DNA of 63,085 nucleotides, counting the filler, from Trichosphaerium sp. ATCC 40318 (lineage: Eukaryota; Protista; Tubulinea), in assembly GCA_038496445.1 (NCBI GenBank). It is 3 parts of 3 records of this genome, joined end to end, with 100 filler letters (N's around TTAATTAATTAA, not from the genome) between each part and the next. Parts side by side here need not be neighbours in the genome. Positions count along the whole stretch, not along the records: positions 30,404 to 51,481 come from JALMLS010000295.1; 2 more parts are not named here. The stretch is one strand, 5' to 3'. This document shows, piece after piece, positions 1 through 63,085 of the stretch. Below the pieces are notes generated by a model, which made no database searches, was not told the DNA's origin, and saw only the letters and a program-made list of their open reading frames with translations. Position 1 is the stretch's first letter, and each line of letters begins with the position of its first letter. The position numbers and the translations under genes were made by a program.

Positions 1-2660
1 TACTCTTGTGAGTATCTTAAGGAGCTGTAATGTAGAACGAATGTCAAATCAATAAACAGAACTTTGAAAATTCTAAATCTGTTATTTTCGGACAACATAA
101 GTTCTGGTTGCCAGTACAGTTTTCAGAATAGTTGAGATTATCGTTCTTATTCTTAAACAAGGCAACTTTAACGCTCTTCGTTTCGGCACAAATACGCCAT
201 TTCATTCGAGATTAATTGACCACACGCACAATGGTTAAGGTAAGATTACTAATTCAAGTGTAAAAGAAGCACAGGTGCTTTCTGGAAGCCCTTTGTTTTG
301 TTTTGTTTATGCTTTTTTGCATCCATTAGAGCGGCTTCAAGCATCCGTTTTGACAGGAGTTTGACTTGCCAGGCTTTATGGTATATTTATTACCGGTACT
401 CCAAGTCAATTCCATTGTGACTGACAAGAAGGTATGTAGACTGAATGTTATTTTTTATTCAAAATCTGTTTTTGAGTTCACCATATGGCGGTCGCTTTCC
501 ATACTGAAAATAGGTAGCAAGTTAAAGTGTCGTTTTATTTCAATAACATTCTATTCAGATGAACTATCTCATTGGAGTTTTGTGTTGACCTGGTGTGAGT
601 CTAAATAGAATGTAACATTTCTTTTGTCCTTGCTATTGCTTTGATTAAAAACCAAGCTAATCAAACATCTACATTAAGCACGTACAACAGGTTTGAATGG
701 TTTTATAACCTCTAATTGTATGAGATGCTTCACAGCTTTCTTTATGCTTGTAAGGTTTATTGAAATACTTCGCCTCATGTTTGAAAAAATAACACCTGGA
801 ACTCGGTTATTTTGTATTACTTTTTGGTTGCAATAGTATAGATTAGTTTACCTTCTGTTCCTGCATTCTCGATATAACTATAAAATCGTTAAAAGATATC
901 ACAATTGTGATCTAATAAAACTGTACAATTCTCAAGGGTGTGCAATTTTTGACAGTAGTACTTTGAGAAAAAAAAATCCAATGATGTGCAATTTTTGACA
1001 GTACTTCGAGAAAAAAAAATCCAATGATGTGCTTTTGTTAGCTAATAGATTTTGCTACTTTATCACCAACGAGTTAATTTTATACCTGTATATTAAAAAT
1101 TCATCGTTAGATAATGCTTTAACCCTAAGAAAGTGCAGAAAGTTAACACATCAATAAAAAAAAACCAACAACAAACTTTTCGTGATCTTCGATTGGTACT
1201 AGTTTAATTAGGTTTTCCCCGATTCCCGTATCCTAAACATACTCTAAATACGGCACCCTCTTAAATCAATACAATCAAATGTAGCCTCACCAAAATCACA
1301 GAAACAAGTCGTTCATTAACAAGCTGTTTAAGTTAGAAAATCAGAGTCATTTTCTCTCATACCGTCTGTAAAGCTATGTCCTTATCACTTGCTGTTATAT
1401 CATGAATCGAAGCGCTAATTGTCTTCCAAACTGTTCCCTTTGAGGTATGGATTACATAATAAAATAATATTGTATTTTGACATACACAAGGGTGCAGAGC
1501 AAGCGCAGTCAACTAAAAAGCGTTAATTAGTTTTATACCGCTAAACTGTGCTTAAAAGTACAATTTGATCTCTAGCTAGAGTAACAACGTTCATTCGGTT
1601 CTAACAGAGGGTTTTAGTGCTACTTAACGGTCAGCAAACGTCAACTAAAAAAAAAAACAGTTGAAAGAGTTTTTCTTGAATTTTTCTCATATTATGTATG
1701 TGACGAATTGTCCTAATTATACTTCAACTGCATTGCTGAAGTGTTTATAAATGAAATAAGCTATCTACATGTTCCAAGGAAGCTGATACTTTAAGAACAC
1801 TACGAGAGCCAAACTGAATAAGACTATTGTTAAAAACGTGATTTGACCGTGTAGCTGATTATTATTGCACATTGTTATACTATTGAGGTGTCTTTGGATA
1901 AAAAGTAGTTTGATTGAAGAAAGTTCTTTGGTAAAAATACAGAAGTTTGTCGTAGGTCTCAGAGATACAGGCTTACACAGTGACCATGCAAATTACGGCG
2001 TTGAAAGCAAACTTGGGGGGTGATAAGCCGCTCATTAAGATTATGTGTTATTTTAGGATTATCACGTGATTTAAAGCGAGTATTTTTGTTCACGATTACT
2101 ATTAGTTTGTCAGATTTTTGTTGTTCGTCGAGATATTGGTTGCAACATTGTGATATTTGGGAGTAATTTGTTTTAATTATGATTTGGTTTTTTTTTTTTT
2201 TGGTTTTGTACATTTTCTTTCTTACAAGTTTAGGTTTCATTTTTCTTTTTACAGTGAGTGTTTCATATGTGTGGATAATATCTCATTCCGTCCAACGAGT
2301 TGATATACAGATATTTACAATAAAAGGCCAGAGAATAAAATTCCTGAGGACAACCAAAAGTTGAAAGAAAAACCGCTACAGATCGAGAAAAAAAATGCGG
2401 TCTTCCTCTTTTTTTTTTTGATGTCCTCCGAAATTCTCTCTTTCGTTGTCGGATAGAGTGCCAGGTCGTGGTGGAATCATTTTATCGCGTGGTAATTAAC
2501 GTTTAAGCGTATTTTTCAGGGCATTATACAAGTGGCGTGAAGAGCTAATAAATGAGTAAGTTTAGAACAGAAACAATCGAAAGAAAAAAAAACACACGTG
2601 TGTTTTCATTAAAATGCTTGTTCTCGTACCAGGTGCGAAAAAATTCACGTGAAAGCGTGA

Positions 2661-4299
2661 TTATTCATTGTTCGATACGAAAATAAATGCTGACTGTCTA
2701 GCGTGATGAGGTCTTCTCGGTAGATTTTCATCTCGACGAACAATAGAATTTCTTCTCCTCAAACAATTCTGTTTGGCTTCTTCAGAGTGTCTAAGTTTTC
2801 TTAACGCCAAGTGTCTCTCATGTGCCCCGTTTGAACCAAAATACATAGCAGTCAATACAGGCTTCTGTGCAGTAGGTCTTACAAGATGCTGTGGCTAAAA
2901 AGAAATATACAGTCAGCACACAAGGTTCAGAACTAGCTTTTCTTTTTTTTTTTTTGGACTTTTTTTTAATTGTTTTTTTTTTTTGAGAAAAGGTTTTTCT
3001 GGCGGCCGGAGATTATGACGTCATGGATATATCGTTTTATGAAAAGGGAAAACGCGGGGCAAAAAAAAACAAAACAAAGAAAAATCGACCAAAGATTGAG
3101 AGAGTACTAGATAGGCATTGTGAAATACGTACAGGTGGATATGTCTTGATCTTTCTTGGATCATATAGACAATTAGACGATCCTGTGGCTGGTGCTGAAC
3201 AATTACGTCTGTGACTTCCTAAATGTTCTGTACGTCTTTGTCCTCCTCTTGTGTGTTGCATACTTCCACCTTGATAATGAAATTAATGACGTGAACATCA
3301 AAGGAAGAGAGAAAAAAAAACCAAAACGTTTTTTTTGTCAAATGAGAATAAATCGTAGAGAGTTTATACTCACTTGGTGAAGTCTCTGCACAGTCCCATG
3401 CGTATTTAGCGCCGGGTTCCGGTGCATCTGGTCTTTCTCTTTTAATAGCAGGTTCGTCTTCATCCTTAGAGTCGCGTCTAATAGAGAAGAAGCGTTAGGA
3501 CAACGATCGTCGGATTATAAAAAAAACGGACTGGACTCGATTTTTTCAAAGTAGAATTTGCCAAATCACGCAAAAATAGTACAACGACGTACTTTGCTGG
3601 GCGTTTAAGGAATTTTCGCTTATTCTCAAAAGAGTTTGATCGTTTATATGTCGCGCGCTTTTGTTTTGTGTTTAACTCCTTCGGAGAGCAATCTATATAT
3701 TATATTAACAAGGACGAGCAATATAGTGATTCTTTTTTTTTGAAGCGGAAGCCATAATTACAGAAACAAAAAAAAAAAAAAAGTTCAAAAAAAAAGACCA
3801 GGATTTCCTTTCCTGTTTTTTTTTTCTCGCAATTAAAAACGCAAGAAACACGACGAAAAAGAATTTTTATGGTGATTTCTATTTTGCGAAAGTACTGTTG
3901 AGATTTTATAGGTCGAAATATGAGATTGTGATCTACTACGGTACCTATGGATGGTTGCGCGAACCCACGCAATCGCGGAGACTGCCGTACAGATGATACT
4001 TGCTGAGCCGCGATGGCCATTGTGATTGACGATACTTCGTTATCTTCATCGTCAATGTCGTAGAGCTTAGACCCTTCTGAGTTGCTTGTAGGTTGCATAA
4101 GATACATTTCAAGGTTCAACTCCTCCAATTCATCCGAATAATTCTCTTCGTCTGGTAATGGCTTCTTTTTCCGTCTATTTAGCATACGCTTTGTTTGTTC
4201 TTGCTCTGTTTTATTACTGGACAGTTGACGTCTCTGTTTATGGTTTAATGGAATCATCGATCGCCTTGAACGCGGGTCAGCCACAGTTCTTATATTCAT
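2661..4299 (-). CDS. Mirror copy of the hypothetical spliced gene at 13920-15559
   Basis: Lies inside the inverted-repeat arm. Confidence 0.65.
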
Positions 4300-5378
4300 G
4301 TATTATTAGGGCTTGTTAGGCCGGTTAAATTGGAGAAACTCGGAAACAAAATATTTTTGACTTATCGCACGTGTTTTGTTGAAAAAAAAAGTGAACTACG
4401 AGAGAATTTGTCGGAAGAATAAAAAAATTCCTAGTGCGCTTATTTTTGTCCAAGTAAAGTGTGTTACCTAATAAAGCGCTCTACGAGCTACTGTAACACA
4501 AAAACATGTAAACGAGCGGTTGGAATATGTTTTGAGATTGAACAAAAAAAAAAAAAAGTTGAAGAAATTCTCGTTTCGAAAAAGTCTGTTTACGCGACTC
4601 CGTGTATTAAAAAAAACTCTTGAGTATGTAGGTAATATAATAAACGAAAGAAAAAGGACCACGAACCCACACTTTACTCTTACAGAAAGAGATATGTGTC
4701 CTGTAATTTGAGAAAAACTCATCATAATTGTTTGTTTATTATTCCCTTTTGCTTTGATTGTGTTGGGAATACAAGAATTTTGATTCAAAAAAAAAAATCT
4801 GGAGTTGGGTTTGCAGAAAACAAAACGAGATTTTTTTGAAGCAATTGCTGATTTTTTAAATAAAACTGCTTTAAATCAATAAAATAATAGTTATTATGAC
4901 ATACCCTGTAATCTTTTTACGCGTGGCTGTTATCCCTTCGTAGTATACTTGCTTTGCATACATTTAAACGCTTTATGTCAAATAGGATAGTTATAGAACG
5001 CTTTGGGTTAATTTTCTTGCGGAGCAGTGGTTCTGTTATCGACGTGGTGACTTTTTTTTTCATGCGAAGTTAATCTGAGAACGAGATCTCCAGATTTACT
5101 TTTTGTTTCCGCAAATAGCTTTTGTTTCTCTCGACAATGTAATATGATTTAGGAAAGTACAGAAAAAAAAAACGTGGCATGAGGCGAAAATTTTTTTCTT
5201 GATCACGTTTTTGTTGTGTGCGAAAATAACTAATGTTGGTAAAAAGTATCAAAAATGATGTAGGTATTATTGTGTTTGCGTTAGGGGGAAATAGGGAGTG
5301 AGAAAATAAAAAAGGGTGAAGTAGAAAATTGCTTTTATTTTATTTTTTTTTCTATTCTCGAAAAAATGAAGAGATGCC

Positions 5379-7802
5379 TTAAGCACTTGCGGAAAAAAAA
5401 TCTTGGGCATCTCGTGCTGTGATACCAAGAAAGAATAAAAGAGTACCAAGCGACTCTTGGTTTATTCTATAAAAAAGAAGATACAGGTTACTACTAAGCT
5501 ACGAAAACTGAAAAAAAATATGAAGTTGTCATTCTGTTTTCTTTGTGAGTGATTGATTTACACAATGTGTTTTTGAGAAAATGTAGAAGAAAGCATGGGT
5601 GATTACTTGGAGATTTAACGCCCAGTTTTGCAAAAGTTTTTATACGCTTACCTGTATTTAGCTATCTCTTGAACGTGTTTTTTAGCGTTATAAGCAACAC
5701 CAAGACCTGCTTTAGCAAGCATAGGTAAATCATTCGCGCCATCGCCAATAGCTATGACTTGAGGCAAAGGAATACCTTCATCCTAAAAAGAATAAGAGTT
5801 AAAAACAACTCCAAACACTGCACGAGTTATAAAAACTACACGGTGTATCACGTTATGGTTACTATTTCATCACGTGATAAAAGACAAAAAAGATAAATCA
5901 AAAAACTCGTTGCATAAACACAGTAGTCAATAGTGAGTCATGTTTCATGCAGTTTGTGGAATAGAGTCCAAAATGTGCTTTGTTTTTTTCTTATCATGAC
6001 CCATCTTATGAATTGATCCGAAAATGCACCAAAATAAAGCCTGTACAGTACCTTTGCGATTTGTGACAGAAGCTCTTCTTTCTTTTTGGAGTCAACAATC
6101 ATTCCCGTTACCTCACCAGTAAGAATACCATCAACAACTTCAAGTTGGTTGGCAAACGCGTAGTCCAAGCTCTAAAAAAATAAGCAAATCACCCGGCCGC
6201 TGTGTACGAGATTTTGTTTGTTTGGAACAATTTGTCTTTTTTGAAACAGAGAATCAGAAACAATACGTACCAACTCATCCTTAACGTGCTTTATAATATC
6301 AGTAAACCCTCCTGAAATTACAGCCATTTTGTAACCAAGTTTTTTTAAAACACCGCATAAAAAGTGAGCTCTAAATAATACAATAAGAATAAACGTATGG
6401 TATAATACGCTTTTGGATATGGATAAAAAAAGTTACGAAACAAGTTAGGAACCAACAAAATCAAAGCCAAAAAAAACTTTTTATCACGTGATTTTTGTAA
6501 CGTGATTTAAAAAACGTGCCCATCTGAGTATACCAAGTTTGATACTATCTCTCCGAATATTGCCTCTGTCTGACCCTTCAACATACGTACTCTCTTACGG
6601 AGACAAAGTTCAAAGTCTAGCTCTCCATTCATAGCTCTAGTAGGCGTTATTATCTTTTTTTGGGTGAGAAAGAAGGCAAGATTTTTTGTATTTTTAGCAA
6701 CAGCTAGCGCTGTATTCTTTTCGGTAAAACATAGCGCTACCTCTTTGTTATCTCTTTAACTTCATCATAGACACCGGCATGCCTGGCCATTTCGTTAATG
6801 CACTACAGCAAAATGTTAAAAACGTGGCGATGTAAGTTTATAACACTACCTCTTGTTGAATGAGTGTTGAGTCCATATCAAATACAATTAATCTACGAAC
6901 ACTTCTGATCAAGTTGTTAGGTTGCAAGGATATATCGGTTTCATTGGCTTTGCCTAAAGGTGTTACAAAAAAATCTCATGCAATAGTTCGTACTGATAGT
7001 GAGCAATCCAGAGCTTAGCTCATCATATTTTGTAGGATCGAGCAACAGATACATGGCTAAGCATCGCGTTTCTGAATCAAAAAAATTAGCTTGGTGTTTC
7101 TGCTCTTTCTTACCTTTTCCTTGCTCGAAAGGCACCACACTTGTTATACAACCACCTAAGCGACAATTAAGTATTATTTTCAACAGTCTTGTACCTTGTG
7201 ATGTTACTGCAGAAGCGATGTTATTTAGAATAGAAATATCGACTTTAGGCGTGATAGTTAGTACATAGTCGCTACCGCTCTTTGCAGTAACAGCACTACA
7301 TTTCACATTCTTGATAGCTGTAATAGCAGCGACCAAATCAGAGACTTTCGTATCACTGGTCTATTTGATGAGAGTCAGTAACATAGCGCGACAAGTGTGA
7401 AAACAGTACCTCTACAATTGCGAATGAAATAGCGCACATTTCATCTAAAGTGTCAAATGCCAAATCAACAATCTTTGATTTAGAAGCAGCAATCTCTTTA
7501 AATACTCCAGTAACTTCTTCACTGGATTTACAAGCAACGGATACATATTTACCCGTTGCAGACAAAGGGTATGTAGCAGCGACATTGGAATCTTGGAGTG
7601 ACTGACTCGTGTATCCAAATACTTGAGATAAGTAAGAAATGTCGACTTGAGACATCGAATCTACGTTCTCATTGAATGCACTTAGAGACTTTGTGGTGAT
7701 TGCTAAAGTTTTAAGTTAACTAAATGTGAATCAAATTCTAAAACGTACATAGACCAATCATTGGCAATGCAGTGCTATCAGCACCTAAACGACTTGTTAG
7801 AA
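5379..7802 (-). CDS. serB: Partial mirror copy of the phosphoserine phosphatase (C-terminal active unit)
   Basis: Reverse complement of 10416-12839. Confidence 0.85.
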
Positions 7803-7811
7803 TAGAATTTC

Positions 7812-9106
<1,295 letters not shown>

Positions 9107-9176
9107 TCGTGTTTTTCTCAGTTGAAAATTCTTGTGTTTTTGACGCTTTAACGTCCGCTCTAATTTCCCGCCTTAG

Positions 9177-12100
9177 GTTCCGCACGTGCTTACAATACTA
9201 AAATCTACAAGTTTTGATGTTTCATTCTTCAATGATATGCTTGAGACGCTCAAAAAGAGTGGAATACAGATTTCTAAGGTTCTTATTTTTTTATTATTTA
9301 TATCTATGTTTTGTTAATGTGATAAGATTGTGAACCTTACCGATAGCGCTAATGGTTGTGATATATTTATGAGCATACCAAAGACACTCTTTGATAATAC
9401 AAAACTAATGACGGAGCTCAAAAAGGAGCTGTTTAACACAGGTAATTAAGTTTACGTATAAACTTAAAGCACATTCTTAATTAACATTAATTAACTTCTC
9501 CCTCGTTATCGCACTTATGTGTTCTTATCCTTATATCTCCTATAGGTTTAAAATACGATGTAGATACGATACTACAACAACAGGGCCTCGCAAGATCATA
9601 TAAGCGCGTAGTATGTCATTAACAAAGCTCTTGTATCCGTTCTTCTTCATGTTTTTTCTGTATTAAAACTACGAACTAGGTTTTCTTTTCTGGTGTAGAA
9701 GGAACTTTAACAGACACAAAATTTTGTGAGGAAGCAGCCAAGGTATTAGGCGTAGAGGATAAGGTACGTAATTTAGAAATTCTGTTTGAAGTTAATTAAC
9801 AAATTAAACATTTCAAATTTTGACACGCTACATTTTTTTTCTCAAAATTTCGGTTTCTAGATGCTCGCTATACCTCTCCAAGGATGTACCGAAGATGAAC
9901 GTAAGGCAAACATCTCGAATAGAGCGTCTCTATTGAAGGTAACTACAATAGTTTTAAAGCTACTAACGCGAGCCAGGGTCTAACAAAAGATCAAATTGAT
10001 ACGATTCTTAAAAACACAAAATTATCTAGCGGTGCTGAGACGCTATGCCAAAACTTGAAACAACTTGGGTACTCCCATTATTTCGTACTTATCTTCGAGC
10101 TAATTAGCAATTAGAGTTCGTGCGTACATCGTCACAGACGGGTTTTCATTCCTCGCAAAACACGTTGCTGGCTTGTTGGGCATTGACGCCGTGTTCTGTA
10201 ATACACTTGAAGTATCAGATGGCGTGTTGACAGGTATGAGTTACGTTTCAATATCTATGCTTACAATGTTCTATTACAGGTAATTTACAAGGTCCTATTA
10301 GTGGCTTGGCTCAAGTCAAAACGTATTGTAAGTCTCAAACTGATGAGCAAGGGGTAGACGAAAATCAAATTGTTACAATAGGTACGCCAAACCCAAGAAC
10401 CACTCTGAACCCTTCTTCTAACAAGTCGTTTAGGTGCTGATAGCACTGCATTGCCAATGATTGGTCTATGTACGTTTTAGAATTTGATTCACATTTAGTT
10501 AACTTAAAACTTTAGCAATCACCACAAAGTCTCTAAGTGCATTCAATGAGAACGTAGATTCGATGTCTCAAGTCGACATTTCTTACTTATCTCAAGTATT
10601 TGGATACACGAGTCAGTCACTCCAAGATTCCAATGTCGCTGCTACATACCCTTTGTCTGCAACGGGTAAATATGTATCCGTTGCTTGTAAATCCAGTGAA
10701 GAAGTTACTGGAGTATTTAAAGAGATTGCTGCTTCTAAATCAAAGATTGTTGATTTGGCATTTGACACTTTAGATGAAATGTGCGCTATTTCATTCGCAA
10801 TTGTAGAGGTACTGTTTTCACACTTGTCGCGCTATGTTACTGACTCTCATCAAATAGACCAGTGATACGAAAGTCTCTGATTTGGTCGCTGCTATTACAG
10901 CTATCAAGAATGTGAAATGTAGTGCTGTTACTGCAAAGAGCGGTAGCGACTATGTACTAACTATCACGCCTAAAGTCGATATTTCTATTCTAAATAACAT
11001 CGCTTCTGCAGTAACATCACAAGGTACAAGACTGTTGAAAATAATACTTAATTGTCGCTTAGGTGGTTGTATAACAAGTGTGGTGCCTTTCGAGCAAGGA
11101 AAAGGTAAGAAAGAGCAGAAACACCAAGCTAATTTTTTTGATTCAGAAACGCGATGCTTAGCCATGTATCTGTTGCTCGATCCTACAAAATATGATGAGC
11201 TAAGCTCTGGATTGCTCACTATCAGTACGAACTATTGCATGAGATTTTTTTGTAACACCTTTAGGCAAAGCCAATGAAACCGATATATCCTTGCAACCTA
11301 ACAACTTGATCAGAAGTGTTCGTAGATTAATTGTATTTGATATGGACTCAACACTCATTCAACAAGAGGTAGTGTTATAAACTTACATCGCCACGTTTTT
11401 AACATTTTGCTGTAGTGCATTAACGAAATGGCCAGGCATGCCGGTGTCTATGATGAAGTTAAAGAGATAACAAAGAGGTAGCGCTATGTTTTACCGAAAA
11501 GAATACAGCGCTAGCTGTTGCTAAAAATACAAAAAATCTTGCCTTCTTTCTCACCCAAAAAAAGATAATAACGCCTACTAGAGCTATGAATGGAGAGCTA
11601 GACTTTGAACTTTGTCTCCGTAAGAGAGTACGTATGTTGAAGGGTCAGACAGAGGCAATATTCGGAGAGATAGTATCAAACTTGGTATACTCAGATGGGC
11701 ACGTTTTTTAAATCACGTTACAAAAATCACGTGATAAAAAGTTTTTTTTGGCTTTGATTTTGTTGGTTCCTAACTTGTTTCGTAACTTTTTTTATCCATA
11801 TCCAAAAGCGTATTATACCATACGTTTATTCTTATTGTATTATTTAGAGCTCACTTTTTATGCGGTGTTTTAAAAAAACTTGGTTACAAAATGGCTGTAA
11901 TTTCAGGAGGGTTTACTGATATTATAAAGCACGTTAAGGATGAGTTGGTACGTATTGTTTCTGATTCTCTGTTTCAAAAAAGACAAATTGTTCCAAACAA
12001 ACAAAATCTCGTACACAGCGGCCGGGTGATTTGCTTATTTTTTTAGAGCTTGGACTACGCGTTTGCCAACCAACTTGAAGTTGTTGATGGTATTCTTACT

Positions 12101-12839
12101 GGTGAGGTAACGGGAATGATTGTTGACTCCAAAAAGAAAGAAGAGCTTCTGTCACAAATCGCAAAGGTACTGTACAGGCTTTATTTTGGTGCATTTTCGG
12201 ATCAATTCATAAGATGGGTCATGATAAGAAAAAAACAAAGCACATTTTGGACTCTATTCCACAAACTGCATGAAACATGACTCACTATTGACTACTGTGT
12301 TTATGCAACGAGTTTTTTGATTTATCTTTTTTGTCTTTTATCACGTGATGAAATAGTAACCATAACGTGATACACCGTGTAGTTTTTATAACTCGTGCAG
12401 TGTTTGGAGTTGTTTTTAACTCTTATTCTTTTTAGGATGAAGGTATTCCTTTGCCTCAAGTCATAGCTATTGGCGATGGCGCGAATGATTTACCTATGCT
12501 TGCTAAAGCAGGTCTTGGTGTTGCTTATAACGCTAAAAAACACGTTCAAGAGATAGCTAAATACAGGTAAGCGTATAAAAACTTTTGCAAAACTGGGCGT
12601 TAAATCTCCAAGTAATCACCCATGCTTTCTTCTACATTTTCTCAAAAACACATTGTGTAAATCAATCACTCACAAAGAAAACAGAATGACAACTTCATAT
12701 TTTTTTTCAGTTTTCGTAGCTTAGTAGTAACCTGTATCTTCTTTTTTATAGAATAAACCAAGAGTCGCTTGGTACTCTTTTATTCTTTCTTGGTATCACA
12801 GCACGAGATGCCCAAGATTTTTTTTCCGCAAGTGCTTAA
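9177..12839 (+). CDS. serB: Spliced phosphoserine phosphatase (SerB-type, ACT+HAD) with an N-terminal degenerate duplicate unit; 5' end truncated
   Basis: Manually spliced exons give RRLIVFDMDSTLIQQE, RAMNGELDF, KMAVISGGFT, DYAFANQLEVVDGILTGEV and [25 protein letters not shown]; stop TAA at 12837-12839. Confidence 0.92.
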
Positions 12840-15800
12840 GGCATCTCTTCATTTTTTCGAGAATAGAAAAAAAAATAAAATAAAAGCAATTTTCTACTTC
12901 ACCCTTTTTTATTTTCTCACTCCCTATTTCCCCCTAACGCAAACACAATAATACCTACATCATTTTTGATACTTTTTACCAACATTAGTTATTTTCGCAC
13001 ACAACAAAAACGTGATCAAGAAAAAAATTTTCGCCTCATGCCACGTTTTTTTTTTCTGTACTTTCCTAAATCATATTACATTGTCGAGAGAAACAAAAGC
13101 TATTTGCGGAAACAAAAAGTAAATCTGGAGATCTCGTTCTCAGATTAACTTCGCATGAAAAAAAAAGTCACCACGTCGATAACAGAACCACTGCTCCGCA
13201 AGAAAATTAACCCAAAGCGTTCTATAACTATCCTATTTGACATAAAGCGTTTAAATGTATGCAAAGCAAGTATACTACGAAGGGATAACAGCCACGCGTA
13301 AAAAGATTACAGGGTATGTCATAATAACTATTATTTTATTGATTTAAAGCAGTTTTATTTAAAAAATCAGCAATTGCTTCAAAAAAATCTCGTTTTGTTT
13401 TCTGCAAACCCAACTCCAGATTTTTTTTTTTGAATCAAAATTCTTGTATTCCCAACACAATCAAAGCAAAAGGGAATAATAAACAAACAATTATGATGAG
13501 TTTTTCTCAAATTACAGGACACATATCTCTTTCTGTAAGAGTAAAGTGTGGGTTCGTGGTCCTTTTTCTTTCGTTTATTATATTACCTACATACTCAAGA
13601 GTTTTTTTTAATACACGGAGTCGCGTAAACAGACTTTTTCGAAACGAGAATTTCTTCAACTTTTTTTTTTTTTTGTTCAATCTCAAAACATATTCCAACC
13701 GCTCGTTTACATGTTTTTGTGTTACAGTAGCTCGTAGAGCGCTTTATTAGGTAACACACTTTACTTGGACAAAAATAAGCGCACTAGGAATTTTTTTATT
13801 CTTCCGACAAATTCTCTCGTAGTTCACTTTTTTTTTCAACAAAACACGTGCGATAAGTCAAAAATATTTTTGTTTCCGAGTTTCTCCAATTTAACCGGCC
13901 TAACAAGCCCTAATAATACATGAATATAAGAACTGTGGCTGACCCGCGTTCAAGGCGATCGATGATTCCATTAAACCATAAACAGAGACGTCAACTGTCC
14001 AGTAATAAAACAGAGCAAGAACAAACAAAGCGTATGCTAAATAGACGGAAAAAGAAGCCATTACCAGACGAAGAGAATTATTCGGATGAATTGGAGGAGT
14101 TGAACCTTGAAATGTATCTTATGCAACCTACAAGCAACTCAGAAGGGTCTAAGCTCTACGACATTGACGATGAAGATAACGAAGTATCGTCAATCACAAT
14201 GGCCATCGCGGCTCAGCAAGTATCATCTGTACGGCAGTCTCCGCGATTGCGTGGGTTCGCGCAACCATCCATAGGTACCGTAGTAGATCACAATCTCATA
14301 TTTCGACCTATAAAATCTCAACAGTACTTTCGCAAAATAGAAATCACCATAAAAATTCTTTTTCGTCGTGTTTCTTGCGTTTTTAATTGCGAGAAAAAAA
14401 AAACAGGAAAGGAAATCCTGGTCTTTTTTTTTGAACTTTTTTTTTTTTTTTTGTTTCTGTAATTATGGCTTCCGCTTCAAAAAAAAAGAATCACTATATT
14501 GCTCGTCCTTGTTAATATAATATATAGATTGCTCTCCGAAGGAGTTAAACACAAAACAAAAGCGCGCGACATATAAACGATCAAACTCTTTTGAGAATAA
14601 GCGAAAATTCCTTAAACGCCCAGCAAAGTACGTCGTTGTACTATTTTTGCGTGATTTGGCAAATTCTACTTTGAAAAAATCGAGTCCAGTCCGTTTTTTT
14701 TATAATCCGACGATCGTTGTCCTAACGCTTCTTCTCTATTAGACGCGACTCTAAGGATGAAGACGAACCTGCTATTAAAAGAGAAAGACCAGATGCACCG
14801 GAACCCGGCGCTAAATACGCATGGGACTGTGCAGAGACTTCACCAAGTGAGTATAAACTCTCTACGATTTATTCTCATTTGACAAAAAAAACGTTTTGGT
14901 TTTTTTTTCTCTCTTCCTTTGATGTTCACGTCATTAATTTCATTATCAAGGTGGAAGTATGCAACACACAAGAGGAGGACAAAGACGTACAGAACATTTA
15001 GGAAGTCACAGACGTAATTGTTCAGCACCAGCCACAGGATCGTCTAATTGTCTATATGATCCAAGAAAGATCAAGACATATCCACCTGTACGTATTTCAC
15101 AATGCCTATCTAGTACTCTCTCAATCTTTGGTCGATTTTTCTTTGTTTTGTTTTTTTTTGCCCCGCGTTTTCCCTTTTCATAAAACGATATATCCATGAC
15201 GTCATAATCTCCGGCCGCCAGAAAAACCTTTTCTCAAAAAAAAAAAACAATTAAAAAAAAGTCCAAAAAAAAAAAAAGAAAAGGTAGTTCTGAACCTTGT
15301 GTGCTGACTGTATATTTCTTTTTAGCCGCAGCATCTTGTAAGACCTACTGCACAGAAGCCTGTATTGACTGCTATGTATTTTGGTTCAAACGGGGCACAT
15401 GAGAGACACTTGGCGTTAAGAAAACTTAGACACTCTGAAGAAGCCAAACAGAATTGTTTGAGGAGAAGAAATTCTATTGTTCGTCGAGATGAAAATCTAC
15501 CGAGAAGACCTCATCACGCTAGACAGTCAGCATTTATTTTCGTATCGAACAATGAATAATCACGCTTTCACGTGAATTTTTTCGCACCTGGTACGAGAAC
15601 AAGCATTTTAATGAAAACACACGTGTGTTTTTTTTTCTTTCGATTGTTTCTGTTCTAAACTTACTCATTTATTAGCTCTTCACGCCACTTGTATAATGCC
15701 CTGAAAAATACGCTTAAACGTTAATTACCACGCGATAAAATGATTCCACCACGACCTGGCACTCTATCCGACAACGAAAGAGAGAATTTCGGAGGACATC

Positions 15801-18180
15801 AAAAAAAAAAAGAGGAAGACCGCATTTTTTTTCTCGATCTGTAGCGGTTTTTCTTTCAACTTTTGGTTGTCCTCAGGAATTTTATTCTCTGGCCTTTTAT
15901 TGTAAATATCTGTATATCAACTCGTTGGACGGAATGAGATATTATCCACACATATGAAACACTCACTGTAAAAAGAAAAATGAAACCTAAACTTGTAAGA
16001 AAGAAAATGTACAAAACCAAAAAAAAAAAAAACCAAATCATAATTAAAACAAATTACTCCCAAATATCACAATGTTGCAACCAATATCTCGACGAACAAC
16101 AAAAATCTGACAAACTAATAGTAATCGTGAACAAAAATACTCGCTTTAAATCACGTGATAATCCTAAAATAACACATAATCTTAATGAGCGGCTTATCAC
16201 CCCCCAAGTTTGCTTTCAACGCCGTAATTTGCATGGTCACTGTGTAAGCCTGTATCTCTGAGACCTACGACAAACTTCTGTATTTTTACCAAAGAACTTT
16301 CTTCAATCAAACTACTTTTTATCCAAAGACACCTCAATAGTATAACAATGTGCAATAATAATCAGCTACACGGTCAAATCACGTTTTTAACAATAGTCTT
16401 ATTCAGTTTGGCTCTCGTAGTGTTCTTAAAGTATCAGCTTCCTTGGAACATGTAGATAGCTTATTTCATTTATAAACACTTCAGCAATGCAGTTGAAGTA
16501 TAATTAGGACAATTCGTCACATACATAATATGAGAAAAATTCAAGAAAAACTCTTTCAACTGTTTTTTTTTTTAGTTGACGTTTGCTGACCGTTAAGTAG
16601 CACTAAAACCCTCTGTTAGAACCGAATGAACGTTGTTACTCTAGCTAGAGATCAAATTGTACTTTTAAGCACAGTTTAGCGGTATAAAACTAATTAACGC
16701 TTTTTAGTTGACTGCGCTTGCTCTGCACCCTTGTGTATGTCAAAATACAATATTATTTTATTATGTAATCCATACCTCAAAGGGAACAGTTTGGAAGACA
16801 ATTAGCGCTTCGATTCATGATATAACAGCAAGTGATAAGGACATAGCTTTACAGACGGTATGAGAGAAAATGACTCTGATTTTCTAACTTAAACAGCTTG
16901 TTAATGAACGACTTGTTTCTGTGATTTTGGTGAGGCTACATTTGATTGTAGAGGGTGCCGTATTTAGAGTATGTTTAGGATACGGGAATCGGGGAAAACC
17001 TAATTAAACTAGTACCAATCGAAGATCACGAAAAGTTTGTTGGTTTTTTTTATTGATGTGTTAACTTTCTGCACTTTCTTAGGGTTAAAGCATTATCTAA
17101 CGATGAATTTTTAATATACAGGTATAAAATTAACTCGTTGGTGATAAAGTGGCAAAATCTATTAGCTAACAAAAGCACATCATTGTTTTTTTTTCTCGAA
17201 GTTTCTTACTCAAAAATTGCACACCCTTGAGAATTGTACAGTTTAATTAGCGCACAATTGTGATATATTTTAACGATTTTATAGTTATATCGAGAACGCA
17301 GGAACAGAAGGTAAACTAATCTATACTATTACAACCAAAAAGTAACACAAAATAACCGAGTTTTCCTCTTTTTGTTCCAGGTGTTATTTTTTCAAACATG
17401 AGGCGAAGTATTTCAATAAACCTTACAAGCATAAAGAAAGCGATGAAGCATCTCATACAATTAGAGGTTATAAAACCATTCAAATCTGTTGTATGTACTT
17501 AATTTAGATGCTTGATTAGCTTGGTTTTTAATCAAAGCAATAGCAAGGACAAAAGAAATGTTACATTCTATTTAGACTCACACCAGGTCAACACAAAACT
17601 CCAATGAGATAGTTCATCTGAAGAATGTTATTCATTTTTGAAATAAAACGACACTTTAACTTGCTACCTATTTTCAGTATGGAAAGCGACCGCCATATGG
17701 TGAACTCAAAAACAGATTTTGAATAAAAAATAACATTCAGTCTACATACCTTCTTGTCAGTCACAATGGAATTGACTTGGAGTACCGGTAATAAATATAC
17801 CATAAAGCCTGGCAAGTCAAACTCCTGTCAAAACGGATGCTTGAAGCCGCTCTAATGGATGCAAAAAAGCATAAACAAAACAAAACAAAGGGCTTCCAGA
17901 AAGCACCTGTGCTTCTTTTACACTTGAATTAGTAATCTTACCTTAACCATTGTGCGTGTGGTCAATTAATCTCGAATGAAATGGCGTATTTGTGCCGAAA
18001 CGAAGAGCGTTAAAGTTGCCTTGTTTAAGAATAAGAACGATAATCTCAACTATTCTGAAAACTGTACTGGCAACCAGAACTTATGTTGTCCGAAAATAAC
18101 AGATTTAGAATTTTCAAAGTTCTGTTTATTGATTTGACATTCGTTCTACATTACAGCTCCTTAAGATACTCACAAGAGTA
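10416..18180 (+). repeat. Right arm of ~7.8-kb inverted repeat
   Basis: Mirror of 1-7802; continuous with unique sequence on both sides, so probably the native copy. Confidence 0.97.
13920..15559 (+). CDS. Spliced hypothetical protein, basic and low-complexity (~5 exons)
   Basis: ATG at 13920; GT-AG-bounded open segments DCSPKELNTKQKR, RDSKDEDEPAIKR, MQHTRGGQRR and PQHLVRPTAQKP...SNNE-stop. Confidence 0.7.
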
Positions 18181-18185
18181 GCATG

Positions 18186-19760
18186 TTACATGTGGTTGTC
18201 TTGATATTTGATAAACTTGAAACGTTCTGATGGTGTAAACCCAATCTCTTTCATAAGCTCACCTGTCATATCTTTCAATTCAATGCACATTCGATCCAAC
18301 AATAATCCAAACTCTTGTGATCTTGTTTTGCTAAACCCTGCCGCCACTAATTTTGCAACCCATGAAGATTGGTTATTTGTCAAAGATTCAGATGGTACTC
18401 CGATTGAAGGCTACAAAAAAACGTTTAGTAAAAAATGAGGAAATACTATTGGGTTTGTACGTACTTTGATATCGGCGACTTTTTGCTGTTTGGATTGAAT
18501 GAGATTATGAGCATTTTCGAGAATCTGAAGATCTTGTTCTGTTTGGCCAAACTTCTGCGGTACATCTCGAATGGCCTTTTTTGACATGAACATCTCTTCG
18601 GATGGATGTACTTTGATTGATGACTTGTTGATTGGCTGTTCATCTAATTGTTGAGTGTCGACTGTAAAACACTGATTGTTGAATGTTAACTTTTGTGGTG
18701 TTGATTCACCATGATCATTATGTCCACTTGTGACCAACTGAAAGTCATGAGATATTGCCAAGTAATGTCCACATTTATTGGCAAACTCCAGATATTTTCC
18801 AGGTAATTTTAATGGTTTGTTTGAATTGAACGAATCAATAAGTTTTCCTTTACCCCAACCAAACAAACAACCTTCATCATCAATTGCAAATGATGTACAC
18901 ACACCAGCATGTACAAATTTGATGTTATTGAGTCCTTTGATGATACCCTGGCCATACTTGTCATCAATACCCAACCCAAGACACCCATTGTAGTTGTATC
19001 CTAAAGAAAATACTTGTCCTGACTTGAGGAGAACAAGTACATGCCCAGCACCAATGGCAATATCAGTGGCATCATCAATACTTGGAACACGTGAAATTGT
19101 CTTTGGATTCAAGAATAATGGTTTATCTTTTGCTTCATCTTCTGTTGTTCCCCAAAGAAAGACATGACCTGTTGATGTCATTGCTGCACTTACACACAAG
19201 GAAGTTTGAATTTTTTGAACATTTTGAAGATTTGGAATAACCGCTGGTGATGAAACTTGCAAATTGTCGAATGAATGACCCAATCCTTGATATCTGTTGT
19301 TTCCCCAAGAGTAGACATGACCTGATTTTGATAACGCCATACTCACAAAATAGGTAGAGACTTTTGTGATATTGTTGAGATTTGGAACACGTGTTGGTGA
19401 CGAAACAGGTGACGCAAAGTGACCCAGACCCAATGACCCACCTAAATTATATCCCCATGCATACACAATACCGTTTGAATCAACTGCAAGGCTATGATTC
19501 CGTCCAGCAGCAATACAGACGATATTTATGAGTGATTTTATTGGTCTTGCGATAGAACTCGAGAATTCGTCTGTATTACCCAATTGGTGCTCATCGTTTC
19601 GTCCCCACGTGTAAACAAAGCCATCGTCTGCGATTGCCATTGAATGTGCCCAACCAGTGGCCAAACGGTTAACATATTGTAAATTAACCAACGAAGATTG
19701 TGGCTCTGCCATAAACGCGTGATATGGTCGTAATAGTTGTTGGCTTTGAAAAATAGCCAC
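18186..19760 (-). CDS. RCC1/BLIP-II repeat protein with a C-terminal SAM-like domain; 5' exon(s) uncertain
   Basis: Repeats such as ATGWAHSMAIADDGFVYTWGRNDEHQLG and AAGRNHSLAVDSNGIVYAWGYNLGGSLGLG; a GT-AG intron at 18411-18464 joins in frame to ...ELKDMTGELMKEIGFTPSERFKFIKY. Confidence 0.88.
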
Positions 19761-19995
19761 CTTATTTCATTTTGGTAGGCAAATCTCGGACGTCTTTTTT
19801 TACGAGTTAACAGTATGTTAAACATTTTTTACCAATGCTCTTTTTGCTTGTATCTGGATCTTGGTATGCAAATACCTCTCAGCTGGTATTTTGGTGATAG
19901 TGGTATTTAATGGCTCTTTGGATACAAGTTGTTTTAAAATAATAATTTTTTTTTAACAGTATCTAAGTTTACATGCTACGCTTCTTGTGCGCTTC

Positions 19996-21480
19996 TTACG
20001 CACTACTTTCTTCGATTGATGACTTGCTTGATTGTGATTCTTCATCTGTTTCCATAACACCACCATCAGGATTTGCGTTTGCTTTTTTTAGTTGTTTCTC
20101 TAAGTCAGCAACACGTGTTTGTAATGTCTCAACTTTTTTCTGCAGATCAACTTCTTCGCTACAATTGACTGAGCTTCGGTTGTTTGTTGTAGCTGAGTTT
20201 ATTCTTAGGTTCATAGACATAGATCTATCGCTCTTGTCAAGTTCTTCATCTGTTTTTGTCATGTAATACATTCTTGGGCCGAGCAAAGACATTATTGAAA
20301 TAAATGGTCCAAGAACAAGACACAAAGATCGAAGAATGAACGCAACCTCACGATCACTTGATCCAAACACCTTAACAATATTATTAATATGTGATAGATT
20401 AATGATATAGTCTGAATACGTACTTGAATGATGATAATAATGATGATGAAAACGTGAGAGTGTAAACAGCGAATCCAATGGATCTAAAAAAAAGTCAAAA
20501 ACGTTGGTTGTTCAAACTAGTTTTTCTCTTACCTTGATTCATTATATAGAACAGCCTTTAGTCTCCATATTCTATAGATCCAATAAAGTCCGTATATCAG
20601 AACACCAGCATTGAAGGTAAATATGATGAAGAAGAATATGGTATCCTTTGTTGAATTCGCACATTGAAAATAGTCATCGGAACGAACAAATGGTCTTTCT
20701 TCAACAAGTTAAGCACGACCAACACTTACAGCTGTCCATATGGCTAGAATAACAATCTTTATACTTACAATAACAGCAACTATCGGTATTTTCAAATTCG
20801 TTATTTTAAAGACATCCAAAGACTTAGCTAAACGTGATAGTGAACTTACACCAAATCCAACAGCAAGTAACCATCGTATTAGATTACAATGAAGTGTATC
20901 AGTATGAAGAGTCCAGAAAAACAGAAGTACATCAGAATACTTCCAATCTAAAAACCAAAAGTAAGAATATAAACAGAAAACTGGTTTTGGTTTTTTTTTT
21001 CATAGTACGTACCAGTGCGAAGATAACAAATAGGGGTTGTGAAGCACGAATGACTCTATGTTTATGGAATATTATTTCCAGGGGTGGCAACCCACCCATA
21101 CCATTAGACCCAATGTGATAAGAATAAAAGCTGCAACAATACTGAGGATAACAAGTTCACTTGTGTACTCTAGAGAAATCATTGTTAGTCAAATTGTTGT
21201 GTGAATTGTAGTAAGGGTAACGTACTATACCAACCGTATGTCGTTTGTCTCTCGTTCCACTTTGGTGCAGGGAATATAAACTGCTTTGTTACACCAAACA
21301 GAGGAGCAACAATATGGTATTCCAGATTTTCGTCAATCTGGTGAGTTAAACCACTTCTTCCAAGATTTTGACCGTATTGATCAAACTCATACTCACCACA
21401 AAACGGTGGACCAAAAGGCTGAGCAACAAACATACCTTTGTTTAGTGGATGAGGACCATATACACCAATATCGGGCTCCC
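19996..21480 (-). pseudogene. Class C (7tm_3, GABA-B/Grl-like) GPCR with a remnant of a substrate-binding ectodomain; disrupted reading frame
   Basis: Motifs HKHRVIRASQPLF, CNLIRWLLAVGFG, LYNESR-SIGFAVY and SLLGPRMYY, then a coiled-coil tail; in-frame TAA at 20709-20711 and frameshifts (could be consensus errors). Confidence 0.72.
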
Positions 21481-21739
21481 TGACGAACGTTGGTAACGAG
21501 TGGAGATGCTATTATTCTTATACAACGTCCCTTGGAATGGTAGGTAGCTTTAAAACTCCTGGTTTTTACAGGAATAGAATGTTTATTTTGAACAATAAAA
21601 CAATCTAGCAATGATCTTAACACTTATCCAAACTTTTGCTGGCGCTAGAAGTAACAGTATCAAATCAAACGTTACATATCACAATACTGAATATCTATGT
21701 TGAATAAAAGTCAATCATTACTCCATGATGTGTACTGTT

Positions 21740-22268
21740 TCATTGTTGTTTGTGAGTGTGTTGCTTAAATAATTTACCCATATAGTACCACTGCGAGAAC
21801 TTTCCATGTCGTTTATCATTAGCATAATGGCAAAGAATTGCTAACTTACCATTGGAATGCCACTCCTTAAACTCTCCATCTCTTTTTCCATCAACATAAA
21901 AACAAATCGTCATTAATTTCCCATTGTGGTGCCACTCCTTATACTCTCCTTCCTTTTTACCATTGATATAATTACAAACTCTTTAATTGACCACGTGAAA
22001 ACCACTCCTTTTTGTCTCCCTCTATCTTACCTTTTGAATAAGTAGCAAGCTCAATCAACTTACCCCAATTTGACCAACACTTAAACTCTCCATCAAGTTT
22101 GCCATCAATGTAGTTACACACGCTTTTCAATTGAAGCTTGGCTAAATATGAATAGTACCACCTCTTATGCTCTCCGTGAGGAACACCATGTTTCCAACAA
22201 GTTTGCTCAACTACTTTTGACTGTTTTAGCACACTTCTTCTTTTAAGCCATTTGCTGTGCTTGTTCAA
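21740..22268 (-). pseudogene. MORN-variant (MORN_2/YwqK-like) repeat protein, intronless, frameshift near 21975
   Basis: Repeats YIDGKLDGEFKCWSNWGKL, YSKGKIEGDKKEWFSRGQL, YINGKKEGEYKEWHHNGKL and YVDGKRDGEFKEWHSNGKL. Confidence 0.8.
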
Positions 22269-22974
22269 GTTGACATCAAACCTTGTTGTACTTGCTGCTT
22301 GTTTTGATAGAAGAGGCCACTGTAGATAAATGTTAACGTCTCGACAATATCAAGCTGTAGCTCAAGCGGTAGGCGTAATAGAAAGCATGTATTCATCTAC
22401 TTGTGTTAATTCAGAAAGTGAATGTTTAAAAGAAAGCATACAATACCCTTGCTGTAGATTAAGAAAGAACAACGATAATAGTTATCAAAAACGTTATTTT
22501 ATGAACAAAGATGTTATATTTGATTGAGGGAAGTACACGCCAATGTAGTTCTAACTACTATCTAAGGATTGAATTAACGTCTGTTTTGTTTTGATCACTA
22601 ACGGCAAACAAGTCAACTGGCTTCAAAGCTTTAAGCCTATTGTAACTTGATTTGTTTCCAATCGACATCTTAGTCATTTACCAGTAGTATCTATTCACCA
22701 ATACTCTAAGAGTTCTAACTATCTTAGTTTCAATTTTTTCTATGTTTAGTTCCAAGAAATCAGCTCTGGAAATCTCGCGAAATGTATGATGTGCATGAAA
22801 TCTCTGTGGCATGTTGTAAATAATAGATGAGTGATTGAGAAATCAAGAACAAAACCGTACATCACAAAAAAGCTGGCAATTTGTAGTTGCACAATATACC
22901 AAAGCAAGTTCTTTTTGTAGTTTTATCAAGCACATAAGCAATCCTTGTGGTAAATGTATAGTTTTTATTTTTGA

Positions 22975-23165
22975 TTGTAGTGTTAGTATGTACACCTGCA
23001 ATTGCCTTTAAACCTTCATCTGTAACTTTTGTACGTGCTATTGATTTCATGTACACCTGCCAACGGTTTGATACCCTCATCTGTTATTAATACATAGCCA
23101 AATAGTATGTACACCAGTCAATGCTTTCAAGGCTTCATCTGTTACATTTGTTTGTACTAAATTGA
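22975..23165 (-). pseudogene. Degenerate leucine-rich-repeat fragment (VTDExLKALxGVHT type)
   Basis: Tandem units TNVTDEALKALTGVHT and TKVTDEGLKAIAGVHT with frameshifts. Confidence 0.6.
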
Positions 23166-23439
23166 TTTCATGGTAATGCGAGGAGGTCGGATATGCTCTG
23201 ATCGTTGTACGTGTTGAATCGGAGGGAATCTAAAAATAACATCTAAATGTTCCAATATTCTTCACTACTGCTAGTAAAATGTACATGGATTGTTTGAAAC
23301 GACTTCCTTCAAATGAAGTCATATGAAAAAGGTCAAGTCTAGAAACAAAAGTAAAAAAATGATCACAAGAAACAATCACTACTCATGTAACTCTATCGTA
23401 GGTCAAATATTAATGACGTTTTATTTAGATCTGACAGTC

Positions 23440-25330
23440 CTTAGTTATAGTCAATACCGAATCTAGTAAGAAGGCCTGCGGTCTTAGGCACATATTCCGC
23501 TACATTGTAGTTGAACAAGTATTTACTTATTTCAAGCATTACTACGCTGTTACTTCTTTCTTTGCAAAAACAATACCTGTTGATTTGTTAGATGAGGCTA
23601 AACAATAGTGTAACATACAAGAGCTTATCAACATTAATACCACGCATAATGTCCACGTGATTTTTGACAAACGAAACTACATCCGTTCCTGGTTCGAACA
23701 GTACTGCGTGAGTCATTGCGTACTCTCCAATTTTAACTCTTCGTAGCCTTAAATACCTGTGGATTCTTTTAAAATAGTTTGATATGTTGTACTTACGCGG
23801 TTTGGGATGATAGATACTCGTACACGTCTTTGGCTGAAACGTACTCAATATACTTGTCTATACTCGCTTCCTCGCTTAGTAAAGTAGCTGAGTAATATCT
23901 TCTCGTGCACTCGTCAACAAAAACTGTAAAGGCAACCTTCATCCCTGCTTCGTATTCTTTTACATATCCCAGGGAACTTTGTACAGCTTTTAGAGAAGCC
24001 AATGCGATAGCTTGCGTGGAAAGCTGAGCAATAGGCACTTTTGAAAAAGCAGAAAACATTCCTTTGTCCTCCAAAACTCTTTCGAAATCATCGCTGTTTA
24101 GAGCAAGTTGAACAACATAGCGTTCACACAGAGCCTACACAGAACTGAGTACATAACTATCAAAAGGGTGTACTTGACAACCCATCCAATCTGCAGCTTC
24201 TTCTAACGCTGCATTGATGTTTTCATTTTTTTCTTGAGATTCCTCTAAAACGTCTCTGAGAGCACCTTTGCTTAGTTAATTGCTGTAATTCATTCAACTT
24301 AAAAGTGCCTAGTCGTACGTTTTACGCCCCTAACAGTTACGTTTTGTCCCAGATCTAGAATCTTGTTCCCATCAACTTCGAGTTACAGGTACCAGTTTTA
24401 TTACCTCTGGGGTAACGCTGAACTGTTCTAATACTTTGCCTCCTTTCTTGGCGGCTGTGGTATTGGTTATTATTGTTGTAATGAGTAGGTACTTACTGGC
24501 AGTATACATTAAAGGAGATGCTACACTTTACACAAGGTTCTTTTTTTCCTGTTTAAGTTAAGGCTACCTTAGACGCTTTAATTTACAAACGTTGCGTGTA
24601 CCTTAAAACCTTGATTCATAGTAACACCTCTACAACCTAAAGTAATATACTGAGGGTTGATTGTAGAGGTTAGGTATGTGAGTGTGAAGTAGGATTTAGT
24701 TCAATTTGGCACACGCTATTCTTTGAACCGTATCAGATAAACATCACCATAGAAAAGTACAAAGTGTGTACACATCACTATTGCCGTTATGAGACTAGCT
24801 CTTAGAGCTTTTAAAGTCTAAAACTTACCATGTATGTAGTCCTTATGTACCTGAAGGTAAGATCTTGTATATTGATGAGCTTTGAAGCCTTGAATGAAAA
24901 CTGAAACAAAACTGTGCTTTCTAAACCATAAGGATATCATAAACAAAGATTGGAACAAACCACTGCTACTAGTACATAACAGTATTGGTGCTTGGTTTCT
25001 TTCACTTATAAAATAATACCCAAAGAAGGCGAGTGTGAAATACCCTCATGATTGTAAATTAGCAACTCTTTTGTGCGTATCATTCAAGTTTTCAACAGGT
25101 TTGGTATTCAAGAATCAAAGCGTAAGAACAAACCTACGTTGTGAGAAAGTCTAATACCTCCTTATAACTTCCTGTACGTACTATAAAATAAAGAGTAATA
25201 GGCATCTGTAGCACGTGGAAAACGTTGTTTCGCCCAAAGTACGCCGCTTAGTTTGGCGATCTCAAGCAAAGAGATTCTCTTGTGTAAAATCTTCTGGAAC
25301 GGCATCAAAAGCTCGTTGTATTATGTTTAA
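23440..25330 (-). CDS. Spliced hypothetical gene, possibly degraded; function unknown, boundaries approximate
   Basis: Exon-like ORFs 23793-24074 and 23588-23848, plus upstream GT-AG-bounded segments; some in-frame stops. Confidence 0.4.
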
Positions 25331-26827
25331 AATAGCGCCAACTCGGTTACTTTAGGTTATCAAAACCAATCTTGAAGGACATTTGAGTTGACAGACGGTA
25401 AAAATGAGGAGCGAATATTTAAACAATCTCACAGCAACAATAGTACATGTTTTGGTATAGTTGTCGCTTTTCAAGCAATGTGTAGACAAAATACACACGG
25501 TATATTACAACGTTCCCTTTTGTGCTCACAAACCAATAAACGGACTGCAAAAAAACTCACAACGCAAAATTTTCACCAAGTTCACATCGTTGTATTGTGA
25601 CTCAAAACAAAAATATCCACGTGTAAGTTCACAGTAAAAGTTGATTTTTTTTCATCATATCAGACAAACTTATGCCATAATTCTAGATCGCTTACAAGAA
25701 AAAGTTTTGCCCGGGCAAACCTAAGCAAGTCATTTTTGCCAAAAATATCAGAAAAAAATAAAGACTATGCTTTGAAAATAACCTGGCGACACTCCAAAAA
25801 TACACTGCATAAAGAAACAAACAAGACAAATGTCAATGAGTTCGCCTAGTCTTGGTATTCATCGAAAAGACACAAAAAAACCCCATTAGTCAAAGAACAT
25901 TCAGAGTAAAACTATCACAACAACAACAACAGCATGAGTGTGGGAGCAAAGAAAGGAATGTGTAGACGAGCAGCAAGTGATAGAGAGGCGAATGAAATCA
26001 AGGCCTACATAAAGAAAGGGCTGGCATCAAAGACAGTGGAAAGAACAATAGAAATTCTGGAAGACAAAAAGCTTTCCTTAAGTGTTGCTCAATGTGCCAG
26101 TACGTCAACCTCTCGGGCTTGTAAATATCTTACTTCACCTAGTCATCGTCAGGTCTGTTTTAGCAAGCAAGGCAGTTGATGTAGCTAAACTCTGTGCAGA
26201 GTATTGTAACGAGAGTAAACTCACCTTTAAAAATGGAATGAAAAAAGCAATGCTGCGTTCAACATTTACTAAACTTGAAGGTCAGCTGTGTTAAACTGTA
26301 GCAATACAACAAGAAATAAACACACAAGATCATTAACATTGTTTGAATACTATTACATTAAAATATGTTGTATTTCTGTTGTGGTACCTAACTAAACAAG
26401 CTCATGGAGTTGGCGTTGAATCAATGATGGCATCCAAGAATATTGTTATTTCCAAGTTTTTTACTTTATGTTTTGTATTAAGCGTATTGAACTGTATATC
26501 ACCTGAATTGGTACAAGAATAGTACGTTATATTGACAGTGATTCCTTTGTACCAAAATTCATTCCTAACCTTGGTACCTGTGAAGCTGGTTTTAAGTGAA
26601 ATCAGGCGCTGAAAAGTCAAATCCAAGTTATATTTACTGAGTTCACGTTGCTTTCTACAAACGTTACAGCTCTGCAACCACTCAAAAGCAATGTTTTAGA
26701 GTTTTTATACAATATCTTACAAGTCAGAAATTATGGCACTTGCTCCTCCTTACAGAGTAATACAAGTATGCTAGGTAAACTACTTTATTACTTTGGTATA
26801 TCATGTTGTTTGTATAAAATAATGTTG

Positions 26828-29800
26828 TTAACATGTTGACAAGCTATTATGTTTGTTAAGAGCCAATAAAGCCATGGCATCAGTAAAAGCTGGTGATGAC
26901 CAATAAGGGAAAGCTGCTACAGGATTAGGAGGATTGTATCCAGCAAACTTAAGAGGCGTTTTGAAACCTAGAGGAGCAATACTGTTAGCTACAAGAAGCA
27001 CCAAAATTGAGAATACTCGTACCGAAGTGTAGCTCGCCAAGCTGGGTTTCATACTCATCTTGTGGTATTAGACCGGAAACGCCATAAGAAAGACTTGTAG
27101 TGATATCACTACACGCACATATTAGTATGGATAACACTGAAAAAAACAAGAAATAAAATTCAAGCTTACCCTTTTCCAGGATTGTTAAGAACTGTACCGT
27201 TCAAATAAACAGCGTAATTTCCAGGATACCTAAATGGTAGTGTATCTAACATACATTAGTTTCTAAATAAATGACTTGTATGGAGGTAGAAAACTCGAAA
27301 TAAGGTTACCTAATCCTTTCATTGATCCACTAAAGAAGGCATTCTCTCGCTTATACTTTGATCCCAAAATAAACTTTGATATGAAAGCAACTGCCTTGTT
27401 TACGGTTTGAACAATAGACTAATATACAGTTAATCTACTGAACCACTACAATCGTTGTATTAGAAATACATGCCTGAGGTACATCAGAAGACCATCTGCG
27501 AACACATTTTTCGTCGGGAATGGACCATATATCAATAAGAGCATTAACAGCAACAGAAGTAGAGAAAAGTCTATCTTCTGCGTTGTTCTTTTTAAAGCCA
27601 AACACTTTATCACCTACATCACAATCAACACATCAATAGAATAAAAGTTAAACACTTTCACATGGAAACTTGCGTGGTCAATAGAAAAAACAGACAGCGC
27701 CCCAAGTCGATATGTTTGTTACTTTGATAAAGCTTCACACGTTTTAAATTATTCGTCACGTGACTTCTTTTTGTTACATTGACGTACCATCTCCTAAGAA
27801 ATCATCCCAATAAACCCAATCATTGTTATCCTTATCAACAACACTATCTTTAAGAAGACTCTGAGTACCAGGACCTTTCATTGCCTCAGTCAACTCCATC
27901 TTAGCTTTTTTAAAGCATCCGTAAGTCATATTATCTTTCTTCTCCTCAAGCAAGAATACAGATCGAGCAGCAAACCATAAAAAGTCATACTTTGGTGGAT
28001 AATACCTGCGACAGCTTGTGAGAATCACAGAAGATATCCCAAAGAAACTATTGCGTACACTAGAGATAACTCTGGTCTTTTGTCTGCGACTCCGGTGTTT
28101 ATAGCCCTAAGAGATTATTAGATACTCAACAATAAATCACTAGGTTAGTTGTGTACCAAGCTATAAGGCTTGCTGTGTCAGAGTACAGCTTTTGTGCTTC
28201 TGTGCTAAACCATGATTCTGGGTTTGCAACATCGTTAAGAACTGCACCTCCAAGACCAAAGATTGTATTAGCTGCAACGGTAAGATCAACCTAAAACAAC
28301 AAACGTAAACAAAAAGCTCGTCGAGCTAAGATAAGCGCTTACGTTGTTTATTTCAAATGGCATATTGACCAATGAAGATCCATTACGACGCTCTGAAACA
28401 CTAGATAACCATGTACTAACAAAGTAGAGTGACGGAGAATCATCTAAACACTGGTTAAAAGAAGCTAAAAAAAGACTCAAAACAACGCACTGTTTTCTTT
28501 CTCTTGAGCCAAGAAGTCTCTTTTAAACATATTAACTAACAAAACTATACCAATATAATGTTGTGTACCTTATCCAATAGTATGTCCGTGGATCAATCAA
28601 GTTAGAATCGATATCAGAAGCAAATGGCTTGTAGGCGTATTTAACCAACTTTTCAACAGCAGCTGATATGTTCTTATTGTGAGATAGCCAAGAATCTAAC
28701 TCGTTTTTGTATTTACTCTCTTGTTCTTTTAATAGAGCTCCTACAAAACAAAGAGTGAGAAACGATACAGAAAAAAGAAGAATAAACTAAGAAACAACGA
28801 GGTTGGCATCATAGACTTACCAAGCATTAAGTTCACAGAAGTATCGTCAGCATCTGGAGGAATTGCAAACGCGCTCAATACAAATGCGGGGCCAGATACA
28901 AGTGGTTTTACAATAGGAGCCAATTTTGAAAGGCCTACAGTATGCAGAATGAGTCAAAACAGCCACAAGAGTTTCCAACAAAATGTGTACCGATTTCTTT
29001 TAGAAAATGCTCTAGAACAGCTCCGAAACTGCCTAGTTTTTCCAGAGGTGCTCCAATATTGGTAGGAAAAGATGTCCATGTACCATTGCGAAGCACTTGT
29101 TGCCAAAAGCAGTATATTGGGTCTTCATAGTCGGTGTTCTTTTGGAAACAAAAAAATGAGAAAGAGAAGAATCGTCAAATAAAATGAAACAAATCACACC
29201 TTGTTCTTGTATTGCGTAAGTGTATCTAAAGCCATTGAGAGCTGGGTTTCATTTGCTTTTAAAACGCCGTATTTATTTGATTCAAGAATAACCTACGTAG
29301 GTATTAGCTTATAGTCCATAAGAGTTGTTTTCGGTGCGTCTTGCAGCGTTTAGTGTAGAATTCGACAAGAACAAGTTCACTTATGTGCAAATACTATTTT
29401 TTGCGCGTTGTATCATTGCTTACCTGCGATACCCAGTTCGTTACGAACATATTGTTATCAAAAAACTCGATACGATTTCTAAGCTCTGTGAAAGGTACGT
29501 CTCCATGGAAATTGACATGAATGTAGCTAGGGTAAATACCTTTGATGCCGTTTAGGTGCTTTTAAATGGAATTACTTGCAACAACGCAGAAAGCGTATGC
29601 AGTTGCATAATACGCGTACCCTTCACTTTTTTAGACTGTAGAAACGGCGGAATGTACTCTTGTGAGTTTCTATGTTTCGTAAGTACATTACGCCATCAAA
29701 CAGTGCAAATATTATTAAATAGCATTGTGAACGTGACTTACTGTACTTGTTCGTTTGTTATGCGTCTATTTAACTGTTGAATGACTGACACAATGTTTGT

Positions 29801-29990
29801 TGCATACGTATAGCATACTAGACATAAAAGGAGTAATTGTACCACCTTCATGTTCCGCACGGAGAAATGTGTCAACGACTTTTATGTTGAAATCTCTGTT
29901 CCCTTTTTACTAATTTGTTTTAAAACTCAATAGGCTGGTACTACAGCACTTTCGATGCAATGATGGCAATAGGACTCTACTGCGTACTGT
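26828..29990 (-). CDS. Multi-exon uncharacterised protein with a PPDADDT motif; 5' end approximate
   Basis: Spliced segments GIYPSYIHVNFHG, FDNNMFVTNW, PIYCFWQQ, FAIPPDADDTSVNLMLG, NLIDPRTYYWI, DRLFSTSVAVNALIDIW, NAFFSGSMKG, LPFRYPGN and FPYWSSPAFTDAMALLAL-stop. Confidence 0.65.
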
Positions 29991-30303
29991 CATAGGTAAT
30001 TTGAACTAGTTCAACGGTGAACCGCTACACAGTATGTTGACGCGTGGGTGGGTATGGAACAATCACTTGTAGGTGATTTAAGATATTCTAGCCGTCTATA
30101 GCATGAAAACTGGTATTTTGTCAATTAAAACGCTATCGTAGTTATTACTAACACTAATACGACATTATTTTCGTACTACGCTATTGGCTTACATTTTAAG
30201 TGGCTAGACGCCCAAAACGATAAAAGACATTAACAGTAGTTGTTTTCGTGACTATCAGATCGTGTGCAGTATTTTAAGTGTAACAGATAATCAAGCTTTG
30301 TAA

Positions 30304-30403
30304 NNNNNNNNNNNNNNNNNNNNNNNNNNNNNNNNNNNNNNNNNNNNTTAATTAATTAANNNNNNNNNNNNNNNNNNNNNNNNNNNNNNNNNNNNNNNNN
30401 NNN
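30304..30403. other. Artificial contig-join spacer (44 N + TTAATTAATTAA + 44 N)
   Basis: N runs around a 12-mer with stops in all six frames; sequence character switches from eukaryotic to bacterial across it. Confidence 0.98.
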
Positions 30404-31337
30404 CAATTTATCAACGTGGTCTTTCTGACTTTTATGAAGAAGAAAACGGACAGGGTGAAATAACACCCAAACGGCAAAGCGCGCTTGATTATCTAGGAAA
30501 TCCCCGAAAACGGAAGGCGGGCTGGCTGTAGATGCGTTGACACTTGAAGATGCTGGCGAAGATGAAAGTGGCTCATTCTCCACAACGCTTGCTCGACAAC
30601 TACAATGGCTTTCTGACCCACGTATGCAGCGCCATTTACAAAATGACGGTTTTTCTCTCGCCAAAGCCGTTCGGGAAAACTGGTCAATTTATGTTTGTAT
30701 TCCGCCCTCGCAAATTGCCCGCATGAAACGATGGATGCGCTGTCTTATACGCACGGGATTAGATGCAAAGATGCTTTCAAAAAAACAACATAAGGGGCAA
30801 CAAACGCTGTTCTTGCTTGATGAGTTTTTTGCGCTTGGAAAAATGAGTGAGATAGAAAACTCTGCCGCTTATATGGCTGGCTATGGTATCAAACTTGTAC
30901 CGGTTATTCAAAACATCGGGCAAATAAAAGAACTTTATAAAAAGAATTGGGAAACCTTCCTCGGCAATGCAGGCGCAATTATCGCTTGGGGTTTGAATGA
31001 CTTGGACACAGAAAACTATATTGCAGACCGTATCGGCAAAGCACTGACTTGGGAATTGTCGCAATCGGCTGGTTCAACCCGTACAGCAGGGCATTGGTTC
31101 AACGCATCCAGCAATAAATCGACCAGCACGTCATTGCAGGAAAGGCAAATACGTCGTTCAAATGAAATTCATATGGATGGGGCGCGAGAAACAGGGCGGG
31201 CATATATCATTCCTGCGGCATCCGCGCCATTTATGGTTATGCGACAAGAATATTTCGAGCGCTATCAAAGCGATAATATTTATGAGCCGATAGAGTTCAT
31301 TGAGCATTGGGAAGAACAATATGGCTCGCGCACCTAA
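30404..31337 (+). CDS. virD4: VirD4/TraG-like coupling protein, partial copy at contig start
   Basis: Same sequence as 43396-44333 apart from small contig-end deletions. Confidence 0.85.
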
Positions 31338-31812
31338 GCCTCCCAAAATTGATGATGATAAACCATTCCTACAATACGCCATCAAAACGGTCTTAAAATT
31401 TATCTTCATCCTATGGCTTTTTAGCCAAGCCATGGGTTTCATATTTTACGCGCTCTATCACTATACACCGATACATTTTCGGGAATTCATGTTTCGTGAT
31501 TATCTCGATTTCTGGGATAGATGGGGCGATGATGTTATGCCCGACTGGACGATGTATATTCCCACATGGAAAAGCCCATACCTTTGGGCTATAATCATTT
31601 TTTTAATTTCGATGCGTTTCTTGGCAAAACAGAAAAAGGCCACTCAACGCAATAGCTCGAGACAAAAATCATCTAGGCAAAATAAAAAATCAAGTCGGAC
31701 AAAAAGTCAAAGAAAAGCACCGCCAGATGATGACGATTTTGACTTCGATGAATCTAAATTCAAAAGCAAAAAAAGTGCGTTTCACGCATTGAGAATTTGG
31801 CGCGATGAGTGA
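31321..31812 (+). CDS. Hypothetical membrane protein (2 TM, basic/acidic tail)
   Basis: ATG at 31321 overlaps the virD4 end; two hydrophobic segments. Confidence 0.7.
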   Translation: MARAPKPPKIDDDKPFLQYAIKTVLKFIFILWLFSQAMGFIFYALYHYTPIHFREFMFRDYLDFWDRWGDDVMPDWTMYIPTWKSPYLWAIIIFLISMRFLAKQKKATQRNSSRQKSSRQNKKSSRTKSQRKAPPDDDDFDFDESKFKSKKSAFHALRIWRDE

Positions 31813-32463
31813 CAGAGGCCAAATACTTTTATCAACATTATTGGCTGGATTGCCTTCTCAATCGTAGGCATATGGTGGTCGAATATTGTACTGCGTTGGC
31901 TGTTTGCGAATGTGCTTCCCACTGCGCCAAAACAACAATGGTCTTGGTCTATCCTATCAGGTGATTTTTCCATTTTTGGCCTGTTGGGACTAACACTTTT
32001 TACATTTGCTATTTGCGCCGCAACGCTTGCGGCACTCCTGTTTATTGCCCGCGTTATTTGGGACATAGTTCTAGGCACGGTTTCAATTATCCTTGTAATT
32101 TGGGGCTTCTTTCGCAAATTGTTTGAAATACCGACCGATATATTTTTAGGACTAAGAGGCAATTCAAATGTGATGCGTTCCTACTTCTCACTAAAGCGGT
32201 TCATTCTGCGCAATGACGGCAGGGGATATCAAAAAAAGACTGAATATAAATCATCCGAAAAAGAGCAAAGGAAGGAAGAAAGACAAGAAAAAAGCTCTAA
32301 CAACAATCACCAAAGCTCGAGCGATTCATCACATTACGGTTCAGATAAACGGCACAGAGATGATGCAAAATTTTGGGCTTTTGTAGACGACCCGAACGCC
32401 TCAAATTCTGAACGTGAAACGGCATTCCGCAAAATAATGGAGCGCGAGAAAAAACGAAAGTAA
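31805..32463 (+). CDS. Same multi-TM protein with a 1-bp deletion near 31828 (probable consensus error)
   Basis: aatacttttatc here vs aatacttcttatc in the second copy. Confidence 0.65.
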
Positions 32464-32578
32464 AAGCGCTCATAGACTTAATTTCTTAAATATCGCCAAC
32501 GAAAGACGTTGCAAAATCTATCCATAACGCCCGCATACGCGACCTTAGCTGGTTAAGCCAGGTCGCGCTGCAACAGGC

Positions 32579-32905
32579 TCAATATTCCTGTGCCAGCATG
32601 ATTGTGAGAACACGGCACGTCTGTTTCGGGTCGGCAGGGTCTTCACTGCCGCGCTCCATATCTGGGGCGTAATAGTCAATCTTCCAGAAGATTTTCCCCG
32701 CGCCTGATTGCTCAAACGCTCCAAAATCATGCTCGCCATAGGGGTCGTTATCCTCGCTGAAATCATCGAAGGTTCTGACCTTGGTGATGATACTTTCCTG
32801 CACCTCGGCAGGTAGCTGGTTGATACCAACTGTCGTGAGAACTTTGCCGCCTAGGTAGGTGTTTCGCAGAAGGTCATTGAGTTGTGAAATTGTGTTTTGT
32901 GTCAT
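32579..32905 (-). CDS. DUF3768 domain protein
   Basis: LNDLLR, VRTFDDFSEDNDPYGEHDFG, IFWKIDYY and GSEDPADPKQTCRVLTIMLAQEY are the family pattern; likely ATG at 32905. Confidence 0.9.
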   Translation of the reverse strand: MTQNTISQLNDLLRNTYLGGKVLTTVGINQLPAEVQESIITKVRTFDDFSEDNDPYGEHDFGAFEQSGAGKIFWKIDYYAPDMERGSEDPADPKQTCRVLTIMLAQEY

Positions 32906-32946
32906 CGTTTTTCTTTCTGTTGCTTGGTCGGTTAATTCCAACCGTT

Positions 32947-33063
32947 GCGCCAAAAAGGGCAGTCGATGGCAGGCTCGTCATGCTCAACACGGGAGCGAAG
33001 CGAATGGAGCGGGCAGGGCATTGACGACAGCGAAGAGGCCTCGCCACGTCTGCCAAAATGCGC
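32947..33063 (+). promoter_or_regulatory. Long imperfect stem-loop, candidate Frpo-like ssDNA promoter for DUF3768 (copy at 45944-46060)
   Basis: Nested pairings gcgc/gcgc, ggcag/ctgcc, tggc/gcca, aggc/gcct, tcgtca/tgacga and tgctc/gggca; TTGACG and CAAAAT on the 3' arm. Confidence 0.65.
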
Positions 33064-33202
33064 TCAAATATGGTTGTGATTGATTGACCGAGTGAGGGTC
33101 GAAACGGTGTCAGGAAACCCAGAAGGTTCCATATATTCATTTTATGCGACAAATGAATAGCCAGTTAGAACCTGAATTGAAAACGTCCGTGAATGGCAGA
33201 GA

Positions 33203-33218
33203 TTAACCTTAAGTTAAC
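33203..33218. promoter_or_regulatory. CtrA-box-like site TTAA-N7-TTAAC (copy at 46200-46215)
   Basis: TTAACCTTAAGTTAAC about 130 bp upstream of ORF 33350. Confidence 0.5.
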
Positions 33219-33349
33219 ATTGAAAATTTAGTTTGATAGCGCCAACAGCAGGCTCAATGAAGCGACATGTCATTCGTCGCTGATACTTTTCGGTGCTGAC
33301 AAGCTTTATGACGAAGCTAAAGCAACTTTAATCTGAGGGTTTCAACGGT

Positions 33350-34048
33350 ATGACCATTATTTCGCTTATGACGCATCATGGCTCGGCACCAACTTATTCG
33401 GTTGGATACCAGCTGCCGTCGACAAACTTGAAGATGGCAAACCTTCAAAATCCGGTTGGTGGCTCCAAGGGTCTCTCGTTCAACCCAGCTGAAAATCACT
33501 CATCAAGCGCCATGGCAAAGATATTTGATATCATCGCAAACATGGACGGCGATAAAGCTGGAGGTGGCAGGTTTGGCGGACAGCTAAGCAAGAATGAAGC
33601 TGCTGCCATGAAGCAGTACAAGAATGTTGTTGAGACTGTGAACCTCACTAAAGACGATCTGGTTGAGATGATTAAAACTGGTGAATGGGCTGAAAAATAT
33701 ACAGGTGGCAATCATACAGTAGAAGAACAGGCACGTCTGGATTTAGTGCGCGATGTAGTGGCAAGTGGTGTTGCTACGGTCATTGATCTCGAAGACTGGG
33801 GATACAAGACTGAAATTTCTGGCAATATTCATTTTGATGGAGACGGCAGTTTCAGCGGTGGATCATTCTCACATATCAGAGAATACGCCCCGGGCCTGAA
33901 AAATCCGGTGACTGACAATATGGTCATGGACGGTGACAAAATCGTACGGGATGAAAACGGTTGGCCGACGGATAAAAAGACCGGTCATTATGCAACAATG
34001 ATGGCAGTTGGTGCTATTGAACTGTATATAACGTGGCCGAAAGATTGA
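33350..34048 (+). CDS. Hypothetical protein (232 aa)
   Basis: Long ORF with protein-like composition; no family recognised. Confidence 0.75.
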   Translation: MTIISLMTHHGSAPTYSVGYQLPSTNLKMANLQNPVGGSKGLSFNPAENHSSSAMAKIFDIIANMDGDKAGGGRFGGQLSKNEAAAMKQYKNVVETVNLTKDDLVEMIKTGEWAEKYTGGNHTVEEQARLDLVRDVVASGVATVIDLEDWGYKTEISGNIHFDGDGSFSGGSFSHIREYAPGLKNPVTDNMVMDGDKIVRDENGWPTDKKTGHYATMMAVGAIELYITWPKD

Positions 34049-34077
34049 GCCGGTATCCAGATTGTCCACCCTCTTAA

Positions 34078-34166
34078 AACTGTTGCAAAAACTATCCTTT
34101 TTGCAACGGTTTTTTGTGGATAACAAAATCAATCACTTGGCTGTCGCAAAATCTTGTCGCAAAATC
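34078..34166. promoter_or_regulatory. Putative res site of the serine resolvase (copy at 47075-47163)
   Basis: Inverted repeat AACTGTTGCAAAAA-N6-TTTTTGCAACGGTT and direct repeat TGTCGCAAAATC x2 just upstream of the resolvase. Confidence 0.7.
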
Positions 34167-34171
34167 ATTGC

Positions 34172-34738
34172 ATGAAAATTGGATATGCCCGCGTCTCAAC
34201 CGTTGACCAAAACCCGAACGCGCAACGTGACGCGCTGAAGCTGGCAGGGTGTGAAAAAATAGTCACCGAAAAAGTGTCGGGCGCATCCCTAAAGCGCCCA
34301 AAATTGGAAAAGCTGTTGCGCTCACTCAATTCTGGTGATGTTCTAACGGTATGGCGATTAGATAGGGTCGGTCGCTCATTGCCACATCTTCTCAATGTCG
34401 TTGCAGACCTGAAGGCGCGAGAAGTTGGTTTTCAATCGCTCAATGAAACAATCGACACAACCACGGCCAATGGTGAGCTAATCTTCCACATATTTGCATC
34501 AGTAGCGCAATTTGAACGCTCTCTGTTAGTCGAACGCACTCAGGCGGGGCTTGTGTCAGCAAAAAAGCGTGGAGTGCGTCTAGGACGGCCTCCTGCGCTT
34601 AAAACAGCGCAAATAAAACACGCCAAGAAGCTGATTGAATCGGGTGAACGGCCATCTGCTGTTGCAGCTTCTCTAGGTGTAAATCGCGCAACCCTTTACC
34701 GTGCAGTCAAAAATACTAGAAAAATGGAAACTGCTTAG
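34172..34738 (+). CDS. Serine recombinase (resolvase/invertase family)
   Basis: MKIGYARVSTVDQ, VWRLDRVGRS, LGRPP and a C-terminal HTH. Confidence 0.95.
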   Translation: MKIGYARVSTVDQNPNAQRDALKLAGCEKIVTEKVSGASLKRPKLEKLLRSLNSGDVLTVWRLDRVGRSLPHLLNVVADLKAREVGFQSLNETIDTTTANGELIFHIFASVAQFERSLLVERTQAGLVSAKKRGVRLGRPPALKTAQIKHAKKLIESGERPSAVAASLGVNRATLYRAVKNTRKMETA

Positions 34739-34999
34739 ATGAATGATGATAAATACAACCGTTCTATCAACCTGCTATGCCCCACATGCGGCGGAGACCA
34801 ATTTGAATTTGATGGAGAAGAAGCCACAGAATACAAATGCGGCTCATGCGGTTTGGAAATACAAAAAAACGCGCTTATGGAAGCCAACAGCGAGAACATA
34901 GAAGAGCATACAAAAGAGATAGGTCGGGAAATCACGAATGACCTCATGAAAAACTTTAAAAAAACGCTTGGCGGCAACAAAGGCTTTAAGTTCAAATGA
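34739..34999 (+). CDS. Small zinc-ribbon protein (resembles the ECs_2282-like putative Zn-binding family)
   Basis: CPTCG...CGSCG; ATG immediately follows the resolvase stop. Confidence 0.8.
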   Translation: MNDDKYNRSINLLCPTCGGDQFEFDGEEATEYKCGSCGLEIQKNALMEANSENIEEHTKEIGREITNDLMKNFKKTLGGNKGFKFK

Positions 35000-35487
35000 C
35001 ACCAGAACCCACGTCTTTCTTAACTATTACCGCCTCTGATATAGTCGCGCTTCTAGCCTTTTTACTTTCGGCATTCGCTGTTTGGAAGACGGCTAAATTC
35101 AATAAACGACAGGAAGCAATGATTGATAGTCAGACGGAACTAAATCAACGTCTTCTCGAGCGAGAAAAAAACGAAGATACCTCATCAAAAATGTCTGATT
35201 TGGGCGCAAATCTTATTAAGCTAGGAAGCAGTAAATATCGAGTGAAAGTGTTCAATAAGGGAAAAGCAACAGCCACAAATGTCCGCCTCATTATCATGAG
35301 CGACGATAGCCCGCTTATTCAAAGTGACATAGACGCAAAATTCCCATTTGCCACACTCGAAACGCATCAGTCAGTCGAACTGCTGGCATCTGTCCATATG
35401 AGTTCGCCAGCTAAATCAGAAATCAAGATAATATGGGATGACGATTATCAATCTAATCGAGAAAAACTGGTCTTCCTGACCCTATAG
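34996..35487 (+). CDS. Hypothetical protein: N-terminal TM, coiled coil, beta-sandwich-like C-terminus
   Basis: ATGA overlap with the Zn-finger gene; IVALLAFLLSAFAVW; VKVFNKGKATATNVRL...IKIIWDD pattern. Confidence 0.8.
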   Translation: MTPEPTSFLTITASDIVALLAFLLSAFAVWKTAKFNKRQEAMIDSQTELNQRLLEREKNEDTSSKMSDLGANLIKLGSSKYRVKVFNKGKATATNVRLIIMSDDSPLIQSDIDAKFPFATLETHQSVELLASVHMSSPAKSEIKIIWDDDYQSNREKLVFLTL

Positions 35488-35557
35488 CAAAAGTTCCGTT
35501 TCAACCTCTATCCCGCATAGCCAGCTGTAACGGCAAAATAATTATCGGATTATTACA

Positions 35558-36112
35558 ATGTCGAAGGACGAAAAAATTGAAATAATACAATTGCTCAATG
35601 AGATTTTCTCAAACGTGAATGGATGGCTCCATTTTGCGGAGGCGAAAAATGGGCTCTTAACAACCATAAATATTGCTATCGTTACAGCATGCTTTAGTTT
35701 TCTTTCGAGTGAAAACTACACAAATTTGTACTTTGTTTTCTATGTATTTGTTCTTGGTTGTTTTTCTGCTTTTTCAGCAGTAGTTGGCATATTTTCATTT
35801 TTTCCTAGAGTTAAATTATTCAGGAACTCTGGAAATAACAGCAGCTCGCCCGTCGGAAACATCTATTTTTTTGGTGACATCGAAAAACTTGGTGTAGATA
35901 ATTTTATTAAATCTGTTTTCGACAAGACTAATACCTCACGACCGCCACATGCATATGAGGAAGACCTTGCACAACAAATTGTTGTAAATTCTAAAATTGC
36001 TTCAAAAAAATATGAGCTTTTCACTCTTTCGCTATGGCTCACACTTTCCGCTTTTATTACACCTGTATTAGCATTCCTCTGTTATCGGATATTTATTGAT
36101 GAAGCTCTCTGA
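35558..36112 (+). CDS. pycTM: Pycsar transmembrane effector (PycTM/DUF5706-like)
   Basis: WLHFAEAKNGLL, two TMs ending in FFPR, NIYFFGDI, QQIVVNSKIASKKY and a third TM; overlaps the cyclase gene. Confidence 0.88.
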   Translation: MSKDEKIEIIQLLNEIFSNVNGWLHFAEAKNGLLTTINIAIVTACFSFLSSENYTNLYFVFYVFVLGCFSAFSAVVGIFSFFPRVKLFRNSGNNSSSPVGNIYFFGDIEKLGVDNFIKSVFDKTNTSRPPHAYEEDLAQQIVVNSKIASKKYELFTLSLWLTLSAFITPVLAFLCYRIFIDEAL

Positions 36113-36962
36113 AATTTTAGCCGATAGGCAAAATACTGGTCTACTAGAAATGGCTGCTCGCGCAGTCGAAGGGCTTAGGTCAGATTCAGTTCAGAAAATT
36201 ATTGATGAAGAGGTCAGCTTTTTCAATCAAGGCGCTAAAATAACCACACAAAATAAGATACCGAGCACTACACAAATTCCAATTGAAAACCCAAACAATT
36301 GGATAAAAATTCCAGATGTCATTGCATGTTATGTCGACATGGAAGGGTCAACTCGGTTGAGTGCCACAACACATGAGAACAGTACTGCAAAGACGTACCG
36401 ACTATTTACAGCAACAGCAATTAAGATGTTTCATCACTTTGAAGCAGCTTATATCGACGTTAAAGGTGACGGGGTATTTGCTCTATTTGACGCAGATAAG
36501 ACCTACACAGCTTTAGCTGCAACCGTTTCGTTTAAGACATTTGTACATAATGAATTCACTCCAAAAGTTAAGAGTAAAATCGATATGTCTATTGGCGGTC
36601 ACTTCGGGATTGATAGACGCGCAGTTTTAGTTCGTAAACTTGGTTTAAAGTTTCATGGTGGACGCACAGATAGGCAAAATGAAGTTTGGGCAGGAAAACC
36701 TGTTAACATGGCGGCTAAACTGGCAAGTCAATCTACCGACGATACACTGCTAATATCTGACCGTTATTATAAAACTATAAACAACGAAAAGGCGCGCATG
36801 AGCTGCGGATGTCCTGATGGCGAACCCTCTGACCTCTGGTCTAAATTAGACGTGTCAAAGGATGATAAGTTTGATTTTGACACAGCCTATTCTTTAGGCA
36901 GCAATTGGTGCGCAACGCATGGTAAAAAGTTCTGTAGCGACCTCGTGAAACTAGATGAATAA
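36099..36962 (+). CDS. pycC: Class III nucleotide cyclase, Pycsar PycC-like
   Basis: Metal-binding YVDMEGST and KGDGVFALF; VWAGKPVNMAAKLAS (N-x3-K); paired with the TM effector. Confidence 0.85.
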   Translation: MKLSEILADRQNTGLLEMAARAVEGLRSDSVQKIIDEEVSFFNQGAKITTQNKIPSTTQIPIENPNNWIKIPDVIACYVDMEGSTRLSATTHENSTAKTYRLFTATAIKMFHHFEAAYIDVKGDGVFALFDADKTYTALAATVSFKTFVHNEFTPKVKSKIDMSIGGHFGIDRRAVLVRKLGLKFHGGRTDRQNEVWAGKPVNMAAKLASQSTDDTLLISDRYYKTINNEKARMSCGCPDGEPSDLWSKLDVSKDDKFDFDTAYSLGSNWCATHGKKFCSDLVKLDE

Positions 36963-36994
36963 GTTTTATTACACTACCAGCAATGCGCCAGAAT

Positions 36995-37327
36995 CTAAAC
37001 CAATCTTGGCTGCGGTTCAATTTTCGCCACGGCTTCATAGCGTGAAACTTTGATGTCCCCTGCCCGCTTGCGTGCTTGCGCAATGTCGTAGCTGTTCTGC
37101 ATACGCATTAGTGTGTCCATGGGAACACCAAACGCCTTTTCGAGCCGTACAGCCATTTCTGGCGACAATGCAGCCTTCTCATTGAGCAAAGCCGATAACG
37201 CTGCTCTGGTCACGCCAAGCGCAGCCGCTCCTGCCGTCACAGAAAGGTCGGCGGGTTCAATAATTTCGGTTTTTACAAATCCACCAACATGCGGCGGATT
37301 TTGTAATCTGTAGTTTCCATCGGTCAT
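36995..37327 (-). CDS. higA: HigA-family antitoxin (HTH)
   Basis: PPHVGGFVKTEII, LGVTRAALSALLNEKAALSPEMAVRLEKAFG and MQNSYD; SD AGGAGG before ATG 37327. Confidence 0.93.
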   Translation of the reverse strand: MTDGNYRLQNPPHVGGFVKTEIIEPADLSVTAGAAALGVTRAALSALLNEKAALSPEMAVRLEKAFGVPMDTLMRMQNSYDIAQARKRAGDIKVSRYEAVAKIEPQPRLV

Positions 37328-37338
37328 AATATCCTCCT

Positions 37339-37629
37339 TCAATGGTAATCTTCATAGTCGAGGTCGATAATCTCAATCTCGGTTTCATGGATGAAAAACG
37401 TAATGCGCCAATTGCGCGACACAAACAGGCTCCAAGTACCCTTACGAGCGCCCTTTAACTGGTGAGCCTTCCAGCTCGAAAACACCCGTAGTTCTTCAGG
37501 GCTTTGCATGTCTTGCAAAAACGCCAGTATTTTGCGGATTTTGTCGATATATTCTGGCGGCAAGCCCGACACATCATCGGCCTCTAGTAAACGCCGTAAC
37601 CCTTTGTGTTTTACATTCGCTATTTTCAT
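37339..37629 (-). CDS. higB: HigB (RelE/ParE superfamily) toxin
   Basis: KHKGLRRL, HQLKGARKGTWSLFVSRNWRITF and DYEDYH; toxin-first gene order. Confidence 0.93.
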   Translation of the reverse strand: MKIANVKHKGLRRLLEADDVSGLPPEYIDKIRKILAFLQDMQSPEELRVFSSWKAHQLKGARKGTWSLFVSRNWRITFFIHETEIEIIDLDYEDYH

Positions 37630-37636
37630 TAGGTTT

Positions 37637-37680
37637 ATAATATCAGCTTATGAAGAGGTGCGTCAAGTGTAACGTTACAC
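37637..37680 (-). promoter_or_regulatory. higBA promoter (TTGACG-18-TATTAT) with adjacent perfect palindrome GTGTAACGTTACAC
   Basis: -35 at 37666-37661, -10 at 37642-37637, palindrome at 37667-37680. Confidence 0.6.
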
Positions 37681-38194
37681 TGTACACTTATTATTTACCC
37701 CCGTATCTGCCTTACACCCCTTCCCTGCCAAGTAATTTGTTGGGTGGGGTCGAAGGGAATTTTCCATCGCTTGGTAAGAACTAACCGATAGACCCTGAAT
37801 TCCTTTTTTTGAAAGCTGGTAGCTTAAATTTCTCTGCTTTTCGGAGCCGCTTTCGCTTGAGTGTTCTTCTGGTGCACAGGGGGAAATGTCAAAAGCAGTA
37901 GCGTAGCGACTTTTGATATTTTCACATAGGTGACAGATGATAAACGTCGAAAGAGGCGTGAGGCATAGAAATTTTCTATCTGCTTTTTGGTGAGCGAGAG
38001 CGAGACAACTACTATAACTGATTTGCCTGCGCTGCGTTAGCAGCGCCGAATAGGCAAATTCCACTTATGTCAGGCGAAGCCTGTCCTTTTAAGGCTTTTC
38101 GCTACGCTAGAAGCCCTTTCTTTTCTACTTATTACTTTTACTTCTTCTTAGTAGGGGGAATTTCTAAATTATTTCAATATGTTGCGCGTTTAGA

Positions 38195-38520
38195 TATAAC
38201 ATATTGGTGCTTAACCGCTTACATATTGGGTGGTTCACGATAACGATTCGGGTGATTCGGCACTACATATTGGGTGGTTCACGATAACATATTGGGGAGG
38301 TCAATTATAACATATTGGGTGAGATATAACATATTGGGTGATAGTTTTGGCATAGGTATAACAAATTGGGTGACTTGTTATGGCAAGACATAACATATTG
38401 GGTGGTTTGTTATGTCCCTGTGAGTGAATAGGTCGAATTTTCTTGTTCATCCTATAACTATAACATAAATTGTGATTCATGTTATGGGTTGATAATCAAC
38501 CTATCACCCAATTTGTTATG
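38195..38520. repeat. Iteron array / replication origin (consensus ATAACATATTGGGTG, ~9 direct copies plus one inverted copy just before rep); partial copy ~51188-51481
   Basis: Repeats visible directly upstream of the Rep_3 gene, with an AT-rich flank at ~38120-38190. Confidence 0.88.
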
Positions 38521-38527
38521 GCTAAAT

Positions 38528-39406
38528 ATGGATTATAAACCGCGCGAGAAAAGAGATTACGGCTCACTTGATGTTAAGCCCAACGCGGGTGAAATGATTA
38601 AGCCAGCCGAAACGATTGATATCGTCGGTGTCGAAAACCTCACCCTGCAAGATAAACGCGTTTGGAACGCCCTTATAGCAAACGCACACGGGCCAAACAT
38701 GCGTGAGGTAGGCAGAGACTTCAAAATAGACTTAACGCCTCTACGGGCAAACCATAACGGCAATGAGCGCATAGAAGATACAATCGAACGGCTCATGAAG
38801 ACGATTGCAGTCTGCCACATGCCAAATGGCTCTGTGACGCGGTTTCAGCTTCTGGGCGGCAATAACATGGGTGACCCGATGCGCCCGCGTGGTGAGCTAA
38901 CCTACAGCTTTGATAAGCGCCTCACTGAGGTTTTAAGCTCGTCAATCAGCTTTGGTAAGCTGGAGCTATCGGTTATGGCCGCTTTCAACAGCAAGTACGC
39001 CCTCGCCCTTTATGAACACGTTGCCCGCCGCATCAATATGAAATCATATGCTGTGCAAGAATACACCGTTGATGAAGTGCGCGATATCTTAGGTGTTGGC
39101 CCAAAGCAGCTAAAGGCATTTGGCAATCTCAAGCAAAGGGCACTCGTCCCTGCCCTAGAAGAAGTCAATTATTGGGCTGATTTTCGCGTTGCTCTGTCTT
39201 ACAAAAAAACAGGTCAGCGCGTGACGGGAATTTGTATGACTTGGCATTACAAAGACAGAGAAAGTCGCGCCAGAGCGAAGGCGGAGCTGGACAAGTCCCG
39301 CGACGGTCGCAAGGCGAGAATGAAAAACATCACGGAAACAATCGTCATTTTGCAGGACGACCCGTTGCTTGGCTTAAACAGCGAGAGCTTGTTTGAGAAC
39401 GATTAG
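38528..39406 (+). CDS. repA: Plasmid replication initiator, Rep_3 family
   Basis: LTLQDKRVWNALIANA, FNSKYALALYE, DEVRDILGV and FGNLKQRALVPALEEVN; follows the iterons. Confidence 0.9.
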   Translation: MDYKPREKRDYGSLDVKPNAGEMIKPAETIDIVGVENLTLQDKRVWNALIANAHGPNMREVGRDFKIDLTPLRANHNGNERIEDTIERLMKTIAVCHMPNGSVTRFQLLGGNNMGDPMRPRGELTYSFDKRLTEVLSSSISFGKLELSVMAAFNSKYALALYEHVARRINMKSYAVQEYTVDEVRDILGVGPKQLKAFGNLKQRALVPALEEVNYWADFRVALSYKKTGQRVTGICMTWHYKDRESRARAKAELDKSRDGRKARMKNITETIVILQDDPLLGLNSESLFEND

Positions 39407-39448
39407 GGCAAGTCAGCCTACCCTTTTAAATATTTCATATCACACAAA

Positions 39449-39550
39449 ACATTCGATAGTTTCGATACATTCAAAACTATCGAATGTTTTAATAGTTTTG
39501 TAATTTTATAAAACTACGATAGAATCGAAACTAATGATTCAATCGAAAGT
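39449..39550. repeat. Short ~9-bp TCGA-core repeats, candidate partition centromere/operator (similar cluster at 40472-40500)
   Basis: ttcgatagt ttcgataca ttcaaaact atcgaatgt ... atcgaaact; the motif recurs right after the par operon. Confidence 0.6.
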
Positions 39551-39556
39551 TACAAA

Positions 39557-40201
39557 ATGAAGATTACCGTTTACAGCGCAAAAGGCTCGGCAGGGAAAAC
39601 GCCCATTGCCACCAATATTGCCCTTGATAGGGAATATGCCATTGGCACAAACGAGCAATTTCATGTCTTTGATAGCTTTATCCCAGACGACCGTCTGCTG
39701 GCGGTCGATTTAACCGAGGCATTTCCTGAAATTCCAGACGGTATTGATATCGTTTTTGATTTGGCTGGTGCTATTTCAGAGCATTCAAACAGCATTACAA
39801 GCGCTGTGCAGCAATCCGATTTGGTAATTGTGCCGATATTCAATGAAGTGAAATCACTTAATAGTGGCATCGGAACAATCCATGAAATTTCAAAATTCAC
39901 CCAATCAATTTTAGTGGTCGCGACTAAACTACAAAAACAAAGCGGTGAAATCTTCAAAGGCGATTGGACACAAAGCCGAGATTTTCAAAATGTCGCCGAT
40001 GCGGTGAGGGCGAATATAGATTTTGACGTGCCTGTACTGCCACTAAAATTTTCAAAGGCGTTCGATGCAATTTTTGAAAAAGAGCAGCCCATCAGCCAAA
40101 TCATGGCCGAAGACCCGCTAGCTCGATACAATTATCGTGAAGTTTCCGCGCAATTTGACGACATTTATAAATATATCGACGGAGGCAAACATGCCGAGTA
40201 A
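39557..40201 (+). CDS. parA: ParA-family partition ATPase (short, type Ib-like)
   Basis: Deviant Walker A SAKGSAGKT, IVFDLAG and SDLVIVP. Confidence 0.88.
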   Translation: MKITVYSAKGSAGKTPIATNIALDREYAIGTNEQFHVFDSFIPDDRLLAVDLTEAFPEIPDGIDIVFDLAGAISEHSNSITSAVQQSDLVIVPIFNEVKSLNSGIGTIHEISKFTQSILVVATKLQKQSGEIFKGDWTQSRDFQNVADAVRANIDFDVPVLPLKFSKAFDAIFEKEQPISQIMAEDPLARYNYREVSAQFDDIYKYIDGGKHAE

Positions 40202-40475
40202 AAATGATTTATCTGCGCTGAAAAGTGCCACACAAAAGCCTGTAATACTGCCGTCGAACAATCCGCAGCCCGTTATTGAAACGCGAACCAACACGAGGAA
40301 CACGCAAAGTTCCAAAGTAGGGGGGCGTCCTGCAAAGCCAAAGGCAGAGAAACGGAGCTACAAGGTGGTTTTATCTCTAACAGAAGCAGAAGGGGAAAAG
40401 CTCTCTGATAGAGCAGGGTTGGCAGGTGATGCGACTTACCTTTACGCCAAACTCAAAGAATTAAAGATTATATAG
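40191..40475 (+). CDS. Small ParA partner, putative centromere-binding protein (ParG/RHH-like)
   Basis: ATG at 40191 overlaps the parA end; flexible N-terminus then GGRPAKPK...KVVLSLTEAE. Confidence 0.7.
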   Translation: MPSKNDLSALKSATQKPVILPSNNPQPVIETRTNTRNTQSSKVGGRPAKPKAEKRSYKVVLSLTEAEGEKLSDRAGLAGDATYLYAKLKELKII

Positions 40476-40507
40476 TTTCGATACACTCGAAACTCTCAAA
40501 ATGCATT

Positions 40508-41926
40508 CTAATGCTCACGTTTCCGCACACGCCCTTTGCGTTTGCGTCCTTTTCGCGCTTCACGGTTAAATTCAGCACGTTGCTGGCCGTTTGAAGGCTC
40601 CTGAGCCGCTTTCGTCTCTTTGCGGGTGGATTGCGTCGCTTCGGCCACCTTGAACGCTCTGGTGCGCTCCTGCTTGCGAGTACGCCACATGCGTTGCAGT
40701 GCGGTTTTCTCGCCGTCCTGCTTGTCCTTCAAAAGCTGCCTGCGATTATCAAAATTCTGCCGCATGCGGGCAAGGGCGCTTTGTTGGTCAATCTTCACTT
40801 GTCCAATGGCCGCGTTAATATCGGCCTTCTGCTCGATGTTGGCTTTGCGCCATTCAGCATTATGCGCTCTGTCCAACTCGGCGCGTCTGGCTTTTGAGCT
40901 GATTAGGAAATTAAACAGGCTGGTCGGCTTGCCTCCTTCTTCTCGGCCAAGTGCTTTTGAGGCAGAGGCGGCAGCAATGGCATTTTCGAGCTTGCCGAGC
41001 ATACGCTTCTCACGTTTCTCGAAGGCTTTGACTTCTCGATATTGCCGTTTGGCAATTTCCGAGCGCAAAGGCTTATGGTCGGCCTTTACATCAGCGATTG
41101 CCTTTTGAAACGGAGTAGGGGATGCGCCCCGATTGTAAACCGCTTTCTTTGCGTCCGCGTAGTCGCGTGAGTAGGCCTGCCACTCGTGCGAATGACGCGA
41201 ATGCATCTTCTGGCCATAAGCGGCTAAATCCGCGTCCTTGGCCTTCTGTGCCTCTTTCAGCTTCAGAATATCATTATCGTTTGAATGACCAAGCACTTCA
41301 GCCTGGTCTTTCAAATGATAGGGCTTGTCGCCCTTGGCCGAGAAGCTCTCACCAAGGTCGCGGCGCTTCCAATTCTCAACGCGGTTTTCGCAATAAATCT
41401 GGCCGCGTTCCTGCTCGTAAGACATAGCCCATTTGGAAAGCCGTTCCTGATACTTCCACAAGTCCAGCATTTTGCCATGGTCGGGATTAACGCGGTTTAT
41501 CACCACATGCACATGCGGGTGCTTGGTGTCATTGTGCGCAATGATAGCGGCCTGATAGCCTTCCGCGCCAAGCGCACGAAGGCTCTCATCTGCCGCCCGC
41601 AACATTTCAGATTTGCTCAGGCGGTCTTTCTCGTCGGGATGCCAGCCGAGCGAATAATGAAAAACCACCTTATCGGATTTGTTGCCGGCTGCGGATTGTC
41701 CAGCCTCGCGCTTAAGCGCGTCCTGCTGGTTGGCCGTTGCCCGCATGATGCGATAAGCCAAGTCGGGATTGTCGGTCGCAAGATTCCGAAACTCCGTCCA
41801 GTCTACGCGCTCGGCTGTGTCATTCGCAGCCTGACCTTCAAGGCGCTTGTCGTGCTGTAAGTAGGCAAACACGCCCTTGAAACTCGTGCCAGTGGCGCGG
41901 CCTTTGGTGGCAGCTTTAGGTGTCAT
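40508..41926 (-). CDS. Relaxase, MOB_P/VirD2-like, with long helical C-terminus
   Basis: SFKGVFAYLQ (catalytic Tyr), VFHYSLGWHPDE and AHNDTKHPHVHVVINRV (HUH). Confidence 0.93.
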   Translation of the reverse strand: MTPKAATKGRATGTSFKGVFAYLQHDKRLEGQAANDTAERVDWTEFRNLATDNPDLAYRIMRATANQQDALKREAGQSAAGNKSDKVVFHYSLGWHPDEKDRLSKSEMLRAADESLRALGAEGYQAAIIAHNDTKHPHVHVVINRVNPDHGKMLDLWKYQERLSKWAMSYEQERGQIYCENRVENWKRRDLGESFSAKGDKPYHLKDQAEVLGHSNDNDILKLKEAQKAKDADLAAYGQKMHSRHSHEWQAYSRDYADAKKAVYNRGASPTPFQKAIADVKADHKPLRSEIAKRQYREVKAFEKREKRMLGKLENAIAAASASKALGREEGGKPTSLFNFLISSKARRAELDRAHNAEWRKANIEQKADINAAIGQVKIDQQSALARMRQNFDNRRQLLKDKQDGEKTALQRMWRTRKQERTRAFKVAEATQSTRKETKAAQEPSNGQQRAEFNREARKGRKRKGRVRKREH

Positions 41927-42275
41927 AGGCCGCTCCCACTTTGGCAAGAACAGCGCGTAGCTCGGCCACCGCTTCATCCATGTCATGGGGAAGACCGTGG
42001 CCGCGATTAACACCCTTCGCAATCTGGTTCAGATTCACGCCAGTGCGGTTGAGTTCCAAAAGCATTTTGTCCTCAACAACGCTTGCGCGAGGAGCAACCT
42101 TGCGGCGGGTGGCAATCGAACGGATATATTCAGAAACGCTCAATCCTGCGGTCGCAGCTTGAGCTTCAATGAATGACATTTCTTCGGGATTAACGCGGAT
42201 AGAGGGTAGGGCAAGTGTCCTTGCTTGCCCTGCTGCCTTCATAGGCCGTCCGCGTTTTTTACCTGTGTCAGTCAT
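41916..42275 (-). CDS. mobC: MobC relaxosome accessory protein
   Basis: IRVNPEE...AGLSVSEYIR and ELNRTGVNLNQIAK; overlaps the relaxase start. Confidence 0.92.
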   Translation of the reverse strand: MTDTGKKRGRPMKAAGQARTLALPSIRVNPEEMSFIEAQAATAGLSVSEYIRSIATRRKVAPRASVVEDKMLLELNRTGVNLNQIAKGVNRGHGLPHDMDEAVAELRAVLAKVGAAYDT

Positions 42276-42317
42276 GTCCGTTTCGTCAATTTCCAATTGG
42301 CGCTTCTAAGCTGGTTT

Positions 42318-42375
42318 GAAGGGGTGGCGCTAGACCCCTCACAAGATTTAATGCATCGCATTAAACCATCTTGCT
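42318..42375 (+). other. Putative oriT with RP4-type nic (CATCTTG^C at 42367-42374)
   Basis: Hairpin AGGGGT-N8-ACCCCT and inverted repeat TTAATGC-atc-GCATTAA just 5' of CATCTTGC; upstream of mobC. Confidence 0.72.
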
Positions 42376-42800
42376 ACTAATATTACATAACATGCCGTAA
42401 ATCACCGCGTTATGCAAACAAAACCGTAATCCCGATACTGCGCTCCCGCTTTTTGCTAGACTGACCCATGCACCGTATCTGCACCACAAAAAGCAAAAAG
42501 CCTTCAATACCAGCCATGAAATGACTGTCTGCCGTTCCATTATTAAAAGCATATAGCGCCAAGATAATTTGACTTCCTCACAGCTCTGTGACTCAATCAA
42601 AACTGAAAAATAAGAATGTTGCTCGGCTCGCCAAAAGCAACCTGTGGCCTTCGGTCAATGTCACCTTCGACGCTTACCATCGGTCATTCAGAACCATGCT
42701 GAAAAGGGACGCTCCGCTCGTTGCCCTTGTCACCAGAACCATGAACGCCCGAAGCCGCTCAAGCGAAGACGACACCGAAAGCAACAAGGTTTAGAAGTTT

Positions 42801-44333
42801 ATGAATGACGATGAAATGTTCGGTTTTGCCGATAAAGCCGCACTTAAACAATATAGCGAAACCTCATCATCATTCCTGCTTGGTAAAGCGCATCAAGACC
42901 ACGGTACAAGTCTTCAACTTGGCATCAATGACGATAGACATTTATTTATCATAGCAGGTTCTCGTAGTGGCAAAGGCACGTCCATGATTATTCCCAATCT
43001 GCTACATTGGCAGGGCGGTGTATTCTGCATCGACCCAAAGGGCGAGAATGCTGCAGTCACTGCGATAAGACGCGGGACAACCAAACAAGCGAAAGGGACG
43101 GGAACAAGCGTTCGAAAATTCCTAGACCACAAAGTCGCGATTCTCGACCCTATGGGGGCAGTTAAAGGCGCGGCAAAAACCTACAAAACAAACTATGACC
43201 CATTAAGCGATATTGATATCGGCAGCGATGATGAAGTCGGCCAAATCCTATCAATCGGTGAGGCCGTCGTCATGTCTGACAGTGAGGGAGAAACCCATTG
43301 GACAGACAGTGCCCGTATCGTCTTCTGCGGCATCATTGAAGCTGTCATCCATACCGAAAAAAACAAAGCCAACCACACTCTAACTTTCTGTCGTTCAATT
43401 TATCAACGTGGTCTTTCTGACTTTTATGAAGAAGAAAACGGACAGGGTGAAATAACACCCAAACGGCAAAGCGCGCTTGATTATCTAAGGAAATCCCCGA
43501 AAACGGAAGGCGGGCTGGCTGTAGATGCGTTGACACTTCTTGAAGATGCTGGCGAAGATGAAAGTGGCTCATTCTCCACAACGCTTGCTCGACAACTACA
43601 ATGGCTTTCTGACCCACGTATGCAGCGCCATTTACAAAATGACGGTTTTTCTCTCGCCAAAGCCGTTCGGGAAAACTGGTCAATTTATGTTTGTATTCCG
43701 CCCTCGCAAATTGCCCGCATGAAACGATGGATGCGCTGTCTTATACGCACGGGATTAGATGCAAAGATGCTTTCAAAAAAACAACATAAGGGGCAACAAA
43801 CGCTGTTCTTGCTTGATGAGTTTTTTGCGCTTGGAAAAATGAGTGAGATAGAAAACTCTGCCGCTTATATGGCTGGCTATGGTATCAAACTTGTACCGGT
43901 TATTCAAAACATCGGGCAAATAAAAGAACTTTATAAAAAGAATTGGGAAACCTTCCTCGGCAATGCAGGCGCAATTATCGCTTGGGGTTTGAATGACTTG
44001 GACACAGAAAACTATATTGCAGACCGTATCGGCAAAGCACTGACTTGGGAATTGTCGCAATCGGCTGGTTCAACCCGTACAGCAGGGCATTGGTTCAACG
44101 CATCCAGCAATAAATCGACCAGCACGTCATTGCAGGAAAGGCAAATACGTCGTTCAAATGAAATTCATATGGATGGGGCGCGAGAAACAGGGCGGGCATA
44201 TATCATTCCTGCGGCATCCGCGCCATTTATGGTTATGCGACAAGAATATTTCGAGCGCTATCAAAGCGATAATATTTATGAGCCGATAGAGTTCATTGAG
44301 CATTGGGAAGAACAATATGGCTCGCGCACCTAA
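42801..44333 (+). CDS. virD4: Type IV coupling protein, VirD4/TraG family, without N-terminal TM helices
   Basis: Walker A AGSRSGKGT, IDPKGE, Walker B FLLDEF and VIQNIGQIKELY. Confidence 0.92.
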   Translation: MNDDEMFGFADKAALKQYSETSSSFLLGKAHQDHGTSLQLGINDDRHLFIIAGSRSGKGTSMIIPNLLHWQGGVFCIDPKGENAAVTAIRRGTTKQAKGTGTSVRKFLDHKVAILDPMGAVKGAAKTYKTNYDPLSDIDIGSDDEVGQILSIGEAVVMSDSEGETHWTDSARIVFCGIIEAVIHTEKNKANHTLTFCRSIYQRGLSDFYEEENGQGEITPKRQSALDYLRKSPKTEGGLAVDALTLLEDAGEDESGSFSTTLARQLQWLSDPRMQRHLQNDGFSLAKAVRENWSIYVCIPPSQIARMKRWMRCLIRTGLDAKMLSKKQHKGQQTLFLLDEFFALGKMSEIENSAAYMAGYGIKLVPVIQNIGQIKELYKKNWETFLGNAGAIIAWGLNDLDTENYIADRIGKALTWELSQSAGSTRTAGHWFNASSNKSTSTSLQERQIRRSNEIHMDGARETGRAYIIPAASAPFMVMRQEYFERYQSDNIYEPIEFIEHWEEQYGSRT

Positions 44334-44808
44334 GCCTCCCAAAATTGATGATGATAAACCATTCCTACAATACGCCATCAAAACGGTCTTAAAATTTATC
44401 TTCATCCTATGGCTTTTTAGCCAAGCCATGGGTTTCATATTTTACGCGCTCTATCACTATACACCGATACATTTTCGGGAATTCATGTTTCGTGATTATC
44501 TCGATTTCTGGGATAGATGGGGCGATGATGTTATGCCCGACTGGACGATGTATATTCCCACATGGAAAAGCCCATACCTTTGGGCTATAATCATTTTTTT
44601 AATTTCGATGCGTTTCTTGGCAAAACAGAAAAAGGCCACTCAACGCAATAGCTCGAGACAAAAATCATCTAGGCAAAATAAAAAATCAAGTCGGACAAAA
44701 AGTCAAAGAAAAGCACCGCCAGATGATGACGATTTTGACTTCGATGAATCTAAATTCAAAAGCAAAAAAAGTGCGTTTCACGCATTGAGAATTTGGCGCG
44801 ATGAGTGA
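44317..44808 (+). CDS. Hypothetical membrane protein (second copy)
   Basis: Identical repeat copy. Confidence 0.7.
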   Translation: MARAPKPPKIDDDKPFLQYAIKTVLKFIFILWLFSQAMGFIFYALYHYTPIHFREFMFRDYLDFWDRWGDDVMPDWTMYIPTWKSPYLWAIIIFLISMRFLAKQKKATQRNSSRQKSSRQNKKSSRTKSQRKAPPDDDDFDFDESKFKSKKSAFHALRIWRDE

Positions 44809-45460
44809 CAGAGGCCAAATACTTCTTATCAACATTATTGGCTGGATTGCCTTCTCAATCGTAGGCATATGGTGGTCGAATATTGTACTGCGTTGGCTGT
44901 TTGCGAATGTGCTTCCCACTGCGCCAAAACAACAATGGTCTTGGTCTATCCTATCAGGTGATTTTTCCATTTTTGGCCTGTTGGGACTAACACTTTTTAC
45001 ATTTGCTATTTGCGCCGCAACGCTTGCGGCACTCCTGTTTATTGCCCGCGTTATTTGGGACATAGTTCTAGGCACGGTTTCAATTATCCTTGTAATTTGG
45101 GGCTTCTTTCGCAAATTGTTTGAAATACCGACCGATATATTTTTAGGACTAAGAGGCAATTCAAATGTGATGCGTTCCTACTTCTCACTAAAGCGGTTCA
45201 TTCTGCGCAATGACGGCAGGGGATATCAAAAAAAGACTGAATATAAATCATCCGAAAAAGAGCAAAGGAAGGAAGAAAGACAAGAAAAAAGCTCTAACAA
45301 CAATCACCAAAGCTCGAGCGATTCATCACATTACGGTTCAGATAAACGGCACAGAGATGATGCAAAATTTTGGGCTTTTGTAGACGACCCGAACGCCTCA
45401 AATTCTGAACGTGAAACGGCATTCCGCAAAATAATGGAGCGCGAGAAAAAACGAAAGTAA
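44801..45460 (+). CDS. Hypothetical multi-TM protein with charged C-terminal domain (219 aa)
   Basis: Overlaps the upstream gene; about 3 hydrophobic segments; intact in this copy. Confidence 0.75.
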   Translation: MSDRGQILLINIIGWIAFSIVGIWWSNIVLRWLFANVLPTAPKQQWSWSILSGDFSIFGLLGLTLFTFAICAATLAALLFIARVIWDIVLGTVSIILVIWGFFRKLFEIPTDIFLGLRGNSNVMRSYFSLKRFILRNDGRGYQKKTEYKSSEKEQRKEERQEKSSNNNHQSSSDSSHYGSDKRHRDDAKFWAFVDDPNASNSERETAFRKIMEREKKRK

Positions 45461-45575
45461 AAGCGCTCATAGACTTAATTTCTTAAATATCGCCAACGAA
45501 AGACGTTGCAAAATCTATCCATAACGCCCGCATACGCGACCTTAGCTGGTTAAGCCAGGTCGCGCTGCAACAGGC

Positions 45576-45902
45576 TCAATATTCCTGTGCCAGCATGATT
45601 GTGAGAACACGGCACGTCTGTTTCGGGTCGGCAGGGTCTTCACTGCCGCGCTCCATATCTGGGGCGTAATAGTCAATCTTCCAGAAGATTTTCCCCGCGC
45701 CTGATTGCTCAAACGCTCCAAAATCATGCTCGCCATAGGGGTCGTTATCCTCGCTGAAATCATCGAAGGTTCTGACCTTGGTGATGATACTTTCCTGCAC
45801 CTCGGCAGGTAGCTGGTTGATACCAACTGTCGTGAGAACTTTGCCGCCTAGGTAGGTGTTTCGCAGAAGGTCATTGAGTTGTGAAATTGTGTTTTGTGTC
45901 AT
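45576..45902 (-). CDS. DUF3768 domain protein (second copy)
   Basis: Identical repeat copy. Confidence 0.9.
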   Translation of the reverse strand: MTQNTISQLNDLLRNTYLGGKVLTTVGINQLPAEVQESIITKVRTFDDFSEDNDPYGEHDFGAFEQSGAGKIFWKIDYYAPDMERGSEDPADPKQTCRVLTIMLAQEY

Positions 45903-46346
45903 CGTTTTTCTTTCTGTTGCTTGGTCGGTTAATTCCAACCGTTGCGCCAAAAAGGGCAGTCGATGGCAGGCTCGTCATGCTCAACACGGGAGCGAAGCGA
46001 ATGGAGCGGGCAGGGCATTGACGACAGCGAAGAGGCCTCGCCACGTCTGCCAAAATGCGCTCAAATATGGTTGTGATTGATTGACCGAGTGAGGGTCGAA
46101 ACGGTGTCAGGAAACCCAGAAGGTTCCATATATTCATTTTATGCGACAAATGAATAGCCAGTTAGAACCTGAATTGAAAACGTCCGTGAATGGCAGAGAT
46201 TAACCTTAAGTTAACATTGAAAATTTAGTTTGATAGCGCCAACAGCAGGCTCAATGAAGCGACATGTCATTCGTCGCTGATACTTTTCGGTGCTGACAAG
46301 CTTTATGACGAAGCTAAAGCAACTTTAATCTGAGGGTTTCAACGGT

Positions 46347-47045
46347 ATGACCATTATTTCGCTTATGACGCATCATGGCTCGGCACCAACTTATTCGGTT
46401 GGATACCAGCTGCCGTCGACAAACTTGAAGATGGCAAACCTTCAAAATCCGGTTGGTGGCTCCAAGGGTCTCTCGTTCAACCCAGCTGAAAATCACTCAT
46501 CAAGCGCCATGGCAAAGATATTTGATATCATCGCAAACATGGACGGCGATAAAGCTGGAGGTGGCAGGTTTGGCGGACAGCTAAGCAAGAATGAAGCTGC
46601 TGCCATGAAGCAGTACAAGAATGTTGTTGAGACTGTGAACCTCACTAAAGACGATCTGGTTGAGATGATTAAAACTGGTGAATGGGCTGAAAAATATACA
46701 GGTGGCAATCATACAGTAGAAGAACAGGCACGTCTGGATTTAGTGCGCGATGTAGTGGCAAGTGGTGTTGCTACGGTCATTGATCTCGAAGACTGGGGAT
46801 ACAAGACTGAAATTTCTGGCAATATTCATTTTGATGGAGACGGCAGTTTCAGCGGTGGATCATTCTCACATATCAGAGAATACGCCCCGGGCCTGAAAAA
46901 TCCGGTGACTGACAATATGGTCATGGACGGTGACAAAATCGTACGGGATGAAAACGGTTGGCCGACGGATAAAAAGACCGGTCATTATGCAACAATGATG
47001 GCAGTTGGTGCTATTGAACTGTATATAACGTGGCCGAAAGATTGA
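46347..47045 (+). CDS. Hypothetical protein (second copy)
   Basis: Identical repeat copy. Confidence 0.75.
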   Translation: MTIISLMTHHGSAPTYSVGYQLPSTNLKMANLQNPVGGSKGLSFNPAENHSSSAMAKIFDIIANMDGDKAGGGRFGGQLSKNEAAAMKQYKNVVETVNLTKDDLVEMIKTGEWAEKYTGGNHTVEEQARLDLVRDVVASGVATVIDLEDWGYKTEISGNIHFDGDGSFSGGSFSHIREYAPGLKNPVTDNMVMDGDKIVRDENGWPTDKKTGHYATMMAVGAIELYITWPKD

Positions 47046-47168
47046 GCCGGTATCCAGATTGTCCACCCTCTTAAAACTGTTGCAAAAACTATCCTTTTTG
47101 CAACGGTTTTTTGTGGATAACAAAATCAATCACTTGGCTGTCGCAAAATCTTGTCGCAAAATCATTGC

Positions 47169-47735
47169 ATGAAAATTGGATATGCCCGCGTCTCAACCGT
47201 TGACCAAAACCCGAACGCGCAACGTGACGCGCTGAAGCTGGCAGGGTGTGAAAAAATAGTCACCGAAAAAGTGTCGGGCGCATCCCTAAAGCGCCCAAAA
47301 TTGGAAAAGCTGTTGCGCTCACTCAATTCTGGTGATGTTCTAACGGTATGGCGATTAGATAGGGTCGGTCGCTCATTGCCACATCTTCTCAATGTCGTTG
47401 CAGACCTGAAGGCGCGAGAAGTTGGTTTTCAATCGCTCAATGAAACAATCGACACAACCACGGCCAATGGTGAGCTAATCTTCCACATATTTGCATCAGT
47501 AGCGCAATTTGAACGCTCTCTGTTAGTCGAACGCACTCAGGCGGGGCTTGTGTCAGCAAAAAAGCGTGGAGTGCGTCTAGGACGGCCTCCTGCGCTTAAA
47601 ACAGCGCAAATAAAACACGCCAAGAAGCTGATTGAATCGGGTGAACGGCCATCTGCTGTTGCAGCTTCTCTAGGTGTAAATCGCGCAACCCTTTACCGTG
47701 CAGTCAAAAATACTAGAAAAATGGAAACTGCTTAG
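47169..47735 (+). CDS. Serine recombinase (second copy)
   Basis: Identical repeat copy. Confidence 0.95.
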   Translation: MKIGYARVSTVDQNPNAQRDALKLAGCEKIVTEKVSGASLKRPKLEKLLRSLNSGDVLTVWRLDRVGRSLPHLLNVVADLKAREVGFQSLNETIDTTTANGELIFHIFASVAQFERSLLVERTQAGLVSAKKRGVRLGRPPALKTAQIKHAKKLIESGERPSAVAASLGVNRATLYRAVKNTRKMETA

Positions 47736-47996
47736 ATGAATGATGATAAATACAACCGTTCTATCAACCTGCTATGCCCCACATGCGGCGGAGACCAATT
47801 TGAATTTGATGGAGAAGAAGCCACAGAATACAAATGCGGCTCATGCGGTTTGGAAATACAAAAAAACGCGCTTATGGAAGCCAACAGCGAGAACATAGAA
47901 GAGCATACAAAAGAGATAGGTCGGGAAATCACGAATGACCTCATGAAAAACTTTAAAAAAACGCTTGGCGGCAACAAAGGCTTTAAGTTCAAATGA
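47736..47996 (+). CDS. Small zinc-ribbon protein (second copy)
   Basis: Identical repeat copy. Confidence 0.8.
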   Translation: MNDDKYNRSINLLCPTCGGDQFEFDGEEATEYKCGSCGLEIQKNALMEANSENIEEHTKEIGREITNDLMKNFKKTLGGNKGFKFK

Positions 47997-48484
47997 CACC
48001 AGAACCCACGTCTTTCTTAACTATTACCGCCTCTGATATAGTCGCGCTTCTAGCCTTTTTACTTTCGGCATTCGCTGTTTGGAAGACGGCTAAATTCAAT
48101 AAACGACAGGAAGCAATGATTGATAGTCAGACGGAACTAAATCAACGTCTTCTCGAGCGAGAAAAAAACGAAGATACCTCATCAAAAATGTCTGATTTGG
48201 GCGCAAATCTTATTAAGCTAGGAAGCAGTAAATATCGAGTGAAAGTGTTCAATAAGGGAAAAGCAACAGCCACAAATGTCCGCCTCATTATCATGAGCGA
48301 CGATAGCCCGCTTATTCAAAGTGACATAGACGCAAAATTCCCATTTGCCACACTCGAAACGCATCAGTCAGTCGAACTGCTGGCATCTGTCCATATGAGT
48401 TCGCCAGCTAAATCAGAAATCAAGATAATATGGGATGACGATTATCAATCTAATCGAGAAAAACTGGTCTTCCTGACCCTATAG
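47993..48484 (+). CDS. TM/beta-sandwich hypothetical protein (second copy)
   Basis: Identical repeat copy. Confidence 0.8.
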   Translation: MTPEPTSFLTITASDIVALLAFLLSAFAVWKTAKFNKRQEAMIDSQTELNQRLLEREKNEDTSSKMSDLGANLIKLGSSKYRVKVFNKGKATATNVRLIIMSDDSPLIQSDIDAKFPFATLETHQSVELLASVHMSSPAKSEIKIIWDDDYQSNREKLVFLTL

Positions 48485-48554
48485 CAAAAGTTCCGTTTCA
48501 ACCTCTATCCCGCATAGCCAGCTGTAACGGCAAAATAATTATCGGATTATTACA

Positions 48555-49109
48555 ATGTCGAAGGACGAAAAAATTGAAATAATACAATTGCTCAATGAGA
48601 TTTTCTCAAACGTGAATGGATGGCTCCATTTTGCGGAGGCGAAAAATGGGCTCTTAACAACCATAAATATTGCTATCGTTACAGCATGCTTTAGTTTTCT
48701 TTCGAGTGAAAACTACACAAATTTGTACTTTGTTTTCTATGTATTTGTTCTTGGTTGTTTTTCTGCTTTTTCAGCAGTAGTTGGCATATTTTCATTTTTT
48801 CCTAGAGTTAAATTATTCAGGAACTCTGGAAATAACAGCAGCTCGCCCGTCGGAAACATCTATTTTTTTGGTGACATCGAAAAACTTGGTGTAGATAATT
48901 TTATTAAATCTGTTTTCGACAAGACTAATACCTCACGACCGCCACATGCATATGAGGAAGACCTTGCACAACAAATTGTTGTAAATTCTAAAATTGCTTC
49001 AAAAAAATATGAGCTTTTCACTCTTTCGCTATGGCTCACACTTTCCGCTTTTATTACACCTGTATTAGCATTCCTCTGTTATCGGATATTTATTGATGAA
49101 GCTCTCTGA
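48555..49109 (+). CDS. pycTM: Pycsar TM effector (second copy)
   Basis: Identical repeat copy. Confidence 0.88.
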   Translation: MSKDEKIEIIQLLNEIFSNVNGWLHFAEAKNGLLTTINIAIVTACFSFLSSENYTNLYFVFYVFVLGCFSAFSAVVGIFSFFPRVKLFRNSGNNSSSPVGNIYFFGDIEKLGVDNFIKSVFDKTNTSRPPHAYEEDLAQQIVVNSKIASKKYELFTLSLWLTLSAFITPVLAFLCYRIFIDEAL

Positions 49110-49959
49110 AATTTTAGCCGATAGGCAAAATACTGGTCTACTAGAAATGGCTGCTCGCGCAGTCGAAGGGCTTAGGTCAGATTCAGTTCAGAAAATTATT
49201 GATGAAGAGGTCAGCTTTTTCAATCAAGGCGCTAAAATAACCACACAAAATAAGATACCGAGCACTACACAAATTCCAATTGAAAACCCAAACAATTGGA
49301 TAAAAATTCCAGATGTCATTGCATGTTATGTCGACATGGAAGGGTCAACTCGGTTGAGTGCCACAACACATGAGAACAGTACTGCAAAGACGTACCGACT
49401 ATTTACAGCAACAGCAATTAAGATGTTTCATCACTTTGAAGCAGCTTATATCGACGTTAAAGGTGACGGGGTATTTGCTCTATTTGACGCAGATAAGACC
49501 TACACAGCTTTAGCTGCAACCGTTTCGTTTAAGACATTTGTACATAATGAATTCACTCCAAAAGTTAAGAGTAAAATCGATATGTCTATTGGCGGTCACT
49601 TCGGGATTGATAGACGCGCAGTTTTAGTTCGTAAACTTGGTTTAAAGTTTCATGGTGGACGCACAGATAGGCAAAATGAAGTTTGGGCAGGAAAACCTGT
49701 TAACATGGCGGCTAAACTGGCAAGTCAATCTACCGACGATACACTGCTAATATCTGACCGTTATTATAAAACTATAAACAACGAAAAGGCGCGCATGAGC
49801 TGCGGATGTCCTGATGGCGAACCCTCTGACCTCTGGTCTAAATTAGACGTGTCAAAGGATGATAAGTTTGATTTTGACACAGCCTATTCTTTAGGCAGCA
49901 ATTGGTGCGCAACGCATGGTAAAAAGTTCTGTAGCGACCTCGTGAAACTAGATGAATAA
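49096..49959 (+). CDS. pycC: PycC-like cyclase (second copy)
   Basis: Identical repeat copy. Confidence 0.85.
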   Translation: MKLSEILADRQNTGLLEMAARAVEGLRSDSVQKIIDEEVSFFNQGAKITTQNKIPSTTQIPIENPNNWIKIPDVIACYVDMEGSTRLSATTHENSTAKTYRLFTATAIKMFHHFEAAYIDVKGDGVFALFDADKTYTALAATVSFKTFVHNEFTPKVKSKIDMSIGGHFGIDRRAVLVRKLGLKFHGGRTDRQNEVWAGKPVNMAAKLASQSTDDTLLISDRYYKTINNEKARMSCGCPDGEPSDLWSKLDVSKDDKFDFDTAYSLGSNWCATHGKKFCSDLVKLDE

Positions 49960-49991
49960 GTTTTATTACACTACCAGCAATGCGCCAGAAT

Positions 49992-50324
49992 CTAAACCAA
50001 TCTTGGCTGCGGTTCAATTTTCGCCACGGCTTCATAGCGTGAAACTTTGATGTCCCCTGCCCGCTTGCGTGCTTGCGCAATGTCGTAGCTGTTCTGCATA
50101 CGCATTAGTGTGTCCATGGGAACACCAAACGCCTTTTCGAGCCGTACAGCCATTTCTGGCGACAATGCAGCCTTCTCATTGAGCAAAGCCGATAACGCTG
50201 CTCTGGTCACGCCAAGCGCAGCCGCTCCTGCCGTCACAGAAAGGTCGGCGGGTTCAATAATTTCGGTTTTTACAAATCCACCAACATGCGGCGGATTTTG
50301 TAATCTGTAGTTTCCATCGGTCAT
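49992..50324 (-). CDS. higA: HigA antitoxin (second copy)
   Basis: Identical repeat copy. Confidence 0.93.
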   Translation of the reverse strand: MTDGNYRLQNPPHVGGFVKTEIIEPADLSVTAGAAALGVTRAALSALLNEKAALSPEMAVRLEKAFGVPMDTLMRMQNSYDIAQARKRAGDIKVSRYEAVAKIEPQPRLV

Positions 50325-50335
50325 AATATCCTCCT

Positions 50336-50626
50336 TCAATGGTAATCTTCATAGTCGAGGTCGATAATCTCAATCTCGGTTTCATGGATGAAAAACGTAA
50401 TGCGCCAATTGCGCGACACAAACAGGCTCCAAGTACCCTTACGAGCGCCCTTTAACTGGTGAGCCTTCCAGCTCGAAAACACCCGTAGTTCTTCAGGGCT
50501 TTGCATGTCTTGCAAAAACGCCAGTATTTTGCGGATTTTGTCGATATATTCTGGCGGCAAGCCCGACACATCATCGGCCTCTAGTAAACGCCGTAACCCT
50601 TTGTGTTTTACATTCGCTATTTTCAT
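50336..50626 (-). CDS. higB: HigB toxin (second copy)
   Basis: Identical repeat copy. Confidence 0.93.
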   Translation of the reverse strand: MKIANVKHKGLRRLLEADDVSGLPPEYIDKIRKILAFLQDMQSPEELRVFSSWKAHQLKGARKGTWSLFVSRNWRITFFIHETEIEIIDLDYEDYH

Positions 50627-51481
50627 TAGGTTTATAATATCAGCTTATGAAGAGGTGCGTCAAGTGTAACGTTACACTGTACACTTATTATTTACCCCCG
50701 TATCTGCCTTACACCCCTTCCCTGCCAAGTAATTTGTTGGGTGGGGTCGAAGGGAATTTTCCATCGCTTGGTAAGAACTAACCGATAGACCCTGAATTCC
50801 TTTTTTTGAAAGCTGGTAGCTTAAATTTCTCTGCTTTTCGGAGCCGCTTTCGCTTGAGTGTTCTTCTGGTGCACAGGGGAAATGTCAAAAGCAGTAGCGT
50901 AGCGACTTTTGATATTTTCACATAGGTGACAGATGATAAACGTCGAAAGAGGCGTGAGGCATAGAAAATTTTCTATCTGCTTTTTGGTGAGAGCGAGCGA
51001 GACAACTACTATAACTGATTTGCCTGCGCTGCGTTAGCAGCGCCGGGCAAATTCCACTTATGTCAGGCGAAGCCTGTCCTTTTAAGGCTTTTCGCTACGC
51101 TAGAAGCCCTTTCTTTTCTACTTATTACTTTTACTTCTTCTTAGTAGGGGGAATTTCTAAATTATTTCAATATGTTGCGCGTTTAGATATAACATATTGG
51201 TGCTTAACCGCTTACATATTGGGTGGTTCACGATAACGATTCGGGTGATTCGGCACTACATATTGGGTGGTTCACGATAACATATTGGGGAGGTCAATTA
51301 TAACATATTGGGTGAGATATAACATATTGGGTGATAGTTTTGGCATAGGTATAACAAATTGGGTGACTTGTTATGGCAAGACATAACATATTGGGTGGTT
51401 TGTTATGTCCCTGTGAGTGAATAGGTCGAATTTTCTTGTTCATCCTATAACTATAACATAAATTGTGATTCATGTTATGGG

Positions 51482-51581
51482 NNNNNNNNNNNNNNNNNNN
51501 NNNNNNNNNNNNNNNNNNNNNNNNNTTAATTAATTAANNNNNNNNNNNNNNNNNNNNNNNNNNNNNNNNNNNNNNNNNNNN
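51482..51581. other. Artificial contig-join spacer (44 N + TTAATTAATTAA + 44 N)
   Basis: Identical spacer; bacterial plasmid on the left, intron-rich eukaryotic DNA on the right. Confidence 0.98.
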
Positions 51582-52926
51582 GCCCCAAAACACCACCAGC
51601 GTTGCTGTAGGCTTTGTAAACGCCGCTACGCGTCAAATATGTAAATAAAAAAGTTTGCTCTGGTTTGTTAAATCACGTGGGTTTGAAACGGTTGAATTCA
51701 CTGGACAGGCGTGAGGGTAGATCATTTAAAAAATGACAATTTGCAAGATCTGTCAGAAGTGTCAAATCCGTCAGATCTGACAGATCGGGCAGAAACTGGA
51801 TTTTTTTGCTAAAAGTCAGTCTGTCTCAAAACTTGAATGAAACAGACAATACAGTTGTATCAAAACAAATTCGAAACCAGTTTTTGCAAGAGCAATACGT
51901 ATCATACCTCTCATGGCATGGTCATATCTCAATGAGATTTGATGCTTTGATTGTAGTTTAAAGGATTAATGTTTGAAGAATAATAAAAGACTGTTTTCCA
52001 CTAGAGTCGCTGCTGTAGCTCGAGTATTTCGAAATAAGATAAGTGTAAGAACAGATTTAGTTGGTTGAGTATAGCCCCAAAAGTCGATTTTACAGAGCAT
52101 GGTTGTGAAGCTATTGTTCAAATTAATATTCTGGTAGCATCACGAAGAGCAAATTTAAGAAAACTCAACCAACAAGGAAATCAATCAAGGTAACTCGACT
52201 TAGAGGATGCAGTTTTGTTCACAATGAGCAATGCTGTCTCAATAATTAGGACCAAGACCTAAACTATCACCCTAACACGCACTGCTGCAGTTATATACTT
52301 AAACAACTGTAAAATCTTTGACAATAGCAGTGAGCAACCGCATTAACAACTGTGAGATTTTTTTATATTCTTTTATTACACTATTTTACCATCTTACAAT
52401 GTTTACTGTACTCCAAATGCACCGTTGTGAATATTCCTTACGAATCAAGTCTTATTGACTTTAAAGCAAGTAGATTGATTATCTATAAACTGAATACCAT
52501 ATCCGTGAACAATCAGAGGACGTTTGGTTCCGTGTATTGAAGGTGGGCGAGGATAAGCACCATCTATGTCAGTGCCAAATGTTGTGCAATGTTTTGACTA
52601 TGTAATGTTAGCTCAGTTCATCTAAAGCACAAAATATACCTTGCATTACATAGTATATTGTCTACAGTATTTAGATTCAAGTTTGAGAGGTGTTGTGTTG
52701 TCATTGTGGTTGTGTTTTAATGAGTTAAGTTACGACTTAAAATATCAAGTATGATTTCAATCTAAGTTCACTCAAACATTTCAATCAACTGATGTCATAA
52801 ACTACTTTATCAATGCTTGAACTAAAAGCCCAGTGCAATTGGCAAACCTTGTGATGATTGATTTTTATTTTTTTATGGTTGAAACTACTAAAACAGAGTC
52901 GCTCAATCATCATACACGCTTTTCAC

Positions 52927-55900
52927 TCAATATTGGCTATCAATCTCGACTAGCGTAGACCACACTATCGTAGCAATGTTACAAGCTATAACTTTGATCA
53001 ATGTAGCTCGGATCAGGGTAATGTGCAGGTATCCAACTAAGACAAGAGTCTACAATTGCATACAAAAATGTCTTTTACATCAATGGCAAACCATCATATC
53101 AGGCATTTTTGGCTCGGTTTTGTTCATCACTGTGAGTACGTAGTACATGCTAACAAGCAAAAACTGTTTAGCTATGTTCTAAGGTAACATAGCCTAAGAA
53201 AAGTGTCTTACCATTGATTAAGTTTTATTGAAAAATACCGACAAACAAAGGATTACTTTTCTACCACTTTCTTTGTTGGCTTTTTTTGTATTTTTTATAA
53301 GTTTACATAGGTACAAGCCCTAGTTGTTGCTGCTTTGTATAAACCAAACTAACATTACATAAAGTACGTTTTTCCCAATAGCTATTCATTGTTTCAATAT
53401 CTCCAGTGTCAAAGCAATATTGTAATACAACCAAGAAAGAATCAATGTTTATAACTTCTGGATTATTTTCAAGTCCATCATCAAAGAACTTGAATAATTG
53501 TTTCTTTGTACCAGATGTTGCTATTAGTTTAATCATAATCTCATATGAACGTTGATCAATACCAAAATTCTGTTGTATTGTCTTATATAGTTCAAGTCCT
53601 TTCTGTAAGTCACCAATCTTTAAGAAACCTTCAAGTAAAATATTTATCTGACTTGTATTTACTTTTACTTTCATTATCTCACTCATTGTTTCTAAAAGTT
53701 CTGTAGCTGCTGGTATATCTTCACAAATACATGATATAGCTGTGTTTATATGAGGATCCTTATCAGAAAAAACAGAAGTAAGCATAACACACAAAACGTT
53801 ACAAAAAAAAGAATCAGAAAAGAAAAAAAAAAAAAAGAAAAACTAAAAGCGGTTCAAGCTCTTTTATGTTTTCAGGCAATAACTTGGTATCATTGTTTCC
53901 TCATGCGTAGTGATTACAGTGATGCAATTAAGAACACTTTCATCCGTCACGGGTTTTTTTTGTTGCTTGAGTTTGAAAAAGAATATGAAGACGTAGGTTT
54001 GGGTTTATCATACCTTGTCATCATCATTATCACCATATATCGTGTCATTTATGAAGTTAATCAAGGATAATTTATACTCTTTTCTCTTTTCTTCTGATAT
54101 AACAGACTCAAATATAGCTTTCCATAGAAATGCATAGGTTGCAAGTGTCTCGTCTAAATAGAGAAATGAGCTAGAGCTTGAACCTAAAAAAAAACTGTCC
54201 CGAAAAAAATAGGCAAACACGGCCTTTGTTGTTATTATTATTTAGGAGTATGTAATAAAGTGTAATTACACTGGCAGTAGAAAGTGAATTAAAAGAAAAT
54301 TGCGCGATTCTTGAGTCACCACGTGAAGAAAAAAACAAAAAAAAAACTAGAAAAGTGCGTTTGGAGACTTCTTCTATTTTACCCTCCGCGCTGGCCAGAG
54401 AATAGTAGTTTGTAGTAAAATACGTAAAGTGTAGCAGATATAAATTGTAATAGATTATGCAAACGTACGTTCAAGTGATTCAGCAAGGGCACGTTCAAAC
54501 TCTTCCAAAGGCAATTCCATCAAAATAATAGAAAGAAGGTATGGACGTACAAAGTACTCTTTACACTCTATCATTTTACTCCTTATGGCCATAATATGTT
54601 GTAATAGATCATTAACACGTGGTACATCCTTTGATATTGTTAATGCTTTAAGGAACCCTTCAGCTATTATGTAAAGTGCATATACACAGCACGTTTATGA
54701 AGTGCATGCCATAGTTCTGAAGCGCTCTTAATATCACCATTATATAAATAATTCTTTAAAAGACAAGAAAACATTAAATGGGGTATCTCATTATCACGCT
54801 ATGGAAAGGGTGTTAGAAAGACTGTAAGAGAAAAACAGTTTGAAGAGGTTTTTTTTTTTGTTTTGTAACACGTACAAGGTCTTTAGCTTGTAGACAAAGT
54901 TGGTAGAGTAAATATCCAGCTTCTCTATCACAAATAGATAGAGACAATGCCATTTGTTTGTATAAAGCGGTTGCAACGTTGTGTAACGGTACATTACGTA
55001 GAGGTTCACAGAACTATGACTTAGTTAAAAAAACTGGCTTAATAGACTGAAAGAAAAGAAAGAAAAAAACAGACAGACGTCTTGCTGAAGCTTCCAGGCA
55101 ACCTTGATCAGAAAGAGGTTGTTATTTTTTATACGACGTACTTTTACTATTTTTTCAACTTCCCCAGCCCTTGTATAATGCCGCAACATTGCTATGTCAC
55201 TTTCTAATCCTCTTTTATTTTTTTTTTAACAATATGCATGCATTTGTAAGCTTCTTCAATCTCTGTGATCATATCTCTATCATAAAGAGCAGCCAATAGA
55301 CTATGAAAGGCCTATATAAATGATGAACGCTTAGAATAATATATTAAACGTCCTCAAGAGGGTCTAGAGTATAACAAAGCAGCTCAAAAAAAACGGAAAA
55401 AAAAAGGTACCTGGTTAGTTATGAAAGTGTTAGTTGATTTTGCATCTTCTAGTAACTCTAGTGCTGGTTCGATACGACAGCGGAGCTAAGTAAATTATTA
55501 GATGACGTAGATGATTATTGAAAACCTCAGCACGTTTTTTAATGATGTCTGAAAAAGAAAAAAAAAAAAAGAAAAAAGCACGATAGTTTCCTCGTCCTTT
55601 CAGTAATTTAGACCACCGTCAGTTATATACTCTGTTTTGTACTATACTGTACACCATAACTGACAAGAGGCCAAACAATCCGTCACATAGTGAGAGACAA
55701 AGAAAAAGTTTCAAAAATAAAAAAAAAGCGGAGTTGGGTTAACACCAACGTTAATACGAATAAGACTTGCCTGTATCCCCTAATCATCACCGAAAGAAGC
55801 ACTGACGAAACCAGGTTACGCACTTTATACGCCTGGTAAAAAGAATCAACTTTAAGCAACTGTCCTTGTCTGAATAAAGCGTCTATTGCTATGGATGTTG

Positions 55901-56233
55901 TTGTTGGTGTTTTCATATCCATTGGCAACCTTTGGTATAATTCTGTTACCATATCGTATTGTTTTTTAGCCAACGCCAAACGCATTTTGTCCACCTTTTC
56001 TAGTCTGCTATTGTCAGACAATGCAAGGTCCGCTGCACGCACAGACGGTTCAGTTTGCTCTTTTCGCGTTTAGCGACACTGAAACCGTCTCTTTTGATCT
56101 TCGGGTGTATGTCAGTGTAGCCTTGTTTAATTTTAAGCACTCTTTGGGAGTGAAACTTTCTGAACGTGGCGGGTCGCTTTGTTTTGGTGGTATTGCGCGT
56201 ATTGTGGTACCACACAGCCGATTTGAGGAACAT
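52927..56233 (-). CDS. Multi-exon pentatricopeptide-repeat (PPR)-like protein with probable mitochondrial presequence; 3' end approximate
   Basis: Helical repeats TTSIAIDALFRQGQL, AFHSLLAALYDRDMI, AMLRHYTRAGEVEKI, QINILLEGFLKIGDLQKGLELY and SFLVVLQYCFDTGDIETM; Arg/Lys/Thr-rich N-terminus. Confidence 0.75.
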
Positions 56234-56384
56234 TGGTTGGCCGATCTGATTACTTGGCTATTCTTTGTACGAACCCTTTTCTTGAAGTTATAGCAGCGTG
56301 TGACGTAATATTATCTCCAATTAAGTTGGTATAAATGTATTAGCGATCAAGCCATTTCTTTCAGTTTTCTGTTTGAGCTCACTA

Positions 56385-59300
56385 ATGTCGAGAGCCCTAA
56401 CGAGGCTTACGTACCTTGTTAGGGGCAAGCAATATTACGCCCCTAGGCAATCAAAGGCATGGAAAAGCTATTTTACTGTCCAAGCTATTTTACGCTAACC
56501 TCTTAGCACTCAGAGATACTATGCAACCACTAAAAAAACAAACAGTATTCTACGCTCTCGTTCAGGCGGGTTATTGATACGAAAGCCTACATTACATAAT
56601 GCACTACCACCGTACGCGACTTTTGTTCGTTAATTGTATACTTTCCTGCCAAACTTCATTAAATCGCTCACCATTCAACCTCTAATAGCCATGTACGACG
56701 GTATTGCGATGGACCCAAAGAAAACAACGAAAACAATAAAGGCGAAGAAAAGAACGCTGGCGTTGATGAGGATACCAGAAAAAAGGATGAGGAGACTAGA
56801 AAAAGGATGGAAGAGGAGATGGAAGCTGAGTTTGGGTTCAAACCAGAGCCTGACCTTCCACGTTTAACAAATTACATGGATTACGATGAACCTGGAGTAC
56901 ATGGATCATTTGGAGCGAGAGAGCCAATAGCAAAGCGATACGCAGTGAATGACGATGTATACATTATTTCTCCTTTTATACCGCTATTTCGCCTTTGATC
57001 TCACGTATGAACTAGCCTGAATCGCAAAAGAAGCAGGCAGAATGGAATTCAGAGTTTCAAACTGGTTCCCACGCGACTGAAGAGTTTATGGATGCCAGAG
57101 CTGAACGATTAAAAAAAGATGAAGATGTAAGTAGGAAATGGCGCACGAAGCATTTTTGACTTTTTCGTGTTTGTCCAAACGTATTTTATCAGATTAATGC
57201 TCTAGCACACGCAACACGCATAAATAGTAGCGACTACGCTCAGAGTGCATATTTTAAACGATTTTAAGCGATTTTAAAGCGTTTTTCCTAAATCAACCTT
57301 AAATACCTTGTAGGGCCTTCAAGATGGTATACGTGAATACTATGCTGCAGCAACAGAGGCAGAAAAGGGTGAGGGTGCAGAAGAAGAAGATATGATACCT
57401 CCACGTAAGAATTAAGATCATTATTTATTGGAAGTCACCTTAACACTGTTCTGTCTAGCTTCACAATGGAAATCTCCAGAAGAGTTTAAACAGACACAAG
57501 ATTTTTTTTTGGAGCATGGTGTAAAGATAACAGATCCTTCAAAATATCTTCTTGGAAGGAAGTATCCGGAGATTTTCGGTAAGTTGTCATAATAATTTTT
57601 GTTTGTGTTGTTTCTTCTTTTTTTTTTCAGTCGAAAAACTGTCCTTAACATTGATTGTATCTTGCTTTACCAATGTCCCTGTTGTTTAGTTATGCGATTA
57701 TTACTATGTTAAATTATTGTACTAAATCCATGGCTTTTTATTAGATCGTGAAGTGGAATGGTTTAGGATGAAGACAGGTCACTATGCTGAGATACAGCGT
57801 ATAAGACGAGATGTACTTCAACCTCGAGTTGATGAAATGGGTAATAAGATGGATCTTAATCCATTACATCCTCGTGATATAATGCAAAAGTGGCATGTGT
57901 ACAATCAATTGCAGACGCTTCCAATATGTACGTCATATTATTATTTGAAGATCTTTTTTTTTTCTTTTTTTTTTTATTCTACTCGCGTTTGTGTGCACGT
58001 TTTTTGACTTTTTCGTATTTTAGACAATCCTACACTTGGTGAACGATTTGGTTTATTGCAGAACCCAACATATTTCAGAAATGTGCCACCAAGAGATGAT
58101 ACAATATTCCGTCGATTGGGTTTACCTAATCCTATTATTCAACCTTTCCGTCAGATGAGACGTGCACTTGGTGTCTTTACTCCTCTCGGAAAACCTGCTC
58201 GGTTAAGAACTGGTCAATTACATGATGTAGCGGATGATCATGTGTTAGATGTCAATCCACGTGTTGATGCCTATCGTTGGTGGTATGTCTAAAACAGATC
58301 GAAACTGCTTTTTTTCTTTTTTTTTTTGTAAACTCAATTCTTACACTTGACGCTCTATTTTTAAATTTGGCTATGCTACGTATATTACAGTGTGTATTTA
58401 AAGGAAATATCGAAAGAAAAATAATAGTTAGCATTTTTAGAGGGAAAGGATATTTCTTTTTGAACTTGTTCTTTCGTAATTTTTTCTTCTTTTTTGTAAT
58501 TCAATTGATTTCTTTGCTAATAAAGTGCTCTCTAGGCATGAATGGATAACCCCTCCACAAGCTGCTGAATCTGGATACGCTGCTGGTGAGATGTATTACT
58601 TGAAAGATATTGGATACATATCAAAGCGAGATTATATGAGAGAAATGATTAAGCTTGACAGAATTGCTTACAAACGAGAACAAGAAGAACAGAATTTAGT
58701 AAAGAAGTTGCTTTCTAGAAGTAGAAATGACCTACTTACATACTATGCATCTCAAATTCATTCAAATGATAGTTGGGCAATAGAGGCTAGAGAAAAGATA
58801 GTAGGTATTCTGGCAAACTTGGATACACCAACTTTAAAACAAAGAGTCAGAACTCTTCTTTCACTTCCTGAACCTAAACTTATAACTGCACGTCAAATGC
58901 CTAAGAAGAAGAAGAAGAAGAAGAAAAAACCAGGTGTAATCAGTAGGTTTGTCTTTCAGCCTATCAAGAATACAAAAAGGAATATTCAATTATATTTTCG
59001 TGGATTAATTGCGGATTGTTCTTTCATGGTGATAGAGCTCTAGCACGAAGTGCTGTTGTCCGTGCGAAATGGGCAACTTTTTTCATGAGAAGGATGACAA
59101 AGAATGTAAGGATTCCTGCACTCGGTGGTGGTTCTGCGATGGGTATTGCTTGGGTAATTGTAACAAATAATTTTTTTTTTTTTGAATTATTTTTCGAAAC
59201 TTTAAGCTCTTTTGTACATGAGGGTTTATGCTGACTTTTTTAAATTAAGGGGGAATTATTGTAAGTATTCTCGTGGTATATCGTTATATTGGTGAAATAT

Positions 59301-61563
59301 TTGGATTTGCAAACCATGAAGTACGTTCTCAACTTGAACAGAATTTTATTTGTGAAATAGTATTCTTGTCACTAACAACTTGTTTTTGTAGTTCAAAACG
59401 CCATTGGCGTTTAATATATTAGAAGACTTTGTACAAATAATGCCTAGATTCCGTGAGTTCACTATAGGCGGAATGAGTCCTATTTTGGACCCACAAAAGA
59501 TATCAACTTTTATCTATAGAAGAAATGGGTTACGGTTGTGGTAAGTTTTTTTCTTGGTTATTTTTTAAGAATTTCTTCTTTATTATTTTCTTCTTTTCCA
59601 TATTAATCAATATTTTTTAGTAACGTTTCAAATGGACTATCCAGATGAGATAACGTTTCAAGCAAAAATTTGGTTTGGGGTACACTAGAGCAGTTTTTTT
59701 CTTTGATTTGGAAAAGAATACAGAAAAGAAATCGGAATTTTGTCTAACGTTTATTAGAGCGTCAGTGAAGAGGAAAAAGATAAATGGGTGCCTTTCTTGT
59801 TCACAGTTACTCCAGCTAAGGTCAGCCCAGCCGGTATGATTACTAGTTTATCTAAAAACGATGCTAAAGAGTATACACATCTTTTTGACACGTAAGTTTT
59901 TTTTGGACTTTTTTTTAGTCGTTCTAGGCAACGCGTATTGCCTTATTATTATTTGAAGATACTAATTATTTCTTTTATAGATTTGTGTATGATTTCAATC
60001 AATACTGTAGAAGTGCTAGAGTAGTAACACAAAGTTGGTATGTATTCCTGTTTTTTCTTGTTCTTTTTGTTTTGTTCTTTTTGTGAGGTTCCACTAAAGT
60101 GAGCTAAACAACTTTACACCGATGCAAATACTTTATGAATATTGCGTAAATATGATAATATGCGCACTACAATTTTAAACGATGGGGATTTCTGAAGAAT
60201 TTTTTTTTCTTGTCGTTGTTACATTTAATGTTAATGTGCTTGATGCTACTCTATCCTTGTTTTACTTAACATAAAATATTAGAAATTCAAATTTTGGCAT
60301 TATGATAAATCAAAGATTGTCGGACAACAATCATTTCCCTATGCGTACGTAACAAACGAAAAACAACAACAAAAAAAGTTATTCAGTTTTTTATTTTTTT
60401 TTACTTACCACTTTTTTCCCTCTTAGCTATTGAACAAAAATACCATATATTCCCACGTGTAGACGGACCAAAACTATGGAAATCAAGCCGACAATTTAAA
60501 GGAACATCTTATGGTGAAACACGTTATTATGAAGACTTTCCACGTAAAGAAAAAGTGGTAGAAGATACAGTGGATCCAAAGTTAATTGAAGCTGAGGAAG
60601 CTAAATATGATGACCCTAATTCTTTTTGGTATATCGATAAGACAGGTCTTACAGAGGAAGATATAATGTATAAACAAGCAGAACTTATGCGTAAGTATGT
60701 TGAGGAAGCTCCTATAAACCCTGAAGAGCAGGATAAGCCTGTAGATGAAGAGACACGTAAACGACAAGAAAAGTTTAAGGAAGATGTTTATTTAAAATGG
60801 TTTGAGTGAACTACTCCTCCTGATTTTTTGCACCTTGGTTTGAGAATAGAGCTATTAAGAGTCTTGGTGATCGTCTTGATTCAACACCTTTCGAGTATTT
60901 GCACTATAAGGTGATCTTGATACGTGTGATGATGAACAACTTGAGGAACTTTATGAGATGGGTACAAGAAGGAAAGTTTACTGAAGAAGAATATGATTTA
61001 GATGGTTTCAAAGAAGCGTTCTTAGAATATATTTCTAAAACTCATCCAGTATATCATGATCAACATACTGGAGGAATGGAGGCGTTCATGTTTGAGTCTC
61101 AGGACCATCTAAGCAGAATATGATAAAAAGGATGCATGATATGGCGAAGACTGTCGACTCTTTGGAAGGTAAGAAATGTTTTCTTTTTTTTTTTTTCGCT
61201 TTTTTTCTTTCGATTTGTGTTTGTTGATTGCTTATCATTGTTTTTTGTTATAGATGGTCAAGTATATATTGATCCAAAATATATTGGTAAGGGAGATGAA
61301 ATATACTATGGTAAATTACCAGAGAACTATAAGAGGTAAGGAAAAGAGCAAAGGGAAAACACAACATTTTGTTTTTTTTCAGAAGTTCCACAACTTTTTT
61401 TTTGCCTCAACTACTAACACTACTGTGTAGGTATGGTGATGAAATTGAGTCTGAATGGTTACGTACATTCGTATTTGGAAAAGACTACAAAGAATGGCCA
61501 TATCCATACCCGCCATCCCATCATCTTTTTCAACCACCAGAAGAGGCTTCCGGCACACTTTGA
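56385..61563 (+). CDS. Large multi-exon hypothetical protein with probable mitochondrial presequence
   Basis: Splicing gives MSRALTRLTTQRYYATTKK; many GT-AG-bounded coding segments ending ...PPEEASGTL-TGA at 61563; a few apparent indels. Confidence 0.7.
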
Positions 61564-61924
61564 AAAAAAAAAAAACCAAAACAACAAAAGAACAAAGCGC
61601 CTTTTTTTTTTTTTTGGCAACAAGATGAGTGTTAATAAATAAATGTTTGCCAAAAAGGCCAATACCCATGTTTTGTTGACAACTAGCTTAAAAAAACACT
61701 TTAACGAGAAATCATCGTGATAAATTGATGGGCGAGGCATGGTACTAGCGTGTGTGGAGGTGCGTGTAAGGAAATCCAGAGTCTTTCAAGTGTGTAGTGC
61801 CTCCAGTATCTGAAAAATCAGAATTTTTTGAGTTATACTTCAAATAACAGAAACGGATTGCAAGTCGCCAAGATGTCTGTTTACATCTCGAATTATCATA
61901 CCAGGTTAATAGTATCCACTCCAA

Positions 61925-61980
61925 CCACTTTCATCTGTTACTGAAGTGTCAAGGTGAATAGTATGAACTCCAGCAAATTG
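61925..61980 (-). pseudogene. LRR remnant (AGVHTIHLDTSVTDE)
   Basis: Same repeat type as 22975-23165, no intact ORF. Confidence 0.4.
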
Positions 61981-63085
61981 TTTTAAAAGGTTGGCATTAA
62001 CATTGCGTTCACAAAGCAAGATTTTTGAGCAATGTTAACAGGACAATAAATGTTTCATTGTTCAAAGCGTAGTATAAAGACACACCAAGTAAACAGCAGA
62101 TGTTCTACATGTTTTAATAGTATTCTTTGGAACTATGCTTGTTCTTCGTGAAAGTGCTTATCCAACTGAACATATTGCGTATTATTAAAGTTACACATAG
62201 ACTTTTGTCTAACGGAAGGGCGTGCGTTTGAGTTTAAAAAAATACAGAAAACGGAACGGTCACATTTTTTTAGAACAAGAGGCAGCGTGCTAGCGCCTAC
62301 TTTATTACATATAGGGGTTTACATGGAAGACGACTTACAGATTGACATGCGTGTACAGAAAGTTACAGGAGGACATCATGTCATGGAACAGAACCAATCG
62401 TACAGATGAAAATAAACAATTTCTATTCTTTTGCACATTTTTTTAACCAACCTTGTCGTCCGGCATATGCGTATGTTCTATTAATGGTCAGCAATTTGAT
62501 TATGGTTCTGAGGTTAACGTTTTCATGGACAATTTGTTGCTATCCGTTTGATTACTGTATTGCTCAGGTGCATATAGAAATGGTCCAGCCCAGCTAAAAA
62601 GAAATGTTCCTCATAGCAAAGCTATCTACACTTGTGGAAACATATTCATTGCGCACGTGATTATACGAAAAGGAAAAAAAAAAAAAAAAAAAAAAAATTA
62701 TTTCAAAAATCTGACCTTGCTATCTTCATTGACATCTAGTTTCATTACCTGCTAATAATGTTTGAGTTACAAGCATGTTCAGTGGCCGTAATGTAGAAAT
62801 AGTGAGGTGTTCCTTTAGGAAGTTAGTTTATTGCTAAAAGCGGTGAGAAAGGTAAATCGAGTTAGTGTAGTTGATTTTAGCGTGTAAAAGCAGAATAGAA
62901 TTAAATCAGATTACCAATGAAATACAAAGAAACACATGTGACTAAAAGTATTTTAGTATGTCAAACAGAGTTATAGCATTAAACTGTGTTGCAGGAGTGC
63001 TTGGGCCCGTCATGTATGGTAAATTGGAGAGTGTGAGATAACTAGGTGTAAAAATAAAAGATATGCTGAAGAGAAGCGCATTCAC

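Follow-up and report, generated by a model that had tools for sequence, protein, structure and literature searches.

A conserved hairpin family upstream of predicted leading-region genes: a candidate class of Frpo-like ssDNA promoters with a member preceding DUF3768

Sequence comparison makes it probable that the hairpin upstream of the DUF3768 gene in the window (the whole stretch of 63,085 nucleotides analysed here) belongs to a large and hitherto undescribed family of structured ssDNA elements that occupy leading regions of conjugative and mobilizable elements, and that these are Frpo-like ssDNA promoters of a new class, which lacks homology to Frpo and is active only while the incoming plasmid is single-stranded. 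A sequence-only reading of the same DNA had proposed a T-strand hairpin which rebuilds a sigma70-type promoter directed into a leading-region gene. This proposal gained support from a family of hairpins preceding ArdC, ArdA, methylase and ParB-like genes, from their orientation relative to the relaxase gene, from promoter boxes on the template arm and from the strand bias of G.T mismatches, whereas the spacing switch that was part of it turned out not to be general.

The stem at 32947-33063 described in the sequence-only reading is the middle portion of an extended hairpin (Table 1). TTGACG, CAAAAT, their 27-nt linear spacing, the stem, the 10-nt bulge and the A-rich bubble were all located where that reading had placed them. 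In the DNA MFE fold of 32947-33063 (+) the AAAAT of the candidate -10 sits in an internal loop, and the spacer is exactly 17 nt once the bulge is removed, as compared with the approximately 17 nt that had been postulated. The described stem is the MFE fold of this region, but its stability does not exceed that of shuffled sequences (-21.8 kcal/mol vs -20.2 ± 2.7; z -0.59), and 59 of 200 shuffles fold as well as the native sequence. The 188-nt version of the window hairpin reaches -28 kcal/mol with a z of about 0. None of the z-scores obtained for window folds (-0.59, -1.22 and -0.91) stands out from shuffled sequence, and with an inverted-repeat finder run on the window the hairpin looked like chance. 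Because these single-sequence statistics are at chance level, the reality of the window hairpin rests on comparison, i.e. on conservation, covariation and family-wide features.

Table 1. Coordinates of the hairpin, the DUF3768 gene and the transfer region in the window
Feature	Position	Strand	Basis or remark
Covariance-model match (P1 stem, internal loops, P2 hairpin)	32951..33034	-	cmsearch, 78.7 bits, E 6e-21
Invariant core ACACGGGA, then P2 hairpin GCGAAGC (32995-33001), then GAATGGAGCGGGC	32987..33014	+	invariant columns
Full extended hairpin	32930..33094	+ (template, predicted T strand)	MFE fold of 188-nt stretch
-35-like TTGACG	33021..33026	+	on 3' arm, base-paired with 32976-32981
Candidate -10 CAAAAT	33054..33059	+	AAAAT unpaired opposite CAAAAAG (32951-32957)
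10-nt bulge CAGCGAAGAG in spacer	33028..33037	+	MFE folds of window, L107 and L003
Predicted 5' UTR	32906..32946	-	inferred from hairpin geometry
DUF3768 gene	32579..32905	-	ORF; ATG at 32905, stop 32579-32581; PF12599
Second assembly copy of DUF3768 and hairpin	45576..46091	-	self-BLAST, 99.84% identity; cmsearch
Predicted oriT core: inverted repeat TTTAATGC-ATC-GCATTAAA, then CCATCTTG^C	42347..42374	+	inverted repeat and nic-like motif
NikA/MobC-like accessory gene	41916-42296	-	Pfam, NCBIfam
MobA/VirD2 relaxase gene (MOBP; TraI/MobA(P)-like)	40508-42022	-	Pfam, NCBIfam
Type IV coupling protein gene	42801..44333	+	Pfam T4SS-DNA_transf, E 2.8e-59

The apex of the hairpin (32977-33026) forms a highly conserved core. 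It is 84-92% identical in distant loci, in which the DUF3768 coding sequence is only ~74% identical. Invariant columns of the core were defined from 56 sequences, and the window element shares the top cmsearch score for the covariance model of the apical element. The core pattern occurs in at least 120 metagenome contigs (>120 among the matches listed), and blastn against PLSDB (72,556 plasmids) detected the element in 25 plasmids, all of alpha- or betaproteobacterial origin. The hosts of the family are mainly Alphaproteobacteria, including Rhizobiales and Rhodobacterales, and the element is common in metagenomes from soil, peat and marine sites. Near and distant searches of PLSDB with the whole region yielded no relatives of the window plasmid, no sequencing run was found to contain the plasmid as RNA, and DNA contigs yielded few variants only.

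The sequence-only reading had suggested a search for covarying hairpins; in the family the fold is conserved and its stems covary. In alignment A2, 83.2% of cells pair vs 69.0 ± 1.0 in shuffles, with a covariation score of 0.319 vs 0.113; neither value was reached in any of 500 shuffles, and slid controls gave 34-52% pairing. The length of P2 ranges from 7 to 16 nt, the hairpin being retained throughout. For the 188-nt folds of the family the median energy is about -45 kcal/mol and the median z -3.0, with 72% of the members below -2 (n=120). Native arms fold at -28.1 kcal/mol compared with -21.6 for swapped arms (p 4e-27). The window has the weakest arm energy of this set (-14.7 kcal/mol), which together with AT-rich, barely stable arms, a z of about 0 and a -10 displaced by 10 nt would also fit a decaying or inactive copy of a genuine family, with DUF3768 expressed in some other way. 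We consider this improbable, as the core carries the top covariance-model score, the spacer measures exactly 17 nt without the bulge, and the arms show compensatory changes relative to locus L003. Both the bulge and the block AAAATGCGCTCAAATATGGTTGT around the -10 are kept in L107, L003 and marine contigs (the block in three close relatives), and a promoter/terminator scan of 32400-33400 found no sigma70-like dsDNA promoter that could take over.

Promoter-like boxes are concentrated on one arm of the family hairpins. TTGAC is present on the template-strand 3' arm in 57% of the members and on the mirror arm in 7%. A -10-like GCYA/nAnnnT is located 16-17 nt further on: GC[CT]A occurs at this place in 42% (5% on the mirror arm, 6% in shuffles), nAnnnT at a spacer of 15-19 in 49.5% (vs 6.7% on the mirror arm and 15%), and an A at arm position 24 in 54% vs 8%. 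The -10 is weakly conserved, a strict TAnnnT being found in 16% of the members only. The boxes match those of Caulobacter RpoD, TTGaCgS and GCtANAWC (PMC8144410). In the family folds the -35 is paired in 82-91% of cases, while arm position 24, which corresponds to the -11-like A, is paired in only 38% and thus usually mismatched; a second bubble at arm positions 35-39 coincides with the expected start site. With its -11 adenine mismatched and a bubble at the start site, the promoter seems to be designed in a pre-melted state.

The sequence-only reading had put forward a spacing switch, in which the looping out of ~10 nt restores the spacing. Since most members have the -35 and -10 at an ordinary linear spacing of 16-17 nt, this switch is not the principle of the family. 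Bulge removal on the 3' arm rescues the -10 in 8 of 106 members, and the switch, confined to the close relatives of the window and a few others, is lineage-specific as judged from these sequences. The ordinary linear spacing of most members implies that dsDNA could also fire in the opposite direction. The element might accordingly act as an outward promoter for a divergent gene or an antisense transcript, or specify a FinP-like antisense RNA that adopts the hairpin fold and represses the downstream gene, a reading to which about half of the members (boxes at ordinary linear spacing on the antisense strand), the fold on that strand and a divergent upstream gene in 6 of 12 annotated cases lend themselves. 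In the other six cases, however, a co-oriented gene ends 60-1000 nt upstream, so that outward transcription would be antisense to this gene. A plain promoter needs no covarying arms of 50-70 nt, an antisense RNA would require a promoter within unrelated coding regions, and the strict orientation toward the relaxase gene (see below) would be left unexplained; this makes a dsDNA or antisense action very unlikely.

The mismatches within the stems point to the strand that folds. When Watson-Crick-only folds were used, 1x1 mismatches read on the template strand comprised 42 G.T vs 7 A.C (expected ratio 0.89, p 2.6e-8), and purine-purine outnumbered pyrimidine-pyrimidine mismatches by 247 to 48. Read on the sense strand, the same positions give 7 G.U vs 42 A.C. 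Early wobble counts restricted to P1 and P2 of a crude alignment had given G.T vs A.C values of 63:68 and 3:6, and a count from the RNAalifold table 4:9. The template strand also folds more stably in 113 of 120 instances; this advantage was not counted as evidence because it is mostly base composition, shuffles accounting for -3.4 of the -5.4 kcal/mol difference.

These data also bear on a cis-regulatory RNA leader, riboswitch-like or protein-binding, that would be transcribed together with the gene from an upstream promoter. The co-orientation of the element with the gene at a fixed distance, the variable-length hairpin with covariation typical of RNA motifs and an invariant G.T pair possible on the sense strand are all compatible with such a leader. 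On the other hand, the G.T excess lies on the opposite strand, and a sense RNA would have C.A and pyrimidine-pyrimidine oppositions instead. The promoter boxes are likewise on the other strand, there is no conserved upstream promoter, homology to relatives ending at the hairpin base (about 33095-33110), and the Rfam 15 covariance models gave no relevant match for the window (E up to 10) or for nine other members (E up to 1). We therefore attach very little probability to an RNA leader.

In 119 of 127 instances a co-oriented ORF begins a median of 88 nt (interquartile range 81-98) after the core. Among the downstream families ArdC is the most frequent (28), followed by a small unknown protein (18), N6/N4 methylases (7), which are orphan methylases, DUF3768 (7), ParB_N (5) and DUF6876 (4); ArdA and DUF2958 were also found. 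In DUF3768 loci the covariance model gave 21 hits, each in the same orientation as DUF3768. Six loci carry multiple copies, every copy has the same orientation within its locus, and each can precede its own gene.

A single-strand initiation signal, at which RNA polymerase or primase primes the complementary strand and gene expression is secondary, would show the same strand specificity, hairpin and promoter-like boxes, and the invariant apical core could be the recognition site of a priming protein. For Frpo, roles in transcription as well as in primer synthesis have been described (PMC12672017), and because it does both, this explanation overlaps with the promoter reading. A pure priming site would, however, need neither the tight spacing to a co-oriented start codon nor several copies per locus, each before its own gene, and we regard a mainly priming function as unlikely.

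The gene downstream of the window hairpin encodes an acidic protein of 108 amino acids (pI 4.3). Its assignment to DUF3768 in the sequence-only reading was confirmed by Pfam (PF12599, 119.4 bits vs a cutoff of 25, E 6.7e-35). The AlphaFold2 model has a pLDDT of 94.7; comparisons with PDB sequences, PDB folds and AFDB clusters gave no functional lead and no PDB fold match, and literature searches retrieved no paper on DUF3768 and nothing on an ArdC-linked hairpin. Since DUF3768 has this element in common with ArdC, ArdA, orphan methylases and ParB-like genes, its most likely role is in early establishment or anti-defence.

The piece of the window that carries these genes represents 1.62 tandem copies of a circular plasmid of ~13 kb. 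For this reason the distance of 3.2 kb between DUF3768 and oriT given by the sequence-only reading is correct, namely via the second copy of the gene at 45576-45902, whose hairpin has its covariance-model hit at 45948-46031. In MOBP systems, the inverted repeat of oriT is followed on the transferred strand, within a few nucleotides, by the nic consensus YATCCTG^Y, and nikA/traJ-like and MOBP relaxase genes lie alongside. The nic-like site CATCTTG^C noted earlier is present on the + strand: CATCTTGC was found once, at 42367-42374 (+), after a perfect 8-bp inverted repeat (42347-42365) and 71 nt upstream of the nikA-like gene, although about one occurrence of this 8-mer is expected by chance in the window. 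We take CCATCTTG^C after the inverted repeat to be one mismatch away from the MOBP consensus, and nic itself is a prediction. The NikA/MobC-like and relaxase genes (40508..42296, -) are co-oriented with the element and DUF3768, whereas the coupling protein gene, between oriT and DUF3768, has the opposite orientation. The relaxase gene is co-oriented with the element in all 14 loci (11 of 11, and in addition L204, L206 and L207). The inverted repeat with its YATCCTG-like motif and a MOBP-type relaxase that would enter last support the prediction that the + strand is the T-strand. In several relatives the short nic motif lies on the expected strand; it is too short to count.

The family features can be accommodated in the following model. 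Nicking at the predicted oriT (42373/42374, +) would lead the + strand into the recipient 5' end first, and ~3.2 kb in, this strand would fold back on itself. The 3' arm would serve as the non-template-like strand, with TTGACG as its paired -35 and CAAAAT (GCTAnnnT in most relatives) as a -10-like box whose key -11 adenine would be placed in a mismatch or bubble. That a long hairpin on one strand puts the -35 and -10 in a duplex mimic is seen in the window fold and in the family. Host sigma70 RNA polymerase would bind this mimic, travel toward the stem base and continue into DUF3768 with the + strand as template, ahead of complementary-strand synthesis. Conversion to dsDNA would destroy the hairpin and leave no sense-direction promoter, and expression would therefore be a brief burst in fresh transconjugants. 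The invariant apical core is without a role in this simple promoter model.

Experimentally supported ssDNA promoters have so far been described for enterobacterial IncF and IncI plasmids only, comprising Frpo/ssi and two further classes (PMC12672017). Frpo and ssi1-3 (class 1; F and ColIb-P9/IncI1) are long imperfect T-strand hairpins that rebuild a -35 and -10 (PMC9849209, PMC11541004, PMC12672017), as is proposed for the new element. They lie upstream of leading-region genes for which the T-strand is the template, an arrangement predicted for the new element too. In both, several copies of the same orientation may occur per leading region, and silencing by dsDNA conversion is expected for both. 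Compared with Frpo/ssi, the new element falls far short in length and stability, and the window hairpin in particular is far weaker than the threshold of -75 kcal/mol applied in mining enterobacterial ssDNA promoters (PMC12672017). Furthermore, where Frpo/ssi have an A+T-rich UP region, it has an invariant GC-rich apical core and a variable P2; the -10 follows the alphaproteobacterial GCtA type, and hosts and cargo (ArdC, DUF3768, DUF6876, DUF2958) differ. The term 'Frpo-like' used in the sequence-only reading is thus apt for the proposed mechanism but not for the sequence: blastn against PLSDB, in which IncF and IncI plasmids are included, gave alpha- and betaproteobacterial matches only and no homology to Frpo of F or ssi of ColIb-P9. 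Class 2 and 3 promoters (pESBL/F; before klcA, ardA and M.EcoGIX) show that hairpins without homology to each other can fulfil one role in front of anti-restriction and methylase genes (PMC12672017). Both classes come from Enterobacteria and have 5' RACE validation from transconjugants, whereas the new family is defined in silico only; its conserved apical motif has not been reported for them.

Other folded single strands resemble the element in part. The ssoA-type origins of rolling-circle plasmids are folded ssDNA with promoter-like boxes for host RNA polymerase and, like the new element, are strand- and orientation-specific. Unlike the new element, sso sequences give rise to a short primer from which the lagging strand is made, and lie at no fixed distance before protein genes, and the plasmids carrying the new element are of the theta type (Rep3, RepABC, RepA). 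Integron attC sites are also ssDNA-folded imperfect inverted repeats beside diverse cassettes, with structure conserved more than arm sequence. They are found downstream of cassettes, possess R and L boxes and require the integron integrase; the new element precedes its gene, with a fixed distance to the start codon, and has a strongly conserved apical sequence. Readings as attC site, terminator or operator were rejected because of the asymmetric core, of arms that covary although their sequence is not conserved, and of the lack of both a T-run and a linked integrase.

If the same logic holds, ssDNA promoters would extend beyond Enterobacteria to Rhizobiales, Rhodobacterales and many soil, peat and marine elements, and transcription from incoming ssDNA would be a general strategy of conjugative elements. 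The easily searchable hairpin would then tag early-expressed anti-defence genes on environmental plasmids, and DUF3768, an orphan fold, would gain a concrete, testable role. More tentatively, and with some doubt, we suggest that the core (ACACGGGA, P2 and GAATGGAGCGGGC) on the transferred strand might be the docking site of a conserved host or co-transferred protein that switches on an early-gene regulon on incoming ssDNA. RNA polymerase alpha or sigma, SSB, primase or ArdC itself could be the partner. Such docking would define a class of regulated ssDNA promoters that differs in principle from a simple duplex mimic, and the element would be a sequence tag for dozens of unknown early-expressed anti-defence genes, among them DUF3768, DUF6876, DUF2958 and the small-protein family with 18 members, across environmental plasmids and ICEs.

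From the hairpin geometry, transcription of DUF3768 would start near 32945, at a point on the paired arm ~7 nt beyond the -10. Within the predicted 5' UTR lie a local hairpin (GGTTGG..CCGACC) and an SD-like tract rich in purines.

BLAST comparison of the plasmid with 80 fetched loci encoding DUF3768 relatives showed that about 50 nt of the hairpin apex (32977-33026) retain 84-92% identity in distant loci, in which the DUF3768 coding sequence is only ~74% identical. Read along the sense strand of the gene that follows, the element consists of an invariant GCCCGCTCCATTC, a variable hairpin of 7-16 nt and an invariant TCCCGTGT; in the closing stem, the alignment shows retained pairing with variable sequence. 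Hosts that differ widely share one invariant apical internal loop, GGA facing GAATGGAG on the folded strand (32987-33014, +, in the window). This is not accounted for by a plain promoter-mimic model, and the loop may be a protein-binding or tertiary-structure site. Among the matches listed, the core pattern occurs in more than 120 metagenome contigs; viral contigs with the pattern number only 8. The element is matched by 25 PLSDB plasmids, in every case within unannotated spacers, and their hosts include Phaeobacter, Leisingera, Ruegeria, Mesorhizobium, Rhizobium, Xanthobacter, Ancylobacter, Methylorubrum and Variovorax. No Rfam 15 family matches the element, and no description of it was found in the literature searched. 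Contigs assigned to Nitrospirales, Scalindua, Trueperaceae and Anaerolineae MAGs (L032, L037, L018, L026 and L033) also carry it together with DUF3768, which reflects either a wide host range or mis-binned plasmid contigs.

Covariation was tested on 56 distinct sequences and 18 proposed pairs against 500 shuffles. Standard pairs were found in 83.2% of cells compared with 69.0 ± 1.0% in shuffles and 34-52% with slid partners, 13 of the 18 pairs vary on both sides, and the covariation score was 0.319 versus 0.113 ± 0.011 in shuffles. The observed pairing and covariation values were reached by 0/500 shuffles. In 188-nt folds centred on it, the core caps a stem whose two arms measure 60-70 nt each (120 instances; median z -3.0, 72% below -2). 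With the apex removed, arms of the same locus paired with a median of -28.1 kcal/mol versus -21.6 kcal/mol for arms swapped between loci (Mann-Whitney p 4e-27).

For the window copy, all sequence features named in the earlier reading are present where it placed them, and folding 32947-33063 as DNA gives the stem it described, with both the bulge of 10 nt, CAGCGAAGAG, and the bubble of AAAAT against CAAAAAG. By single-sequence statistics this fold is ordinary: z was -0.59 (59/200 shuffles equally good), -1.22 for the opposite strand and -0.91 for the entire 444-nt intergenic region. The hairpin arms were not reported by an inverted-repeat finder, and a consensus scan of 32400-33400 gave no sigma70-like promoter or terminator on either strand. 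In folding energy the window hairpin is the weakest member because its arms are AT-rich. Its core, however, shares the top covariance-model score (78.7 bits). Compared with L003, the nearest diverged relative, changes in the arms keep pairing (GGCAG/CTGCC exchanged for GCGCTCGAT/ATCGAGCGC), and the marine-contig variant 32963 T>G replaces a T.T mismatch on the + strand by a G.T pair. Despite the weak energy, these three comparisons support the window copy.

Promoter-like boxes were scored on the template-strand 3′ arm, anchored at the TTG of the closing stem, and on the mirror arm. TTGAC was found at 57% (mirror arm 7%), GC[CT]A at the place of the -10 at 42% (mirror 5%, shuffles 6%), nAnnnT with a spacer of 15-19 at 49.5% (mirror 6.7%, shuffles 15%), TAnnnT (TAGGGT, TATGGT; spacer 16) at 16% (mirror 0%, shuffles 2.6%) and an A at arm position 24 at 54% (mirror 8%). 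Similar boxes, TTGaCgS and GCtANAWC, make up the RpoD consensus of Caulobacter (PMC8144410). In 82-91% of members the predicted fold pairs the -35. At the -11-like A, position 24, only 38% are paired, compared with 78% at position 23, and positions 35-39, at which transcription would be expected to begin, form a second open stretch. Opposite the boxes the template arm is rich in purines, and the sense strand at these places is accordingly a run of pyrimidines nearly devoid of A. In a strand-neutral test using Watson-Crick-only folds, single stem mismatches read on the template strand were G.T in 42 and A.C in 7 cases (composition-predicted ratio 0.89, p 2.6e-8), and purine-purine mismatches outnumbered pyrimidine-pyrimidine ones by 247 to 48; the template strand thus carries the stable mismatch kinds. 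A comparison of MFE between strands was dropped as strand evidence, because composition explains most of the difference.

In dsDNA the boxes would face away from the downstream gene and might serve a divergent gene. Half of the annotated cases, however, have a co-oriented gene just upstream, so this is not their general role. On a folded single strand, a polymerase on the 3′ arm of the hairpin would head toward the stem base and then into the downstream gene, which is the Frpo design (PMC9849209). The term Frpo-like holds for the proposed mechanism only, as the element lies outside the Frpo sequence family. The central interpretation of an ssDNA promoter preceding DUF3768 is supported by independent evidence that is comparative rather than experimental. 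From these comparisons, the hairpin is very likely an element of leading regions that is conserved and folds as DNA in a strand-specific manner. It probably functions as a promoter and would represent a new class of candidate ssDNA promoter with an invariant apical core.

The linear distance from -35 to -10 is 27 nt in the window, in the relatives L107 and L003 and in the marine contigs. In the window and its close relatives the fold loops out 10 nt directly after the -35, leaving exactly 17 nt; the window copy would therefore be silent in dsDNA. The block AAAATGCGCTCAAATATGGTTGT, unpaired or on the non-template side, is kept in all three relatives while the adjoining stem sequence diverges. 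This geometry accords with the proposed spacing switch. It is a lineage trait and not a rule for the family, since removing the bulge rescues a -10 in only 8/106 members.

A co-oriented ORF follows the core in 119/127 instances, starting at a median of 88 nt (interquartile range 81-98); the remaining eight run off the contig end. These first ORFs fall into 37 families, which by Pfam include ArdC (28 members), N6/N4 DNA methylase (7), DUF3768 (7, plus operons with a small leader gene), ParB_N (5), DUF6876 (4), ArdA (1) and DUF2958 (1). Published work on leading regions lists this set of genes (PMC11541004). The first gene is often a small ORF of 65-88 aa that belongs to no Pfam family and stands directly before a methylase or DUF3768 (see table). 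Such ORFs cluster in groups of 7 to 18 members and may encode leading-region proteins that have gone unrecognised, or may act as translational leaders. The metagenome contigs L126 and L088 each carry three same-orientation copies within 6-13 kb and look like multi-promoter anti-defence islands, mostly of uncharacterised genes. On contig L103, the first ORF, 251 nt from the element, is an IS200-like Y1 transposase (1403-1831, -), probably inserted between the element and the gene it originally preceded; hairpins in ssDNA are also substrates of Y1 transposases. Homology to L003 and to the marine or macroalgal contigs X1 and X2 stops at the hairpin base (33095-33110), and hairpin and gene thus behave as a module shuffled between backbones.

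The DUF3768 structure model is confident (pLDDT 94.7). It matched no PDB fold (all hits TM < 0.31, E > 0.1), and its AFDB matches are confined to DUF3768 and to clusters without a name. This small protein is acidic, with a pI of 4.3 (the median of the family is 4.7) and a net charge of about -7.5. Its role can be inferred only from the element common to DUF3768 and known anti-restriction genes.

Orientation was consistent throughout. In 11/11 loci having both, element and relaxase gene share one orientation, the latter usually lying 1.5-8 kb downstream; three more annotated plasmids show the same orientation, and the coupling-protein gene is anti-oriented in 21/23 pairs. Model hits in DUF3768 loci lie on the strand of the gene in 21/21 cases, and in six loci with 2-3 copies all point the same way. 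In well-studied MOBP and MOBF systems the relaxase genes enter last. If this applies here, the leading region contains the element together with its genes, all facing oriT, and the transferred strand is therefore their template. In the window, the nic-like motif CATCTTGC occurs once, about the chance expectation, but it immediately follows a perfect inverted repeat of 8 bp (42347-42365) and lies 71 nt upstream of a nikA-like gene, which is how an oriT is usually laid out. With repeat and motif on the + strand and DUF3768 on the - strand 3.2 kb further, the window fits the leading-region picture.

The record at 30404-51481 is a ~12,997-bp plasmid assembled as 1.62 tandem copies, with 30404-38488 and 43396-51481 identical at 99.84% (2 mismatches and 6 small gaps). 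The plasmid is circular, and the differences look like long-read errors. Indels between the copies alter ORF calls (31912-32463, 183 aa, versus 44801-45460, 219 aa). This small mobilizable plasmid carries a complete Pycsar anti-phage system, whose PycC cyclase was recognised by neither Pfam nor NCBIfam.

Features of the plasmid and small first ORFs on relative loci
Feature	Position	Strand	Remark
Small TFIIB-type zinc-ribbon ORF	34739-34999
Rep3 initiator	38489-39406	+
MOBP-type relaxase	40508-42022	-
NikA/MobC-like accessory gene	41916-42296	-
Predicted oriT region			intergenic, flanked by accessory gene and coupling protein gene
Type IV coupling protein	42801-44333	+
Uncharacterised gene	44296-44808	+
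Uncharacterised gene	44801-45460	+
DUF3768	45576-45902	-	identical gene at 32579-32905
Uncharacterised gene	46347-47045	+	232 aa, divergent
Resolvase	47151-47735	+
Pycsar pair PycTM + PycC	48555-49959	+
PycTM effector	48555-49109	+	2TM; PADLOC E 2e-40
PycC cyclase	49093-49959	+	PADLOC E 1e-111
HigBA	49992-50626	-	HigB-like toxin and HTH antitoxin
Small ORF, L081	12148-12384
Small ORF, L082	15146-15361
Small ORF, L204	9144-9341
Small ORF, L209	6128-6325
Small ORF, L208	6136-6345
Small ORFs, L001/L012/L025/L044	~5750-6000

Follow-up and report, generated by a model that had tools for sequence, protein, structure and literature searches.

Among the described relatives of the system considered here, the closest is that of Anabaena sp., whose clade D Pycsar cyclase, AnPycC, is represented by PDB entry 8JSZ (PMC11224242). 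AnPycC turns UTP into cUMP, as established by LC-MS/MS, and together with its partner AnPycTM it protects E. coli against phage T2 (PMC11224242). Its catalytic aspartates are D62 and D106, while the nucleotide pocket is lined by F60, K104 and F109, which are conserved in clade D and needed for activity (PMC11224242). The zinc ligands C221, C223, C260 and H263 are needed for activity as well, and their conservation sets clade D apart from clades A, B, C and E (PMC11224242). Among the PycC clades, cCMP is made by clade E only (PMC11224242).

A further study described Pucsar systems, which are Pycsar relatives that use GTP, make cGMP and form a separate subclade sister to Pycsar-1 (bioRxiv 10.64898/2026.08.12.744502). 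The Pucsar cyclase is a plain domain-swapped dimer, and G118 and K195 of PfPucC make up a guanine-compatible pocket (bioRxiv 10.64898/2026.08.12.744502). The same study delineated a Pycsar-2 subclade that has TM effectors only and whose cyclases carry N-terminal helices and a C-terminal module; AlphaFold3 ligand scoring favours UTP for this subclade (bioRxiv 10.64898/2026.08.12.744502).

Here, we analysed a locus at positions 35558-36962 of a 63,085-nucleotide stretch of DNA from the Trichosphaerium sp. ATCC 40318 assembly GCA_038496445.1 (the window), of which positions 30404-51481 come from record JALMLS010000295.1. Judged by profile searches, a structural model and analogy with AnPycC, the locus is very likely a clade D Pycsar system against phages, complete and carried as cargo by a mobilisable Rep3 plasmid of ~13.0 kb, that presumably signals through cUMP.

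A small mobilisable plasmid as carrier

Direct-repeat analysis revealed that positions 30404-51481 are a circle of ~12,996 bp (~13.0 kb) traversed ~1.6 times and not a linear stretch of genome. Long direct repeats recur in this part at a spacing of 12,993-12,997 bp, and the two passes of the circle are 99.84% identical over the 8.1 kb that they share. The passes differ only by a handful of small indels and substitutions, and the Pycsar operon region is free of them. The identical operon found further along the record (Table 1) is the same plasmid read twice and not a gene duplication, since the ~13-kb circle was read 1.6 times.

The reading made from the sequence alone (the sequence-only reading) had placed the system on a plasmid, and the circle indeed holds a Rep3 initiator gene, iterons, a relaxase, a coupling protein, a resolvase and a HigBA pair (Table 1). 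The Rep3 initiator gene lies downstream of the iterons, and the best relatives of its product in PLSDB are initiators of small Rhodobacterales plasmids, with 48% identity. For the relaxase, identity to its counterparts on small Sphingobium plasmids is 39.5%, and we infer that the plasmid backbone is of an alphaproteobacterial type. The coupling protein gene crosses the junction of the ~13.0-kb repeated unit. The resolvase gene lies 5' of the Pycsar operon and shares its strand, and the HigBA pair adjoins the operon in convergent orientation.

A megablast search of PLSDB returned no match, neither with the operon nor with the whole 12,996-bp unit as query. These comparisons support a host element that is a small mobilisable Rep3 plasmid, uncatalogued in PLSDB. 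In a search of sequencing runs, three metagenomes contained ~5-6% of the sampled words, a share too small to judge expression by.

Table 1. Features of the Pycsar operon and of its plasmid, in positions of the window
Feature	Position	Strand	Basis or remark
Serine recombinase (resolvase) gene	34154-34738	+	Pfam PF00239 2.6e-43, HTH_7
PycTM effector gene, 184 aa	35558-36112	+	ORF call, Pfam PF18967
PycC cyclase gene, clade D type by comparison, 287 aa	36099-36962	+	ATG start
Effector/cyclase overlap, 14 nt	36099-36112	+	effector stop TGA 36110-36112
First metal motif, Y79-V-D81-M-E-G-S-T	36330-36353	+	alignment to 8JSZ
Second motif, Y-I-D121-V-K123-G-D125-G-V-F128-A-L-F	36450-36488	+	alignment to 8JSZ
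N204-M-A-A-K208, transition-state Asn and basic residue (N-x3-K)	36705-36719	+	aligned with AnPycC NMAAKL and BcPycC NYAAKL
C-terminal zinc ribbon, C237-x-C239 ... C272-x-x-H275	36804-36920	+	alignment to AnPycC
HigB-HigA toxin-antitoxin pair	36995-37629	-	Pfam PF05015 1.3e-11, PF01381 4.1e-10
HigA	36995-37342	-	
HigB	37339-37629	-	
Replication module (iterons and Rep3 gene)	38221-39406	+	
Iterons, 22 bp x 3.5 copies	38221-38296	+	tandem-repeat search
Iterons, 32 bp x 2.9 copies	38322-38414	+	tandem-repeat search
Rep3-family initiator gene	38489-39406	+	Pfam Rep3_N, Rep3_C
MobA/VirD2-type relaxase gene	40508-42022	-	Pfam PF03432 6.4e-25
Type IV coupling protein gene, TraG/VirD4 type	42801-44333	+	Pfam PF02534 2.8e-59, PF12696, PF10412
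Second Pycsar operon copy	48555-49959	+	100% identity to 35558-36962

Effector, start codon and operon layout

The first gene of the operon encodes a protein that matches the Pfam PycTM family PF18967 with an E-value of 7e-12 and 46.1 bits, against a gathering cut-off of 27.2. The PADLOC models for the 2TM effector (PDLC00691, 2e-40) and for PycTM (PDLC02364, 3.8e-30) were matched as well. Hydropathy predicts that the effector crosses the membrane with three helices (approximately residues 31-51, 56-83 and 154-181). The effector is 28-34% identical to the PycTM neighbours of the two closest cyclase relatives, and a search of NCBIfam gave no model for either the effector or the cyclase. Together with the PycC match of the second gene (see below), these scores bear out the assignment of the locus to Pycsar that had been made from the sequence.

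The longest cyclase reading frame runs from a TTG at 36096 to 36962 and encodes 288 aa; residue numbers in this text refer to this form. Among the 120 closest database proteins, 93 start at a Met aligned with the ATG at 36099, and we therefore took this ATG as the start. A start at Met19 (36150), which would abolish the overlap with the effector gene, was rejected, as most relatives reach the Met aligned with the ATG at 36099. The two genes overlap by 17 nt if counted from the TTG and by 14 nt from the ATG, and with either start (36096 or 36099) the effector-first order with overlapping genes that had been noted earlier stands. The 14-nt overlap suggests translational coupling of the cyclase to the effector.

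Is this layout a peculiarity of the present operon? We inspected the locus in six cyclase relatives and found a PycTM gene adjacent to the cyclase in all six. In four of them the effector comes first and overlaps the cyclase gene by 4-41 nt, namely by 14 nt in L004 and L008 (Aestuariivirga), by 4 nt in L007 (Archangium) and by 41 nt in L001. The gene order is reversed in the other two, both of them cyanobacterial (L006, Microcoleus, and L009, Phormidesmis). An effector-first, overlapping layout is thus not unusual for the clade D-type PycC family.

It is very unlikely that the operon is a decayed or silent plasmid remnant, or that it serves plasmid maintenance (addiction) instead of phage defence. 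Such a reading would fit the HigBA addiction module next to the operon and the lack of RNA evidence in the search of sequencing runs. It would also fit the outcome of the consensus scans for promoters, Shine-Dalgarno sequences and terminators around the operon, which gave nothing convincing and no clear promoter or ribosome-binding site; these scans are weak evidence, however, and the host's type of promoter may not follow the consensus. On the other hand, the reading frames of effector and cyclase are both intact, and all family-invariant catalytic, zinc-binding and pocket positions are retained.

Based on the AnPycsar and Pycsar literature (PMC11224242), we propose that upon phage infection the cyclase dimer would turn UTP into 3',5'-cUMP, which would in turn switch on the three-helix PycTM and lead to damage of the inner membrane. 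The infection would then be aborted before phage progeny are released. Coupled translation of the two genes would probably be part of this arrangement.

Placement and probable product of the cyclase

The cyclase matched the PADLOC PycC model PDLC00763 with an E-value of 1.1e-111, the alignment covering positions 9-265 of the model's 268; the generic cyclase family PF00211 of Pfam gave an E-value of 0.045, below threshold. Its best match among solved structures was 8JSZ, AnPycC, entered as "uridylate cyclase" (E 2.3e-83, residues 33-287), with 132 identities in 255 aligned positions, or ~52% (about 48-52%). The second-best match was 7R65, a clade B cUMP synthase, at 8.4e-07. A profile built from a 57-member alignment of the cyclase's own family was run against the solved PycC structures, a set that contains no clade C structure, and ranked 8JSZ (clade D, 6.4e-117) ahead of 7R65 (clade B, 1.3e-12), 6YII (clade A, 0.059) and 8JSF (clade E, cCMP, 0.089).

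The structural model points in the same direction. The AlphaFold2 prediction (mean pLDDT 89.9, pTM 0.84) contains one cyclase core, and the cyclase is a single-domain protein of class III type, extended by helices at its N-terminus and by a zinc ribbon at its C-terminus. Clade A cyclases have two cyclase domains and clade D cyclases one. The top Foldseek match of the model was 8jsz_A (TM 0.82/0.91, rmsd 2.0 A), followed by 7r65_A (TM 0.71/0.88) and then by ordinary adenylate and guanylate cyclases.

In a database of 5.8 billion sequences, the closest protein is 68% identical to the cyclase, which is itself absent there. A tblastn search of PLSDB with the cyclase found distant PycC-like genes only, mostly from Actinobacteria and at most 34% identical, and no clade D relative on a catalogued plasmid. 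A scan of a genome collection with the cyclase yielded 115 pattern matches, 0 of which were confirmed.

The catalytic residues named in the sequence-only reading, two metal aspartates and an N-x3-K element, are indeed in place as D81, D125 and N204/K208. D81 corresponds to AnPycC D62 and is Asp in 120/120 relatives; D125, which lies within YIDVKGDGVFALF, corresponds to AnPycC D106; and the positions of N204 and K208 are invariant in the same 120 proteins. For this mapping we allowed for the offset of one between the chain numbering of PDB 8JSZ and the numbering of PMC11224242. The zinc ribbon residues C237, C239, C272 and H275 align with AnPycC C221, C223, C260 and H263 and are kept in 119-120 of the 120 relatives. 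Two of the three pocket positions are also shared with AnPycC, K123 being the counterpart of K104 (86 K and 34 R among the relatives) and F128 that of F109 (F in 113/120). At the third, AnPycC F60, a conservative change puts Y79 here; among the relatives this position is 115 times F, 4 times Y and once V.

Canonical cyclases select the purine with a residue that lies three places ahead of the G-D of the second motif, Lys in adenylate cyclases and Glu in guanylate cyclases. In the present cyclase this place is taken by D121, three residues before the Gly, and a profile alignment sets D121 opposite Lys in both adenylate cyclase 8 (IKILGD) and CyaB (DKFVGD). The register proposed earlier for this Asp is therefore sound. 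The signature had been called atypical on these grounds, and it does depart from that of canonical adenylate and guanylate cyclases, but it is the standard one for clade D PycC. D121 is invariant in 120/120 of the closest relatives and is also found in AnPycC (D102), and the whole Y-I-D-x-[KR]-G-D stretch, flanking Y, I, G and D included, does not vary among the 120. By these alignments, an Asp in place of the canonical Lys or Glu would be a fixed feature of this pyrimidine-cyclase clade and no pointer to a new product.

As far as comparisons of sequence and modelled structure reach, the cyclase falls within the characterised clade D PycC and has the same residues. The proposal that the motif marks a divergent clade, one whose product is not known and might be new, did not hold up, given that motif and zinc ligands are shared with a clade D cUMP maker; the match in product itself is by homology. 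By analogy with AnPycC, we infer that the cyclase produces cUMP.

Could a clade D-like Pycsar of this kind nevertheless belong to a sub-branch that makes, in place of cUMP, cCMP or a purine cNMP, with a PycTM that has co-evolved to sense it? The cause would be the exchange of Phe for Tyr in the pocket or further differences yet to be charted. We regard this as very unlikely. The rarity of Tyr at the F60 position (4/120 relatives) speaks for such a change, Pycsar-related cyclases can switch to cGMP (bioRxiv 10.64898/2026.08.12.744502), and ligand specificity could drift given that the effector is just 28-34% identical to the PycTM of the closest relatives. However, K123, F128, D121 and the entire beta-strand motif are the same as in AnPycC. 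A Tyr at the pocket position would also be compatible with UTP, because BcPycC, a cUMP synthase, carries Y50 there. In addition, cCMP is a product of clade E only (PMC11224242), a clade that the family profile barely detects (0.089), and Pycsar-2 cyclases are predicted to favour UTP (bioRxiv 10.64898/2026.08.12.744502).

Even less probable, and in our view extremely unlikely, is a Pucsar (purine cyclase) system that makes cGMP and is no Pycsar at all. The partner of a Pucsar cyclase is likewise a three-helix TM effector from this family. But Pucsar is sister to Pycsar-1 and its cyclase a plain domain-swapped dimer, whereas the present cyclase has N-terminal helices and a C-terminal Cys/His module, in agreement with the description of Pycsar-2 and with the clade D zinc ribbon, and AnPycC, a demonstrated uridylate cyclase, matches it strongly over its full length. 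A clade D Pycsar with cUMP as messenger remains the preferred reading.

Beyond annotation, the significance of the locus is slight. It shows that an Asp in the purine-selecting place is a trait of the whole clade and no local oddity. What appears to be new is a moderately divergent, plasmid-borne member of an already characterised Pycsar clade, on a plasmid unlike any in PLSDB. Since a small Rep3 plasmid that is mobilisable can carry it, clade D Pycsar can presumably move between hosts. The invariant Asp (D102 in AnPycC) may bear on the question of uracil selection and lies outside the residues addressed in the AnPycC structure paper (PMC11224242). We speculate, at low odds, that a sub-branch at most 68% identical to database proteins and with a rare pocket Tyr could make a nucleotide other than cUMP, or else that this Asp is the true uracil-selecting residue of clade D.

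Comparison with known systems

With the class III cyclases, such as CyaB (3R5G), Cya2 (2W01) and mammalian adenylate cyclase, the present cyclase shares the catalytic fold, the two-Asp, two-metal mechanism and the head-to-tail dimer with active sites at its interface. It differs from them in having Asp121 where adenylate cyclases have Lys and guanylate cyclases Glu, in the Lys that takes the place of the Arg after the transition-state Asn, and in its linkage to a defence effector.

Like those of Pucsar, the cyclase has as its partner a three-helix TM effector that belongs to the pJV1-spdB3/PycTM family, and it would act in anti-phage signalling. By the published descriptions it is set apart from Pucsar, and that of Pycsar-2 fits it better.

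The clade B cUMP synthase BcPycC (7R65), from Burkholderia cepacia LK29, resembles the cyclase in its fold, in both metal aspartates, in the N-x-A-A-K element and in the Tyr (Y50) at the position of Y79. Unlike the present cyclase, with which it has 19% identity, it is without a zinc ribbon and has Ala at the position of D121. The residues reported to select the base in BcPycC, D94 and R97, correspond here to K123 and G126.

The closest likeness is to the AnPycC/AnPycTM pair (WP_066377497.1, WP_066377494.1). AnPycC comes from a cyanobacterium, whereas the present system sits on a small mobilisable plasmid with a backbone that seems alphaproteobacterial. The pocket residue F60, Tyr79 here, is the only one of the reported pocket, catalytic and zinc residues of AnPycC that differs, and K64 is replaced by a Glu that most relatives have too. 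Both systems combine a cyclase of ~280 aa that has a single cyclase domain and an N-terminal helical extension with a PycTM partner. Both cyclases carry the motifs YVDM.GST, YID[IV]KGDGVFALF and NMAAKL and a zinc ribbon of the form C-x-C ... C-x-x-H, and AnPycC, which reads Y-I-D-I-K-G-D-G-V-F-A-L-F in the second of these motifs, has the same Asp as D121 of the plasmid-borne cyclase.

Plasmid circle and putative origin

The piece spanning 30404-51481 corresponds to a circle of ~12,996 bp that is read ~1.6 times, a concatemer of the type that long-read assemblies yield from small plasmids. Comparison of the two passes shows a few small indels and substitutions, at 30494, 30542, 31828, 37879, 37968, 37995/37997 and 38049-38052; the one at 30494 is a 1-nt indel in the coupling-protein gene, which is intact (510 aa) in the second pass only. 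These differences look like assembly noise rather than biology. Several of them cluster at 37879-38052, just upstream of two iteron arrays (see table), which share a common core such as ATATNGGGTGG; the iteron region is likely the oriV.

Features of the plasmid and of a related locus
Feature	Position	Placement	Description
Two small genes	34739-35487	Between the resolvase gene and the Pycsar operon, same strand as both	
Two iteron arrays	38221-38414	Immediately 5' of the Rep3 gene	Repeat units of 22 bp (3.5 copies) and 32 bp (2.9 copies)
Neighbours of P0002	L004:1-6408		D5_N primase, ParB-methyltransferase fusion, small terminase subunit, DUF6602, TIR-domain protein

The Pycsar operon and its upstream gene pair

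With a G+C content of 36-41% (positions 35404-36903), compared to ~45-49% in the neighbouring plasmid genes and 51-56% in the relaxase region, the Pycsar operon contrasts with its plasmid in a manner that fits recently acquired cargo. A good Shine-Dalgarno sequence was absent at both Pycsar genes. An identical 9-mer, TTATCGGAT, was found at 35542-35550 and 36082-36090, i.e. 7-8 nt upstream of the ATG start codons at 35558 and 36099; it could act as a weak GGA-type ribosome-binding site, or its recurrence could be a coincidence.

The two small genes preceding the operon overlap by an ATGA at 34996-34999 and are translationally coupled. The first encodes an 86-aa CxxC zinc-ribbon protein of the ECs_2282 family (NCBIfam NF047912, 2.5e-16); PADLOC gives it a weak match to the candidate PDC-M14A (8.5e-7). 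The second encodes a 163-aa protein with a single membrane helix at its N-terminal end, for which a family match was not found and an ESM Atlas features search returned hypothetical or 'CARDB-like' clusters only. These genes may constitute a second, uncharacterised pair, either defence or cargo; their adjacency to Pycsar is not kept in relatives.

Gene neighbourhoods of cyclase relatives

The closest relative of the cyclase, P0002 (68% identity), is surrounded by mobile-element and defence genes (see table), which suggests a defence island borne by a phage or satellite. At the locus of Microcoleus sp. AT3-D2 (L006:2501-4844), PycTM lies between the clade D cyclase, which comes first, and a second, cyclase-like gene (267 aa, weak PF00211 match), giving a cyclase-effector-cyclase arrangement. 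This layout resembles the multi-cyclase loci in the Pucsar preprint on cGMP-making Pycsar-related systems (bioRxiv 10.64898/2026.08.12.744502).
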